Positions 1 to 64,000 of a stretch of DNA of 64,000 bases are shown in pieces. Numbering within the stretch: the stretch's first letter is position 1; each line of letters opens with the position of its first letter. The stretch is from Gemmatimonadaceae bacterium (GTDB taxonomy: Bacteria; Gemmatimonadota; Gemmatimonadetes; Gemmatimonadales; Gemmatimonadaceae), in the NCBI GenBank assembly GCA_045803545.1, contig JBJMOW010000005.1, positions 992,001 through 1,056,000 of the forward strand. Direction: 5' to 3'. The notes beneath the pieces are model-generated. The model did not search any database. It saw only the letters and a list, made by a program, of their open reading frames with translations, and had not been told where the DNA came from. Both the position numbers and the translations under genes were made by a program.

Positions 1-428
1 TCACCATTGACGAAATTGAGATCTTCGCGCTTCTCGATGTCGAGGCGTTGAGCGACGCGCGCAGTGTCACCTTCGCGTCGCCAGATAAGCGCGCTGATTT
101 TCCCGGAGGAATCGCGGTGAAACTCGATTCGAGATTGCACCGCGCTCGAATCGGCTGCGGCAGGCCCGGCAAAAAACCGATCGCGATCAGTCGGGAACAG
201 CGTTCGAACATCTCCAGACTCATCGAACGCGACCAGCTGATTCTTTCCGGTGAGCTCCGCCCACGGCTGGAGGTACACGAAGGAATCGCTGCTCCATTGA
301 TAGATCCCCGCGTATTCGCGGAGCGCGTTTTCGTCGAGTAATCGTCCAGCTGAGGATTGCTGCGCCGAGCAACCGACGGGACTGGCAATGATAAGGGCGG
401 CGGATACCGCGCGAAGCGTGCTGCGCAT
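1..428 (-). CDS. Partial exported (lipo)protein, probably the N-terminal part of an alpha/beta hydrolase or peptidase; runs off the window edge
   Basis: Manual translation from ATG 428: MRSTLRAVSAALIIASPVGCSAQQ...EKREDLNFVNG. Open to base 1, with a signal peptide and possible lipobox. Not in the ORF track. Family assignment is inference. Confidence 0.6.
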   Translation of the reverse strand, partial: MRSTLRAVSAALIIASPVGCSAQQSSAGRLLDENALREYAGIYQWSSDSFVYLQPWAELTGKNQLVAFDESGDVRTLFPTDRDRFFAGPAAADSSAVQSRIEFHRDSSGKISALIWRREGDTARVAQRLDIEKREDLNFVNG

Positions 429-517
429 ACGACCCCGTTCAACCGAACCTGACAATTACGTTTTTCGGTGATATTGGGTTTCCGGCACAGCTTGAGGCAG
501 CTTGCGGCCAGCGCGAT

Positions 518-847
518 TCACGTGTCAGCCGCGTAGTAGTCGCGCACGCACCACACCACTGCGTCATCAACCAGTTTGTCGCGCTCGCGCTGGGCAACTG
601 AAGGGGTTATCAGCGGAGTGTCGCCAAGCACGGCCCGCTTGACAGTCACGATCACCGCTTCCGGCGGAGCACCCTTTTTCTTGAGCGAGGAAACGACTTC
701 ACGAACGAGCTCGCGAACCTCGGCAGGTTCAACAACCGGGCGTTCCACTGCGGCACGCAGCTGACTTACAGGATCGCCGGGCTCGCGGCTGCGACCGGTG
801 TCGGACATGCGCCAAAATCGAACCCTGCGCCCAGAAATCAAGGGCAA
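518..847 (-). CDS. Small hypothetical protein (likely start ATG 809)
   Basis: Helical protein ending ...DDAVVWCVRDYYAADT. Similar in pattern to 10170-10490. Confidence 0.55.
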   Translation of the reverse strand: MPLISGRRVRFWRMSDTGRSREPGDPVSQLRAAVERPVVEPAEVRELVREVVSSLKKKGAPPEAVIVTVKRAVLGDTPLITPSVAQRERDKLVDDAVVWCVRDYYAADT

Positions 848-910
848 TTATGAGAAAAAAAAAGCGAATGGTCCTGACTCCTCGCTGATTTCCGGCACGC
901 AACCCGCAGC

Positions 911-1129
911 ATGCTTCCGTCCATGTTTGAGGGAGAAACACTGCCTGGTGACGAACCGTCGGAGGCTATCGCGCCCGAGGTCTGGGCGCGGATTGCCGCA
1001 GATATGGAGCGAATCGCCTTCGAGAACGACGAGCTTCGCGCCGAGATATTGCGGCTGCGCGAGGAGCTGAGGCGAATGCGCGGCGGCTTGGGGCGTCAGC
1101 GCCCTGCGAGGGCGAAGCGAGGCAAGTAG
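911..1129 (+). CDS. Small coiled-coil hypothetical protein
   Basis: ENDELRAEILRLREELRR heptad pattern. Start uncertain. Confidence 0.4.
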   Translation: MLPSMFEGETLPGDEPSEAIAPEVWARIAADMERIAFENDELRAEILRLREELRRMRGGLGRQRPARAKRGK

Positions 1130-1145
1130 CGGTCGCTGAAGCGCA

Positions 1146-2534
1146 TCACCCCACCGGCGCCACCTGGTACTGCTCCAACTTTCCGTCCGGCATCTCGAAC
1201 GTCCACACCCTGATCGTGCGATTGGGGAACGTCACCCGATAATTGCGATACGTCATTCCGCCGCGCAGTGAAGTTCTCGTCTGCACGAAACCGGTTGGTG
1301 TGCCTAGTGGACCAAGACTCGACTGAAAATCCTTGAGCGCCTGATCGCTGAAGTAGAAGTTCGCGTTCGATGTGAAGAGTGAGCGATCGATCGTTCCCTT
1401 CTGCAATCCCTCGAAGATCGCTTTCGCCTGCGCCGTTCTGCTGTCGGCGAGCTTGTCTTCGGTCGCAAAGAGAATCGAAGCGATTCCGTTGGCGATGGTA
1501 CTCGCCGCCGACGACGCGTCCTGATTAGTCAGCACCACGATCGCCACCGAGTCGTCGGGAAATACCATGTTCTCGGCGACGAAGCCGGAGACTTCGCCCG
1601 AGTGCTCGAGCATGAATCGTCCGCCCTGCATGCCGACGTCGAGGCCGAGTGAGTAGCCGGTGCCAGCGCCGTTGTTGAGGACGATTTCGCGCTCGAGCTC
1701 GCGCCACGATGCGGGCGTGAGAATGTTGCAGCGTTTGATGATGCAGATGTCCCACCTGGCGAGATCGCTGGCCGTCATCGCCAGCTCGAAGGCGGCGAAT
1801 CCCCATCCAGCGCCAGCGTCGGGCGCCGGACGCAGCGGACCAAGGCCGTAGCGTAGGTAGCCGGTTGCGTCAGACGCGCGCGGATTGACGTCGAAGTCTT
1901 TCGCGGTGGTGAGACCAAGCGGGTCGAGAATGCGCGTCTTCACGAACTGCCAGATCGGAATTCCCGCCGCCTTCTCGACCGCCATTCCAGCGAGAGTGTA
2001 GTTGGTGTTGCTGTATTGCCACCGCGATCCCGGCTCGAAGTCGAGCGACTTCTTCGCCCACGCGTCCGCGATCGCTTGGGGCGTCGTCGCCTTGAGCATT
2101 CCCGGCATCACATAGTCCTGCGGCCAGAAGTCCTGATAACCCGACGTGTGAGACAGAAGCATCCGAATCGTGACGTCGTTCCCGCGAGTGAGAGCGGGGA
2201 CGTATTTCGAAATGGGGTCGTCGAGTTTGAGTTTGCCTTCTTGTTGGAGAATTAGGGCTGCGACGGCGGTAAACTGCTTACTGATCGAGCCGACTGCGTA
2301 GCGCATGCTCGCACTCGCCGACATCTGGGGCTCGAGTTTGGCGGCGCCGTACGCGTTCGCATAAGCGAGCGCGCCGTTCTTTGCTACTGCCACCGTTGCA
2401 CTGGGCATACCCGTGGACTGCAAGACTTGCCGCGCAATTGAGTCGATCGAAGTTGATAGCGTGGCGGACGACTGGCCCGCGACCAATGAAGGGAACACAA
2501 GAGTGGCACAAATAACGATGGCATTTTGTCTCAT
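1146..2534 (-). CDS. Serine hydrolase, beta-lactamase class C/AmpC-like family, exported
   Basis: Signal peptide, SxxK (GSISKQF), LLSHTSG, YSN and HSG motifs. RBS GAGGTG upstream. Confidence 0.9.
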   Translation of the reverse strand: MRQNAIVICATLVFPSLVAGQSSATLSTSIDSIARQVLQSTGMPSATVAVAKNGALAYANAYGAAKLEPQMSASASMRYAVGSISKQFTAVAALILQQEGKLKLDDPISKYVPALTRGNDVTIRMLLSHTSGYQDFWPQDYVMPGMLKATTPQAIADAWAKKSLDFEPGSRWQYSNTNYTLAGMAVEKAAGIPIWQFVKTRILDPLGLTTAKDFDVNPRASDATGYLRYGLGPLRPAPDAGAGWGFAAFELAMTASDLARWDICIIKRCNILTPASWRELEREIVLNNGAGTGYSLGLDVGMQGGRFMLEHSGEVSGFVAENMVFPDDSVAIVVLTNQDASSAASTIANGIASILFATEDKLADSRTAQAKAIFEGLQKGTIDRSLFTSNANFYFSDQALKDFQSSLGPLGTPTGFVQTRTSLRGGMTYRNYRVTFPNRTIRVWTFEMPDGKLEQYQVAPVG

Positions 2535-3016
2535 TGAATCACCTCAGTTTTTTAAAATCTTTTTTCTCACCCATTGACGAGCCCCTCGGCTAGAATTTCT
2601 CGGGGACTAGACCTTACCCCGTTCAAGAGCCTTACGGAATGGCGAATTTCATATCAGGAGAATGGGTTTCCTATCACTCGGGCGGAACGCTTGAGGCCTA
2701 CGAGTGACTTGTTGGGACAACGCGTAAATAAAACGAGGGTCGAGGGTATTACTCTCGACGAGGTCTCTTGGACCTCAGCATGAGTGCAGACAACGGACTC
2801 TTGCGGCCAAGGTGACGACTCCAATCAGCTGATGGAAATTGACCTCGGGTGGTAGAAAAACGACATTTTCCCAGGCCCCCGACGCCTCGTCTTTTTTGGG
2901 TTACCAATAGGGGCGAGCGGATCACAGACCGTGCGTTTTTTGGCGTAGCCGAAGGCTGGCCGAATTGGGCTCGCTTCGAGGGCTCAACACGGCCGCCGCT
3001 ACAAAAAGGGTTGCGC

Positions 3017-3040
3017 AAGGTTTACTTTTAAGTCAACCTT
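3017..3040. promoter_or_regulatory. Imperfect palindrome, candidate antitoxin operator
   Basis: AAGGTTTACTT-TT-AAGTCAACCTT (11-bp arms, 1 mismatch) immediately before the probable toxin start. Confidence 0.55.
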
Positions 3041-3438
3041 TGAAACCCATTACTGAGCTAATCCGCCAAGGGAAGGCGTGTGCGGTCTATTTCGTGGCTG
3101 ATAACGGACGGTTCCGTGCTAAGGAGTACTTCGACTCAGCCGACAAGAAAGATCGAGCCCGTCTTCACGCTCTCGTCAAGATCGTCTCTGACGCGGGCAA
3201 GCTTGCGAGCGATGGTATGGGACATTGGCTCAAAGGGAAGTTCAAGAAAGTGTACGAATTCAAGACAAAGAAGTGCCGGTGTTTCGCCTTACAGCGAGGG
3301 CCGGATTACTACCTGATGAACGCGGCCGACAAGGCCAAGCCGAAAAAACAGGAGAAGGATTACGAACGAGCTCTTGAACTACGCGAGAGACTCGTCACTC
3401 AATTCGACCAAGGCGAAAGCGATGAAAGAGGGCGGTAA
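3040..3438 (+). CDS. RelE/HigB (Gp49-like) family toxin; start uncertain (TTG 3040 or 2965)
   Basis: Pattern YF..NG...AKEYF....KDRARL..LV..V...G...WLKG...VYEFK....RCF......YYLMNA..K..PK..KDYERA matches the HigB/Gp49 layout. First gene of the operon. Confidence 0.7.
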   Translation: MKPITELIRQGKACAVYFVADNGRFRAKEYFDSADKKDRARLHALVKIVSDAGKLASDGMGHWLKGKFKKVYEFKTKKCRCFALQRGPDYYLMNAADKAKPKKQEKDYERALELRERLVTQFDQGESDERGR

Positions 3439-3877
3439 TAGAACTGGTAACTGGCTCACGGATCAGGGAGCCGACAATGCTGAAGTGCGCGCCTACGGAG
3501 AAGAACTGGCAATCGCAAGCGGCGCCGAGGCGATTGCCCGCGCAATGGAGTCTTCTGGAATTACTCGAGCAGCGCTTGCCGAGCGTCTCGGGTGCCACAA
3601 AAGCTTTGTAACCCGCGTGTTGTCCGGTCCGCAGAACATGACCTTAGCGACAATGGGCGCATTTCTTTGGGGCTGCGGTTATGAGGTCAAATCGATAGAC
3701 ACTGAGCCTTTAGGAACTCAGGAGTTCGTTGAGGAGCCGATCAAGGTAGAAGTGACCGTACAGGCAGTCGATCAGTTTGTAGCGTCATGGGAAGCCGTTC
3801 CAAGTTTCACTGAGTTCTTCGCCAACGAGGTTGTTGAGCGCGACACGGCCCCCAACAACCTCGCACTGGTTGCTTAA
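3422..3877 (+). CDS. HigA-like XRE HTH antitoxin with C-terminal extension (putative ChAD)
   Basis: GITRAALAERLGCHKSFVTRVLSGPQNMTLATM HTH. Overlaps the toxin stop. Has a ~60-aa acidic/aromatic tail. Confidence 0.8.
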   Translation: MKEGGNRTGNWLTDQGADNAEVRAYGEELAIASGAEAIARAMESSGITRAALAERLGCHKSFVTRVLSGPQNMTLATMGAFLWGCGYEVKSIDTEPLGTQEFVEEPIKVEVTVQAVDQFVASWEAVPSFTEFFANEVVERDTAPNNLALVA

Positions 3878-4368
3878 TGGACACAAGCAAACCCGCAGGG
3901 ATTCGCTTCGACCAGATCTATCTTCACAGGGCGAACTTCATGCATCGCGAGGGCGCGCTGAACCTTCCCCACGACACGCCTCATCCTGCGAACTTTTCGA
4001 TTGGTGTTAGTCTGCAGTATTACCGAAGCACCGTGCCAGGCAGAGCAGGCGTCGGGGTGACTGTGGCCACTGATCCAACCGATCAAACGGTGCTCTACCA
4101 TTTTCAGGTAGAAATGGTGGCGCTCGCTGGGGAAATCTTGGGCGAACCCAACATGCCAATATCCGAATTCATGCGGGGTCCAGCATTGGTCGCTCTCGTC
4201 CCCTTCCTGAGGGAAGCCATTGCTAACCTGACGATGCGTGGGCGGTTCGGCCCTGTTTGGCTCCATCCAATGAACCTGCAACAAATCCTACTTGAGTCCG
4301 GCAGCAGGGTGGATCTGGAATTACGGGCGACTGAAGAAGTTTCCGATAAGGAAAAAGCAACAGCATAG
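3877..4368 (+). CDS. SecB-like chaperone
   Basis: IRFDQIYL...F at the N-terminus and LVPFLREAIANLTMRGRFGPVWLHPMN matching the SecB C-terminal signature. TAATG overlap with the antitoxin. Confidence 0.8.
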   Translation: MDTSKPAGIRFDQIYLHRANFMHREGALNLPHDTPHPANFSIGVSLQYYRSTVPGRAGVGVTVATDPTDQTVLYHFQVEMVALAGEILGEPNMPISEFMRGPALVALVPFLREAIANLTMRGRFGPVWLHPMNLQQILLESGSRVDLELRATEEVSDKEKATA

Positions 4369-4385
4369 GATTCCACGAACGAGCG

Positions 4386-4637
4386 ATGGGCTACGGTGGC
4401 CTCGGGACTTCATCTCGAGTCCATGGACAAGGTGGACGACCATACCTGGACGCTTCTCGGAAGAAGGATGCGTCCGTTTGGAGCGCGGGGGAGCTAGTAC
4501 GGGTAGTAGTCCAGCAGACGAGACCGGATTCAACGACCGTTCGAATTATCTCAAAGAAAAGAAAGGCGACGAACGTTGCCGCACGGGGCGACTACTCTCA
4601 GGCGATCTTCAACGACATCGAGCTCAAAATGAAATAA
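4386..4637 (+). pseudogene. Possible truncated gene remnant
   Basis: C-terminal half looks protein-like (GELVRVVVQQ...TVRIISKKRKATNV...GDYSQAIF); N-terminal part does not. Confidence 0.3.
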
Positions 4638-4771
4638 CCGCCAGTCGAGACCAAATCGTCGTAATGTGAATGACTTCTTCACAGCGACTATTGGGTCACT
4701 GGCTAGTAACCCACCGGCGGTAACTGGACGAACAAGCGCGTGCCTGTAGTCTCCGAAAAGCGAGCCGGGAA

Positions 4772-7087
4772 TCAAGCGGCTGTGCGCGGTTGGTATAGAT
4801 ACTTCTGAAAACCCGCGAACACTCTTCCTATCTCTTCGGGTTTGCCCAACTCGGCGACTGCGTCGGCGATTGAGTGGTGGTACTTGAGGTGGAGGAGTGG
4901 GGTGAGCTTGTCGCGATCGAGCTCACGGACCCCTTCGTGAATGTAATGCGAAAGGACGAAGTCTAGAAATCGTTGCTGCTTGTCGGTGAAGTGACTCCTA
5001 ATATCTACCTTCGCCCCATCTGCACGCTCCTGCCGAGTAATCGTGGGTAGGGCATACGCAACGTGTGCTAGGACGTCGAATAGGTCGCTCTTCTCGGCGT
5101 CGATCACGCGTTGCATTTCGGCCATCTGTTCGGCCCCAAACCCCTTTTCCGCAAGGCCGCTCAACAATCTCGAGCGAGTGTCGGGATTACTCCAGATACT
5201 GCGGAGTTCAGCTTCGTCCTTGAAGAATTCCGGAAGCTTCCCGAAAAGCAGTTCGATGAACTGCTGCGCAGACATTGGCGTTCCGTCGGGATGCCAGAAG
5301 GTGGTCACCATCATGTGTTGGATTGTTCTGGCTTTACCGTCTGCAAGCTTCACCTTGATTTTCTTCGGTGGTGGAGGGGGAGCAGGACCTGGCCCCTCCG
5401 GACCAGGGCCTCGCGGCGTTTTAGGTTCGACCGGTTCGGGCTCGATAGGCTCGCCATCCCACTCGGGATCGCTGAAGTGCTGGTGAGCTTTTACAAAATC
5501 GTAGATCGTAAAGTAGTACTTACCGTCGTATAGTCGCGTACCACGGCCGATAATCTGTTTGAATTCCACTATCGAATTGATTGGCCGCATCAGTACGATA
5601 TTCCGAATATTCCTCGCATCGACTCCGGTAGACAGTTTTTGCGAAGTCGTCAGAATCGTAGGAATGGTTTTCTCGTTGTCCTGGAAGTCCCGCAAGTGCT
5701 GCTCGCCAAGTGCCCCGTCGTTGGATGTGACGCGTTCGCAATAGCGAGGATCACTGCTCGCTTTCATTTGGTTGATCAGATCACGAACAGCGAGCGCGTG
5801 ATCCTGAGTAGCGCAGAAGACCAGCGTCTTCTCCTTCTGGTCTATTTGGTCCATCATGATGCGCACTCGCTCTGCTTCACGCGCCTCGATTTCGATCACT
5901 TTGTTAAAGTCGCTCTCCGTGTAGCGCTTACCAGCTTCGATCTCTCCCTCGATCAGATTGTCGTCGGGCGTATAGACGTATTCGTCGAGCGTCGTAGAGA
6001 TCTGCTTCACCTTAAACGGCGTCAGGAAGCCGTCGTTGATCCCCTCTTTTAAGGAGTAGGTGTAGACGGGCTCACCGAAGTAGGCGTAGGTGTCGATGTT
6101 TTCCTGACGCTTCGGGGTCGCCGTGAGGCCAAGCTGCACCGCGGGCGCGAAGTATTCGAGTATCCCACGCCAATTGCTCTCATCGTTGGCACCGCCGCGG
6201 TGGCACTCGTCGATGACGATGAAGTCGAAGAAATCCGGCAGATATTCCCCAAAGTATGGAGATTCCTTCCCGTCCTTCGGCGGACCGCTCATGAAAGTCT
6301 GAAAGATCGTGAAGAACAAGCTCCCGTTTTTCGGCACCTTCCCTTTCTTGCGAATGTCGGCAGGGTCGATACGTACCATCGCGTCTTCCGGAAAAGATGT
6401 AAACGCGTTGTAGGCTTGATCTGCCAGGATGTTTCGATCGGCAAGGAAGAGAATGCGAGGCCGCCGGGATGGCTCACGCGTGAGATTCCAACGACTCTGG
6501 AACAGTTTCCATGCGATCTGAAAAGCGATGAAGGTTTTACCAGTTCCTGTAGCAAGGGTCAGGAGGACGCGCTGCCGGCCGGCGGCGATTGCCTCTAGTA
6601 CTCTGTCAACGGCAATGTCCTGGAAGTACCTAGCTGCGAATGTTCCTCCTTTATCCTCGAACGGGACCGCGTCGAACCGTTCTCGCCAAGGGTTCGCTTT
6701 GGCGAATGTGAGGTTCCATAACTCGTTCGGGCTCGGATAGTTCTCAAGTTTCGCTTCCGTGCCCGTCAGCATATCTACGCCATAGATGGCTTGGCCGTTT
6801 GTCGCGTAGGCGAAACGAACGGCAAGTTTCGCCGCATAGTTTTTGGCTTGCCCCAATCCTTCGGTAAGCATCTTGTCCCAGGCCTTTGCCTCAATGACCG
6901 CAAGCTTGTGGTTGCGGTAGACGAGGATGTAATCGGCACAGAGCGACTTAGAGCGCCGTCCCGACGCCTCGATCCGACCTAGCGTGAACGCATACTCACG
7001 AACGATTCGACTGCCCTCCACCATGCCCCACCCCGCCGCTCTTAGAGCGGGATCTATGACCTCGGCTCTCGTCTCCGTTTCGTTCAT
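4772..7087 (-). CDS. hsdR: Type I restriction enzyme R subunit (EcoAI-like)
   Basis: ADYIL..IEAK nuclease motif, QAKNYA, ATGTGKT, DECH, GLTATP and QIIGRGTR helicase motifs. Confidence 0.95.
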   Translation of the reverse strand: MNETETRAEVIDPALRAAGWGMVEGSRIVREYAFTLGRIEASGRRSKSLCADYILVYRNHKLAVIEAKAWDKMLTEGLGQAKNYAAKLAVRFAYATNGQAIYGVDMLTGTEAKLENYPSPNELWNLTFAKANPWRERFDAVPFEDKGGTFAARYFQDIAVDRVLEAIAAGRQRVLLTLATGTGKTFIAFQIAWKLFQSRWNLTREPSRRPRILFLADRNILADQAYNAFTSFPEDAMVRIDPADIRKKGKVPKNGSLFFTIFQTFMSGPPKDGKESPYFGEYLPDFFDFIVIDECHRGGANDESNWRGILEYFAPAVQLGLTATPKRQENIDTYAYFGEPVYTYSLKEGINDGFLTPFKVKQISTTLDEYVYTPDDNLIEGEIEAGKRYTESDFNKVIEIEAREAERVRIMMDQIDQKEKTLVFCATQDHALAVRDLINQMKASSDPRYCERVTSNDGALGEQHLRDFQDNEKTIPTILTTSQKLSTGVDARNIRNIVLMRPINSIVEFKQIIGRGTRLYDGKYYFTIYDFVKAHQHFSDPEWDGEPIEPEPVEPKTPRGPGPEGPGPAPPPPPKKIKVKLADGKARTIQHMMVTTFWHPDGTPMSAQQFIELLFGKLPEFFKDEAELRSIWSNPDTRSRLLSGLAEKGFGAEQMAEMQRVIDAEKSDLFDVLAHVAYALPTITRQERADGAKVDIRSHFTDKQQRFLDFVLSHYIHEGVRELDRDKLTPLLHLKYHHSIADAVAELGKPEEIGRVFAGFQKYLYQPRTAA

Positions 7088-7169
7088 CGGTTTGACTTCT
7101 TGAGGGCGCTAAGGAGTGTTTTTAGGGGTGTCCAAAGCAGCGGCATGTGCTCGCTCAATTTGCATTTAA

Positions 7170-8330
7170 CTAGAGCTGGCCAGTGAAAGCTCGATGCAGC
7201 AAGGATTTTTTCAGCGCTCCAAGCGCAGCGAGCTTGGTTTCGTATAGCGCTTCGAGGCGGCGCGTTTTGTGGGACAGTGACTCGATGCTCTCCACGAGAG
7301 TCACTTGCGCTGCTAGAGACTCTGGAATCGGAATCGGAATGGAATTCAACGCTTTTTGGGTCAGCTTTGGCTGAGCAGCGCCTCTGATATACTGGTCAAT
7401 CTGGATGGTCTCCAGGTAAAACTCGACGAATCGCTGGGTCGCGATGTTTTCAAACTTCAGTATGTGCGCATGATTGTTTACCCAATATTTCCCGGATACT
7501 GAAAATGCGATTGGCGTAGCTCTCATCAGCAAGTTTGCACCGTCTTCAGACACTAGTAGGGCATCGCAATCGAAGATGTAGTCGGCAACGCGATCGACGA
7601 TCCCCGAGGCTCCGTAATACGGATACTTGCCCGCTTTGCGCATGTTCCTTGTGATTGGAATTCGCCTGCTGTCCAGGTTAATCGAAACCTGATTTATGGT
7701 CTTTTCGACCCAACCCTCTCCGCGTCGGCGAAACAGCGCGTGAGTGTGACTTTTCAGAATGCTACGTGCGTTTTCAAGGTTCTTTTGAGCAGTGGCCTGA
7801 GCCCCCGCGATGCTCTCGAGTGCGTCTGTCATTGTTTCGACAATTCGCGTCTGCTCTGACAGCGGAGGAACCGGTATCGGCACCTTTCCGAGCTTCTCGC
7901 GGCTTATTCGCTTACGGGTAGTGCCCGTTGCCTCGGCGTCGACTGCCTGGAGGTACTCAGGTGTTCGACAGTATAGATCAAAAAACTCTGGAAGGAGTCG
8001 ACTCCGATCAAAACGAACAATTGTGCAATCGACGGCGGTGATCATGCGCTTGCCTGTATCCGGTACGATGCAGCTTCGACCAATGGGATCGGGCAGTCGG
8101 GAGATAAGGGAGTCGCCTTCGAAGATTTCTGTGCAGCGCAACCTCTTAAATGTCGTCTCCGAGATATGCCGTGCCTTCTCTCCTCGATCCTTAAAAACTC
8201 CCTCCCCTACGTTCCCAGTTTGAACAAGTCGAATTCCCTCTGACGACTGATCCTTGCTCTCCACCCAGTCGCCATCCGTGAAGACTTCACAAAGTTTCGC
8301 GAGTTGAACGGTTGGCCACGAATCATTCAC
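7170..8330 (-). CDS. hsdS: Type I R-M specificity subunit
   Basis: Two TRDs, IPVPPLSEQ and IPIP repeats, C-terminal LKKSLLHRAFTGQL. Confidence 0.93.
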   Translation of the reverse strand: MNDSWPTVQLAKLCEVFTDGDWVESKDQSSEGIRLVQTGNVGEGVFKDRGEKARHISETTFKRLRCTEIFEGDSLISRLPDPIGRSCIVPDTGKRMITAVDCTIVRFDRSRLLPEFFDLYCRTPEYLQAVDAEATGTTRKRISREKLGKVPIPVPPLSEQTRIVETMTDALESIAGAQATAQKNLENARSILKSHTHALFRRRGEGWVEKTINQVSINLDSRRIPITRNMRKAGKYPYYGASGIVDRVADYIFDCDALLVSEDGANLLMRATPIAFSVSGKYWVNNHAHILKFENIATQRFVEFYLETIQIDQYIRGAAQPKLTQKALNSIPIPIPESLAAQVTLVESIESLSHKTRRLEALYETKLAALGALKKSLLHRAFTGQL

Positions 8331-9781
8331 AAGATTGCCTTGATACTCTCGAGCAACTCCGCGCCCTCAGCATCCAAAGAAGCAATCTCGTTGATGATCT
8401 CTTGCGGACTACGATGGACGGCTTCCGGCCCCCTCGTCGGATTCCTGACCGACAAGTCAAAACTTTTCGTGTGAATAGTACTGGCCTCAATTGTCCAGCT
8501 CTTTGGCGAATTGGCAAACACTCGCTGCAGTTCGACAAACTCTGCGAGGTCCTTATCATTCAGCGGATTCGTCTTGCCGAGATTACGACCCGGTTCGAGC
8601 TGGTAGAACCAAATCGTCTTCGTCGGGGCACCCTTCTCGAAGAACAGCACAACCGTCTTCACTCCCGCTCCTTGGAAAGTCCCCGCTGGGCAGTCCAACA
8701 CCGTATGCAGATTGCAGCTTTCAAGCAACAATTTGCGGAGGCTAACGGACGCGTTATCGGTATTCGATAGAAACGTGTTTTTAATTACGAGGCCTGCCCG
8801 CCCTCCCGCTCTGAGAATCTTGATAAAGTGTTGGAGAAAGAGAAATGCCGTCTCTCCAGTACGGATGGGAAAGTTTTGCTGCACCTCCTTCCGTTCCTTC
8901 CCCCCGAATGGCGGGTTAGCCATCACAACTTCGAAGCGGTCCTTCTCCTGAATGTCAGACAGATTCTCGCTAAGGGTGTTTGTGTGCACGATGTTCGGCG
9001 CCTCGATCCCGTGCAGGATCATGTTCATGATCCCGATCACGTAGGCGAGCGGCTTTTTTTCTTTCCCGTAGAATGTGCTTTCCTGGAGCGTCCTCGACTC
9101 CTTCGTAGATAGCCCAGGCTTCCCTTTTAGGTACTCGAAGGACTCGCATAGGAACCCGGCAGAGCCAACGGCTCCGTCATAGATACGCTCACCAATCTTC
9201 GGCTGCACAACCTGCACGATGGCTCGAATCAGCGGACGGGGAGTGTAATACTCTCCGCCATTGCGCCCGGCGTTGCCCATATTTCTGATTTTCGCTTCGT
9301 AGAGGTGCGACAGCTCGTGCTTCTCGGTCTGCGAGCCGAATCTCAACTCGTCGATCTGATCGATGATTTCGCGCAGATTGTAGCCGGAGGTGATCTTGTT
9401 TTTTATCTCCCCGAAGATCTCACCAATCTTGTATTCGATCGTGTTCGGGCCAGTTGCACTCTGCTTAAAGCCGTGGAGATAGGGAAAGAGTTTGCCGTTG
9501 ACAAAATCGCGGAGATCGTCGCCGGTTTGTGCTTTGTTGTGATCGATCTGGCCATCGCTGCCTTTCGGCGCCGCCCAACTTTCCCAGCGGTAATCCTTAT
9601 CAAGAATGAAAGTCTGTTTCTTTCCGTGGAGCTCGGCCTCCAACCGCTTCTCCTGCTCGAGCGCGTCAAGGTATTTCAGGAATAGCAGCCACGATGTCTG
9701 CTCGGTGTAGTCCAACTCGGTCGTGCAGCCTGCTTCTTTCCTTAGGACGTCATCGATGTTCTTGAAGGCTTGCTCGAACAC
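8327..9781 (-). CDS. hsdM: Type I R-M N6-adenine methyltransferase
   Basis: GEYYTPR, DGAVGSAGFL and NPPF motifs. Overlaps the hsdS start. Confidence 0.95.
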   Translation of the reverse strand: MFEQAFKNIDDVLRKEAGCTTELDYTEQTSWLLFLKYLDALEQEKRLEAELHGKKQTFILDKDYRWESWAAPKGSDGQIDHNKAQTGDDLRDFVNGKLFPYLHGFKQSATGPNTIEYKIGEIFGEIKNKITSGYNLREIIDQIDELRFGSQTEKHELSHLYEAKIRNMGNAGRNGGEYYTPRPLIRAIVQVVQPKIGERIYDGAVGSAGFLCESFEYLKGKPGLSTKESRTLQESTFYGKEKKPLAYVIGIMNMILHGIEAPNIVHTNTLSENLSDIQEKDRFEVVMANPPFGGKERKEVQQNFPIRTGETAFLFLQHFIKILRAGGRAGLVIKNTFLSNTDNASVSLRKLLLESCNLHTVLDCPAGTFQGAGVKTVVLFFEKGAPTKTIWFYQLEPGRNLGKTNPLNDKDLAEFVELQRVFANSPKSWTIEASTIHTKSFDLSVRNPTRGPEAVHRSPQEIINEIASLDAEGAELLESIKAIL

Positions 9782-9929
9782 TGCAGCGTTGGGATAGAGG
9801 TTAGAGAAGCGGGCGTAGAAGCCCGGCTCCGCAATGGATATTCTACCGTCCCCGACTGGTGCCCAACATCTGTTGGGCCAGGCGAGTGCTGGACCGGAAG
9901 GCTAACCCATTGGTTTATTTAGCGTTGTA

Positions 9930-9974
9930 AATCGGGACGGCGGGATTTGAACCCGCGACCCCCTGAACCCCATT
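9930..9974 (-). repeat. att-like direct repeat: 3' 45 bp of tRNA-Pro(GGG)
   Basis: Identical to 13021-13065. Minus strand reads AATGGGGTTCAGGGGGTCGCGGGTTCAAATCCCGCCGTCCCGATT (anticodon loop, T-arm, acceptor 3' strand). Confidence 0.9.
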
Positions 9975-10169
9975 GACCCCAGCACTGTAATTGTAAGTCG
10001 TTGTAATCGCGCGCTTCCCATAGGGGAATATCGACATTTGGGCCAGCAATTCCGTGACTTGCCACGTGAGAATTTCGGAAATATTCGGCTCCGAAGTATT
10101 GATATCAATTCTTTTCACACTGTGAAATACCCAAAGTCGCAACAGGAATATCAAGGCCAAGGTCATGGA

Positions 10170-10490
10170 CTAAAATTTTCGTGCTGTCCGGAGCGGATCT
10201 GCGGGAGGGCGATTGGAAACAGTCAGGCTCTCAGGCGGTGCGTCCCATGGTCGCGCGTATTCTTCGACGCAGCGCATGATTAGATCGTCGTCGAGCCGTG
10301 CAGTTTCGGGAGTGCGGCCGCCAACGTTCTCCATCAAGCTTACTAACGCATCTATGATCTCACCTTGGCCGACTCCCATGCCCTTCGCCACCAGCACGTA
10401 GTGGCGTGCAGCTTCGGTGAGCAACGGTGATGCAGGTTTGTTGCCCTGCGCTCTCTTATACTCTTCGACAAATCGGTCAGCAGCGTTCAT
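10170..10490 (-). CDS. Small hypothetical protein
   Basis: ATGA overlap with the upstream gene. Ends ..LIMRCVEEY.., similar to 518-847. Confidence 0.55.
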   Translation of the reverse strand: MNAADRFVEEYKRAQGNKPASPLLTEAARHYVLVAKGMGVGQGEIIDALVSLMENVGGRTPETARLDDDLIMRCVEEYARPWDAPPESLTVSNRPPADPLRTARKF

Positions 10491-10723
10491 TTCTCTGCCC
10501 CGCCGTTGCCGTAGGTCCATCCTTCAAGGTCTTTCGGTATTCCAAGCGAGCCTAGATCAATTCCTGATGGAGGTGTGAATGTGTGACCACCAGCAACATC
10601 ATCGGCAGCCATGTGAGCGGAGACGTAGCTACCTAAGTCAGAGTCCTCGAAGAGCACGTGCCATCGGCCTTTTCGCTGAACTATACTGACCACGCCTTTC
10701 GCAGTCTTATAGTAGAAGTACAA
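10487..10723 (-). CDS. Small hypothetical protein
   Basis: Globular-looking 78 aa (GRWHVLFEDSDLGSY...AADDVAGGHTF). Confidence 0.6.
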   Translation of the reverse strand: MYFYYKTAKGVVSIVQRKGRWHVLFEDSDLGSYVSAHMAADDVAGGHTFTPPSGIDLGSLGIPKDLEGWTYGNGGAEK

Positions 10724-10794
10724 TGGTAGAATCCGATTCGAAGTTCGGCGCTCCTCGCTGCAAGAATCGTGGTTCGCCGTGTGCTTCGCTTCTG

Positions 10795-10992
10795 CTACTG
10801 GGACGAAGGCTTTGGCTGGATGGCGGGTTCAAAGAGGGCGTCCGCTTTTCCCCAATGGTGCTCTTGACGGCATGCCGGGCAGTTCACCGGACTCAGTTCA
10901 GCGGGCAAATTTTCGAAGATCGAGCGATCCATTGCGAAACCGGTGAAAACGAGCTTGCCGGTCGCTGGACACTTTATGAAAATTCGATTCAA
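10795..10992 (-). CDS. Small zinc-ribbon-like protein
   Basis: IKCPATGK...TG...CPAC..EHHW motif. Confidence 0.65.
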   Translation of the reverse strand: MNRIFIKCPATGKLVFTGFAMDRSIFENLPAELSPVNCPACRQEHHWGKADALFEPAIQPKPSSQ

Positions 10993-11042
10993 GTGTGTGC
11001 GCGTGAATGCGAGGCTTTTTCACCTGCAAGCGCAGTACCTCC

Positions 11043-11393
11043 TTACCATGCCGGTCCGCACTTCACAACGCGGACGGCGAGCCTGCACCACACCTGTAGG
11101 CGCTCGGCCGAACTCGCCTCCCAATCCTCGGGGACCGGGGCGAGTCGGCGCTTCTCCCCGTTCTCACTTTCGAAACAAAGCCAACCGAGCTCGTAGCCTG
11201 CCGGTACGACAAAGCTGCGTCGAAATGGGTTTAACCTGCGCCGGGTTATTCGCCGTTCGGGCCCGGTGTAAGGCGCGGCTGAGGTACCAACGGCGGCTCT
11301 GCGCTCTTTTTTGCGTCTCTCGGCAGCTGTCGGTAGGACGAGCCAAACCTCCCACCGGCGATTGTCTGAATCCCGGAAATTCCTGTAACCCAT
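11043..11393 (-). CDS. Hypothetical protein (W.VW...GWL.FES..E..RLAP.P..W family)
   Basis: Paralog of 11697-11963. RBS GGAGG upstream. Confidence 0.7.
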   Translation of the reverse strand: MGYRNFRDSDNRRWEVWLVLPTAAERRKKERRAAVGTSAAPYTGPERRITRRRLNPFRRSFVVPAGYELGWLCFESENGEKRRLAPVPEDWEASSAERLQVWCRLAVRVVKCGPAW

Positions 11394-11434
11394 TTCGGCT
11401 GGCCTCCAAGAGCGTCCCAGACAAGACTCTCTGA

Positions 11435-11450
11435 AGCACAGCCAGTGCCG
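11435..11450 (-). promoter_or_regulatory. Candidate sigma-54 (-24/-12) promoter
   Basis: Minus strand CGGCACTGGCTGTGCT (GG-N10-GC), about 40 bp upstream of ATG 11393. Confidence 0.4.
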
Positions 11451-11468
11451 CTTTCATGCAAACGCACG

Positions 11469-11708
11469 ATGGATAAACGAACTAAGGAACAACGTATCGC
11501 GCAGGCTCGTGCTGAGATAAAAAGGCGCATAGCGCGCGTCTGTCGAACGCTGCCCGAAGCGGAATTCGAGATTCTCTTAGATCGAATGACCGCGATTCAC
11601 TGCAAGTACGACATTTTTCCGCACATACCGGAGATCGCTCAACTGGCCGAGTTGGAGACTGCCATACAAGAGGAATTTCGAGCGTTCAAACGGCAACTAG
11701 GTTCCTGA
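11469..11708 (+). CDS. Small hypothetical protein
   Basis: MDKRTKEQRIAQARAEIKRRIARVC...EFEILLDRM...KYD, helical. Confidence 0.6.
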   Translation: MDKRTKEQRIAQARAEIKRRIARVCRTLPEAEFEILLDRMTAIHCKYDIFPHIPEIAQLAELETAIQEEFRAFKRQLGS

Positions 11709-11963
11709 CGGAATAATTTTCCCGTTTGACGATGGTTGCGGTCGCGTTGGTGAAGCCGTTTTCAAAAGCGCGCGCAACCTTGCATCGGAAAAGCTTTCCC
11801 AGTTTTTGGGAATCGGTGCGAGACGTTTACGCTCGTTGCTCGATTCGAAAGTGAGCCAACCCTTTTCAAATCCTTTGGAGAGAATCTTTCCTACTGTGGG
11901 TAGAGTCGCCCAAACTCTCCAAAGAACTTCAGCGGAATCAAGAAATTCTCTGTAAGGCATCAC
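11697..11963 (-). CDS. Hypothetical protein, paralog of 11043-11393
   Basis: Shares YREF.D...WRVW...GWLTFESSNERKRLAPIP..W. Confidence 0.7.
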   Translation of the reverse strand: MMPYREFLDSAEVLWRVWATLPTVGKILSKGFEKGWLTFESSNERKRLAPIPKNWESFSDARLRALLKTASPTRPQPSSNGKIIPSGT

Positions 11964-12087
11964 GCGATCCTGTGGTTTCGATTATAGCGCTCAATCCGTA
12001 GATCTACAGCGTCTTCCGCTGTTCGGTCCTTAGAAACCGGATAGAAACTTGGCGGCTCGCCCGGGCCTGCCGTCCTGCACAAGTGGA

Positions 12088-12879
12088 TCAGCTACCCGTA
12101 ATAACCGTGTCGCGTTTGTACGGCGCCGTCACTCTCAGCATTCCGTCGACCTCGCACCTATCGGCGAGGGCTGTTATCGTAAGCTCGTTCCTGGCGCCTG
12201 TGCGCGGCGGATTCAATTCAGTGTCCTCTGGCGACTCCACAACCGCGTCCGGGTTTGCCAGTGCCTCGATGTATTCGCATGCGAGCCGACGGGCTTCTGT
12301 TTCTTGCGCCTTGTCACCAACCCCGAGATCGGATCGACGGCACTTGACCGAGCAACTCGTCTGCTTCCCGTTGACCTTGCGGAAAATGTGCAGAATCTCG
12401 CCACGTCGAAACTCGCCGACGCGAACGGTGAACTCGGGGTGAAGCGGGTGCTTGATCCGCTGAACGGACCAAGTCTCTTCGGTTTCGTCTTCATTTGTTC
12501 TCCTTGAGATGGTGTGATCTAGCAATGCTTCGGACGGTGGCGTTGCTTGGAACGGACTTCGTGCGCGCTGGCCTTCCCCGACCACCGGGCGGCTGTGGGG
12601 AGGGAGGTCCTGGCGGCGGATGCGCGGCGCGTTGGTGCGACCTGCGTTAGCGATCTTGCCGCGTTTGACGAGGTTGCCCAGATAATCAGCGGTGTAGCCT
12701 GAGGCGCGGGCCGCTTCTGTGAGCGAAAGAGTTTCGGCGGCGAACAACGCTTGCGCGCGTTCAAGCTCGACGGCGGCGATGTCCCAGAGTCGGGCGCAAG
12801 CAGCATCGCCGAAACTGCGAAGGGTCTCCGCTCGCTCTCTCCAAAGAGCGGGCAAGTCGCCAGGAATGATTTTGTTCAT
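12088..12879 (-). pseudogene. Excisionase-like HTH gene fused to a probable truncated, frameshifted integrase N-terminus
   Basis: LSLTEAARASGYTADYLGNLVKRGKI (HTH_17-like). A separate AAGGAG-ATG at 12494 lies in another frame from the downstream protein-like segment. No catalytic domain is present. Adjacent to att. Confidence 0.5.
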
Positions 12880-13020
12880 ACGTCGCCAGTACAGCGAACT
12901 GCTCTTAACGAATGGCGACGGCAGCCCCAAAGTATTGCTAAAATTGCGGAACCGTAGCGGGGCTGGAAAAGCAAAAAACCCGCACGAGCGTAACTCGTTG
13001 CGAGTTGAAGCATTTATATC

Positions 13021-13074
13021 AATCGGGACGGCGGGATTTGAACCCGCGACCCCCTGAACCCCATTCAGGTGCGC
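13021..13074 (-). pseudogene. Truncated tRNA-Pro(GGG) lacking its 5' ~20 nt
   Basis: Anticodon stem CCTGA-ATGGGGT-TCAGG and T-arm GGTTCAAATC are intact. Upstream sequence cannot pair with the acceptor 3' strand CGTCCCG. Confidence 0.75.
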
Positions 13075-13120
13075 GGCTCAGTCGCGGAAAATCGGAAGAA
13101 GGCCGAATGCCTAACCAACG

Positions 13121-14437
13121 TCAGGCAGAAACGGCTGCTCTCAAAACCGTGCCACGCTCAGGTGTGCGGACCTCCCAGTCACCCTCTTGGGCAAGCGTTG
13201 CAAATAGCTTTGCGAAATCAGCACTGCGAAGAAGTGCGTCACAGATGGCTGGATCGAATTGCGTGGCTCTGAAGCGAAGCAATTCTTTGCGCACAGACTG
13301 CGCATCAAGCGCGGCGCGATAGGGACGATCGGTCGTCATCGCATCAATCGTATCCGCGAACATTATGATGCGAGAGCCAAGCGGAATTGCGTCACCCTTC
13401 AGGCCATCAGGGTAACCCGTGCCGTCCCAGTTTTCGTGATGGTGACGAATGAGCGGCACGACGTCTCTCAGTTCTGTGACCTTGGATGCGAGTTCTGCGC
13501 TCTTGACTGGATGCGTACGCATAATGACTTGCTCTTCCGGCGTCAGTCGCCCTGGCTTGCTGAGGATTGGGCCGAACACTTCATGGATTTTGCCTACGTC
13601 GTGCAAGAGCGCGGCGGCAACAATCCGCTCGATTTCGCGCGTGCTCAATCCGAATGACTTCGCGATGACTCGAGCCTTGTCAGCGACACGCCGAGAGTGT
13701 CCCGACGTATACGGGTCCCTGGCCTCTATTGCGGCAACCATTAACTCGAGCAACTCTCGATTCGTTTGTTCGAGTTGGCCTGTCACCTTGTAAAGCTGGC
13801 GCAAACCGAACAAAGGAATCGCAAAGACGAATACCCCAACTGGGCCGAATTTCGAATAGGTCCAGACAATCAGGAGAATGGCGGGCAGCGAAAGAAAATC
13901 ATATGGCAGAGCACGGAACGTGTTCTCTTTCCAAATCGCCCACACGCTTCTATCACCAACGATGCCGAGAGCCCCGCTAACGCAAATGGTATTCGTCATA
14001 AAGAAGACGAGGAACAGAGCGAACAGCGAGGGAGAACTGGATTCGGCGACACTGTGGAGCGGGACGCCGCCTATTGCAAGGTAGGTTAGAATCGCGAGCG
14101 ACATCCCGAGAGTTTGCTGTGCCGCATTGAAGACCGCGCGGATCGCTTCTCGCTTGGCAATCATCTGCCCGGCGAGCGAAGCTACGGCGACGACGGCGAC
14201 TGTTAGCCAGTGTGGCGCAATTGCCGCGCTCGCAAGCACAGGAATAAAAGACACCGACCCGAGAGAGCCATGACCGGTGCGGTAGGCGAAGAGATTCGTC
14301 AAAACTCCGACGAAGCCGAACGTCAACGCTGCCTGAGCAAAGGGCAACGCGAACGAGGGATCTCTCACAAACACGGCTACGCCTCCGCCGACAGCGGCGA
14401 TGCAAACTAGGAGAACGTAGCGGGCAATTCTGCTCAT
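13121..14437 (-). CDS. HD-GYP c-di-GMP phosphodiesterase with N-terminal multi-pass membrane sensor domain
   Basis: About 6-7 TM helices, then IEARDPYTSGHS, LLHDVGK, HHENWDGTGYP and DAMTTDRPYR. Confidence 0.92.
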   Translation of the reverse strand: MSRIARYVLLVCIAAVGGGVAVFVRDPSFALPFAQAALTFGFVGVLTNLFAYRTGHGSLGSVSFIPVLASAAIAPHWLTVAVVAVASLAGQMIAKREAIRAVFNAAQQTLGMSLAILTYLAIGGVPLHSVAESSSPSLFALFLVFFMTNTICVSGALGIVGDRSVWAIWKENTFRALPYDFLSLPAILLIVWTYSKFGPVGVFVFAIPLFGLRQLYKVTGQLEQTNRELLELMVAAIEARDPYTSGHSRRVADKARVIAKSFGLSTREIERIVAAALLHDVGKIHEVFGPILSKPGRLTPEEQVIMRTHPVKSAELASKVTELRDVVPLIRHHHENWDGTGYPDGLKGDAIPLGSRIIMFADTIDAMTTDRPYRAALDAQSVRKELLRFRATQFDPAICDALLRSADFAKLFATLAQEGDWEVRTPERGTVLRAAVSA

Positions 14438-14460
14438 AATTGGAAAACCCCCGTACTCGG

Positions 14461-14511
14461 CTACCACAGGATTGTGTCAGGGAAACACCATCTCAAAAAG
14501 GCAGCAAACAT
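14461..14511 (-). CDS. 16-aa Trp-terminal peptide MFAAFLRWCFPDTILW
   Basis: Manual translation ATG..TGG TAG. Strong RBS GGGAGGTG 6 nt upstream of the ATG. Stop is 23 nt before the HD-GYP start. Confidence 0.65.
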   Translation of the reverse strand: MFAAFLRWCFPDTILW

Positions 14512-14752
14512 TCGCGTCACCTCCCAAAATTCAGTCGCATCGAGCATTCGCTACGACGCGCTACATGGTTGGCTCCGCTCTTGTAACTAAGTTTGCCCGC
14601 TCAACTCGTCTCTAAGCCGGGAACGGGGGTTTTGTATTCCTATAGAATCCGTGTTAAAGGTGAAATCGCTTACACAGACAGTTTTTTACCAGATCTGACT
14701 AGATCTGCTTTCCACTTCCACCTTCTAGCCTGCACCGACTCCTTGGAGTCGC

Positions 14753-15481
14753 TTACTCTACCTGATCGACCCAGCGATTCGTTGCCGCCAGGACTGCCAG
14801 AGCGCTCGCTGTTTCCGCGCTCCCTTTGATCTCACAATTACCTACAAGCAATTGGCTGTCTCGTCCAGCCCGAACTGTCACTCCCACAAAAACGTACTCG
14901 CGATCGAAGGCCTCCATCACCTTCACACCCTCCACCGCCAGCTGTCCTTCCCTGCCCTCCGCACTGCCAATCGCGAATACCGTCGCGCGCGCTGCTAAAT
15001 CGAGTCGACTACGGTCGCCCTCGATCCCATGGGCTTCACCTATGAACGACTCCTCACCCTTCCGCAGCGTAACTCGGCAGGAAACCCCCTTGCTGCGACT
15101 GCCCCGCACCTCGACATCCTCGAAGTACAGCCGCCTGCCGGTGTATTTTCGGACCCCCTCGGCGGGCGTAAACTGCGGCGCCACGAACTGAGTGTGCGGC
15201 GTCGGCCGAGCGGCCTGCGGTTTTGGCTTCGGCTCACTGGTGATCGCCACCGAGATCTTCCGATGATCCACCCGCATCGCCAGGTGCGCCATCAACGCGC
15301 TCTCGATGTTGCGCACCACCTGCTTCGGCGTGAGCTCCGCCGTCGTCAGCACATGAATCTGTTCGACCGCGCCACTCTCACTCTCGATGATCTTTGCCGA
15401 AACCACTCCCGGCAGCGTGAGAATGAGCTCCTCGGCACGCTTGATCGGGAGTACGCTGCCGGCGATGTTGTTCAAGTTCAA
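14753..15481 (-). CDS. Conserved hypothetical two-domain protein
   Basis: IHVL....TPKQVVRNIESALMA...VDHRKISVA domain, linker, and alpha/beta C-domain ending AVLAATNR. Confidence 0.85.
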   Translation of the reverse strand: MNLNNIAGSVLPIKRAEELILTLPGVVSAKIIESESGAVEQIHVLTTAELTPKQVVRNIESALMAHLAMRVDHRKISVAITSEPKPKPQAARPTPHTQFVAPQFTPAEGVRKYTGRRLYFEDVEVRGSRSKGVSCRVTLRKGEESFIGEAHGIEGDRSRLDLAARATVFAIGSAEGREGQLAVEGVKVMEAFDREYVFVGVTVRAGRDSQLLVGNCEIKGSAETASALAVLAATNRWVDQVE

Positions 15482-15699
15482 CGCTGTCGGGGATTTAGGG
15501 CGGCTGGAAACAGGTGGCCAATATCGTGGACGACTGAGTTTTAATCAAGCAAAAATCCGGTGATACCCGCAGCCATTTGCTCACTGCAGAGTCGACCGGA
15601 TTTTTTTTGCTATTGCCAAAACAGAAAGAAGAGAAAAGTGTCGATTTTGTATCACCGCACTGCCGATTTTCTATCAGCGCAACAGCGGCGCTCCGACGA

Positions 15700-16293
15700 T
15701 TAGTCGACCTCGTCGACCGGCTCGTTCACCATGCAACGAACAGAGTCGACTGGATAGCGCTCGATCCGAAATGTCTGCGCGTTGAATCGCCAGGCTAGCC
15801 GAGGACGCGCCGTAGTATCGGCTTCGGTCACCAGGCCGACCACTCTGGGTACAGTCAAGCCGTTTGATTCGACGCAGAATCGCGCAAGGTATTCGAGATG
15901 CTGCATCCCCTCGACCACCACGCTGTCGGCGCGCGCGCGACCAACGCCGTGATCGTCGGTCGCTCTGACAGCAGTGTCGAACCAGATCACCATCAAGCCC
16001 GACGGACGCCGAACGTGCGAGCCGACGAGGAATTCCGCCGAGACCGACTGCAGGTCTCCCGTCTCCAGGTACCAATCTCCCTCGCTCGAGTCGGGAGCCA
16101 CGATCCGAAACTCGGGAAGGGCGTTCTCCTCCAGAGCGTCGCCGTTTTGCTGCGATGCAACCGGAGGCGACGACACCGCTGCCGATGCGGTCGACGATGC
16201 CGCGGTTTGCTTTACCGGAGTCGCCGCGCGCTCGCAGCAGAGACAAGCGAGTAAGGCGACGACAGCTCCGATCCGGCTCACAGGTTGACCCAC
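15700..16293 (-). CDS. Hypothetical lipoprotein
   Basis: Signal peptide ending LACLCC. Overlaps the upstream gene's end. Confidence 0.65.
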   Translation of the reverse strand: MGQPVSRIGAVVALLACLCCERAATPVKQTAASSTASAAVSSPPVASQQNGDALEENALPEFRIVAPDSSEGDWYLETGDLQSVSAEFLVGSHVRRPSGLMVIWFDTAVRATDDHGVGRARADSVVVEGMQHLEYLARFCVESNGLTVPRVVGLVTEADTTARPRLAWRFNAQTFRIERYPVDSVRCMVNEPVDEVD

Positions 16294-18137
16294 CGAACTA
16301 CCTGCCAGCCGCTCGCCGTTCGATTCAGAATACAGAGCAAACGCTCAGAACCACTTCGCATTACTTCGACTATCGCCTGCTTGCGCTGAGCGCTCAAGCC
16401 GATCGCGCTGAACGAGAGCGAATATTGAGCGTTCGGCCAGGCCTGCTGCATGACGTCCGCGTCGCTGAACGCGTTGCCGCGCGCGGTGGCTCGCTCGAGC
16501 GCAACGATCGCCGAATCGCCGACAACGACGACACCGGGCCGAGCCGGAAAGTCGGGGCGGAAATCACGCCGCTGCTCACGCACCGAGAGAAAGTTCTCCA
16601 TCGCCGACAGCATTACCCGCGGCTCGTAACGTATGCGACGCTGGTAATCCTGATTGCACGATGCGCGGTTGCACGCGGAGCGCGTCGCACCGTACACCAG
16701 GATCATCTTCCCCGGGTCCGGCGATCCAAGCCGATCGAGCGCAGCCGCGTAAACGGCACCTTCCTCGGCGTTCGGGTAAGCCGAGTTGCGAGCTCGCGCA
16801 GCGTCGAACTCGTTCTGCATCGGCACGTTTACCTTCGGCTGAATAATCTGCGGCTGCGATGGTGGCGTCATCGCCTGCTGCTGCGCGGCTGATGGTGTAT
16901 CGTCGCAAATGGCGCGATCTATTTGCACGTTTACCTCGACGCTTTGACCAATGGCGACGTCCGTGGCTGTCACTGCCGCCAGGGTGTCCGGGCGACTGCT
17001 CGCTTTTGGACACCGCACCATCAGGCCTGCACCGCCCACTAAGACACCGTCGAAGCGATAGTCCCCGCGGAAATCCGAGTCGACCCACCAGACGCTGTTC
17101 GGTTGGGCATCCATATGGAGCTCGATTTTCGCGCCCGACAGCGGCTTGCCATCGCGTGTGGTGATCCGACCATGGATGTCGCGCGGCAATGCTGCCTGAC
17201 GAATCGAATCGCGCCGCGCCGACTCTTTTATTTCGTTGAGCGGCGTGTGCTTTCCGACTCCGCGGTAGCGCAACGATTCATTTCCCAGATCGGTCGAGTC
17301 TCCTTCTTCCGGAACGCGCTCGATCACGTGCCACTGCCCGCGTACTTTCCACAGAACCATCGTTTCGGTGCTGTGGCAATACGTTCCGCATTGATGCAGA
17401 ACCTGCAGAATCGCTTCGTTCTTCTGCGGATTCATTCCGACGACTGAGAGCACGGCGACGCCCCATGCGTGCGGATACCTCGCCTGAAATCCGAGCCAGA
17501 ACGGCACCTCGCGCATTCCGATTCGCCTGCCTGCCGCGCTGTCGCGCGCTGCGATCTCGCGTCCATCGATCTCCATCTCACGCTGCTCCGTCTCGCCCAT
17601 CAGCGTGAGCGGAATGTGATACTTGAACTTCGGCGTGATGTGTCGACGGTTCAGCCTCGCAATGCGATAGGCGTCGACGGTCTCGAGCTTCGGCTCACTG
17701 CCCGTCCCCATTGGAAGGATCGGACACGGCATCTTTGAACACGTCCAGACCCCGGTGATCGCGAAGTCGTTGAGCACGACCTGGCCGGGAAATCCATCCT
17801 TCGAGACGTATAGCATGTCGAGCACCGCGCGATAAACGTCGGCGGTGTCACCCGTTGGATAATCGGCTTTGTTGGTGAGGAAATCGCCGGGCTTCACTCC
17901 TGGCCGCAGATGCGCCGCCGCAAACGCGTGCATCGCTTCTGGGCTCGACTCCGGAACGACGACACCCTGCGCAGGAGTCGACGACGACGCGGACACCTGC
18001 TGCGCCGCCTTCGACGTATCGAGCGTCGCAGAAGATTTCGCGCGCTCACACGCGATCGAGCCGGCAACTGCTATGATGCACGAGGCAGCGCCAATCCTGC
18101 GCGCTCTCGTCAAAAGACGGGACCAGATCATCCCCAT
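16278..18137 (-). CDS. Lipoprotein with a carboxypeptidase-regulatory-like domain between two similar domains
   Basis: SIAC lipobox and IHGRITTRDGKPLSGAKI..SD.RGDYRF. Repeated (D/A)VY.A.LD.L and S..G......AI..V segments. Confidence 0.7.
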   Translation of the reverse strand: MGMIWSRLLTRARRIGAASCIIAVAGSIACERAKSSATLDTSKAAQQVSASSSTPAQGVVVPESSPEAMHAFAAAHLRPGVKPGDFLTNKADYPTGDTADVYRAVLDMLYVSKDGFPGQVVLNDFAITGVWTCSKMPCPILPMGTGSEPKLETVDAYRIARLNRRHITPKFKYHIPLTLMGETEQREMEIDGREIAARDSAAGRRIGMREVPFWLGFQARYPHAWGVAVLSVVGMNPQKNEAILQVLHQCGTYCHSTETMVLWKVRGQWHVIERVPEEGDSTDLGNESLRYRGVGKHTPLNEIKESARRDSIRQAALPRDIHGRITTRDGKPLSGAKIELHMDAQPNSVWWVDSDFRGDYRFDGVLVGGAGLMVRCPKASSRPDTLAAVTATDVAIGQSVEVNVQIDRAICDDTPSAAQQQAMTPPSQPQIIQPKVNVPMQNEFDAARARNSAYPNAEEGAVYAAALDRLGSPDPGKMILVYGATRSACNRASCNQDYQRRIRYEPRVMLSAMENFLSVREQRRDFRPDFPARPGVVVVGDSAIVALERATARGNAFSDADVMQQAWPNAQYSLSFSAIGLSAQRKQAIVEVMRSGSERLLCILNRTASGWQVVRWVNL

Positions 18138-18294
18138 AAAGACGCCCAAGCGCTGCGCCTCGCCACGTCTTTGGGCCTCGGCAGATACGCCGAGCGTTCG
18201 AGCCAATCAGGGGTTCCCCGCCATCCAATCTGAAAACGAAACGGAGAACGTTCGTGTCTCGCTTACGCGCCGGCCATTGGCCGTGAGTTAGCCG

Positions 18295-18933
18295 CTAGAA
18301 GTGAATCCCCAGACCGATCGGCATGAACACGGACCTCGATCGCTTGGAACCCTCCGGCCATGCATTCGCGCGAATGAAAGCGTGGACTCTGCTCTCGATC
18401 GTGACCGACCACTTCTCGCCGGGCAATCTCAGGCCGGCGCCAAGTGTCCATCCAGCTTTCACCCCAGCTCCCTGCATGCCGTAAGCGCCCGCACCGGCGA
18501 GAAGATACGGCGCAACTTTCTTCGACGAGATCGGCGTGAAAACCAGGTTACCGGTTAGTGCGGTAAGGTGCTGACCCCAGTCCGCAAATAACAGGTCAGC
18601 CCGCGGACGGATCATCCGCAGCGGCGATGGCATCGTAAGCGTTGTCTGCATGTAGTAGCCGAAACCGCCCGGCTCGAACTGAGGAACACCGCCGATGATA
18701 AGAGGAAGTCCGGCGTCGGACGCCCGCACGAAGCCGCTTGAAAGCCCCAGTGAGAACCCGCTGTCCCCTGCTTGCGCGCGTACGGCGTTCGGCAACACGC
18801 ACAATGCCACAACCAATGAAAAGACAAGACCCCGATTCGCGTACCCGTTTTTCGCAATCATCAGTGAGAAACCCTCCATTACTGACCAGTATGTGCGTCG
18901 GGACCGACGCAATCCACGCTCATTCTCTATCAA
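18295..18933 (-). CDS. Outer-membrane beta-barrel protein (OmpA/OmpW-like membrane domain)
   Basis: Signal peptide, PYLLAGAG strand and terminal GLGIHF. Start probably near 18861. Confidence 0.75.
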   Translation of the reverse strand: MIENERGLRRSRRTYWSVMEGFSLMIAKNGYANRGLVFSLVVALCVLPNAVRAQAGDSGFSLGLSSGFVRASDAGLPLIIGGVPQFEPGGFGYYMQTTLTMPSPLRMIRPRADLLFADWGQHLTALTGNLVFTPISSKKVAPYLLAGAGAYGMQGAGVKAGWTLGAGLRLPGEKWSVTIESRVHAFIRANAWPEGSKRSRSVFMPIGLGIHF

Positions 18934-18968
18934 GGATGGTCAGTTTTCTATCACGGATGGTTGCTCTA

Positions 18969-18997
18969 CCCGCCTCCCGCCTCCCGCCTCCCGCCTC
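18969..18997. repeat. Heptamer tandem repeat (CCCGCCT)n
   Basis: Four units immediately after the mrdA stop. Confidence 0.85.
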
Positions 18998-20789
18998 ACC
19001 CCTCGTCCATCGTCGCCTGAATCGGCGAGACCTTGAGGAAATGCGAAATGATCGCGGAGGCGATGCGCGCCGCCCTCCAACCGTGCAACCCGAACTCGAG
19101 CAGCACTGCCACTACGATCTTCGGATGATCGGCGGGTGCGAAGCCAACGAACCAGCCGTGATCCGGGCCGCCGGTGTTTTGCGCGCTTCCCGTTTTTCCG
19201 GCGAGCACTGCTTTTTCACCGGTTGCCATCACGCCCTGGAACTGAGATCCGGCAACAGCCGCGGTGCCGCCTTCCTGTGCCACCGCCTTCAATCCCTCCA
19301 GCAGCGTTGCCTGCAGTTGCGGTGGTAGCGAATAAATCTCTTTGCGCTGCGGCACCAGGTGAGCGATTTCAGGTCGCGCTGCTTTTCCACCAGTGGCGAG
19401 CGCGGTATAAAACTTCGCCATGTTCACGACAGTCTGTGAATTCGCGCCCTGCCCGATCGCCAGGTTCAACGTTTCAGCGTTACTCCACCCGCGCGCGCCG
19501 TACTTGTCGTTGTAGTACTGGATCGCATACGGCCAGTACGGCTGGTTCTCTTCCGGCAGATCGATTCCCGATCTGTCGCGCATGGTGAGGTTGATGCCGC
19601 CGGCGATCAGCTTGGTCAAGCCAATCTTGAGACCGAGCTGATAGAAATACACGTCACACGAATGCTTGATCGCACCGAGCAGATCCACGGATCCATGTCC
19701 GCTGTGGTCCCAGCAGCGGAAATAACGGCTGCCGTACTGATAACCGCCGGTGCACGGAACCGGCATGTGCTCGGTCGGAGTTACCAGACCATCCTCGAGT
19801 GCGATGATACTCGTGGCAAGCTTGAAGGTTGAGCCGGGCGGATATCGTCCCTGAATCGTCTTGTTGACGAGCGGACGACGCTTGTCCTCGAGCAGCGACT
19901 TGTAGTAGTCGACTGGAATGCCGCCGGTGAACTTGTTCGGATCCCAGCTCGGCGCCGAGTACAGTGCCAGCACTTCACCGGTGGTGGGATCCATGGCGAT
20001 CGCACCACCCTGCAGTGAGTCGGCAAAGATGTCGGCCATGAACTTCTGCAGATCGAGATCGATGTTGGTGTAGAGCGGTGGCGCGCCAACGGGATCGAGA
20101 TCCGGCCGCGCGCCTTCATCCCGTACCGGACGGCCGCGCGCATCGACCTCGTCGAATTTCACGCCCTCGCGTCCGTGCAGAATGTTCTCGTACTGCTTCT
20201 CGAGACCCGCCTTCCCGATCTCCTGCCCCGGCTTGTAGGTCGCGTACTTCGGATCGTTCAGCTCATTCTCGGTGATCTCACCGGTGTAGCCGACGAAGGA
20301 TGCCACCATCGGCCCATCCGGATAGTACCGCTTGGGAACGGACTGAATGATCAGCCGTGGGAAATCGAGCCGATGCTCCTCGAGAACCGAAACGATATCG
20401 ATCGAGGCATCGGGAATGATTACCGTCGGTCGAGTTGGCGCGCGACGGTATCGCCTCACCGCCAGGTTGATGTCGTTCTGGGTCAGCTGAAGCGTCGGCG
20501 CGAGCTGGGCGAGTGCGCCTCGCAAGCTATCGACGCTTGGTGCAGTGATCGACACCGAGTAAGCAGGAAGATTCTCCGCGATCACCTGGCCATGACGGTC
20601 ATAGATGATTCCCCTCGGCGCGGGCAGAGGAATTGGTCGCAGGCGATTCTCCTGCGACTGCAGGACATACTGCTTGTGCTGTAAAACCTGGGTTTTGAAA
20701 AAAGCGCCGATGAGAATGAGAAACGCGCCCATCAGCGCCCACGAGCTCATTCGGGAGCGGCGCGCAACGTCGTTCGGGTGAGAGGTCAT
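18996..20789 (-). CDS. mrdA: Penicillin-binding protein 2
   Basis: APRGIIYDR, YPPGSTFK (SxxK), SCD and KTG motifs. Confidence 0.93.
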   Translation of the reverse strand: MTSHPNDVARRSRMSSWALMGAFLILIGAFFKTQVLQHKQYVLQSQENRLRPIPLPAPRGIIYDRHGQVIAENLPAYSVSITAPSVDSLRGALAQLAPTLQLTQNDINLAVRRYRRAPTRPTVIIPDASIDIVSVLEEHRLDFPRLIIQSVPKRYYPDGPMVASFVGYTGEITENELNDPKYATYKPGQEIGKAGLEKQYENILHGREGVKFDEVDARGRPVRDEGARPDLDPVGAPPLYTNIDLDLQKFMADIFADSLQGGAIAMDPTTGEVLALYSAPSWDPNKFTGGIPVDYYKSLLEDKRRPLVNKTIQGRYPPGSTFKLATSIIALEDGLVTPTEHMPVPCTGGYQYGSRYFRCWDHSGHGSVDLLGAIKHSCDVYFYQLGLKIGLTKLIAGGINLTMRDRSGIDLPEENQPYWPYAIQYYNDKYGARGWSNAETLNLAIGQGANSQTVVNMAKFYTALATGGKAARPEIAHLVPQRKEIYSLPPQLQATLLEGLKAVAQEGGTAAVAGSQFQGVMATGEKAVLAGKTGSAQNTGGPDHGWFVGFAPADHPKIVVAVLLEFGLHGWRAARIASAIISHFLKVSPIQATMDEG

Positions 20790-20805
20790 GCTGTGATACT
20801 CTTCC

Positions 20806-21813
20806 TCATTGTCTGACGTCACGAAGAACTTCACGAACCGCGCCAATCACCGCCTCCGGCGCCTCAGCCGGAATGTCATGGCCGCTGTTGGCGACGATCA
20901 CCTGCTTTCCATGCGTCGACAGGCGCGCCAGCTTCGGCTGGATCTCGTGCATCCAGACCTGCTCATATGCGACGCCCTGCTTATCCATATCGGTCACCGG
21001 CGCCGATTGCTGCACTTTCCCTCTCGTCAGCACGATGACAGGTCGGTCGCCAAAACCCCCGGCTGACTCTGCCTCGCGATAGCTCTCGGGTCCCGACGCG
21101 TCGGCGAGACTGGCCATCGTCTTCGGTTGACTGCGCAGCGCAGCAAGGATCTGCGCGCGGGTGCGCTGCGCCGGATCGCTCGGGAGCGATCGTGATGGCG
21201 TCATCAATCGGATGACGCCGAGCAAGCGCGCGGTCTGCGCGCCAATCCAGATCGGATGCCAGAGAACCCTCGGCGCAGTGTGGCCGAGCATGAACGCCGG
21301 CGCGCGGCGCGGCTCATCCTCGTGCGCGGCGTCGACAAATACGACGCCAGCGATTTCCGTTGGGTACATCGCGTTGTAGATGCGCGCATTCAGTCCGCCG
21401 AGCGAATGGCCGACGTAAATGAAAGGCATCGGGATCCCGGCGCGATGAAGCAGCTGGTGCAAATCGGAGGACATCGCCTCGCTGGTGCGCGGGAATGGAC
21501 CGATGTCGCTCCAGCCGAATCCCGCGCGATCGAACGAGCACGCGCGAGTCTGCTTCGCGATCTCGGCCTGGACATCTGACCACTGCAAGCCAGGAAAGCC
21601 GGCGCCGGAGTCGAAGATGACAGCGGGAGCTCCTTCGCCGGAGCAATCGATGTTGAGGCTCCGACCACCGATGTCCACCGCGCGCCCAATCCTCGGCAGC
21701 CGTCGCGCGTCGTTGCGTTCACCGATCTGCCCGTAAACCGCCCCGACGATTACAGTCGCGAGCAATACGCCTGCGAAAATCCAGGCCAGCCGTTTGTGCA
21801 CGTCAGTCACCAA
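20806..21813 (-). CDS. Membrane-anchored alpha/beta hydrolase
   Basis: DRAGFGWS, GHSLGG and SGHDI. Confidence 0.88.
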   Translation of the reverse strand: MVTDVHKRLAWIFAGVLLATVIVGAVYGQIGERNDARRLPRIGRAVDIGGRSLNIDCSGEGAPAVIFDSGAGFPGLQWSDVQAEIAKQTRACSFDRAGFGWSDIGPFPRTSEAMSSDLHQLLHRAGIPMPFIYVGHSLGGLNARIYNAMYPTEIAGVVFVDAAHEDEPRRAPAFMLGHTAPRVLWHPIWIGAQTARLLGVIRLMTPSRSLPSDPAQRTRAQILAALRSQPKTMASLADASGPESYREAESAGGFGDRPVIVLTRGKVQQSAPVTDMDKQGVAYEQVWMHEIQPKLARLSTHGKQVIVANSGHDIPAEAPEAVIGAVREVLRDVRQ

Positions 21814-21828
21814 TGCATCGATGATCTG

Positions 21829-22794
21829 CTACCTGCAGTCGGCGCGCGGTGTCGGCAATGAACGGCCGTCGACGAGTGAGCGCGGTGTCGATGGCGTCAC
21901 CGGTGTCGACAGGCTACGCGCCGCGCTGAGATCACGTCGCAGCTCGCCGAGTCGAAGGAAATTTCCGGCTTCGGTGGTCGACTGCAGCGAGGGGCTCGCC
22001 GCGCCGTCCCCCCAATAGTCGCTGTGATCGGCGCCGGTGATAGTGACGCCTTTGAGGGTCCTGTTCCAACCCGGCATCATCACGCTCGGACCGTAGCGGC
22101 CGAGCGCGCGCTGCGACGCCTCGCTCTTGCCGGCGAGCGATTGTCCGGGGGGAAATGCCCAGTGCAGCACCTTGTCGTCGAGCGAGTGCAGCACGCGGAC
22201 TTCTATGCCTTCCGCCCACAGCTGCATCAGCAGGTCGAAGAATTTTCCACCCGGCTCGAGCATTTCCGACGGCACTGCCGGCGCCATCAGCACCACTCGC
22301 CCAGCTTTCGGTAGTGCGCGCTTTCTGAGAAGCAGCAGCGTCTCCAGCACTACGCGCGCCCCGAGTGAGTGGGCGATGAAGTCGACCCGCTCGAGATTGG
22401 GGAGCTTCGCCAGCAATGAATCGAGATCCTTCGCAGCACTGATAGCGGTGTGCACCGCGGTCGGATAAATCAGAAAGTCGAGCTTGTCGAAGAATCCCCA
22501 CTGCGCGTCGCCCGGCCAGAAGGTGTCGCTGAACAGTGCTTCGAATGCGTCGGGATCGACCGAACCGAATAGCGCGCGCTCGCGTTTTCTGAATGCGAAG
22601 TAGGCAGTAGCAGCACCGCCGTCACTGTTATTGAAGCCGTGCACAAGTACGAGACAGCTTCTGCGAGCGAGTGCTTCCGGCAACAGGCCGTGAAAGACGG
22701 CGGGGTCGAGCAGCTTGCCGCCTTCCTTCTCGCGCCGCAGGTAAAGCTCGAGCCACGGCGAGTAGCCGCACGGACGCTTCGAATTCTTACCCAT
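21829..22794 (-). CDS. Alpha/beta hydrolase (DUF900-like)
   Basis: VHGFN, AHSLG, D.VL and HSDYW. Confidence 0.8.
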   Translation of the reverse strand: MGKNSKRPCGYSPWLELYLRREKEGGKLLDPAVFHGLLPEALARRSCLVLVHGFNNSDGGAATAYFAFRKRERALFGSVDPDAFEALFSDTFWPGDAQWGFFDKLDFLIYPTAVHTAISAAKDLDSLLAKLPNLERVDFIAHSLGARVVLETLLLLRKRALPKAGRVVLMAPAVPSEMLEPGGKFFDLLMQLWAEGIEVRVLHSLDDKVLHWAFPPGQSLAGKSEASQRALGRYGPSVMMPGWNRTLKGVTITGADHSDYWGDGAASPSLQSTTEAGNFLRLGELRRDLSAARSLSTPVTPSTPRSLVDGRSLPTPRADCR

Positions 22795-23686
22795 TTCTGA
22801 CTTTCTGCAGCGCGGTGACGAGATCCTTTGCCACCGGCGCGAGAATTCCGCCGACGAGTGAGATCGGAATCATCGACATCGAGAACGAATTGGCCAGCGC
22901 GCCCCAGGTGATTTCCCCACTGCCCTCGGCGGCCCAGCGCGCGAACATCAGCGACACCAGCATCACGATGATGCCCGTGATGTTCGCCGCCAGCTGATTC
23001 CAGTTGGCCCAGCTGTCCGACGTATAGAGCTGGAATCCATCCAGCTTTCCTTTTACAGTCTGTCTGAGACGAGCGATCAGCTCGCTCTGTCGCTTGACCT
23101 CTTCCTTTTGCTGTTCTTCAGGAAGATTCGCCGCGTTGAACAGCGCCGACGGACCGTTGCGCAGCCAGCTCTCGATATCACCGCGACTTGCACCCACAGT
23201 CAGAACGCGATACAGGCTTTCGTATTGCTGCGGATTGGCGAGCACGATATCCGATACTTCCTGGATGCTGCCCATCATCCGCTCCAGCTCCAGCGCAAAG
23301 ACGGCGTGCGCCGGATTGCGATTCTGGGTGTAGCCGCCCGAGAGTCCACGGAGTTGGATCAGCTGCTGGGCAGCGACAGTGCCATCCTCAGGCGAGACGC
23401 CGGTGGTGAGCTGCAGCAATTGCGTCAGCGCATGCTCACCTCGATGCGGGTCGGAGTTCGCGGACTTCGCGTTATTCATCATCCACTCCGTCCACCGCCG
23501 CGCCTGAAACTTGGTGCGCTTATCGAGCAGCTTTTTCCACAGCTCGATGAACGCCATCGAGAACGCGCCAATGGCAATCAGCGGGGTGAGATACTTGAGC
23601 AGAAAGTCGGTGAGCTGATACACCGCCTTGCCGACATCCGTCGCGGGTGTTGCGTCCTGCACCAACAGAATGAGATACATGCGCAC
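22787..23686 (-). CDS. Hypothetical membrane protein
   Basis: One N-terminal and two C-terminal TM segments. Overlaps the hydrolase start. Confidence 0.75.
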   Translation of the reverse strand: MRMYLILLVQDATPATDVGKAVYQLTDFLLKYLTPLIAIGAFSMAFIELWKKLLDKRTKFQARRWTEWMMNNAKSANSDPHRGEHALTQLLQLTTGVSPEDGTVAAQQLIQLRGLSGGYTQNRNPAHAVFALELERMMGSIQEVSDIVLANPQQYESLYRVLTVGASRGDIESWLRNGPSALFNAANLPEEQQKEEVKRQSELIARLRQTVKGKLDGFQLYTSDSWANWNQLAANITGIIVMLVSLMFARWAAEGSGEITWGALANSFSMSMIPISLVGGILAPVAKDLVTALQKVRNG

Positions 23687-23719
23687 CTCTTCGTAGATTG
23701 GGTAGTCGCGTTCTCATCG

Positions 23720-24109
23720 TCACATGTCCTGATTGATGAAGTTGGCGTAAACCTCGAGGACGCGTGAGCTGTCGAGCGGAAAAGTCACGTTCCAGAGCCG
23801 GCGTCGCAGTCCAAGATTGATTCGGTGCTCGTACCAGCAGTCGAGGTAAGCATTGCCGAGAGCGAGTTTTCCATCCTTGACGATGCTGGCATGTCGCTCA
23901 GCGCACTTGAAATCGTTGCGCTGCATCGCTTCCCAGACGCCCGGCTCGGTCATGCCTACGAGGTACTTCAGAGTATCGGCGAGCTGCTTACCCGATTTGA
24001 ACCTGGCGACGTCGAGGTGGTACGGATCAGGATTCTTTTTGCACCCAACTGTAAGAACGATGCAGGCGATGAACGTGAGGAATCGGGTGGTGATGGCTGA
24101 CATTGGCAT
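23720..24109 (-). CDS. Hypothetical lipoprotein
   Basis: LTVGC lipobox and RBS GGAGG. Confidence 0.7.
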   Translation of the reverse strand: MPMSAITTRFLTFIACIVLTVGCKKNPDPYHLDVARFKSGKQLADTLKYLVGMTEPGVWEAMQRNDFKCAERHASIVKDGKLALGNAYLDCWYEHRINLGLRRRLWNVTFPLDSSRVLEVYANFINQDM

Positions 24110-24166
24110 CCTCCGTTGGTAAGGAGGAAATTGCCGCTTCCAACCCGCTTTGCAAGCTGACGGCGA

Positions 24167-24865
24167 TCAGGCCGTAGACATCTGCCGTCGTCCCCAGGCG
24201 TCATTGCCTTTGACGATCAGCCACACCGCGAACGCTATTTCGGTGGGGCCACCGAGCGCGATGATGTAACGCTGCACCAGCACCGCCAGCGGCGGCCAGA
24301 GGAAGATCAGCCAGAACACCCCCGCAATCACCCACCAGACTCCCAGCCACCGCGGTACAAAAGTCGACTTGAGCATCAGATAGCCGGTAACCAGCTCGAA
24401 CAGCGCGAACAGCGGGAACGAGATGAAGAAAGCCTTCGAATACAGCGCGAGGCCGAGCATTACCGACGACTGCAGTTGCGCGGCCGTGAACGCGCTCGCG
24501 AGGTGAGCGTCGCCGAGTATGATCGGCGGGACGATGCGCAGCAGGCCGGCCACGATCTGCACGATGCAGCCGGTAAGACTGAAGAAGGCGGCGGTGAGCG
24601 CGAAGCTTCGGTTCACCGGCCTGAACAGTCCGTAAAGGCACGCAGTCAGTGCGATGTAGAGCGCGTTGGCAACGAGATCGATCGAGGCTGAAGCCTGAAA
24701 CAGCGCGGGATGCGCGAGAATGTTTTGCGCCGTCGCCACCGCAGCGCCGGTGACAACGATTCCCTTTAGCAGATACAGCGATGGAATTCCAACCACAACG
24801 TACACCAGCCACAAGATTCCAATCGCCCTCGGCGAGGGATGCATTTCGTTTGTGGACTCAGTCAT
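24167..24865 (-). CDS. DUF4386-like membrane protein
   Basis: About 6 TM segments with ATAQNILAH..LF, LFRPVNR, KSTFVPRWLG and WLIVKG. Confidence 0.8.
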   Translation of the reverse strand: MTESTNEMHPSPRAIGILWLVYVVVGIPSLYLLKGIVVTGAAVATAQNILAHPALFQASASIDLVANALYIALTACLYGLFRPVNRSFALTAAFFSLTGCIVQIVAGLLRIVPPIILGDAHLASAFTAAQLQSSVMLGLALYSKAFFISFPLFALFELVTGYLMLKSTFVPRWLGVWWVIAGVFWLIFLWPPLAVLVQRYIIALGGPTEIAFAVWLIVKGNDAWGRRQMSTA

Positions 24866-24881
24866 GCGGCCCGGCTCCCGA

Positions 24882-25520
24882 TTAGCGCGGCGCTGATTCC
24901 GGCGTCTGGTTTTGTGACAGGAGTTTCGTAACGAAGCGCTGGCCCTCGGAGATGCGCTCGACCTCGATTGCGATCGCTTCCATGCCCTGTTCGAGTCGCT
25001 GGAGCCGGTCGGAGTCTGGGCCGGGCAATGCAGGCGCCGATTTGCGCGACTTCCGCCAGCGGCGCCGCGCGAAGACGTAGAACGCGGACATCAAGACAAA
25101 AGTCGTCCCCATTCCGACGGCGAGCCCTTCGCCAAAATTATCGCCGTCTCCGCCGCGCGGCTGCTGCGCCTGCGAGATCAGCTCAGGAGATGCCGCCGCT
25201 ACCTCACGACCGACCGTGCCGAGGTCCGTCTCGAGCTGGAGAATGCGCGCGTCGAGCAGGTTCAGCTGCCCCTGGATTCCTGGCGCCGCCCCGTCGGGTG
25301 CGACGCGCAGCTGCTCGATGAGAGTGTTGCGTCGATCGGTGACGGAGTTGAGCTGGTCGGAGATTTCGCGACGGCGGGCGAGCAGCGCGTTCATCTCCTC
25401 GTGGCTCTTCGGGATTCGAAGAGCCTGACCCTTGCCGTCACTCGTATATACGGTAACGGTCGGAACTTTCACCTGCGGCGCGACGTCGGCGGCTGATTGA
25501 GTGCGTGTAGTTGCCTGCAT
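24882..25520 (-). CDS. Coiled-coil single-TM hypothetical protein (paralog A)
   Basis: C-terminal RLEQGMEAIAIEVERISEGQRFVTKLL. Confidence 0.85.
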   Translation of the reverse strand: MQATTRTQSAADVAPQVKVPTVTVYTSDGKGQALRIPKSHEEMNALLARRREISDQLNSVTDRRNTLIEQLRVAPDGAAPGIQGQLNLLDARILQLETDLGTVGREVAAASPELISQAQQPRGGDGDNFGEGLAVGMGTTFVLMSAFYVFARRRWRKSRKSAPALPGPDSDRLQRLEQGMEAIAIEVERISEGQRFVTKLLSQNQTPESAPR

Positions 25521-25531
25521 GAAGTTTTCGG

Positions 25532-26191
25532 CTAGCGAGGTGCGGGCTCATTGCTGCGCGACTCCGACATCAATCTCGTCACGAAGCGCTGACCCTCAGA
25601 GATGCGCTCGATCTCGATCGCCATTGCCTCGATTCCGTTCTCGAGCCTCTTGAGACGCTCGGAATCCTCAGCGGGAAGTCTGCGCGGAGACGGCACGTCG
25701 CGACGAACGAATCTCTTCCAGATCCAGCGCGCGAGCAGTAGTACCACCGCCACGCCACCGAGAGTACTGAAGACGCCGACAGCAACGCCATCCTCGAAGT
25801 TTCCCGGTTCGTCGGGCGCAGGGGTCGGTTCCGCTGCCATCGACATCAGGTCGGGCGACGCGCCGGCGACCTCCTGACCGATCACATTGAGGCTCGTTTC
25901 CAGCTGGACGATGCGATCGTTCAGGACGTTGAGCTGCGCCTGGAATCCGGGTTTGGCGGACTCGGGTGCCGCGTTCAACTGTTCGAGCAAATCGTTGCGA
26001 TGGTCGGTCGCCTGCTCCAGCTGCTCGTTCATTACTCGACGCTGGGTGAGCAGCGCCATCATGTCGTCGTGGCTCTTGGGTATCTCCAACGTCTGCGTTC
26101 GGAGTACTCCATTCCCCGCGTCAACGAAGACGTGGACGGCCGGCTTGGCTTTTGGCGCTACGTCAGCGCCTGCTTTTGCGGTTGCTTGCAT
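25532..26191 (-). CDS. Coiled-coil single-TM hypothetical protein (paralog B)
   Basis: Similar to 24882-25520 over its full length. Confidence 0.85.
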   Translation of the reverse strand: MQATAKAGADVAPKAKPAVHVFVDAGNGVLRTQTLEIPKSHDDMMALLTQRRVMNEQLEQATDHRNDLLEQLNAAPESAKPGFQAQLNVLNDRIVQLETSLNVIGQEVAGASPDLMSMAAEPTPAPDEPGNFEDGVAVGVFSTLGGVAVVLLLARWIWKRFVRRDVPSPRRLPAEDSERLKRLENGIEAMAIEIERISEGQRFVTRLMSESRSNEPAPR

Positions 26192-26241
26192 AATTGCCAT
26201 ACGGTGCGGCAGCACGTTGGGTTACAGACGTTTCGACACTG

Positions 26242-27459
26242 CTAATCCTTGTAAGGATCGTACTCGTTCTCCCCTGCCATTACCACGATCAGCGGCCTGA
26301 GAGTGTGAAGAACGCGCACGGTTTCGCCCTGGGCAGCAAGAACTTCCGGCAGCCTGCGATATGCCTGCGGGGCTTCGTCGAGCCCGCCGCCGCGAAGAAT
26401 GATTGCTTTGGGGCCAAGCCATTGGTTGACCATCTCCCATGAGACTTTGCCGGGCGAGACGATGCGCGCCTTCGGTCCCCAGCCTTTCTTTTTGCCGCGG
26501 GCTTCGGTGCGCGACATCACTCGTCCCGCACCATGGACCGTCGACCAGAGCGCGGCCTCGGATTTCTCGGCTACATCACGTGTGCCTTCGAGGATGACTG
26601 CGTCGTCGCCCATCGATCCGCCGACGAATCCGCGCTGGCCCGGAAACGCCGGTGTGGCTCCCTTGCGCACGACGATCAGTTCTTCGCCGCCGTGCGTCTC
26701 CTTCCAGGCGAAGTTGTGATGATTGTGCACGAGGTCAAGCTCGTTGGCGCCTAATATGTCTACGACTTTCCGCGCCACCCATTCTCTGCCGGCGTAAGCG
26801 TATTTGCCGCCCAGCTCCATCAGGGACCAATACGCGTCTCCGAGCGGCGATCTGATGTCGAGCAGCGTCTCGCGCTCCGGTACGCGCGCCCCCCACTTCT
26901 CGTTCGCCGACAGCGCGAGCACGCCTGAGGCGACGGTGTGTCCGAACCCGCGCGAGCCGAAATGCACGCCGACCCAAATGCGGCCGTCTTCATCCGCGAA
27001 GATGTCGACGTAATGGTTGCCACTGCCGACAGTGCCCAGCTGATTGCGCGCTTTTTCTCTCAGCTCGCCCTGGATGTGCTGCGGCAGCGCCGTCCACGCG
27101 GCGTCCTCGAACAGTTCATCGGCGCGCGGTGCGTCGCGCGACACATTCTTGCGACCCATCCCGAATGACACGGTGCGCTGGATCTCGTCAGCGATTTGCT
27201 CCAGCTCCTCGCGGGTATAGTCGCTGATAGTGCGGTCGGTCATGATCGCCGCGTTGCCACACGCGATGTCGAATCCAACGCCGACGACGGAGACCTTGTC
27301 GCGGTACGCCGCGACGCCACCAATCGGCATCACATACCCGACGTGTCCGTCGGCCATCAGCGCCGCGCGCTCCGCGCGCGATGCTACGTCCCGAAGCTGG
27401 GTGAGAGTCTTTTCATCGTGGCTGCCGAAAACCGCGGTGTTGTCTATGACGAGCGACAT
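26242..27459 (-). CDS. rtcB: RtcB RNA ligase
   Basis: DGHVGY.MPIGG, VGFDIACG, GSGNHY, H.GSRG, HHN, RKGAT and HGAGR. Confidence 0.95.
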   Translation of the reverse strand: MSLVIDNTAVFGSHDEKTLTQLRDVASRAERAALMADGHVGYVMPIGGVAAYRDKVSVVGVGFDIACGNAAIMTDRTISDYTREELEQIADEIQRTVSFGMGRKNVSRDAPRADELFEDAAWTALPQHIQGELREKARNQLGTVGSGNHYVDIFADEDGRIWVGVHFGSRGFGHTVASGVLALSANEKWGARVPERETLLDIRSPLGDAYWSLMELGGKYAYAGREWVARKVVDILGANELDLVHNHHNFAWKETHGGEELIVVRKGATPAFPGQRGFVGGSMGDDAVILEGTRDVAEKSEAALWSTVHGAGRVMSRTEARGKKKGWGPKARIVSPGKVSWEMVNQWLGPKAIILRGGGLDEAPQAYRRLPEVLAAQGETVRVLHTLRPLIVVMAGENEYDPYKD

Positions 27460-27492
27460 GACGACAACTGGTGCAACTAAGCGGCCGCCACC

Positions 27493-28182
27493 TTAGAGCA
27501 GGTCGCAGTACATGAAGCGGTTGTCGCGCAACACTCTCTCACCGGCCTCGCAAGCAACAGCATTGGCGAACATGGGTCCGTTCGAGACGAAAGTGTGAAA
27601 TTCACCTCGCTCTCCACATGGATCTGCGGAGGAGGGCAGATCCGCTAGCAGCGCGGAATCGAAGGCTCGTCCAGCGAAGCTCTCATCGAGCTGAGTGGTG
27701 TCGACGCATACGAGCCGTGCATTGAATCCGCGATCGATAAACTCGCGCGCGAGATCGGCGGTATTGCGCCCCCAGATCGGAAAGACCGGGTCGAAGCCTG
27801 AACCTGAGAGCAAACCTTCGCGATACGCGCGCACGTCTTCGAGGAATAGATCCCCGAACGCAATGTGCTTGGCCTCTGGCCAGCGAGCGCGAATCTCGTC
27901 GACGGCAAGGCGAAACGCAGCCTCGTACGCATCGTTGGATGAATTCGGCTCGAGCGAAATCTCGACGAGCGGGAGTCCGATACTCTGCGCTTGCAGCTCG
28001 AGCAACGCCCGACGCACACCGTGCACGCTGATGCGATCGTACACGCGCGTCACACTCGTGAGCAGTGCCACCGGCTGGAATTCGTCGCTGCGCTGAAGCT
28101 CCGCCAGGGCAAGCGCGCTGTCCTTGCCGCCGCTCCAACTCAGGACGACTGGCTTCCCCGATGTCTCGCGAGCTACGGTCAC
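27493..28182 (-). CDS. Dph6/DUF71-family PP-loop ATPase
   Basis: SWSGGKDS, FGDLFLED and DPCGERGEFHTFV. Confidence 0.9.
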   Translation of the reverse strand: MTVARETSGKPVVLSWSGGKDSALALAELQRSDEFQPVALLTSVTRVYDRISVHGVRRALLELQAQSIGLPLVEISLEPNSSNDAYEAAFRLAVDEIRARWPEAKHIAFGDLFLEDVRAYREGLLSGSGFDPVFPIWGRNTADLAREFIDRGFNARLVCVDTTQLDESFAGRAFDSALLADLPSSADPCGERGEFHTFVSNGPMFANAVACEAGERVLRDNRFMYCDLL

Positions 28183-28200
28183 GAGAAACTAGCGAGCGCC

Positions 28201-28374
28201 CCATTCCCCACGTCAACGAAGACGCGGACGGGCTTTGCTGGTCGCGCTAAGTCGGCGGCCGGTTTTGGTGTTGCCTGCATGATTGCCACACGGGTGGGCG
28301 GCACGTTGGGTTACAGGACGTTCGACACTTCGATCCGCGTATGGATCGTACTCAGTCTCCGCCGCCATTACCAC
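28201..28374 (-). repeat. Diverged duplicate of 26109-26286 (rtcB 3' end, spacer and start of the next gene)
   Basis: Translates VVMAAETEYDPY (rtcB: VVMAGENEYDPY) and MQATPK...VFVDVGNG (paralog B: MQATAK...VFVDAGNG). Shares GCACGTTGGGTTACAG. Confidence 0.85.
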
Positions 28375-28554
28375 TTGATGACCACAGTGCAGCGAGACAA
28401 CTGCGGGGTAACGTCACGCCACCTGCCAAACGCTCAAATCGACTAATGATAGAAAAAAAGCATCTCGAGATAGAAAATGAACATTTCCGGATGGAGACAA
28501 ATGCAGAGAATTTGTTTCGTTAAATACTACTCACCGCGTGCTTAGGAGACATGG

Positions 28555-30045
28555 ATGCTGAGACCCTGTGTGCCACGCAACATCACCAGAGCACTCTTCT
28601 TGGTCCTGGCAGGGTTTTCGGTGACGGCCTGCCACGAGATCGATGCGCCTTTCTCCCGAAGCGTTCGCCCTCCTTTAACTGTTGCGAGATCAACAGGCGC
28701 GCCTGATCCAATCACCTACTTCCTAGCATCTGACCCGGGTAAGACCGTTGAACTGACATATTACCCATACGACACGTGGGTGGTGATAACGCCTGCGGGC
28801 TCATTTGGACTGAAAAGCCTTAATAGCAGCGCAATCCCATTTTTTAACGGGACAGTGTACGCGACAGGCGTCGCTGGCGGTCGCAATGGATGTGATCTCA
28901 ATGTGATTGTTAGCTACAATGGGAATAACAGTGGCTTCGGAAACTGCGGTGGACCAGAAAGACCTGACACCATTAATGCCCGATGGCATGGCTATGCTAC
29001 ACGTGGATCAATGCCACTTGATTATTTAGGTGATTGCAGCCAGACGACCGCAGTGTGCCACTGGCAGGATCCGAAAGCCACCACTTGGTTCGTGGAATCT
29101 GCCGTTCCGGTGCAACTAAACACGCCCACAGTAAACGTCCCCAAGATTACTCCCGACACCACCCAGTCCACTTGGCGAGCATCCGTAACGTTCAGCACAT
29201 CTCGGACTCCCGCCAAACTTCCTTGGAATAACGCGATCGGCATGCCGATCACCGTCACGCGGCGATTCTGGATCGGCGCAGATAGCTCTAGGAATGCAGA
29301 CTCCGTCGGTGCCTACTGTCATGCGCCGACGGCCAACTTGAATTGCACGTATCCAGTTGGTGAATCCGGGAGGATGGTAGTCAAGGCGTTTACAGGAGGA
29401 TGGGAACAAACAAGCTCGGCAACAGTTCAATGCCAAACAGGGCCTGGCGACTTTGTTTTGAACGACTCACCGGGAGACTTCGCACTCCGCGCGGCGCTTT
29501 TAGAGGCTCTGGACGCGTCACATCCTGATTTGCCAGCAGGTAGCGGGTTATCAGAGTTCAATCATCATGGTGACAAGAGCGAAAAGGGCGGCCGGATCGT
29601 CAGATACTTGGATGGCACGGGGTATCACACGATTCCCGTAGACGACCCGAACTCAACGGAGTGCGAAATGGATCCGACTGCGGGGTACACACCGCCGACG
29701 GGAACCGATTCGGCGGGAATTTATCATGCCCACGCGTACACATATCCGGACAGCGCATATGGCTGCGGCTATGATGTCGACCAAAAGATCTACCTCTCCG
29801 ACTATCCAGGCGACGGTCGTCGACCGGCGATACTTCCGAAAATGGAGGACGAAGGTGGGGGAAGCCCAGGCGACTGGGCGTTCGCGAAGTTACATACGAT
29901 TCCAGTCTACGTTATTTGGAAGGATGGAACGGTTTACAAGCTGGATCCCGGCAATACGGCCGCATTCTACCTCAACCCTTTCCACTGGCGAGCGTTCGGC
30001 CCGGGCACTCGGAAATGTGTCTGGCCACGCCTGTACAAGCCCTAG
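28555..30045 (+). CDS. Cys-rich lipoprotein with C-terminal JAB/MPN-like domain (putative polymorphic toxin)
   Basis: VTAC lipobox. EKGG...YHAH...GSPGD...PVYVI..DG.VY fits the JAMM E-HxH-SxxD pattern. Lower GC. Confidence 0.7.
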   Translation: MLRPCVPRNITRALFLVLAGFSVTACHEIDAPFSRSVRPPLTVARSTGAPDPITYFLASDPGKTVELTYYPYDTWVVITPAGSFGLKSLNSSAIPFFNGTVYATGVAGGRNGCDLNVIVSYNGNNSGFGNCGGPERPDTINARWHGYATRGSMPLDYLGDCSQTTAVCHWQDPKATTWFVESAVPVQLNTPTVNVPKITPDTTQSTWRASVTFSTSRTPAKLPWNNAIGMPITVTRRFWIGADSSRNADSVGAYCHAPTANLNCTYPVGESGRMVVKAFTGGWEQTSSATVQCQTGPGDFVLNDSPGDFALRAALLEALDASHPDLPAGSGLSEFNHHGDKSEKGGRIVRYLDGTGYHTIPVDDPNSTECEMDPTAGYTPPTGTDSAGIYHAHAYTYPDSAYGCGYDVDQKIYLSDYPGDGRRPAILPKMEDEGGGSPGDWAFAKLHTIPVYVIWKDGTVYKLDPGNTAAFYLNPFHWRAFGPGTRKCVWPRLYKP

Positions 30046-30051
30046 CCAACT

Positions 30052-30468
30052 ATGAAAAAAAAATTGATCCTCTTGTGTCTGCTGACAATGGCAGCACAAG
30101 CGAACGGCCAAGGTTGTATAGCCGCAAATGACACGAGCACAGAAATGGTTCGACGAATCAAGGGAATCATGTCCGGAAGCACTCAGGATGAGAAAGCTCG
30201 CGTGGCGCTAATGTTACCGCTTGTTGCCCCATCGCAAGTCTATCTCGTTACGGACTCACTCACCTGTGCGCGCGGCCTTCAGGTGTTGGATTCAGTTGTG
30301 AAAGCGACGAACCCGAGAGCACCGTCGGTTATGCCGCCACGAGATGTCTATGTGATCAAGGTCGGAAGCTATACCGCAGTTGCCGATCGACTTCCCTATA
30401 AGAGCGGCTATTTGAGCATCCAGTTTTTCGATCCAAATTGGGCCTTCCTGAGGGTTCTGCTTTTCTAG
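30052..30468 (+). CDS. Small exported protein (putative partner/immunity)
   Basis: MKKKLILLCLL..AQANG signal peptide, two Cys in the mature part, 6 nt downstream of the previous gene. Confidence 0.75.
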   Translation: MKKKLILLCLLTMAAQANGQGCIAANDTSTEMVRRIKGIMSGSTQDEKARVALMLPLVAPSQVYLVTDSLTCARGLQVLDSVVKATNPRAPSVMPPRDVYVIKVGSYTAVADRLPYKSGYLSIQFFDPNWAFLRVLLF

Positions 30469-30490
30469 AGGCGACTGGTCGGCGTTCGCA

Positions 30491-32052
<1,562 letters not shown>

Positions 32053-32056
<4 letters not shown>

Positions 32057-32577
32057 GCGCGGTGCGGACCGGCGTTGACCGCCGGGCCCCCAGCCGGAAT
32101 ATGCTCGGTGACCCTGCCGCTCAGGACATCACACGCATGCTGGATGATCGGATCCAACGCATCGAGGCCGTCGCGCACTCCGCTGGGCGAGCCCGGAAGA
32201 TTCACGATCAACGATTTGCCACGCACGCCGGCGACACCGCGGCCCAACGCCGCGCGCGCGAAGTTCGGCAGCGCCATCACCCGAATTCGTTCGGCGATTC
32301 CTTCCGCCTCGCGCTCGATGACTGCCCGCGTCGCTTCCGGTGTCACGTCGCGCGGCGCCAGCCCGGTGCCGCCGGTCGTGAGCACCAGATCGACACGGTC
32401 ACCATCACACGCCTGAATCAGTGTTCGCACGATCTCCACCGTGTCGTCAGCGCAGCTGGTGGCGGCAACCAGATCGAACTTCTTTGCTTTCACCCAGCCA
32501 ACGACGACAGCGCCGGAAGTATCCTGCCGCTCGCCTTTCACCACTGAATCGGATACTGTGACCACCGCAACACGCAT
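32053..32577 (-). CDS. mogA: MogA/MoaB molybdopterin adenylyltransferase
   Basis: [19 protein letters not shown] and NLPGSP. Confidence 0.88.
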
Positions 32578-32581
32578 TAAC

Positions 32582-32612
32582 CGGGAGGCGGGAGGGGGGA
32601 GGCGGGAGGGGG
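32582..32612. repeat. G-rich heptamer tandem repeat
   Basis: CGGGAGG units fill the gcvT-mogA gap. Confidence 0.8.
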
Positions 32613-32614
32613 TC

Positions 32615-33718
32615 TCACAGCCGGCTTCCGTTCTTGTAAAACGGCATTTTCACGACGGTCGCAGGAATTCGTTTGCCGCGAATCTCGATCTCCAAAACAG
32701 ATCCTTCCGCCGCGGACGCAGGAGGTACATACGCGGTTCCAATCGGAATCCCCAGCGTCGGGCTCATCGTTCCGCTTCGCACTTCCCCACTCGGCGCGCC
32801 GTTCACGAACACCGGATAACCGTGACGAGGGAACGCTCGCTCGCTCGTCGTGAATCCAATCAGTTTGCGCGGCACGCCCCGCTCTTTCTGCTTCACGAGC
32901 GCGTCGCGCCCGACGAAGTCGCCTTTCTTGAACTTCACCAGCCAGCTCAGTCCCGCCTCGAGCGGAGTCGTGGTATCGTCGATATCGTTGCCGTAAAGCG
33001 CCATCCCCATCTCGAGGCGCAGCGAATCGCGTGAGCCGAGCCCGGCCGGCGTCACCTCGCCCGACTTCGTGAGCGCGTTCCACATCTGCGGCCCGTGTTC
33101 GGCGGGGAAATACAATTCGAATCCATCTTCGCCGGTGTAGCCGGTGCGCGAGATGTAAACCTTGTCGACCCCGGCGACGGTCCCGGTCTGATGCTCGTAG
33201 TATTTGATCTGCGCGAGGTCTGTGTCGGTGTGCTGCTGCAGAATCCTCTGCGCCTGCGGTCCCTGCAATGCGAGCAGCGCGATGTCGTCGCTGATGTCCT
33301 CGAGCGTGACATCGAATCTTCCGACGTACTGTGAGATGTGCGCGAAATCCTTCTCAATGTTGGAGCCGTTGACCACCATCAGCACACGATTGTCCGAGCG
33401 GTAGACCAGGCAGTCGTCGACGATCGTTCCATCTTCACGCAGAATGGTCGAGTACTGCGCCTGACCCGGCTTGAGCGATGCGACGTCGTTGGTGGTCACG
33501 AAGTTCACAAAGTCGACTGCCTCCGGTCCGCGCACTATGAACTCGCCCATATGGCTGACGTCGAACACCCCCGCCTTCTCCCGCACCGCCTTGTGCTCGG
33601 CGGTGATCCCGGTCGGGTACTGGACGGGCATCTCGAACCCCGCGAACGGCACCATCTTGGCGCCGAGGGCGACGTGGGTTTCGTATAGTGGCGTCCGCTT
33701 GAGAGTGGCTTGGGTCAT
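32615..33718 (-). CDS. gcvT: Glycine cleavage system aminomethyltransferase T
   Basis: [33 protein letters not shown] and RDSLRLE. Confidence 0.95.
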
Positions 33719-33796
33719 CGCAAAGGGGTCGTTGCCCCAATATGCGCGATCCAATAGGTGAATTGGAGTGCCACCGTGACAATTTGGCAGCAGAGA

Positions 33797-33831
33797 AAAA
33801 CAAAGGGCGCCCATCCGACAGATGCGCGCCC
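33797..33831 (-). terminator. Probable intrinsic terminator
   Basis: Minus strand GGGCGCGCATC-TGTCG-GATGGGCGCCC followed by TTTGTTTT. Confidence 0.55.
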
Positions 33832-33859
33832 CTCAGATCTTCCCGCTTCCCGCTTCCCG

Positions 33860-34384
33860 CTAGTCCACCAGCTCTCCAGCGGTGACTTCGCGGACCTCGC
33901 CGATATCTACGCGCGAGCCGGTCACCATTCCCTTCAACACCTCGAACAGCACCACCGGCTTCGGCTTGTTCACCTTCATATAGGTAGCGGATTCGGCCTC
34001 GACCATGATCAGCGTAATCCGCGGATCGTTTGGTCCACCGTCGCGCTCGCCACCTGCGTCACCGAAATATGCCTTCCAGTCTTCCTTATACAGCTGGCGA
34101 ATTCGGTTTTTGTTCTTCGAGACGTGAGCGACGCCGGCGACTGACACCCACTCGCGTGACTTGTTGTTGAAGTAAGCGAGGTTCACGTGCGGATCGTAAG
34201 CGAGCTCGTCGAGCTTGTTGGTGTCGCTATCCGTCACGAACCACAGATCCGCGCCATCGATGCGGTCCTGGGTCGCCATCGGTCTGGAGACGAGCTGGCC
34301 ATTGGGGCGGCGAGTAGTAAACATCGCCGTCTCGATTCCCCTGATCAGGTCATACAACTCGTCGATCTTCTTTGAGTTCGGCAT
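33860..34384 (-). CDS. Pyridoxamine 5'-phosphate oxidase-like / general stress protein 26
   Basis: AMFTT...LVSRPM..Q, LWF.T and WVSVAG.A. Its stop runs into (GCGGGAA)n repeats at 33839-33861. Confidence 0.85.
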   Translation of the reverse strand: MPNSKKIDELYDLIRGIETAMFTTRRPNGQLVSRPMATQDRIDGADLWFVTDSDTNKLDELAYDPHVNLAYFNNKSREWVSVAGVAHVSKNKNRIRQLYKEDWKAYFGDAGGERDGGPNDPRITLIMVEAESATYMKVNKPKPVVLFEVLKGMVTGSRVDIGEVREVTAGELVD

Positions 34385-34423
34385 GCCCACGAATTGTGCA
34401 TTAAGGGTGCCGATAAAGCCCAA

Positions 34424-34455
34424 GAAGAAAGGCTCACTTTCGTGAGCCTTTCTTC
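34424..34455. terminator. Hairpin terminator after the HYR lipoprotein gene
   Basis: GAAGAAAGGCTCAC-TTTC-GTGAGCCTTTCTTC perfect 14-bp stem. Confidence 0.7.
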
Positions 34456-34486
34456 CGACGATTGAGCTGGTTCATGTACGCAGGCT

Positions 34487-36280
34487 TTATGAACCCCCGC
34501 GGACCTTGCCCCTGATTACGTCTGAATTGCTCGCCGGCGCACAACCCATCACTGCCAGGATTCTGCTTCCCGCGTTGAGCATGTAGGCGGCGTCACCAGT
34601 CGAGATGTTCGAGTTCTTTTTCTGCACCATGCTCATGAAGTCATACATCTTCTTGCATGCCGGAGAACCGCCTGCACTGTCATCGGAGGCAGACTGCAGC
34701 TGATTGACTAATGGTTGGACCGTACCATCTGGGAAGTTCCTTGACTTAACCCAGTCGATCAGGTTGCCGATCTGGAGGTGCGCATTGACCACGACGACCA
34801 GGAAGGATATGGACGAGTTGTTACCAGCGGCGTCCCACGCTGTGCATTTGACGGGCGTCGTGTCCATTGGGAATAAGCTGCCCGCGGCGGGCTCGCAGGA
34901 ACGCGCGGTCACGCCGACGTTATCCGTCACAGGAACGTTATCGAACTCCACGAGGGCGCCGCTCGGGCTTGTGGCGTCTACGGTCCAAACCGACGCAGTG
35001 TTCGTCATGTCCCAAACCGGTGCTTCCACATCGTAGACGTGAATGTCTTGCGACGTCGTCACTGCATTCTCGGCGCGGTCGGACGCCGTCCATGTAATCG
35101 TCGTTATGCCGACAGGATAAGGCGCATCGATCGGCTTGGCATCGCTACGCGTGCCGGCAATGGTGACGTTGGCGTCGCCGCAGTTATCAGTCGCAGTGGG
35201 TGGGGTGATGACAACCATCGCGTAATTCGCGCCGGGATCATTGTCGACGCTATCGTTGGCAGGCAGAGGCAGTGTGAAAGCCGGCTTCTGGAGGTCGCTG
35301 CTCGGAATAAGCGAGAAGCGTACTGCGTCACGTTGCAGCGAGAAAAATCGCTGTACACGCGGTTGGTCCATAAGCAAATCGGTGCTCCAGAAGGTGTCGA
35401 AGTTGGCAACCGACCCAGTCGCGTCTTCGATGCCCTGAGTAACGGTGTGGCGGTTCGTGAGCACCACCCTGCTGGTCGACATCTGCATGGTGTTGATGGT
35501 GATGTCGTTCGACCCCTCGGACAGAACCACCTGTGCTGTCAGACGGCCTGCCTGCGGCGAGATCGCCCCTACGCTATTGTTGTCGTTGTACTCTGGGATG
35601 TTGTTGTATTGAAGAATGAATCTGCGATTGGGAGCGGTGCCGCGTGTTTCCCAGCGGATGGGATCAGGAACCATATCGTCCTGCCAATCCGCCCACGCGA
35701 CGGCAATGATGTTATTGGGAGCTGACGTCGACGGGATGGGGCCGGCGCCCGGATATCCGTCCTGGCCCCTCTGGGTTGACGGAACGGTGCCGAAGAGAAG
35801 GAGACCATTCGAAGACACGTTGACCTTGTCGTATGTCTGCCCCTGGAAGTTGAAACTGAAGCCAAGCGGCACGTCGCTATCCGGAATGAACATGTCGTCG
35901 AGCACTGGGTAAGGCACAACGTTGACGGTGTCCTCCCAGGCGAACCCGGGCTTCGACTTACTGTAGCCGTTGAAGGTGCCAGTCCCACTACCGCAGGCGG
36001 CCGCGCTGGCCGCCGCCGACTTCGAAGCTCCGACGACGTTGCTGATTGGCTCGAGCGGAACCATGGTGGAGGAACTGCCAGGTATCGACGCCGCGGATAT
36101 CGAATCCTTCTGGGCGGCGGTATAGCTGATGAAGTTCGTCGGATGCACCCGGACGCGGATCGAGCCGTCGGGTGTCAGCATCGTTGACGTCGTATATGTG
36201 TCGCAAGAGACCGCGGCGACCAGGGCTAGTGCCCCGGCGAAAGACATCAGAGCGGTCGAGAAGGCGGTGGGGCGGCGCAT
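34487..36280 (-). CDS. HYR-domain lipoprotein (short paralog)
   Basis: AVSC lipobox, NIDO-like GF.F.F.G..Y..V.SNG segment, and two HYR repeats (YPVG.TTITWTA.D). Confidence 0.85.
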   Translation of the reverse strand: MRRPTAFSTALMSFAGALALVAAVSCDTYTTSTMLTPDGSIRVRVHPTNFISYTAAQKDSISAASIPGSSSTMVPLEPISNVVGASKSAAASAAACGSGTGTFNGYSKSKPGFAWEDTVNVVPYPVLDDMFIPDSDVPLGFSFNFQGQTYDKVNVSSNGLLLFGTVPSTQRGQDGYPGAGPIPSTSAPNNIIAVAWADWQDDMVPDPIRWETRGTAPNRRFILQYNNIPEYNDNNSVGAISPQAGRLTAQVVLSEGSNDITINTMQMSTSRVVLTNRHTVTQGIEDATGSVANFDTFWSTDLLMDQPRVQRFFSLQRDAVRFSLIPSSDLQKPAFTLPLPANDSVDNDPGANYAMVVITPPTATDNCGDANVTIAGTRSDAKPIDAPYPVGITTITWTASDRAENAVTTSQDIHVYDVEAPVWDMTNTASVWTVDATSPSGALVEFDNVPVTDNVGVTARSCEPAAGSLFPMDTTPVKCTAWDAAGNNSSISFLVVVVNAHLQIGNLIDWVKSRNFPDGTVQPLVNQLQSASDDSAGGSPACKKMYDFMSMVQKKNSNISTGDAAYMLNAGSRILAVMGCAPASNSDVIRGKVRGGS

Positions 36281-36418
36281 CGTAACTCTCATGAAGAGGG
36301 TTACCAGATAGACGACCACGACCCCCAAGCTCAACAGCGTTAAGGGCGCCTACAGGCCCTTAACGCTGTCTCACAGATACGTTGCGAGAATCAGATTTGT
36401 GAGTAGAGCCTCGCCTGT

Positions 36419-39340
36419 TTATCCGCGGAAGCCCAGGCTGCGGGTGCTGGCCGGCGCCGCTACTCCGGCGCAGCCAAGTACGGACTGAATGCGTCTGGCG
36501 TCGGTGACCATCTTCGACGACTGCGCGGTTGAAAGCGAGCCGTTCTTCACCGACACAAGGTGGACGAAGTCGTCCATTTTCTTGCACGCCTGTGCGCCCG
36601 ATCCATCGCGGTCAGCCGAATTCAGCTGATTTACGAGCGGGTTAGCAACACCGTTGCTCAGGTTTAGCGAGCCGATGTAGTTCACCAGGTTGATGATCTG
36701 GTCATGTGCGCCCAGCACCTCTACGCCGAATCTGCCCGTCGTGCTGTGGCCAGCGGCGTCGCTAGCGACGCAAGTGATCTCCTTGTAGCCGATTCCCACT
36801 ACGCTGCCAGAACTCGGCTCGCAGACGAAGGAGACGACTCCAACGTTGTCCGTCGCGGTTGCAGAATACTTCACCACCGCACCACTCGGCGAAGTCGCGT
36901 TTACGGTGAAATCGCTCGGCACGGTGACGACTGGTGCTTCTTCGTCGCGCACGGTGATGGTCTGCGTGGCCGACGCGCTATTGCCAGACGCGTCCGTCGC
37001 TGTCCACGTGATGGTAGTCACGCCGACAGGATACGCCGCGGAGAGTGCTGCACGATCGCTACGCGCGCCATCGACTCTTACGAGCGGGCAATTTTCCTCG
37101 ACCGACGGCGAGCCGGTGGCGACGACTGCGCTCGGCAGGCCACGATCATTCGGCACCGATAGACTGCGCGGCGCCGTGATGCTTGGATTTTCCTTATCCT
37201 GCACCGTTACCGTCTGACTTGCCGACGCAGTTGCGTAGTCGTAGTCGGTGGCGGTCCACTTCACAGTGGTGACGCCCTTCGGATAGACAGCGTTGAGCGC
37301 CTGACCATCGCTTCTTTCACCAGCCAGCGACCAGCCATCGATATCGTCGTGCACAGAGGCAGCGCCGACGTTTACGCTGGCGACGCACACACCGCGATCA
37401 GTGTTGGCGACGATGTTCGCGCCCGGGGTTACGACCGGCGGAACGTTGCCAACAACGGTAACGGTTTGCGAAACTTTGGCGATGTTCTGTGAACCATCCT
37501 TTGCGGTCCACGTGACGGTTGTGACACCGACCTGGAATACCGCGCTGAGTGGCTGGTTGTCGCTGCGCGCGCCATAAACCTCGACGCTGCCGCAATTATC
37601 CGACGCGCCTGGCTGAGAGAGCGCCACGGTGGCGCGCGGGACGCCGCGCTCCTGCCTCACTGAGATATTGGAAACGGCTTCGAGCGATGGCGCCTCGAGA
37701 TCGTTGACAGTCACGAGCTGGTCAGCCGACACACTTGCGCCATCGGCGTCGGTCGCTGTCCACGTGACCTTGGTCAGGCCCTTTGGATAAGCCGCATCCA
37801 GGGCAAGCTTGTCGCTTCTTTCGCCGACAAGTTTGACTCCATCGAGATCGTCCTTGAAGACGGGCGTACCCAGGCTTGCGATGTTCGCAAGGCAGGCGCG
37901 CGCATCCGTGCTCACGACGATGTTCGCCGGCACCATCAGCTTGGGCGCAACGTTCGGGGTAACAGTAACGGTCTGAGTCGCGGACGACGAATTACCAGAC
38001 GCATCGAGAGCCGTCCAGGTGATCGTCGTCACACCGAGAGGGTAGCCGGCGTTGAGCGGAGCGTTGTCGCTGCGCGCACCAGACACGACGGCATCGTGAC
38101 AGTTGTCGCTGGTGACTGTCGCAGTTCCGACGCTCACCGAAGCGAAGGACACCGTGACGTTCACTCTCACCGAGATGTTGTCCGGAGCGGTCAGCGCCGG
38201 TTTTTCCTTATCGGCGACAGTAACTGTTTGAGTGACGCTCGACTTCAGTCCTTCGACGTCGGTCGCCGTCCACGTCACCGTGGTCGTGCCCTTCGGATAC
38301 GCAGCGCTCAGCTCGAGCGCGTCGCTGCGGACGCCGGTGATTGTCGCGCCCGGCGCATCATCCGTGAACACCGGCGCCGACAGCGTGGAGCTGCCAACGC
38401 AGGCCTTGGCATCAGCGTCGAGAGAAATGTTCGAAGGCGCCGTAATGACCGGCGGCTTGTTCGGCGAAACAGGCGTGAACTTTAGCCCGTCGTTAGTCAA
38501 AGCGAACTTCGCGCTGTCGCGACCGGCCACGAAATAGGATTCTGTCGCGGCGAGATTTTCGATGCCCTGCGTAAAGGCGCGCTTCGCGACCGTCGTGCTC
38601 AACTCTGTCGTGTAGAGCGCGATCTCATTCGATGATTCGTACAACACCAATTGTGCGGTGATGTGGCCGTTTCCGCCGTTCTCACCAATGTTGGTGAACT
38701 GCAGAATGAAGCGGCGATTCGGCGCCGAGCCGCGCGTCTCGTACTTGATCTGGTTGGTAGTTACCGGAACCCAGTCAGCCCAGCCGAGCGCGATGATGTT
38801 GTTGTTAACGTCCTTGAGATGAATGAACCGGCTCCAGCAGCAGCCGTCCGTCATGTTGGTCGGGTTGCCGTTGGCATCGAGTGCGCCAAATCCGACGATT
38901 CCGTTGCTGCCGATCGTCAGCTTGTCGAAGCTCTGGCCGTAGAACGCGAAAGTGAACCCGAGCGGGACGCCGGTGATTACGCAGTCGTCGCAGATCTTGG
39001 GCACCCTGACTGTGGGCGCCGCTTCGGGCGCAAAGGCGACAGCCGCGACGGTGTACGTCGGCGCGCCGGTGGCCGCCGAGAAGGAGCCGTCGGAAGGAGC
39101 GACCAGGTTCGCGCTCAAGCCGTTGGTGCCGAGTCTGGATGCAGCGGCGGCGACCAGCGGGTTCTTGAGCGAGTCGGGATAGCTGTACTCGATAACGGTG
39201 ACGTCGTCGCTCGAGGGCTGAGGGGTCATCTCCGGAGCCGTGCTCTCGGAGCAGGATGACACGACGGCGAGCACCGCAGTGCTCAAAGTCATGGTTCCAA
39301 GAAACCGTACAAAGCCCGAAATGCCAAGCGTGCGACGCAT
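36419..39340 (-). CDS. HYR-domain lipoprotein (long paralog, ~7 HYR repeats)
   Basis: VSSC lipobox. Same N- and C-terminal domains as 34487-36280. Repeated RSD..L.A.YP.G.T.VTWTA.D. Confidence 0.9.
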   Translation of the reverse strand: MRRTLGISGFVRFLGTMTLSTAVLAVVSSCSESTAPEMTPQPSSDDVTVIEYSYPDSLKNPLVAAAASRLGTNGLSANLVAPSDGSFSAATGAPTYTVAAVAFAPEAAPTVRVPKICDDCVITGVPLGFTFAFYGQSFDKLTIGSNGIVGFGALDANGNPTNMTDGCCWSRFIHLKDVNNNIIALGWADWVPVTTNQIKYETRGSAPNRRFILQFTNIGENGGNGHITAQLVLYESSNEIALYTTELSTTVAKRAFTQGIENLAATESYFVAGRDSAKFALTNDGLKFTPVSPNKPPVITAPSNISLDADAKACVGSSTLSAPVFTDDAPGATITGVRSDALELSAAYPKGTTTVTWTATDVEGLKSSVTQTVTVADKEKPALTAPDNISVRVNVTVSFASVSVGTATVTSDNCHDAVVSGARSDNAPLNAGYPLGVTTITWTALDASGNSSSATQTVTVTPNVAPKLMVPANIVVSTDARACLANIASLGTPVFKDDLDGVKLVGERSDKLALDAAYPKGLTKVTWTATDADGASVSADQLVTVNDLEAPSLEAVSNISVRQERGVPRATVALSQPGASDNCGSVEVYGARSDNQPLSAVFQVGVTTVTWTAKDGSQNIAKVSQTVTVVGNVPPVVTPGANIVANTDRGVCVASVNVGAASVHDDIDGWSLAGERSDGQALNAVYPKGVTTVKWTATDYDYATASASQTVTVQDKENPSITAPRSLSVPNDRGLPSAVVATGSPSVEENCPLVRVDGARSDRAALSAAYPVGVTTITWTATDASGNSASATQTITVRDEEAPVVTVPSDFTVNATSPSGAVVKYSATATDNVGVVSFVCEPSSGSVVGIGYKEITCVASDAAGHSTTGRFGVEVLGAHDQIINLVNYIGSLNLSNGVANPLVNQLNSADRDGSGAQACKKMDDFVHLVSVKNGSLSTAQSSKMVTDARRIQSVLGCAGVAAPASTRSLGFRG

Positions 39341-39569
39341 CGTATACTCGGTGAAGGGGTCTGGTGGGTAACACCTATAAGACGACCACCGAGTCCAAGC
39401 TCAACAGGAGTTACGCCGCGCTGGCTGGGCTTAACCCCTTCTCACAGATACATTTCGAGTAGCAGATTTGTGTTCGAGCGATCTCACATTTCTGCGGAAC
39501 CGGCTGCGCTCCTTTGCTTTGGCGTGCGTGAGTCGTCAGGGGTGCCGGGGCTCCTTTGCGCGGAACTAC

Positions 39570-40511
<942 letters not shown>

Positions 40512-40564
40512 TGGCTCATGAGTTGCGCGAAACGTTGGATGGTTCTGTGCGTCGGAAATATAGA

Positions 40565-40613
40565 GGGAGGCGAGAGGCGGGAGGCGGGAAGCGGGAAGCG
40601 GGAAGCGGGAAGC
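40565..40613. repeat. G-rich heptamer tandem repeat (GGGA(A/G)GC)x7
   Basis: Lies in the divergent intergenic region between argF and the dehydrogenase gene. Confidence 0.88.
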
Positions 40614-40648
40614 GATTGTGGCAACTCACTCTCACACCGAGTCGAACA

Positions 40649-41818
40649 ATGGATTCATTGATTCGTGGATTCTTCAATTGCGCGGTGATTGTTGCGCTTA
40701 CTGCTTGTCACAGTGATTCGACCGGTCCAGGTGATGGCGGCTCCACTCCACCCCCAGGACTGACCCTCAAATTCAACTCTTTTCTTTCGGCTGGTCTGAA
40801 TGGACCTGTATTCCTGACTCAGCCGCTGAACGACGGAAGGATGTTCGTCGTCGAACAAGGCGGACGCATTCGCGTCGTACGTGATGGCGCGCTGCAAGCG
40901 ACGCCGTTCCTCGACATCTCGAGTCGAGTGTTGAGTGGTGGCGAGCGCGGATTGTTGAGCGTCGCGTTTCATCCTCAGTACGCGACCAATCACTACTTTT
41001 ACGTCTACTTCACGACTCAGACCAACGGCGACATTCGGATCGAGCGATTCACTACGACAACGAATGCCGAAGTTGCTGATCCAGCGTCATCGAAACTGAT
41101 CATAACCATTCCGCATTCACAGTTCTCCAACCACAACGGCGGACTGGTATCCTTCGGACCCGACGGAATGCTCTACGCGGGAGTTGGAGACGGTGGCAGC
41201 GGCGGCGATCCCAACGGCAATGGTCAGAACTTCAATGCCCTGCTCGCGTCATTGATACGCCTTGATGTGGATCACGGCGATCCATACGCGATCCCGGCCG
41301 ACAATCCATTCGTGAACCAGACCGGAAAGCGCGGAGAAGTTTGGGCGAAAGGACTGCGCAATCCGTGGCGCTATTCGTTCGACGCTGCAACCAGTTTGCT
41401 TTACATCGCCGATGTCGGTCAGGATGCTCATGAAGAGATCGACGTCACGGCTACCAATCGCGGCGGGCTCAACTACGGCTGGAACATCATGGAGGGATTC
41501 AGCTGCTACAGTCCCGCTTCCGGCTGCAACCAGACGGGCCTCGAGAAGCCGCTCATCGATTACCCGCACAGCCAGGGATGTTCGATCACTGGCGGATACG
41601 TTTACCGCGGCAACGACATTCCCGACATTCGCGGCCACTACTTCTACTCGGACTACTGCACGGGTTTCCTGAAGAGTCTTCGCTACTCGAACGGCACCGC
41701 GGTTGACCAGAAGGATTGGGGAATAACCAACAGCTCGGTGACGTCGTTTGGCGTCGATTTCGCCGGAGAGCTGTACATGATCACCGGCAACACCATTCTC
41801 AAGCTGGCGCAGGGCTGA
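40649..41818 (+). CDS. PQQ-dependent glucose/sorbosone dehydrogenase family lipoprotein
   Basis: LTAC lipobox, GERGLL..AFHP, NHNGG, GDGG, GLRNPWR and DVGQ. Confidence 0.9.
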   Translation: MDSLIRGFFNCAVIVALTACHSDSTGPGDGGSTPPPGLTLKFNSFLSAGLNGPVFLTQPLNDGRMFVVEQGGRIRVVRDGALQATPFLDISSRVLSGGERGLLSVAFHPQYATNHYFYVYFTTQTNGDIRIERFTTTTNAEVADPASSKLIITIPHSQFSNHNGGLVSFGPDGMLYAGVGDGGSGGDPNGNGQNFNALLASLIRLDVDHGDPYAIPADNPFVNQTGKRGEVWAKGLRNPWRYSFDAATSLLYIADVGQDAHEEIDVTATNRGGLNYGWNIMEGFSCYSPASGCNQTGLEKPLIDYPHSQGCSITGGYVYRGNDIPDIRGHYFYSDYCTGFLKSLRYSNGTAVDQKDWGITNSSVTSFGVDFAGELYMITGNTILKLAQG

Positions 41819-41831
41819 TGGAGGGCGAGGC

Positions 41832-41981
41832 ATGATTCGGAAGATCAAATCGGGCGAATACAGACTCTATTCGCGCAAGAAAAACCCGAAGACGGGACGC
41901 CGTCGCAACCTTGGCACCTTCAAATCGCTGGCAGCGGCCAAAAAACACGAACGTGCCGTGCAGTTTTTCAAGCGCGGATAG
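41832..41981 (+). CDS. 49-aa highly basic small protein
   Basis: MIRKIKSGEYRLYSRKKNPKTGRRRNLGTFKSLAAAKKHERAVQFFKRG with RBS-like GGAGG/GAGG upstream. Below the ORF-track cutoff. Confidence 0.8.
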   Translation: MIRKIKSGEYRLYSRKKNPKTGRRRNLGTFKSLAAAKKHERAVQFFKRG

Positions 41982-42056
41982 ACGGCTGTTCCAAGGGGTG
42001 CGCGCCGCCGTCGCGCATCATATGTTGGTAGAAATGCACCGCAACATTTCCGACGC

Positions 42057-44360
42057 GTGACGCTTCCTCCGCTTCACGCATCCGGCTCAGGCGACACCAC
42101 GTTTTCGCCCTCCTCCCCCCTGAACGAGCGCTACACCGTCGAGCGCCTTATTGGCCACGGCGGGATGGCGACCGTGCACCTCGCCGAGGAGCGCAAGCAC
42201 AGTCGCAAGGTCGCGATCAAGGTGCTGCGCCAGGAGTTCGCGGCGTCGGTGGGCGCGGAGAGATTCCTGCGCGAGATCGGCATCGCCGCGCGCCTTTCGC
42301 ATCCGCACATCGTCCCGCTGATCGACTCGGGCGAATCGGAGGGATCGCTTTACTACGTCTCTCCGTTTATCCCGGGCGGCTCGCTGCGTGACAAGCTGAA
42401 TAAGGAAAAGCGGCTGGCGATCGATGAGTCAATGCGCATCGCCCATGAAGTCGCCACCGCACTCGACTACGCGCATCGCAACGGATTCGTCCACCGCGAT
42501 GTGAAGCCCGAGAACATTCTGTTCGCCGACGATCACGCGCTGCTCGCCGACTTCGGCATCGCGCATGTATCGACGGCGACATCCGGTCGATCGCTAACCG
42601 GGGGTGGGCTCGCGCTCGGTACTCCCGAGTACATGAGTCCCGAGCAAGCGGCTGGAGATGCGGAAATCGGCGTGCCAGGCGACGTCTACGGACTGGCGTG
42701 TGTGTTCTACGAAATGCTTGCCGGCGAGCCGCCGCTCCGCGGTGCGACAGCGCGCGCAACGATGGCAAAGCAGGTGACCGAGCGACCGCGTCCGCTGCGC
42801 AGCTTGCGCCCCGATGCGCCCGCCGGCTTCGAGCGCGTGCTGGAGATGGCGCTCGCTAAGGATCCCACCCAACGATACCAGAGCGTCGTTGAATTCTGTA
42901 GCGCTCTCGATCGAGCGCGAGTCGAGCCCAGTCGACACTTTGCCACGACGACGCGCGCCATCGCGGTGCTGCCGTTCGTAAATCTGAGCCCCGATCCCGA
43001 CAACGAGTATTTGAGCGATGGCATCACCGACGAGCTGATCAACGCCCTCGCGAAAGTCGAAGGATTGCGCATCGCCTCGCGCACCTCCGTATTTGCATTG
43101 AAGGGCAAAGCCCAGGACGTGCGCGCGATTGGTGCGCTGCTCGAAGCAACCGAAGTTCTGGAGGGATCGGTCCGTCGCTCGGGCGACAATCTGCGCATCA
43201 CGGTGCAGCTGACGTCGACCGATGATGGGCGCCTGATGTGGTCGGAGCGATACGACCGCAAGCTCCACGATGTCTTTGAGATTCAGGACGAGATCTCACG
43301 CACGATCGTGACGACGCTGCGCGCGACGACCTTCGCCGACCTTGTGCTGGCCCCGCAAAGCCGGCACACCGACAACATCCAGGCTTACGGGCTCTATCTC
43401 CGCGGGCGCTATGAATGGAGCAAACGCACGTCGAAGGCTGTCGCTGAAGGGATCAAGTTCTTCGAGCAGGCGATCGCACTCGATCCATCCTACGCGCTCG
43501 CCTACACCGGCCTCGCTGATTCCTATTCGCTGTGGCTGGACTATCGGAACGTGCCGGTGCACGAGGGCCACGAGAAAGCAAAGTTCTATGCCCGCAAAGC
43601 GATCGCGCTCGACGAGTCGCTCGCCGAGCCGCACGCATCGCTGGCATGGAGTCTTTTCATTTACGACTGGAAGTGGGATGAGGCGGCGCGTGAGTTCCGG
43701 CGCGCCATCGAGCTCGATCCGCGCTACGCGCCGGCGCACCAGTGGTACGCATTCCTCCTTGCATCGCAGGGAAAGTTCGACGAGGCGCTGATCGAAGGGC
43801 ACACCGCTCTCGATAACGATCCGGCATCCGTCTCAGTGCGACGCAGCCTCGGCTACTGCTATCTCTACGCCCGACGCTATGAGGCGGCGCGTTATCACCT
43901 CGATCGCGCCATCGCGATGAACCCGGTGGCTGAGGAGAGTTACCGCATCCAGGGATTGATCCTGACCTTTGCCGGCGACTTTGTCGGCGCGGAGCGTGTG
44001 CTACGGGAAGCGCTATCGCTCGCGCCACCGAGTGGTGCGACTACCAAGGCGACACTGGCTTACTCTCTTGCGCGCGGCGGAGATCTAACGTACGCGCGCG
44101 AAGTCGCCGCCGAATTTGAGCGCCGACGGCAGACCGAGTACATCTCGCCGGTCGATATGACGATGCTCGAGATGGGTCTCGGCAATTACAACCCTGCACT
44201 TGGCTGGATCGATCGCTCGATCACCGAGCGACGCGGATGGGCGGCGTACCTGCGCGTGCATCCGCTCGTCGATCCGCTGCGCGGCGATTCTCGATTCGAC
44301 GAGTTGATCAAGAAGATGACATTCGATGCGCCCGCGGCTCCGCCGGTGATACTGCCCTAA
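42057..44360 (+). CDS. Hanks-type Ser/Thr kinase with TolB-N-like and TPR domains
   Basis: GHGGMATV, VAIK, HRDVKPEN, DFG, GTPEYMSPEQ, IAVLPF.NLS and TPRs. Confidence 0.93.
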   Translation: MTLPPLHASGSGDTTFSPSSPLNERYTVERLIGHGGMATVHLAEERKHSRKVAIKVLRQEFAASVGAERFLREIGIAARLSHPHIVPLIDSGESEGSLYYVSPFIPGGSLRDKLNKEKRLAIDESMRIAHEVATALDYAHRNGFVHRDVKPENILFADDHALLADFGIAHVSTATSGRSLTGGGLALGTPEYMSPEQAAGDAEIGVPGDVYGLACVFYEMLAGEPPLRGATARATMAKQVTERPRPLRSLRPDAPAGFERVLEMALAKDPTQRYQSVVEFCSALDRARVEPSRHFATTTRAIAVLPFVNLSPDPDNEYLSDGITDELINALAKVEGLRIASRTSVFALKGKAQDVRAIGALLEATEVLEGSVRRSGDNLRITVQLTSTDDGRLMWSERYDRKLHDVFEIQDEISRTIVTTLRATTFADLVLAPQSRHTDNIQAYGLYLRGRYEWSKRTSKAVAEGIKFFEQAIALDPSYALAYTGLADSYSLWLDYRNVPVHEGHEKAKFYARKAIALDESLAEPHASLAWSLFIYDWKWDEAAREFRRAIELDPRYAPAHQWYAFLLASQGKFDEALIEGHTALDNDPASVSVRRSLGYCYLYARRYEAARYHLDRAIAMNPVAEESYRIQGLILTFAGDFVGAERVLREALSLAPPSGATTKATLAYSLARGGDLTYAREVAAEFERRRQTEYISPVDMTMLEMGLGNYNPALGWIDRSITERRGWAAYLRVHPLVDPLRGDSRFDELIKKMTFDAPAAPPVILP

Positions 44361-44364
44361 CGGG

Positions 44365-44931
44365 TCAGCGTGATAGCTCGAAGCGAGCGACTTCTTCGTA
44401 GCGAGCGGGACCGCCGCCGAGTCGGCTTCGATACAGGACAACCGCGTCTACCGGCATTCGCAGTCCAATTCTCGTGTTGGGCGAGACGAGCGTCTTCACC
44501 GAGACGGGTGGCTCGATCCGGCTGAGGGTGAGATGCGGCCTGAACTCCTTGGACTCGGCGGGAAATCCCGCGCCGCGCGCGGCGGCTTCGGCGATCGCGC
44601 CGAGCTGAATCAGACGCTCAGCGCCCTCGTCGACGCCCACCCACAGAATTCGCGCGCGACGAGGGTGAGGGAACGCGCCCAACTCGGAGAACCTTACCGT
44701 GAACGCCGCGCCGCAAGTCGCCGCTTTGAGTCGCGGGATGATGTCTTCGCGCACTGAAGGCAGAGTCGATCCGAGAAACCGCAGGGTGAAGTGCCAGTTC
44801 GGCGGCGGGACCGGTTTGCCCGGTAGATTTGATGGCAGCAGCTTCTGGAGACCTCGTCGCGCATCGTCGGTGAGCGGCACGGCAATAAAAAGACGCTCCG
44901 GCTTTTCGGCCGCGTCAATGGTCATCGACAC
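44365..44931 (-). CDS. thpR: RNA 2',3'-cyclic phosphodiesterase (2H family)
   Basis: RLFIAV, HFTL.F and PHLTL.R. Confidence 0.9.
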   Translation of the reverse strand: MSMTIDAAEKPERLFIAVPLTDDARRGLQKLLPSNLPGKPVPPPNWHFTLRFLGSTLPSVREDIIPRLKAATCGAAFTVRFSELGAFPHPRRARILWVGVDEGAERLIQLGAIAEAAARGAGFPAESKEFRPHLTLSRIEPPVSVKTLVSPNTRIGLRMPVDAVVLYRSRLGGGPARYEEVARFELSR

Positions 44932-44937
44932 GATTTA

Positions 44938-46392
44938 CTAGAGGATGTAGCGACGCAGATCTTCGTCGTCGGCGATTGTCTTGAGGCGGTCGCGCACCAA
45001 CTGCTGGTCGACGCGAATGGCCTTCTGCTCGCTGTCAGGCAATCCGAACAGAACTTCCTCGAGCAACGTCGTCATCACGGTATGCAATCGACGCGCGCCG
45101 ATGTTTTCCATCCGCTCGTTTACGTGGGCGGCAATTTTCGCTATCTCGGCGATTCCATCAGGCGTGAATTCGAGCGATGCGCCGTCGGCCTCGATCAGTG
45201 CAGAGTACTGTTTGGTGAGCGCGTTCTCCGGCTCGGTCATTATCCGCACGAAGTCCTGCTCCGTCAAAGAATCCAGCTCGACGCGAATGGGAAATCTTCC
45301 CTGCAGCTCGGGAATCAGATCGCTCGGCTTGGCGACGTGGAACGCACCGGCGGCAATGAATAGCACGTGATCCGTCTTTACCATTCCGTGCTTGGTCTGA
45401 ACGTTGGACCCCTCGACGATCGGCAGCAGATCGCGCTGCACGCCCTCCCGGGAGACGTCGGGTCCACCGGTGCTCGGCCCGCGCTGGCCGGCGATCTTGT
45501 CGATCTCGTCGAGGAAGATGATCCCCATCGTCTGCACGCGGTCGAGCGCGTCGGCGGTGACGTCTTCCTTGTTGATCAATTTCTCCAGCTCTTCGCCGAG
45601 CAGAATCCGCCGGGCTTCCGAGACCTTCACCGTTCTTTTCTTTTTGCGCTTTGGCAGCATGTCCTGGAGCATCTCGGACAAATTGTCCATGCCTTCCGGC
45701 GCACCCTGCGGCACCATCATGTCGAACATCACCGGCGCTTGGGCAGTGACTTCGATCTCGATCTCGCGCTCTTCGAGATCTCCGTTAAGAAGCAGAGCCT
45801 TCAGTTTTTCGCGCGTGCGCTTGTAGCGAACTTCGGAAGCATCGGTCTCACTCGAGACGGCACCGGCAGGTGAGACGACGAAGAGATGCGCGCCACCGCC
45901 GGCGGCAGCGGTGGGTCTTGCTGCCTCTTTGATATCCGGCGGGACAGGCAGCAGCAAATCAAGCAATCGTTCTTCGACTTTCTGCTTCGCGATCTCCTGC
46001 ACTTCGCCTTCTCGCTCACCCCTCACCATATTGATGGCGCTCTCCACCAGATCGCGCACCATCGACTCGACATCTCGGCCGACATAGCCGACCTCGGTGA
46101 ACTTCGACGCCTCTACTTTCACGAAGGGTGCGCCGGCGAGTCGAGCCAGCCGACGAGCGATCTCTGTCTTTCCGACGCCGGTCGGTCCGACGAGGATGAT
46201 GTTGTTGGGCGAGATCTCTTCCCGGATTTTTTCCGGCGCGCGCTGACGCCGCCAGCGATTGCGCAACGCGATCGCCACCGCTTTCTTGGCATCAGCCTGA
46301 CCCACGATGTAGCGATCGAGCTCCTCAACGATCTGTCGCGGAGTCAGCGTCGTCAGCTTCTCCAGCGCCTGCTGGGTGCGGGGCGATGCCAT
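44938..46392 (-). CDS. hslU: ATP-dependent protease ATPase subunit HslU
   Basis: [17 protein letters not shown] and GARRL. Start at the TGATG overlap with hslV. Confidence 0.96.
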
Positions 46393-46931
46393 CAGCCTGG
46401 CTCCAGCACTGTGATGTTGGCGTTGGTGTACACGCAGATCTCGGCGGCAATCTCCAGCCCGCGTTGCACGATCTCGCGCGGCGCCAGGTCGGTGTTCTGC
46501 AAGAGGGCGCGAGCAGCAGCGAGCGCGTAGGATCCGCCCGAGCCAATCGCCAGGATGCCGTCGTCGGGTTCGATGATATCGCCGGTTCCGGAGATTACAA
46601 AGCTGTGATCCCGATCGGTGACAGCGAGTAGCGCTTCGAGCCGGCGCAGCACCCGGTCGCTGCGCCAATCCTTGGCGAGCTCGACCGCGGCGCGCGGCAA
46701 GTTCCCGGGATAGCGCTCGAGCTTCTCTTCGAACTTCTCGAACAGCGTGAACGCGTCGGCCGCCGCGCCGGCAAATCCCGCCAGCAGCTTGCCGCCGTGT
46801 AGGGACCGCACCTTCTGGGCGTTCGATTTCATCACCGTTTGACCAACGGTGACCTGTCCATCCCCGCCGAGGGCCACCTTCCCGTCCCGGCGGACAGAAA
46901 GAATGGTCGTCGACCTGACCTTTTCGAGCAT
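46392..46931 (-). CDS. hslV: ATP-dependent protease peptidase subunit HslV
   Basis: TTI, GDGQVT, GSGG and CVYTN. Confidence 0.96.
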
Positions 46932-46943
46932 GGATGAAAGTAA

Positions 46944-47073
46944 CGGGAAGCGGGAGGCGGGAAGCGGGAGGGGGGAAGCGGGAGGGGGAACGGGGAAACC
47001 CCGAGCGCCAGGCTACGCCTCCCGCTTCCCGCTTCCCGCTTCCCTCTTCCCGCCTCCCGCTTCCCGCTTCCCG
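46944..47073. repeat. Palindromic heptamer-repeat element
   Basis: (CGGGA(A/G)G)x6 left arm, ~25-bp spacer, (C(C/T)TCCCG)x8 right arm. Confidence 0.9.
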
Positions 47074-47106
47074 CTCCTTCGCCCCGATCTTGCTCTTAAG
47101 CTTCCT

Positions 47107-47487
47107 ATGAGAGTCGAACAATTCCCCCTGCTACTCGGAGTTCTGGTAGCGTTGGTTGGCTTAACGATCCTTCTGGACGCCTGGCAAACCGGGGGTGTCG
47201 CCCCATTCCGCGAGCGCCGCCGCCGTGTCCGCGCCGTGCCCAATAAAGGGGGTCAGACGCTGATTGCCCTGGGTACGCTATGCATGGCTGCCGCGCTGTT
47301 CGGCCGAGATACGTGGCGCTGGGGGACGATCGCGGTGCTTACGGGCGCGGCGCTGCTTATCGTCGGGTCGTTCATGAACCGCGCTTATTTAAAGGAAGTG
47401 CTGCTCTTCCGCGGAGCCGCGCGCAGGGGTCAAGGGGAGTCGCACTCGCGGATCGATCAGACGCCGCCCAAGACCAGGATCCGCTGA
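47107..47487 (+). CDS. Small membrane protein (3 TM)
   Basis: [16 protein letters not shown]... with hydrophobic segments. Confidence 0.75.
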
Positions 47488-47495
47488 CGCAGTTC

Positions 47496-48218
47496 CTAAA
47501 CGCCCCCGTACCACTCATATCCACGGTCCGACCAGTAGCCGCCGTTCATCGTCGGCATGAACACGATTCGGGTGAGATACTTGGTGTTCTTGTAGCCGAG
47601 TTTGACGGGCGAGTAGACCCGCGCAGGAGCTCCGTGCGCTGGCTCCAGTAGCTTGCCGTCGAGCCCGTAAGCGACGACGGTCTGAGGGTGCATCGCACTC
47701 TCCATGTCCCAGCTCTCGTGATATTCGTCGTCGAATGATTGGAAATCGACGAACTTCGCCTGCGGATCGGGCTGCACGAGTGCGGCGAGGTCTTTGAACG
47801 GAACGCCCGTCCACGTTTCGACAGCCGTCCATCCCTCGACGCAGTAGTGATTCACCCGATTCGATATCTGAGGCAGCCGCTGTAGGTCATCGAGAGTCAA
47901 TCGCAGCGGAATGCCAACCATGCCGTTTACTTCGAGCGACCACTTTCCGCGCGCGCTCTCATCCCATACCGGAACCGTGGGCGCGACATAGTACGATGGA
48001 AGCTTGTTGCCCGCATCGTACGCCCCTCCCCGCACGACATCCATTCGCGTGTGCCGAAACAATTTCGTCTCGAGGCCGCGATTCTTGCGCTCTGCGTACT
48101 TTAGCAACCGGTCGGCGGCCTTTGGTCCGCGCGAATTGCACGCAGCGATTAGAGCCGCGGAGATCAGTCCGCTGCTGCGCCAGATGAACTCGCGGCGATC
48201 GGGATCGCGCTCGCTCAC
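47496..48218 (-). CDS. Molybdopterin-dependent oxidoreductase (sulfite oxidase/MsrP-like), Tat-exported
   Basis: DRREFI Tat motif, HYCVEGW, HGAP.R and KLGYKNTKY. Confidence 0.9.
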   Translation of the reverse strand: MSERDPDRREFIWRSSGLISAALIAACNSRGPKAADRLLKYAERKNRGLETKLFRHTRMDVVRGGAYDAGNKLPSYYVAPTVPVWDESARGKWSLEVNGMVGIPLRLTLDDLQRLPQISNRVNHYCVEGWTAVETWTGVPFKDLAALVQPDPQAKFVDFQSFDDEYHESWDMESAMHPQTVVAYGLDGKLLEPAHGAPARVYSPVKLGYKNTKYLTRIVFMPTMNGGYWSDRGYEWYGGV

Positions 48219-48964
48219 GTTGGCTCCGACGGCGGCGCCGGGATCACGGAAGGTGATCGTCGTCGCGGAAAGAGATGGTAGAACGGCCGCGCGTTGCGCA
48301 CCTCCGGCGAATACTCAGGATTGTAGTTCCCCGTGATCATCGACGGGATCGAATACGGATCTACCGCAAACACCATGAAGACGTGCACCACGCTCAGGAT
48401 CACGATCCCCAGCATGGCGAGGAAGTGCCAGTAACGCGCCCACACGTAACCGCCAAATAATCCAGTGAGCGGCGCGAGCTGCACAGGCTTCCAGATCGCG
48501 AGACCGGTGAGCACGGCAAGGAGCCCGAACACAGGCAACAGAAAGTAAGCGGTCTTCTGCAGCGCGTTGTGCTTGCCCTGATGCGGATGGTCCTTGCGAC
48601 GGAAGGTGTAGAACTTGACCATCTGCCAGCTGTCACGAACATCGCCTTTGCGCGGGACCAGATCGCGCCATTCACCGTGCAGATAAATGAACGTGATGTA
48701 AACAAGCCCATTGACGACGAGCAGCCACATCGCCGCGAAGTGCCAGTGGCGCGCGCCACCGAGCCAGCCACCGAACGTCAGCCAGGCCGGAATTGGCTTG
48801 TGCTCGAACGGATAGCAGCAAAACATCTCGCCCTTGCGAGCGAACGCGGGATATGCGTTGAAAATACGAAGTCCGCTGCCGACCATAATGATGATCGCAA
48901 GCACGTTCACCCAATGGGTGACGCGAACGATCCAATGATGGCGTTTTGCCGGCTTTGTGTGCAC
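48215..48964 (-). CDS. Cytochrome b partner subunit
   Basis: RVTHW, RHWHF, NALQK.AY and RYWHF..HV.M. GTGA overlap with the oxidoreductase. Confidence 0.88.
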   Translation of the reverse strand: MHTKPAKRHHWIVRVTHWVNVLAIIIMVGSGLRIFNAYPAFARKGEMFCCYPFEHKPIPAWLTFGGWLGGARHWHFAAMWLLVVNGLVYITFIYLHGEWRDLVPRKGDVRDSWQMVKFYTFRRKDHPHQGKHNALQKTAYFLLPVFGLLAVLTGLAIWKPVQLAPLTGLFGGYVWARYWHFLAMLGIVILSVVHVFMVFAVDPYSIPSMITGNYNPEYSPEVRNARPFYHLFPRRRSPSVIPAPPSEPT

Positions 48965-48983
48965 AGCGAGAAACTACTGCCGG

Positions 48984-49949
48984 CTAGGCCCGCGGGTGAG
49001 CCTTGTTGTAGACCTGCTTCAAGCGCTCAATGCTCGTGTGAGTGTAAATCTGGGTGGTAGAGATCGACGAGTGACCCAGCAGCTCCTGCACGGCCCGCAG
49101 ATCGGCGCCGGCGTCGAGCAGATGTGTCGCGAACGAGTGACGCAGCGAGTGGGTCGAAAGTCCGGAGCTTTCGTCGATGAGATCGAGGAAGCTCTTAACA
49201 GCGTTCTGGATCGCCCGCACGGAGATGCGCTTTCCTCGGCTGCTCAGAAAGAAGGCGGTGCGGTCCCCAGCCTGCCCAATCGCGCGCAGCAGCTCGTCGC
49301 GCTTCGACTCGTAGTTTCTCAACGCGAGCTGCGCGTGATCGCCAATTGGAATGATGCGCTCCTTCCTGCCCTTCCCCCGCACCTTCACTTGTTGCGACAG
49401 TAGATCGATGTCCATCCGATTGATACCGCGGAGCTCCGACAATCTCATACCCGTTGAATAAAACAGCTCGAGGATCGCCGAGTTCCTGATATCGGTGAAT
49501 CGGCCTGCCTGCGCGCGCAGCTGGGCGTTCTCGAATAGCAGATCGATCTGCGTGCGATCGAGATACGCCGGGAGGTACTTGTCCTGCTTCGGTGTGTTCA
49601 CGCCGCGCGCTGGATTCGCCTCCACGATCTCATTTCGATGCAGATACTTGTAGAAGCTGCGAATCGCCGACAAGCTGCGCGCGATGGAGCGCTTGTTGAG
49701 TTTCTTGCGCGTCAGGTGTCCGAGAAAGCCGCGAATAGCCAGGCGATCGAGCCCCTGCCACGTCCACTCCCGCGCACCGTAGTAGGAGCCAAGGAATTGA
49801 ACAAACTCATCAAGGTCGCGTCTGTAGGCGACGACGGTATTGGGAGAAACGTCGCGCTCTTTTTCGAGGTGGGTTAGAAAATCCGAGACTGGCTGCGGCC
49901 GATCATCGTTCCCTGCATCCGCAGCCCGCTTCCCGCCTCCCGCCCTCAC
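48984..49949 (-). CDS. xerC: Tyrosine recombinase XerC
   Basis: TGMRLSE, GKG.KER, HSLRHSFATH, LGH and Y. Start GTG overlaps the trmFO stop. Confidence 0.92.
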   Translation of the reverse strand: MRAGGGKRAADAGNDDRPQPVSDFLTHLEKERDVSPNTVVAYRRDLDEFVQFLGSYYGAREWTWQGLDRLAIRGFLGHLTRKKLNKRSIARSLSAIRSFYKYLHRNEIVEANPARGVNTPKQDKYLPAYLDRTQIDLLFENAQLRAQAGRFTDIRNSAILELFYSTGMRLSELRGINRMDIDLLSQQVKVRGKGRKERIIPIGDHAQLALRNYESKRDELLRAIGQAGDRTAFFLSSRGKRISVRAIQNAVKSFLDLIDESSGLSTHSLRHSFATHLLDAGADLRAVQELLGHSSISTTQIYTHTSIERLKQVYNKAHPRA

Positions 49950-51340
49950 CGGTTCACCATCGCGCCGAGCACATCGTTCGCCTCGATCCAAATCTGCATA
50001 TCCCGTAGCGCACGTTCGGCGAATAGCTCCCGTTTCTTTTTCTTGTCGCGAATCTTTTCGCCGAGATCGTCGAGCAGACCGAAGTTGGCATTCATCGGCT
50101 GAAAATGCGCAGGATCTGCTTCTCGCATGTAGCGATAAAGCGCCCCCAGCATCGTGGTCGGCGGCGGGATCACAGGCTCGTCGCCGTTGAGCAAGCGCGC
50201 GAGGTTGATCCCGGCCAGCAAACCTGTAGCGGACGATTCCGTGTAGCCCTCGACGCCAGTGATCTGGCCAGCGAACAGAATCGTCGGATCGTCTCGAGTC
50301 GACAGATGCGCGCTCAAAGCACCCGGCGAGTTGAGGTAGGAATTCCGATGGATCGATCCGTAGCGGAGAAATTCCGCCTGTTCGAGACCCGGAATCATTC
50401 GCAGCACTCGCTGCTGCTCCGGAATCCGCAGCCGCGTTTGAAAGCCTACGAGGTTCCACATCCGCCCGGCGCGATCTTCCTGACGCAGTTGCACGACAGC
50501 GTACGCTTCGCGCCCAGTCCGCGGATCGCGCAACCCGACCGGCTTCAGTGGGCCAAATCTCATAGTGTCGCGCCCCCGCTTCGCCATCACTTCGACCGGC
50601 ATGCAGCCTTCGAAGTAGGGGACTTCGTCGAATTCATGCCCGTGATACTGATCCGCAGCGATCAGCGCATCGAGAAACGCGTCGTACTTCTCGCGCGACA
50701 TCGGACAGTTGAGATAGGCGCCGACATCGTCCGCGCCATCCATTGTCTCCTTCCCATAACGAGAGGCGCGAAAGACTACGGCGTCATCGATCGATTCCCG
50801 CGCGACGATCGGCGCAATCGCATCGTAGAACGCCAGGGCACCGACTCCGAGCCGTCCGCGAATGGCCTCGGCAAGTTTGTCTGACGTGAGAGGACCGGTT
50901 GCAATAATGCACGGCCCATCCAGCGTCGACACTTCACCGCGGCCTACGGTGATGCGTGGCTCACCAGCAATGCGTTCTGAAACTGTCGACGAGAAAACAT
51001 CGCGGTCGACTGCGAGAGCAGTTCCCGCCTGCACTCGTGCGAGGTCGGCCGCCTCCAGAATGATCGAGCCAAGCAAACGCATTTCCGCCTTGAGGAGTCC
51101 ATGCGCGTTGGTGAGCTCAGTGCTCTTGAAGGTGTTCGAGCACACCAGTTCGGCGAGCTGGTCGGTCTTGTGCGCCGGCGTCGTCACGACCGGCCGCATT
51201 TCCTGGAGCTTTACATCAATCCCGCGCGACGCGAGCTGCCACGCCGCTTCCGACCCGGCGAGCCCGCCCCCCACGACGGTAACGGCGGCCGGCCCGAGTC
51301 GCGCCTCCCGCCTCCCGCTTCCCGCTTCCCGCCGGTTCAC
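49946..51340 (-). CDS. trmFO: Methylenetetrahydrofolate-tRNA(uracil-54) methyltransferase
   Basis: GGGLAGSEAA, ELVCSN, FEGCMP, GFQTRL and GVEGY. Confidence 0.95.
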   Translation of the reverse strand: MNRREAGSGRREARLGPAAVTVVGGGLAGSEAAWQLASRGIDVKLQEMRPVVTTPAHKTDQLAELVCSNTFKSTELTNAHGLLKAEMRLLGSIILEAADLARVQAGTALAVDRDVFSSTVSERIAGEPRITVGRGEVSTLDGPCIIATGPLTSDKLAEAIRGRLGVGALAFYDAIAPIVARESIDDAVVFRASRYGKETMDGADDVGAYLNCPMSREKYDAFLDALIAADQYHGHEFDEVPYFEGCMPVEVMAKRGRDTMRFGPLKPVGLRDPRTGREAYAVVQLRQEDRAGRMWNLVGFQTRLRIPEQQRVLRMIPGLEQAEFLRYGSIHRNSYLNSPGALSAHLSTRDDPTILFAGQITGVEGYTESSATGLLAGINLARLLNGDEPVIPPPTTMLGALYRYMREADPAHFQPMNANFGLLDDLGEKIRDKKKKRELFAERALRDMQIWIEANDVLGAMVNR

Positions 51341-53745
51341 ACTGCCACTGCTTCAGGTTCCGGCGTCGGCGCGACGTCCCACTCGTTCGCGCACTTGATG
51401 CAGCGACGATAGTCGCCGCGCGTCTTGGTGAACTTCGCCTCGGCGCCGACGTAGCCGCATTCCGGGCACTTCTCCGCCACCGGCTTGTCCCACACCACGA
51501 AGTCGCACTTCGGATAGTTGGAGCAGCCGTAGAACGCTTTGCCGCGCTTCTTCGAGCGCCGAACCGCAATGTCGCCGCCATCCTTCGGACACTTCACCCC
51601 CGTCGGCATCGAGCGGGTACCGCGACACTTCGGGAACTTGCTGCAGCCGAGGAATTCGCCGGAGCGACCGTGACGAATGACCATCGGAGCGCCGCACTCG
51701 TGGCAAATCTCGTTGGTCGGCTGGGCGGGCTTGCGATCGCCACGCAGGGGACGCGTGTACTTGCACGCCTTCGGATGATTCTCGCAGGCGAGGAACGGGC
51801 CGAAGAATCCACCGCGCGGAACAAGCTTGCCGCCGCAATCAGGGCAGCGCTCTTTCTCCACGGCGGACAAATCGTGCGCCTCACCAATCAACGCTTCGAT
51901 GTCGGCGCCCTTTACGGATTTATCGAACGGCCCGTAGAAGTCCTTGAGCATCTTGCGCCAGTTCACATCGCCGTCCTCGACCTTGTCGAGATCGGTTTCC
52001 ATGTGCGAGGTGAACCTGACATTGAAGACATCGGGGAAGCTCTTCACCATCACTTTCTCGACCTGGTCGCCGAGCGAAGTCGGGAAGAACCGTCGCTGCT
52101 CGAGATTCGCGTAGCGGCGATCGACAAGGGTCGACACGATCGACGCGTAGGTCGACGGACGGCCGATGCCGAGTCGCTCGAGCTCCTTGACGAGGCTCGC
52201 CTCCGAGAAGCGCGGTGGCGGCTCGGTGAAGTGCTGTGACGGAGTGATCGCCTTGACCGGGATCTCCTCGCCCTTCTGCACGCTCGGGAGCCCCTGCTCT
52301 GCCTCGAGCGGCTTTCCTTCCTCCGCCTCGCGCGATTCCTTGTACAGCTTCTGGTAGCCGTCGAACTTGACCACGCTGCCGGTCGCTCTGAACAGGAAGC
52401 GATCGAACTCGAAATCGATTGTGGTGGTGTCGAAGATCGCCGGAGTCATCTGCGACGCCATGAAGCGCTGCCAGATCAGCTCGTACAGCTTCCACTGATC
52501 TTCCTTGAGAAACTTGCGAACGTGCTCGGGCCTGCGCGTCGGATCCGTGGGGCGAATCGACTCGTGCGCGTCCTGCGCATTCTTCGATTTGCCGTCCGAG
52601 TACAGACGCGGAGCGTCAGGCAAATACTCGGCGCCGTACATCATCTTGATGTAGTCGCGCGCCTGCATCGCTGCCGATGCCGCTACGCGCGTCGAGTCGG
52701 TACGCATGTAGGTGATGAGACCAACCGCACCCTCGTTGCCGAGCTCGATGCCTTCATAGAGATCCTGCGCCAGGCGCATGGTGCGCTTGGAGCCGAAGCC
52801 GAGCTTCTTGGCCGCATCCTGCTGCAGAGTGCTGGTCGTGAACGGCGGCGCCGGATTCTTTCTCCGCTCGCGCCGCTTGATCTCGCTGACCTGGAAAGTC
52901 TTGCGCGATTTCAGCGCGTCGAGAATCGACGTCGCTTCGCGCTCGTTGTTGATGACTGGCTTCTTGCCGTCGAGCAGATGGAGCTTGGCGGTGAACTGCT
53001 GCCCGTCTTCCTCTAGCAGCGCCTCGATCGTCCAGTACTCGACCGGCTTGAACGCGCGAATTTCTCTTTCTCTCTCGACCAGCAGACGCAGCGCGACTGT
53101 CTGCACGCGTCCGGCTGAAATCCCCTTCTTCACCGTCTTCCAGAGAACCGGGCTCGCCTTGTAGCCGACGAGCCGATCGAGCACGCGACGCGCCTGCTGC
53201 GCATCTACCTTCCGCTCGTCGATCTCGCCCGCGTTCTGAATTGCGGTCTGCACCGCATCGCGCGTGATCTCGTGGAACAACACGCGGCGAACCGGTGCCC
53301 CGTTGCGGGACTTGATCTGCTGCGCGACGTGCCAAGCGATGGCTTCGCCTTCGCGATCAGGGTCGGTCGCCAGGAAAATTTCGCGGGACGTGCGCGCCGC
53401 CGATTTCAGCTCGGCGAGAGTCTTTTCTTTCCCGGGGATCGTCACGTACTCCGGCTCAAAGCCGTTCTCGATGTCGATTCCCATCTTTTTTTCGGGGAGA
53501 TCGCGGACGTGACCAATGGTCGCGCGCACGCGATACGCCCGACCGAGGTATTTGCCAATCGTCTTTGCCTTGGCTGGAGATTCGACGATGACGAGCGAAG
53601 TACCACCCGGCTCGCTGCCGTTGCTCTCCTCGATGATCTCGGGCCCTGCCTGCCTGGCTTTTGAAGCGCGCGACGCAGTCTTGGTCGCCCGTTTCGTCTT
53701 AGCCGGTGTTTTCGATGTTGCTTTAGTTGTCTTGGCTCGCGCCAT
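51337..53745 (-). CDS. topA: DNA topoisomerase I with C-terminal zinc ribbons
   Basis: IVESPAKAKT, DPDREGE, SAGRVQ, ITYMRTD and GIGRPST. Confidence 0.96.
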   Translation of the reverse strand: MARAKTTKATSKTPAKTKRATKTASRASKARQAGPEIIEESNGSEPGGTSLVIVESPAKAKTIGKYLGRAYRVRATIGHVRDLPEKKMGIDIENGFEPEYVTIPGKEKTLAELKSAARTSREIFLATDPDREGEAIAWHVAQQIKSRNGAPVRRVLFHEITRDAVQTAIQNAGEIDERKVDAQQARRVLDRLVGYKASPVLWKTVKKGISAGRVQTVALRLLVEREREIRAFKPVEYWTIEALLEEDGQQFTAKLHLLDGKKPVINNEREATSILDALKSRKTFQVSEIKRRERRKNPAPPFTTSTLQQDAAKKLGFGSKRTMRLAQDLYEGIELGNEGAVGLITYMRTDSTRVAASAAMQARDYIKMMYGAEYLPDAPRLYSDGKSKNAQDAHESIRPTDPTRRPEHVRKFLKEDQWKLYELIWQRFMASQMTPAIFDTTTIDFEFDRFLFRATGSVVKFDGYQKLYKESREAEEGKPLEAEQGLPSVQKGEEIPVKAITPSQHFTEPPPRFSEASLVKELERLGIGRPSTYASIVSTLVDRRYANLEQRRFFPTSLGDQVEKVMVKSFPDVFNVRFTSHMETDLDKVEDGDVNWRKMLKDFYGPFDKSVKGADIEALIGEAHDLSAVEKERCPDCGGKLVPRGGFFGPFLACENHPKACKYTRPLRGDRKPAQPTNEICHECGAPMVIRHGRSGEFLGCSKFPKCRGTRSMPTGVKCPKDGGDIAVRRSKKRGKAFYGCSNYPKCDFVVWDKPVAEKCPECGYVGAEAKFTKTRGDYRRCIKCANEWDVAPTPEPEAVAV

Positions 53746-53749
53746 TTTT

Positions 53750-54016
53750 TTAGTGTACCGTGTTGTTGTCGCTGCTTCCGGATGAATCTTCCAGACCCGT
53801 TCCTTCGAGCAGGCCGCGCAAATCATCGAGTGCGATGCGTCCATCGAATTGCATCAAAGCGCGCTCGATGATGTGCTCCAGCTCCAGGCCACTAATCGCT
53901 CCCGACCCGCTGAGCGACAGCAGGTGGCCCCACGCCTCGGGCGCAAAACGCCCCCGCTCGTGCGGGCCCATCACGCGAAATGTGGTATGTGAAGGAGTTC
54001 GTTCGTCCATTTCCAC
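53750..54016 (-). CDS. Smg/DUF494-like small protein
   Basis: FRVMGPHERGRF..EA.G.L..L...G....E..IE. Lies upstream of topA. Confidence 0.7.
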   Translation of the reverse strand: MEMDERTPSHTTFRVMGPHERGRFAPEAWGHLLSLSGSGAISGLELEHIIERALMQFDGRIALDDLRGLLEGTGLEDSSGSSDNNTVH

Positions 54017-54020
54017 CCAG

Positions 54021-54572
54021 TCAGCTGTTGGAGATCGAGCCGAGCTCGACCACCTTGGCTATAAGTTGTTGTCTGGCAAGGCGTTCCGTGTCAAAGACAG
54101 CATCTGCTGTCTCGTATAAAGCCCGCCTTTTCTCATACAGTTCCCGAAGCGCTACCACCGGGTCGCGTCCCGCCAGCAAGGGACGCGTCTCCACCCGACG
54201 CAATCGACGAGCGACCGACTCGGGTGACGCTCTAAGGTATATGATACGTCCAGCGGAACGCAAAAGTTCGACAGCGCCCTGCTGAGTAATCCATCCCCCG
54301 CCCGGCGAAAGCACCATTCCCTCGCTGGAGCTCAGCTCACGCGTTAGCTCCAGCTCCATGTCGCGAAACGCATCTTCACCACGAAGCTTGAAGATGTCCC
54401 GCACGTTCATTCCCGCCCGCTTTTCGATCTCGGCGTCGAAATCCAGAAACGGTCGTCCCAGCTGACGCGCCGCCGCCTTTCCAATCGTCGTTTTTCCAAC
54501 TCCAGGAAGCCCGACGAGGATCAGATGCGGCAAAGAGTTTCTAACGGCCCTTTCTGTCACTGAGCGCCGCAA
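54021..54572 (-). CDS. aroK: Shikimate kinase
   Basis: GLPGVGKT, GEDAFR, GGG and RPLL. Confidence 0.92.
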   Translation of the reverse strand: MRRSVTERAVRNSLPHLILVGLPGVGKTTIGKAAARQLGRPFLDFDAEIEKRAGMNVRDIFKLRGEDAFRDMELELTRELSSSEGMVLSPGGGWITQQGAVELLRSAGRIIYLRASPESVARRLRRVETRPLLAGRDPVVALRELYEKRRALYETADAVFDTERLARQQLIAKVVELGSISNS

Positions 54573-55737
54573 TGTAACTGGAGTAGTTCCGCTTTGTCTC
54601 GACGAGCGAGTCGCCGCCGAACTTCTCGAGAAACGCCTGCGCCACGATGAATGCTGTCATCGACTCGGCGATTACTCCCATCGCTGGAACTGCCGTGACA
54701 TCACTTCGTTCCGCGACTGCCTGGGCCTGCTCGCGCGTCTTCATCTCGATGGTTCCGAGTGGACGCATTAGCGTGCTGATCGGCTTCATCGACACATGGA
54801 GTAGGATCTGCTCGCCGTTGGTGATGCCGCCCTCGAGCCCGCCCGCCCGATTGGTGCGACGGCGCACGCGACCGGCTTTGACGTTTTTTTCGTCGGGATC
54901 GATCTCGTCGTGAACGTCGGATCCCTTTCGCTTTGCCGCCTCGACGCCGAGTCCGATCTCGACCGCTTTCACCGCGGGTATCGACATTAGAGCGGCTGCC
55001 AGGCGCCCATCGAGCTTGCGATCCCACGAGACGTGCGAGCCGAGTCCGACCGGTACTCCGTCGCAGATGACCTCGGCGATTCCGCCGAGTGTGTTCCCGT
55101 CAGCCTTGGCGGTGTCGATGCGTGCGATCATTTCTTTTTCGGCGTCCGCATCCAGGGTGCGCAACTGCGATTGGTCTGCGGCCGCGTTCAGGTCCCCGGG
55201 CATCTTTCCCGGCCGCTTCGCGTCGACACCACCGAGATGAACTATGTGACTGCCGAGCGTGATGTCGAACTCGCGAAGGAATCGCTTGCAGATCGCGCCG
55301 CCGGCGACGCGAGCGGTCGTCTCCCGTGCCGACGCGCGCTCCAGCACGTCGCGAGCGTCATCACGGTCGTACTTGAGCATGCCGGAGAGGTCGACGTGTC
55401 CGGGGCGCGGACGAGTGACCACTCGTTTTCGCTCCGGATCGCCCTCACGCGGCGCAGGATCCATGATCTCCTGCCAGTTCTTCCAGTCGCGATTGTGAAT
55501 GATCATCGCGATCGGTGAGCCAAGCGTCTGGCCGGCCCGGACGCCCGAGAGGAACTCGATGTGGTCCGACTCGATCTTCATGCGTCTGCCTCGCCCGTAG
55601 CCCTGCTGGCGGCGTCCCAGCTCGACGTCAACGTCCCCGGCGACAAGCGGCAGTCCGGCCACCATTCCTTCGAGAATGGAGATGAGTGCTGGACCGTGTG
55701 ATTCGCCGGCGGTAGTGATTCGGAGCATCGGCCCCAA
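54541..55737 (-). CDS. aroC: Chorismate synthase
   Basis: TAGESHG, RPGH, ERASARET, GGLEGG and ERSD. Confidence 0.96.
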   Translation of the reverse strand: MGPMLRITTAGESHGPALISILEGMVAGLPLVAGDVDVELGRRQQGYGRGRRMKIESDHIEFLSGVRAGQTLGSPIAMIIHNRDWKNWQEIMDPAPREGDPERKRVVTRPRPGHVDLSGMLKYDRDDARDVLERASARETTARVAGGAICKRFLREFDITLGSHIVHLGGVDAKRPGKMPGDLNAAADQSQLRTLDADAEKEMIARIDTAKADGNTLGGIAEVICDGVPVGLGSHVSWDRKLDGRLAAALMSIPAVKAVEIGLGVEAAKRKGSDVHDEIDPDEKNVKAGRVRRRTNRAGGLEGGITNGEQILLHVSMKPISTLMRPLGTIEMKTREQAQAVAERSDVTAVPAMGVIAESMTAFIVAQAFLEKFGGDSLVETKRNYSSYIAALSDRKGR

Positions 55738-55794
55738 AGAGAACCACGAGCGTGCGCTGGGACAACCCCCGCCGTGCCGACGCCATACAAAAGC

Positions 55795-55824
55795 AAAAGG
55801 CCCGACCGATTGGCCGGGCCTTTT
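55795..55824 (-). terminator. Intrinsic terminator of the pil operon (possibly bidirectional)
   Basis: AAAAGGCCCGACC-GATT-GGCCGGGCCTTTT. Confidence 0.8.
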
Positions 55825-55841
55825 GAACGAGCTTTAATCGA

Positions 55842-58277
55842 TTACGGGCAGGTTGTGGTAAAGGTGTTCGGAAGCTGTGCGATTACCACGCCCTTCGCGG
55901 TCGCTCCGACGAGCACCAGCTGTCCGCTGGGTCGCAGTGCGGCCGTGACCGGACCGATGATCGGGTCTCTGATCGGAATGGTTCCGACTCTGAGATAGCA
56001 GTTCGTGTCGTAGATCTCGATCAACGGCTCCGACGACGCGGCGAACACGAGTCGGGTGTTGAGCGGGAACGAATTTGAGCCGGTGTTCTGCGGGTGGAAG
56101 TCGAGTCCCGCGTTGCTGGCGGTGGTGTTGAAGATACCCATCAACCGCAGCGCCGGGTTCAGCACGTAGGTCGAGTCAGCACGGATCGCCGACAGGCCAC
56201 CGTCGAAGTTGATCGCGACACCGAACAGTCTCGCCGACGTATTGGCGATGAAGTCGGAGACGTCAACCGGCGGTGAGACACCGAGGTCGATCCACCATTC
56301 CGTCGCGTCATAGCCACGCTCGACGTCGTACATCATGGCGCGGCTGTTGACGACACTGCCACCTTCGCCGAATACCGAGCGGTGGAAGTCGCCCGAGCTC
56401 CGCACGAATGTCGTATCTCGGAATGCCAGCGATTGCGCTCTGACGACCGTCGAGCCGAGGGGACTGAACGCCGGTACAATAATGACTTGTCCAACGCCAT
56501 CTGCATCCCGGCGGAGGATTTCCAAAGTATCACCGCGAGCGCCGGCCTGACCGATCGCCTGCTCGAAGAAGAAGTGTGACGTCGTCGAATCGGAGTGACC
56601 GGCGGGCGTGACACCCTTGGTCAGGTTCTCCCAGCGCAGCGTTCCATTGAGATTGTCGAACGGCGGCGTCTGTCCAGGCGTCGGTGTCGTCGAGTACGTC
56701 AGGATCACGTCCTGACAAACTCCACCAACCTGATGACAGGTCGCACCGATGTATTGCGGACGATCGCTGAAGTCATAGACCGTACGCACTCTGATTGGCA
56801 GACCGCTGGTCGCTGACGTCGTCGTCGTGATTGTTGCTACGATGAGGTTCGGCAGCAGATAGCGGAACACTTCGAGACCGCTGCCGCTCGCTCCCGCATC
56901 GAGATCGATGTAGCTGATTTGCGTACCGCCGGAATTGGCAACGAGCAGCGTGTCGCCCTTGGTTCCATTACGATCGCGTGGCCACGCGCTGATACCCCAC
57001 GGGCGCGAGCCCACGATAACCGGTGCTTTGAACGAAGAGTCGGCCAAATTGAAGACTTCGACTCTGTTCTTCGTGATATTCGTGAGGTAGAGGCGATCCT
57101 TGCCCGGATGGTACAGAGCATCGGCAACCTGTCCGCCGAACGGCAGCGAGCGTGTGACACCCGCCACTACGGTTACAGTGTCGACACGATCGAGACCGCT
57201 GGCCAGCTTGGCATAGGCTCTCACGCCGTTTGAATTGCGCGCGAAGACCTGGATGTAGGCGGTCGTCGGGAAGGTCGTGTACGGCAGCCTCATCGTGAAG
57301 GTGTGCGGCTGGAACGTCAACTGACCGTTCGAGACAAACGTCGACGAGTCGTCGATCGCTCCGCCCGGTGTGCTTCTGACTTCATAACCGAGCTGCGAGA
57401 TCCCGCTTGGGTCATCAGCTTCGACGTGCACGGTGTCCGTGACCTCGACGCGACGCACGTGACCGCATGCGTTGTCATACGCGGAGTTACCGATGCAATA
57501 CTGGTTGACCACCGGCACCGAGTTGATCTGCGCCGCGGTCTGAACGTTGATGGTGATGCTTGGACCAACTGCCCGCTGTCCGAGCGAGTCGCGCAGGAAC
57601 GGCGTGATAGTAAGCGTACCAGGCGCTGCATTGGCCGGTATCGCGATGGTATCCTGCATGGTGGTCGAATCGAGCAGCGGACTCGCGAACAGCACCGAGT
57701 CGGCGCGGACGACAGGACCAGTCGAATTCAATCCGAGTGACATTACCTTCGTCGCCGCCTTGCCCATCACGGTGACCAGGATCGACTTGCCGACGACCGC
57801 GGAGCTGCCCGAGAATGGACTCAGGACCTGCACCTGCGGGGGCGGCAGGTTTCCCGTCGCCATAATCAGGGTGTCGACGCCAGACGTGTTTCCGGCGCCG
57901 TCGATCGCCTGAGCGGTGATCGTGACCGGCGTTCCCGGTGGAACCGTGCGGCTTGCAAACAGCGTGAACGGCAACTGAATGTCAGTAACCGTGCTGGTGA
58001 AGGTCGTGTCGAAGACTGCGCCGACGGCTCCGATCGCCTGAACGTGGATGGTCTTCAGGCCGAGGTTGTCCTTCGCCTCGGTGTTGAAGCCAATCACCGT
58101 ATCAGCGAGGCCGGTGCGGGGAGTAAGCGAGAGTGTGGGCGGAATGCGGTCTCTTAGCGGATCGATCGACGTGTTGTCATTGCACGCGACGATTCCGAAA
58201 GACACCGACGCCGCAACCGCGGCTACTACAAAACCGCGGCGCAGGACGCCGAAAGGAGCTTTATACATGCGAGTCAC
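55842..58277 (-). CDS. Large lipoprotein with Ig-like repeats and C-terminal beta-propeller
   Basis: IVAC lipobox, A.D.AGN Ig-like motif, and RLYLTN...RVEVF / VGSRPWG / LLVANSG propeller blades. Confidence 0.8.
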   Translation of the reverse strand: MTRMYKAPFGVLRRGFVVAAVAASVSFGIVACNDNTSIDPLRDRIPPTLSLTPRTGLADTVIGFNTEAKDNLGLKTIHVQAIGAVGAVFDTTFTSTVTDIQLPFTLFASRTVPPGTPVTITAQAIDGAGNTSGVDTLIMATGNLPPPQVQVLSPFSGSSAVVGKSILVTVMGKAATKVMSLGLNSTGPVVRADSVLFASPLLDSTTMQDTIAIPANAAPGTLTITPFLRDSLGQRAVGPSITINVQTAAQINSVPVVNQYCIGNSAYDNACGHVRRVEVTDTVHVEADDPSGISQLGYEVRSTPGGAIDDSSTFVSNGQLTFQPHTFTMRLPYTTFPTTAYIQVFARNSNGVRAYAKLASGLDRVDTVTVVAGVTRSLPFGGQVADALYHPGKDRLYLTNITKNRVEVFNLADSSFKAPVIVGSRPWGISAWPRDRNGTKGDTLLVANSGGTQISYIDLDAGASGSGLEVFRYLLPNLIVATITTTTSATSGLPIRVRTVYDFSDRPQYIGATCHQVGGVCQDVILTYSTTPTPGQTPPFDNLNGTLRWENLTKGVTPAGHSDSTTSHFFFEQAIGQAGARGDTLEILRRDADGVGQVIIVPAFSPLGSTVVRAQSLAFRDTTFVRSSGDFHRSVFGEGGSVVNSRAMMYDVERGYDATEWWIDLGVSPPVDVSDFIANTSARLFGVAINFDGGLSAIRADSTYVLNPALRLMGIFNTTASNAGLDFHPQNTGSNSFPLNTRLVFAASSEPLIEIYDTNCYLRVGTIPIRDPIIGPVTAALRPSGQLVLVGATAKGVVIAQLPNTFTTTCP

Positions 58278-58279
58278 CT

Positions 58280-60346
58280 TTAACGGGTGGCTGGTGGCGG
58301 GGACGACGAGCCGGGTAGCGGCGCGCCATCATCGACGATGTGAGGAGTTACGAGGATCAGAAGATCACGCTTTTCGTCCTGGGTACGCGTCTCGCCGAAG
58401 AGTCTGCCGATCAATGGCAGGTCGACGAGCAGCGGAATACCCGACTTGGATTGCGTGGTCTGAGTGACGGTCAGACCGCCGATAACGGCGGTCTCGCCGT
58501 CGCCGACGAGGAGCTGAGTGTCGCCCGCCTGCTTGCCGAAGATGTAGCCGGCATCTGACGACGCGAGCTGGGCATCCGAGTTCTCGGCGTGGAGCAGGAG
58601 GAGGATCTGACGGTTGTTGGTGATATGAGGCGTCACCGTGAGGATGATACCGACCTGCTTCATCTGCACCGTCGCGCGTGGCTGCGCCGCGGGGTTGGCA
58701 CCACCCGACAGGTTCGCTGTGTTCGCGTCGAGCACGCGGATCGGAATTTCCTGACCGACCTGGATCGAGGCTTGTCGGTTGTCGAGCGTCACGATGCTCG
58801 GCTCGGCCTGAAGATCGGCGAGGCGAACTTCCTGCAACGCGTCGAGGAAGCTGGTGAGCTGGAACTTGCCGAGCGCCGTCGAGAAAATGACGCTGAGCGC
58901 CGGATTGATGACTCGTGAGTTTGCGTTCGCGATCGCCGACAGCGCGTTTCCGCCGAGCAGAATTCTGTCACCGTTGAAAGGCGTGCCGCCACCGAGGGCA
59001 TCGGGAACTCCGTCGCCGTTGGTGTCGATTGGCTTGAGGGTCGAAGGATCCGGACGCTTGATAAGCTGACTGAAGAATTGATCGGTGCCCGTGCCGAGAT
59101 CGTACGAGAGGCCGATGTCTTCAATGTTGGTTCTGTTGACGAAGATGATCTTGGCCTTGATGCCGACCTGCGGGGTGCGAATGTCGAGGTTGCGCACATA
59201 CTGCAGGACGTCGGTCAGGCGCGAAGCCGTCTCGGTGATGATCAAGGTGTTGGTGACACTGTCAGCCGCAACGAGACCGCGTGCAACGCAGTTCGGACGG
59301 CCGAAGCTCACGACGTTCGGGCTGGACGGAGCGCCACCCAGGCCGGTGCCTTGCGGGCAATCTTTCTGGAGAAGCTGCTGAATCGTCGGCACCAGCGCGC
59401 TTGCACGCGCGTAGTTGATCGAGACCAGCTGCGTCTGCAGCGGCTCCGACGCCTGGCGGTTCAGAATGTTGGAGTAGCTGTCGACGGTGATGATTCCGGA
59501 GATCACATCTTCCGAGGCTGCCAGGCCCTGGCCCTGGAGGATCGCGCGGAGCGCGACGTCCCACGGCTGGTTTCTGACTTCGGCGGTGACCGTTCCGTTG
59601 ACATCCTTGCCGACGACGATCGTGCGTCCCGAGAATGCGGCGAACGATGCGATCACGTCACGAATGTCGGTGTCCTGGAACGTGACGGTGATCGGCGGCT
59701 GCTGTGACTGCTGAACCTGCGAGAAGAGCGCGATCGGCTTGTCGCTGGTTGACGCTCTGCGCGTCGGCAGCGGCTCCGGCTCGACGGCAACCGGTGCGGG
59801 ATCGTCCTGTGCGTCGGCCTGTTGAGAGGTCTGCGCTGCTGTCTGGATAGTTTGGGTCGGGATCTGACGCGCCGGTGCGGGTGACGCCGTGTACTGTCTA
59901 GGAGCTGGCTTCGGTGCGACTGTGGCCGCCGCATAACTGCGACGCGACGTGGTCGCCCACGAGCTGTATTCGGCGGTCTTGCCACCGGTCACCGCGACGC
60001 GAACTTCGTTCGCGTTGCGCTTCACTTCATATGGATGCTTCGCGTCCAGCTCGATGACGACGCGGACGATGTTCGGACGGTATTGCGAGTATCTGACGTT
60101 GGTGATGCCGCCGCGCGAGACCATGTCGTAGGTCCGGTGCGACATGTCGAGCGTTGCTCCTTTGAGATCCACCACAACTCGAGCGGGCGCGTCGAGTGTG
60201 AAGTCCTGCACATCGACGGCGGAATTTACGCCGATCACCACTTCAGCCTTCCCGGATGACGGGACTACGCTGAGCGAGTGAACGGTTGCAGCCGTGGAGG
60301 GCAGAAACAGGAGCGCCGCCGCTGGCAGCGCTTTCAACAAACTCAT
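58280..60346 (-). CDS. pilQ: Type IV pilus secretin with AMIN domain
   Basis: FTL..PARVVVD AMIN, VTFQDTDIRDV, PWD.AL, DGETAVIGG and LLILVTP. Confidence 0.93.
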   Translation of the reverse strand: MSLLKALPAAALLFLPSTAATVHSLSVVPSSGKAEVVIGVNSAVDVQDFTLDAPARVVVDLKGATLDMSHRTYDMVSRGGITNVRYSQYRPNIVRVVIELDAKHPYEVKRNANEVRVAVTGGKTAEYSSWATTSRRSYAAATVAPKPAPRQYTASPAPARQIPTQTIQTAAQTSQQADAQDDPAPVAVEPEPLPTRRASTSDKPIALFSQVQQSQQPPITVTFQDTDIRDVIASFAAFSGRTIVVGKDVNGTVTAEVRNQPWDVALRAILQGQGLAASEDVISGIITVDSYSNILNRQASEPLQTQLVSINYARASALVPTIQQLLQKDCPQGTGLGGAPSSPNVVSFGRPNCVARGLVAADSVTNTLIITETASRLTDVLQYVRNLDIRTPQVGIKAKIIFVNRTNIEDIGLSYDLGTGTDQFFSQLIKRPDPSTLKPIDTNGDGVPDALGGGTPFNGDRILLGGNALSAIANANSRVINPALSVIFSTALGKFQLTSFLDALQEVRLADLQAEPSIVTLDNRQASIQVGQEIPIRVLDANTANLSGGANPAAQPRATVQMKQVGIILTVTPHITNNRQILLLLHAENSDAQLASSDAGYIFGKQAGDTQLLVGDGETAVIGGLTVTQTTQSKSGIPLLVDLPLIGRLFGETRTQDEKRDLLILVTPHIVDDGAPLPGSSSPPPATR

Positions 60347-60966
60347 TGACGTTGCCTCATTTTAGTCGAATCGGGCGGCGCGATCGGCAGAAGCTCCTGC
60401 CGGCTGTAACCGAACTCTTCGATCGTGAAAATCACTGCCTTCGGTTGAATCGCGGCGACCCGCATTCTGCCGATCGTCTGGCCAACTCTGACCTTGTACT
60501 GGTCGTATTTAGACGTGACATCGCGCAAAACCGCAACAGAGTTTTGCCCGCGTGGATCGTAGGCAACACCGACCAGCTTGAGGTCCTGCAGCAACGGTTT
60601 GAGATCAGACGTTGTAAGCAGTGACACAAATGGATCGCGACGGCCGGAACCTTCGTATGCGAATACTTCGCGGTTGATCAAAGCCTTGGGCGCAGTGTCG
60701 GCGGCCGGCTTCGCAGTCACGGGCGCGGCACTGTTCAACGGCTTGAGCGGGGACGGTGGCGTCGCCGCTGCCTTTGAATTCGCGGCAGGATTCGAGACCT
60801 TCGTCGTCGTCGGAGTAGGAGCTGAAGCAGCCGGCTGCGCATTTGGACGCGCGACTACTGGCTTGGCGACGTTCGCGCCCGGACGCGATAACTGCGCGTG
60901 CGCCTGTGCGGACGCACCGCTCGCGAGCGCCGTCACCAGGATGAGTCCGAGAGATACTTGCTTCAT
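60343..60966 (-). CDS. PilP-like pilus assembly protein
   Basis: GRRDPF, LKLVG and VRVGQ.IG. Positioned between pilO and pilQ. Confidence 0.7.
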   Translation of the reverse strand: MKQVSLGLILVTALASGASAQAHAQLSRPGANVAKPVVARPNAQPAASAPTPTTTKVSNPAANSKAAATPPSPLKPLNSAAPVTAKPAADTAPKALINREVFAYEGSGRRDPFVSLLTTSDLKPLLQDLKLVGVAYDPRGQNSVAVLRDVTSKYDQYKVRVGQTIGRMRVAAIQPKAVIFTIEEFGYSRQELLPIAPPDSTKMRQRQ

Positions 60967-60968
60967 TA

Positions 60969-61586
60969 TTATTTCACCGCTGAGGCTGGTGCATAAGGCG
61001 TTGAGCGAGCGACGTACGTCTGCACCTGAAACTCGGTGTCGACCAGTGACTCACCTTTCTTCACCCTCGCCTTGGTCTTGTCGGCGACCGGGTGAAGCTT
61101 GATTGACATCGTTACTGGAGCGATGATGCGGTTCAGCGATCCCACGTTGCTGAGGAACTGTCCCACCGGGTGATAGCCGCCGATCACCGCCAGCTTGTAG
61201 CGGTAAGTATCGAACTGCTCACCGGGGAGAACCGGCATCGGTTCAACAGTGGCCAGGTCCAGTCCGACGCGACGCGCAGCCGTCGAGATATCCTCGAGCA
61301 GTGCCGGTACTTCATTGCTCCTCGGAACGAGCTGGCGCATCACCTTCAGGCTCTGATCGTACTCCGCCGTTTGCGCTTTGAGCTTCTGCAGGCTTCCCTG
61401 CGCGATGTCCGCCTTCGCCTGCTGATTCTTTTTGTCGAGAGAATCGACATGCGCCTGAGCCACCGCCATTTCCTTCGATTTCGGCTTGTACAGGAAGTAC
61501 CAGTAAGCACCGAGTAGTAGCACGGCTGCGATGCCGATGCCGACCAGCGTCTGCTCGCGCTTGGTCATGTTTGCGCCGATAGCCAT
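60969..61586 (-). CDS. pilO: Type IV pilus assembly protein PilO
   Basis: TM segment, LVP...EVPALLEDI and GGYH..GQF...V..L.RI. Confidence 0.9.
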   Translation of the reverse strand: MAIGANMTKREQTLVGIGIAAVLLLGAYWYFLYKPKSKEMAVAQAHVDSLDKKNQQAKADIAQGSLQKLKAQTAEYDQSLKVMRQLVPRSNEVPALLEDISTAARRVGLDLATVEPMPVLPGEQFDTYRYKLAVIGGYHPVGQFLSNVGSLNRIIAPVTMSIKLHPVADKTKARVKKGESLVDTEFQVQTYVARSTPYAPASAVK

Positions 61587-62413
61587 TACCGCACCGCCGA
61601 GACTACGAGTGGAACTGTCTTGACCACGAATGGAGGCGGAGCTTGCGTCTCTGCCTGCAGCGTGAACTCGGTTACTTCCTTCCCTTCCGCCTGCACCAGG
61701 TCCGACCGCGTCAGCTGCACGTTCTGAATGAACGGCGAGGCCTCGAGCGACTTCATGAATCGCGTCAGTGCCTGAATGTCGACGGTGTGACCAATGATCT
61801 TGAAGTTGATTTGCTTGGCGTCGGCGAGGAGTGAATCCGATCTCACTCTCTTGGCGCGATCGCGCTCAAGCTGTCTCTGCCTCGGCGACTTCGTCGCCTG
61901 ACCGGCAGTATCCGGATTGGCAGCGGCTCCTTTCTTCACCACGGTGTCGGCCATCGCGACGCTTTTTGCCGCGCTCGTCTGCGAGACTTCCACCAGCCAG
62001 GTGTACTGCGGCAGCGCGCTGCTGATCTCGTACATCAGATGCGACCACAGGTACCGCGAGTCGTCGATCGACTTGATGATCGCGATCTGCTGGTACAGCG
62101 AGTCGCGCGTCGCTTCAGCTTTCGCCTTGGCATTGAGCACCGCGCTGTACTGCGCCGAATCCTTGACTGCCTGATTCTCACGCGCGTCGAGCATCGCGGC
62201 TCTCGCCGTCTGGCTGATGAACATCAGGACGATCAGAGCGCCAGCCGCGCCGGCAGCGCCGATCGCACCCAGCATGTACTTGTCGGTGATCTTGTCGGAG
62301 AGACCGGCGAACCACTGTGCCGGATGAATCTCCATCTTGAAGCCGGAGCCGGTGGTGGCCTTGCCGCGCTTCTTCTTCTTGGCGTCGCCGGGGAGCAGGT
62401 TGATTTCAATCAT
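61586..62413 (-). CDS. pilN: Type IV pilus assembly protein PilN
   Basis: MIEINLLP, LP.Y.WL and FM..LE.SPF. Confidence 0.9.
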   Translation of the reverse strand: MIEINLLPGDAKKKKRGKATTGSGFKMEIHPAQWFAGLSDKITDKYMLGAIGAAGAAGALIVLMFISQTARAAMLDARENQAVKDSAQYSAVLNAKAKAEATRDSLYQQIAIIKSIDDSRYLWSHLMYEISSALPQYTWLVEVSQTSAAKSVAMADTVVKKGAAANPDTAGQATKSPRQRQLERDRAKRVRSDSLLADAKQINFKIIGHTVDIQALTRFMKSLEASPFIQNVQLTRSDLVQAEGKEVTEFTLQAETQAPPPFVVKTVPLVVSAVR

Positions 62414-62431
62414 TTTCTATGCGTCTCCGGA

Positions 62432-63472
62432 TCAGTTCTTTCGCAGCGCGAGGCCGATCGACAGCATCAGCAGCGGCGCGACTTCGTCGGTCACCAGCGA
62501 ATCCATGGCGCCATCGCGCACCGTCATCGTGGCGAGCGGATTGGCGAGCTCCACTGGCTTGCGGAGGCGCTGACCGAGAGCCTCTGTAAGGCCTGGTGTG
62601 CGCGAGCCACCGCCGCAGGTGTAGACTGCCTTCATCTGGCCGTCGCCCTTGAGCGACGTCGACAGGAACGCGATCGCGCGCTCCAGTCCGGTTGCGATTT
62701 CTTCAGTCCGCGCGGTGATGACGGAGTCCAGCTGCGGTGAACGATCGTAGCCCCGAATGAGGGCTTCGGCGTCGGCGGCTGAGAGTCCATGCTCGCGCTG
62801 CAGATCTTCACGAAGACGACGGGTGCCCACCGGCAAATCGCGGGTGAGAATTGGAACTCCGTCGTCGAGAATGTTGATGTTGGTTACTTCATGGCCGATG
62901 TTGACGAGGCCAACGGCGCCGCTCATCGCGGCGGGATAGTTCACTTCAAAGGCGTTGTGGAGCGCAAAAGCGTCGACATCCATCTGCATTGGTGTGATGC
63001 CAGCCTCGGCGAGGATGCGGAGCTTGGCTTCGACCAGATCGCGCTTGGCTGCGACAAGGAGCACGCTCATCTCGTCACGACTGTCGCCGTTCTCGTCCAG
63101 AATCTGGAAATCCAGCTCCACCGAGTCGACGTCGGGCACGTGTTGCTCCGCTTCCCAGCGCATTAACTCGCGCGCCTGCGCTTCCTTGACGCGCTCAGTC
63201 TTGATTCGCTTGATGATTACATCGCGGCCACCGACGGCGGCGACAACGGCCTTGGTGTTGGCGTCAACGGATTCGATGGTCTGGCGGATGATGTCCGAGA
63301 CCATGTGCGGATCCATCACTTCGCCTTCGACGATCGCATCGTCGGGGAGCGGAGTGATGCCGACCTTGACCAGTTCTGGTGTGGACTTCGAGTGATCGAC
63401 CACGGCGACCTTGACCAGGCCGGATCCGATGTCGAGCCCTACGGTAGTCTTCTTCCGGCCAAATAACCCCAT
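62432..63472 (-). CDS. pilM: Type IV pilus assembly protein PilM
   Basis: VGLDIG..VK, VLLVAA, DVDAFAL.N and GGG. Actin-like fold. Confidence 0.93.
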   Translation of the reverse strand: MGLFGRKKTTVGLDIGSGLVKVAVVDHSKSTPELVKVGITPLPDDAIVEGEVMDPHMVSDIIRQTIESVDANTKAVVAAVGGRDVIIKRIKTERVKEAQARELMRWEAEQHVPDVDSVELDFQILDENGDSRDEMSVLLVAAKRDLVEAKLRILAEAGITPMQMDVDAFALHNAFEVNYPAAMSGAVGLVNIGHEVTNINILDDGVPILTRDLPVGTRRLREDLQREHGLSAADAEALIRGYDRSPQLDSVITARTEEIATGLERAIAFLSTSLKGDGQMKAVYTCGGGSRTPGLTEALGQRLRKPVELANPLATMTVRDGAMDSLVTDEVAPLLMLSIGLALRKN

Positions 63473-63681
63473 CGCGGCCCTTTCTATGAAATAAGAAGCG
63501 GGTTTTACTCGGGCGCGCGCCGCCTTTCTACGAGCTAGAGGCGTGACAACCCAAGAACCCTGTTTGCTTGCATTTCCATGGAGACCAACCGAGTGGCACT
63601 GCTGCCTCCTGAGTCCGTCACCATCGTTCGAACTAAGACACGATTCAATTGGCGCGAAAGTAACGATGGGCTCCCGAAAGC

Positions 63682-64000
63682 TCACAAAAGCTCCGACCAC
63701 CAAAAGTCAGGAATCGGGTCGACAACCATCGAAGAATCGGCGCTGATTTTGACGCTGATGACCACTCCGATACGTCGCACCGCCTGGCTGTGAGACGATG
63801 CTGATCGTGCCTCCGCCACAATCGCGTACAGAGTCGAGTCGAGGCGGGTGATGGATAGCGAAACCGGCATCGCACCGTCGAAGATTGTGGATAACTCCGC
63901 TCCGCCGACACCGATTTGCTGTGAAGGACGACGCGTCCAGCCGCCAATCGTGCTCGCAACGGCAGACTCCGCGGCGAGCAGCGCCTGCTCTCGCTTCGCC
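63682..64000 (-). CDS. Partial PilX-like minor pilin (C-terminal part)
   Basis: Frame open from the window edge: ..REQALLAAES....ITRL..TLYAIVAEA...RRIG...WWSELL*. Lies upstream of pilM. Confidence 0.55.
   Translation of the reverse strand, partial: AKREQALLAAESAVASTIGGWTRRPSQQIGVGGAELSTIFDGAMPVSLSITRLDSTLYAIVAEARSASSHSQAVRRIGVVISVKISADSSMVVDPIPDFWWSELL

Follow-up and report, generated by a model that had tools for sequence, protein, structure and literature searches.

Here we report a conserved, structured 5' leader of about 190 nt that precedes the gene for a MASE9-HD-GYP protein in a Gemmatimonadaceae bacterium, and within which a micro-ORF of 16 codons is situated. The leader motif, with the micro-ORF inside it, is new and has no counterpart in Rfam. 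The micro-ORF occurs far beyond chance expectation and, on the evidence of sequence comparison, is a real gene. The arrangement suggests an undescribed way of switching on the MASE9-HD-GYP enzyme, and we give an even chance to the following reading: the micro-ORF is translated within the structured leader, and its gated translation would open a long-range helix (P1) and couple the enzyme to the output of a hydrophobic partner peptide. The window, which is the whole stretch of DNA that was analysed, comprises 64,000 nucleotides of contig JBJMOW010000005.1.

Locus organization

An original prediction for this DNA had described a micro-ORF with a ribosome-binding site (RBS), a gap of 23 nt, a gene for a membrane domain fused to HD-GYP, and an upstream gene of 242 aa, all of which agrees with the sequence, the ORF list and Pfam (Table 1). 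The sequence GGGAGGTGACGCGA lies directly 5' of the micro-ORF ATG, the stop codon is at 14463-14461, and the ATG of the HD-GYP gene follows 23 nt later, at 14437. The ORF list gives a 28-codon ORF (14461-14547), which contains the 16-codon ORF as its inner part.

Table 1. Features of the locus (positions in the window)
Feature	Position	Strand	Evidence
Upstream gene UP, 242 aa, co-oriented	14753..15481	minus	synteny, structure model
Long-range helix P1, 5' arm AAAACCCCCGUUCCCGGCUUA	14613..14633	minus	covariation counts, minimum-energy folds
Purine-rich GAG-N2-GAG-N2-GAG element GAGACGAGUUGAGCGGGC, unpaired in consensus fold	14595..14612	minus	alignments
Helix P2, 5' strand GCGGAGCCAACC, anti-Shine-Dalgarno, within third GAG-N2-GAG element (14580-14573)	14567..14578	minus	RNAalifold
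Hairpin P3, enclosed by P2	14534..14564	minus	RNAalifold, covariation
Shine-Dalgarno region GGGAGGUGACGC, also 3' strand of P2	14514..14525	minus	paired in consensus and minimum-energy folds
Micro-protein gene MFAAFLRWCFPDTILW and stop, 16 codons	14461..14511	minus	sequence, ORF list, orthologous ORFs, pN/pS 0.32
Helix P1, 3' arm, from within micro-ORF stop codon, includes G-run 10 nt before HD-GYP ATG	14444..14463	minus	
MASE9 membrane sensor domain and HD-GYP phosphodiesterase domain, 438 aa	13121..14437	minus	Pfam, PDB relatives

The membrane part of the HD-GYP protein matches MASE9 (PF20972) over residues 30-210 with 27.3 bits in Pfam (cut-off 24.3) and with 29 bits in a search of the whole genome; the Pfam search for MASE9 also gives matches in the control genomes of Thermus thermophilus and Thermotoga maritima. 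The catalytic part matches PF13487 (HD_5; E 3.2e-34), its translation contains the HD-GYP motifs HDVGK and HHENWDGTGYPDGL, and its relatives in the PDB include 5z7c (E 4e-38) and 4mcw (E 1e-30). The protein may hydrolyse c-di-GMP, but its best PDB relative, 5z7c, is cGAMP-specific. We considered whether the micro-ORF might be the detached first transmembrane helix of MASE9 and rejected this, as the enzyme retains its own N-terminal helix.

UP, whose translation contains PKQVVRNIESAL, may in fact start at the second TTG (15475). UP has no family match in Pfam or NCBIfam. Its structure model (pLDDT 86.5) consists of an N-terminal alpha-beta-beta-alpha-beta domain, a disordered linker, and a C-terminal (beta-beta-beta-alpha)x2 domain (residues 116-239) whose predicted fold is that of the regulatory domain of LeuA and citramalate synthase (3f6g_B, Z 9.8, rmsd 3.1, 110 of 115 residues aligned; 3hpz_A, Foldseek E 1.3e-5). 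The best 80 of 579 relatives of UP all belong to Gemmatimonadota, as does every other relative seen. Judged by its model and its relatives, UP appears to be a ligand-sensor-like protein that is seen only in this phylum.

A sigma-70 promoter scan of 12900-15700 yielded 0 sites, and no terminator-like site was found between UP and the leader in the same region. The soil RNA libraries of four studies contain contigs that span the leader plus the micro-ORF or UP; DNA carry-over is possible in these libraries, and the contigs covering the leader are a weak hint of expression. The body of the HD-GYP gene is represented in such contigs only by short conserved pieces from other organisms, a gap in coverage that carries no evidential weight. 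The genes around the locus encode hypothetical proteins, a CarboxypepD_reg protein, PBP2, hydrolases and a type I restriction-modification island.

Conservation of the micro-ORF and its peptide

The original prediction tied the micro-ORF to the sensor gene and named as evidence against itself the case that homologous sensors have no conserved small ORF in front of them. When this was examined, an RBS-led ORF of 14-35 codons was present at the equivalent position in every related locus with enough sequence. The equivalent was found in 17/17 of the first loci (extending over 82 codons at L018), in all 30 loci of family f1 (a set that includes two repeats of earlier loci and L054, from an unpublished genome), and in 20/20 loci of other families and classes. 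A single calling rule recovered it in 61 of 80 genome-contig loci; a further locus (L135), missed by the rule, has a 35-codon variant, and in the remaining 18 the sequence stops at most 389 nt past UP. Even in genomes without a match to the MASE9 query, the micro-ORF was found in 16/20 loci, and in 15/15 where the sequence was sufficient. The 35-codon variant starts with TTG and occurs at L053 and L135; otherwise the peptides of the calling-rule set have 14-31 aa.

Across the phylum the three genes stay syntenic, in agreement with the module that had been predicted: UP adjoins the sensor gene in 17/19 loci and in 19/20 distant loci. UP itself is present in 313 of 401 genomes, and the module of UP, leader, micro-ORF and HD-GYP gene is near-universal among the Gemmatimonadota sampled.

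Of 103 distinct peptides, 97 end in Trp or have it as the penultimate residue, and the W-terminal character noted in the single sequence is therefore real. The peptides are strongly hydrophobic in composition, with Leu at 17%, Ala at 13%, Phe at 9% and Trp at 7.6%, and basic residues are scarce (mean K+R of 0.67 for each peptide); the longest run that lacks D, E, K, R, H, Q, N and P has a median of 10 residues (range 4-20). Over 32 pairs of the same length, the differences at the three codon positions are distributed 139:73:262 and the pooled pN/pS is 0.32, and between the peptides of L076 and L078 there are 15 third-position differences, yet only one residue is different. These substitution patterns show the encoded peptide to be conserved and under purifying selection, as expected of a coding gene. 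The selection spans the N-terminal part as well as the tail, and in the group of 21-aa peptides the N-terminal part is the best conserved.

Structure of the leader

A search of 12000-16500 against Rfam 15 at E up to 1 returned no family for the leader; the only matches were a tmRNA-like fragment of 18 nt and, by chance, Xoo8 elsewhere. With a covariance model of the leader (R1), a single copy was found in the genome; a second match (E 0.62) was taken as noise. In the alignments, the roughly 110 nt upstream of the micro-ORF are better conserved than the micro-ORF itself, and the Shine-Dalgarno (SD) region of the micro-ORF is near-invariant over 57 loci. The leader RNA of the window has a folding energy of -76.2 kcal/mol (z -3.92), and its minimum-energy fold shows all three helices, P1, P2 and P3.

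In P1, the leader's 5' end pairs with a stretch that begins at the micro-ORF stop codon and extends to the G-run ahead of the HD-GYP start. Over the 57 loci, 77.8% of its cells are paired as compared with 66.4% in shuffles (the observed value was reached in 0/500 shuffles), its covariation score is 0.338 versus 0.10-0.20 for slid partners, and 17 of its 18 pairs have changes on both sides. The helix is present in the minimum-energy fold of 99/103 sequences versus 213/515 shuffles; it counts against P1 that a similar pairing of the ends is frequent (41%) in shuffles of these GC-rich sequences. In 100 sequences, the 3' arm begins a median of 1 nt past the stop codon, and in 25 of them the stop codon lies inside the arm. 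P1, with its support from covariation, connects the end of the uORF with the initiation region of the downstream gene. Sequestration of that region is not universal, since in some f2 loci the HD-GYP start codon and its SD lie downstream of P1 and not inside it.

Folding models show the SD of the micro-ORF base-paired with a conserved upstream strand in P2. RNAalifold gives this helix 8 pairs in 30 leaders of family f1, and the minimum-energy fold of the window agrees; all 8 pairs are invariant in f1, and P2 thus has no covariation support there. The anti-SD helix is of a different build in 29 leaders of other families. Among minimum-energy folds, the SD core pairs with a partner upstream in 91/103 sequences versus 191/515 shuffles, counting the SD as paired at ≥3/5 bases with matched controls (≥4/5 is too strict because the helix has an internal loop in the SD). 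For the enclosed hairpin P3, 7 of 8 pairs stay paired despite changes on both sides in the 30 f1 leaders, and an equivalent hairpin covaries in a second clade. GAG-N2-GAG elements occur 1.94 times per leader versus 0.16 in shuffles, and in 106 of 109 leaders.

Function of the leader and the peptide

In the mechanism that we favour at even chances, opening of P2 would gate translation of the micro-ORF, and a ribosome that reaches the Trp and stop codons would have to unzip P1. The unzipping would free the initiation region of the HD-GYP gene, so that enzyme and peptide would be made together. Within the membrane, the peptide would then serve the MASE9 domain as a small partner or regulator, and would not be a secreted pheromone; UP would belong to the same conserved module in a putative ligand-sensor role. 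A preprint that places the probable ligand site of MASE9 inside the membrane (bioRxiv 10.1101/2021.11.05.467447) speaks for this mechanism. It counts against a membrane partner that many of the peptides, down to 14 aa, lack the length or the apolar character of a classical transmembrane helix. In a complex prediction run without controls, the 16-aa peptide and the MASE9 domain (49-row alignment) scored 0.21 (mark 0.32), which speaks neither for nor against binding.

A leader peptide had been offered earlier as the alternative to signalling. This is borne out insofar as the ORF lies inside a structured leader through which its translation is linked to the HD-GYP start region, but it is only partly right. 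Its strictest form, in which the micro-ORF is a purely cis-acting sensor, appears rather unlikely: a pause of the ribosome at the Trp codon or stop, caused by low charging of Trp-tRNA or by a TnaC-like arrest of the nascent peptide, would hold P1 open and set translation of the HD-GYP gene, and the peptide itself would have no role. The Trp residue at the last or next-to-last codon, which places it against P1, is explained by such positioning of the ribosome at least as well as by a partner peptide. The onset of the P1 3' arm directly past the stop codon and the gating of the SD by P2 also fit, and peptides of 14-31 aa (with one 35-codon variant) have a length that can lie wholly within the ribosomal exit tunnel. 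What a role in cis alone leaves aside is the purifying selection and hydrophobic composition of the whole peptide, including its N-terminal part; moreover, there is usually a single Trp codon instead of the tandem codons of classical attenuators, and no known arrest motif was recognised in the peptides.

Alternatively, the leader may be mainly an RNA that binds a ligand or a trans-acting factor (a riboswitch, thermometer or protein site), with the micro-ORF as its expression platform only. The stronger conservation upstream of the micro-ORF, the conserved and unpaired GAG-N2-GAG elements, and the sequestration of the SD in two different architectures are all consistent with this. We nevertheless judge it unlikely: there is no Rfam match at E up to 1, the leader has a single copy in the genome, so that no regulon points to a ligand, TRAP and CsrA were both not found in the genome, which is 93% complete (TrpBP, PF02081, has 0 matches in it), and the selection on the peptide sequence would be left unexplained.

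A more elaborate scheme, which we regard as quite improbable, would have UP, leader, micro-ORF and HD-GYP protein act together as a protein-RNA-peptide switch, with ligand-loaded UP as the trigger. UP, a cytoplasmic protein with two allosteric-type domains in this scheme, would bind the GAG-N2-GAG repeats once loaded with its ligand, much as HutP or TRAP do, though with an unrelated fold; that UP binds RNA at all is purely conjectural. One of the GAG repeats is the anti-SD strand of P2, so that binding of UP would free the RBS of the micro-ORF, whose translation would unzip P1 and turn the enzyme on, and the Trp-ended peptide made with it would be the intramembrane ligand or subunit predicted for MASE9.

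Very improbable is the model of the original prediction, in which the peptide is exported, possibly cleaved, and its C-terminal W piece sensed by MASE9 as an extracellular pheromone: a peptide gene beside a polytopic membrane sensor and the conserved C-terminal Trp recall, by analogy, Trp-bearing ComX and its sensor ComP, but peptides of 14-31 aa (one variant of 35 codons) with so few basic residues have no signal-peptide-like N-terminus, no precursor leader or shared cleavage motif was seen in them, selection also acts on their N-terminal part, Pfam scans of the neighbours (4772 to 23686) revealed no ABC exporter, peptidase or other gene for export, processing or modification, and a preprint on MASE9 describes periplasmic segments that are short only and a ligand probably bound within the membrane (bioRxiv 10.1101/2021.11.05.467447).

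The locus is of interest because, for MASE9, a widespread membrane sensor domain with no known signal, the leader-encoded micro-protein is a concrete candidate partner. The SD-sequestering and long-range helices offer a testable post-transcriptional route for turning on the breakdown of c-di-GMP, and the predictions are open to bench tests because Gemmatimonadota are abundant in soil and have cultured members. Gene callers overlook this selected family of 14-31-codon genes, just as the leader motif is missing from Rfam, and a literature search, with subscription journals outside its coverage, returned no report of a system of UP, leader, micro-ORF and HD-GYP gene.

Comparison with known systems

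Trp-bearing peptide pheromones with their sensors are exemplified by ComX-ComP, with which the locus shares a short Trp-bearing peptide and a polytopic membrane sensor; it differs in that genes for modification or export are absent from its surroundings, and its peptide neither has the length of a precursor nor carries a cleavage motif. HutP and TRAP are oligomers that, once activated by a ligand, recognise repeated (G/U)AG triplets in a leader adjoining the gene that encodes them. Here, too, the leader has GAG triplets spaced by 2 nt and a gene for a ligand-sensor-like protein directly upstream, but there are only about five triplets, and UP has no detected relation to HutP or TRAP in sequence or fold. 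The c-di-GMP-I and c-di-GMP-II riboswitches of Rfam resemble the leader as a conserved structured element with a sequestered SD before the gene of a c-di-GMP phosphodiesterase; unlike them, the present leader has no Rfam match at E up to 1, and the ORF that it would regulate is a micro-protein gene.

Control by a uORF or leader peptide through unfolding of RNA is known from MifM-yidC2, SecM-secA and TnaC-tnaAB, and here as there a ribosome that translates or pauses on the short uORF is expected to melt a helix in which the initiation region of the downstream gene takes part. In contrast to these systems, P1 is a long-range helix that spans the distance between the leader's 5' end and the stop codon of the micro-ORF and encloses the whole ORF, the SD of the micro-ORF is itself sequestered, and the peptide is hydrophobic throughout and has no known arrest motif. 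Lastly, MgrB is a small membrane protein that regulates the sensor PhoQ. The peptides of Gemmatimonadota are shorter (14-31 aa), Trp-ended and always encoded within the structured leader of the sensor gene itself, the output of their sensor is an HD-GYP phosphodiesterase and not a kinase, and their binding to it is putative; what the two systems have in common is a very short hydrophobic protein that is encoded beside a membrane sensor and presumably acts on it.

The micro-ORF and the HD-GYP gene

The locus contains a selected micro-protein gene whose Shine-Dalgarno (SD) sequence lies in a conserved helix and whose stop codon abuts a covarying long-range helix reaching the start region of the HD-GYP gene. 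The original prediction of an RBS-led micro-ORF of 16 codons, ending 23 nt before the ATG of an HD-GYP gene (position 14437) and accompanied by a co-oriented upstream gene (UP), agrees in each element with the sequence and the ORF list. The 438-aa HD-GYP product matched MASE9 (27.3 bits, cut-off 24.3) and HD_5 (E 3e-34) in Pfam, and its translation contains the motifs HDVGK and HHENWDGTGYPDGL. Among homologous HD-GYP enzymes of solved structure, the best match to the HD-GYP domain was 5z7c (E 4e-38), the 3'3'-cGAMP-specific phosphodiesterase V-cGAP3, so that the substrate may be one other than c-di-GMP.

Features of the micro-ORF locus (window positions unless a locus is named)
Feature	Position	Strand	Remark
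hsdM, hsdS, hsdR	4772-9781	-	type I restriction-modification system
280-aa ORF	12088-12930	-	no family
18-nt match	13031-13048	-	to tmRNA 3' end or tRNA T-arm
HD-GYP gene	13121-14437	-	MASE9 + HD-GYP
HD-GYP domain	13124-13822	-	
Folded leader RNA	14435-14646		
P1 3' arm	14463-14444	-	from micro-ORF stop codon through G-run 10 nt before HD-GYP ATG
Micro-ORF	14461-14511	-	peptide MFAAFLRWCFPDTILW; preceded by GGGAGGTGACGCGA
P2 3' strand (family f1)	14525-14514	-	GGGAGGUGACGC; SD region
P2 5' strand (family f1)	14578-14567	-	GCGGAGCCAACC; helix has two internal loops
P1 5' arm	14633-14613	-	5' end of leader
TTCACC...TATAGG element	14635-14666	-	just 5' of leader
UP	14753-15481	-	242 aa
197-aa protein	15700-16293	-	lipoprotein-like N-terminus; no family
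642-aa protein	16278-18206	-	CarboxypepD_reg domain
Soil RNA contig X19	14456-14617		leader and entire micro-ORF
Soil RNA contig X16	14531-14699		
Soil RNA contig X15	14633-14845		
Soil RNA contig X20	14480-15481		single contig of a relative across UP and leader
Response-regulator insertion	L008:3083-3682	-	also in L009, L079, L166, L169, L171

Orthologous loci were drawn from relatives, a 401-genome sample of the phylum, chosen distant genomes and public genome contigs found via UP (best 80 of 579), and were scored for an RBS-led ORF immediately upstream of the HD-GYP gene. This ORF was present in 17 of 17 loci of the first set, in 30/30 loci of family f1 (two repeat earlier loci, and L054 comes from the unpublished genome G186) and in 20/20 loci of other families, orders and a second class. 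A single calling rule recovered it in 61 of the best 80 of 579 genome contigs; L135 carries a 35-codon TTG-start variant, and the other 18 contigs stop at most 389 nt past UP. Genomes unmatched by a single-protein MASE9 query yielded it in 16 of 20 cases; where the sequence sufficed it was never missing (15 of 15), and an HD-GYP gene followed the ORF in each of these. A conserved small ORF before homologous sensors, the proposed check, was found at every related locus with enough sequence.

The 118 loci called by this single rule encode 103 distinct peptides of 14-31 aa (17% L, 13% A, 9% F, 7.6% W), of which 24 end in Trp, 73 have Trp next to last and 6 have it at neither place. Across 32 same-length peptide pairs, which are non-independent, differences at the three codon positions numbered 139:73:262, with a pooled pN of 0.155 and pS of 0.488 (ratio 0.32); the micro-ORFs of L076 and L078 are separated by 15 third-position changes but by a single residue. 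Conservation in the group of 21-aa peptides is best in the N-terminal hydrophobic part. The substitution pattern shows coding selection on the micro-ORF, which is therefore a gene whose product sequence matters.

In L068 (oriented 1443-1508), the last six residues of the micro-protein are tandemly duplicated, and both copies end in Trp. The micro-ORF of L018 lacks a stop and continues for 82 codons, the stretch between micro-ORF and HD-GYP domain is fragmented into several ORFs in L014 and L018, and the HD-GYP match of L017 is divided over two frames; these loci may be decaying copies or sequencing errors.

The leader RNA

In the alignments, conservation of the approximately 110 nt before the micro-ORF exceeds that of the ORF itself. 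A covariance-model search found one copy of this leader in the genome, and an Rfam search (E up to 1) gave no family match. The core of helix P1 was recovered by RNAalifold from a 57-locus alignment, in which 77.8% of the cells at its 18 specified pairs, taken from a structure derived from the window sequence, were paired, compared with 66.4% in shuffles (0/500 as high), with 17 of these pairs varying on both sides and a covariation score of 0.338 versus 0.10-0.20 when partners were slid by 1-3 columns. P1 was present in the minimum-energy folds of 99/103 distinct sequences and of 213/515 shuffles, and the median start of its 3' arm is 1 nt past the stop codon (n = 100; range -2 to 23).

The SD of the micro-ORF is sequestered in a conserved helix: 91 of 103 minimum-energy folds, versus 191 of 515 shuffles, pair its core with a segment further upstream. 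The pairs of helix P2 are invariant across 30 f1 leaders and therefore lack covariation support. A different SD-sequestering build is predicted for 29 leaders of other families (GAGCGUC/GACGCUC plus a CUUCC-type anti-SD paired with the SD), and it shows some compensatory changes. The P3 hairpin inside P2 covaries in 7/8 pairs, and folding of the window RNA (-76.2 kcal/mol, z -3.92) reproduced P1, P2 and P3. Conserved, unpaired GAG-N2-GAG elements between P1 and P2 occur in 106 of 109 leaders (1.94 per leader versus 0.16 in dinucleotide shuffles), these leaders being homologous and not independent cases.

The TTCACC...TATAGG element is conserved within the genus and may be a promoter; a sigma-70 consensus scan made no call there. 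Four studies of soil RNA contain library contigs that cover parts of this region. These contigs, which show neither ends nor strand and may include DNA carry-over, give a weak hint that leader and micro-ORF are transcribed, perhaps together with UP.

The upstream gene and its neighbourhood

UP lies beside the sensor locus, as the proposed synteny check anticipated, in 17/19 loci, the other two being a broken locus and a contig that is truncated, and in 19/20 distant loci. It is present in 313 of 401 sampled genomes, a tally that includes four unpublished ones (G186, G089, G211, G128). In some loci of family f2, a 199-aa HTH_17 and receiver response-regulator gene separates UP from the leader, so that the micro-ORF stays with the HD-GYP gene. 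Many f2 genomes have two or more UP-profile matches and thus a UP paralogue elsewhere.

UP matched no family in Pfam or NCBIfam, and its relatives, among the matches listed (contig search: best 80 of 579), are confined to Gemmatimonadota. In the AlphaFold model (pLDDT 86.5), the N-terminal domain (alpha-beta-beta-alpha-beta) is similar to ferredoxin-like modules, among them the C-terminal domains of cation-diffusion-facilitator transporters, with generic Z values of 8-9. For the C-terminal domain, the similarity is to the regulatory domain with which citramalate synthase and LeuA bind isoleucine/leucine (3f6g_B, Z 9.8, rmsd 3.1, 110 aligned; 3hpz, Foldseek E 1e-5). Judged by this model, UP looks like a stand-alone small-ligand sensor without a recognisable output domain.

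Genes for a 197-aa and a 642-aa protein lie upstream of UP. Just downstream of the HD-GYP gene is the 18-nt match, followed by the 280-aa ORF and, beyond it, the restriction-modification genes. This arrangement resembles that of an island inserted at an attachment site of the tRNA or tmRNA type, although the 64-kb window contains no intact tRNA.

Proposed mechanism and comparison with known systems

Once some trigger opens P2, ribosomes would gain access to the micro-ORF; on reaching its Trp or stop codon they would have to melt P1, exposing the HD-GYP initiation region (translational coupling), and the hydrophobic peptide would act within the membrane on MASE9. The definers of MASE9 suggested that its ligand binds within the membrane (bioRxiv 10.1101/2021.11.05.467447). 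We regard the chances for and against this combination of P2 gating, P1-melting coupling and peptide action as evenly balanced. The main rival, in which the micro-ORF is only a cis-acting sensor, gains from the strict placement of Trp, next to both the stop codon and P1, which suits a pause-dependent switch. Selection along the whole peptide and its hydrophobic composition speak for an additional role of the peptide itself; we consider this rival rather unlikely, and the two readings are not exclusive of each other. An exported pheromone, the C-terminal piece of which was originally proposed as the ligand, is very improbable, given that a Pfam scan of the neighbours found no export, processing or modification genes and that the peptides, with lengths down to 14 aa, have no signal-like N-terminus or cleavage motif.

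Rfam, Pfam and NCBIfam offer no family for the peptides, the leader RNA or UP, and a literature search of sources other than subscription journals returned no report of this system in the material it covered. The system shares with MgrB-PhoQ the logic of a small membrane regulator of a sensor, with MifM, SecM and TnaC the uORF-controlled unfolding of an initiation region, and, through its leader, the logic of SD-sequestering leaders, but it belongs to none of these types.
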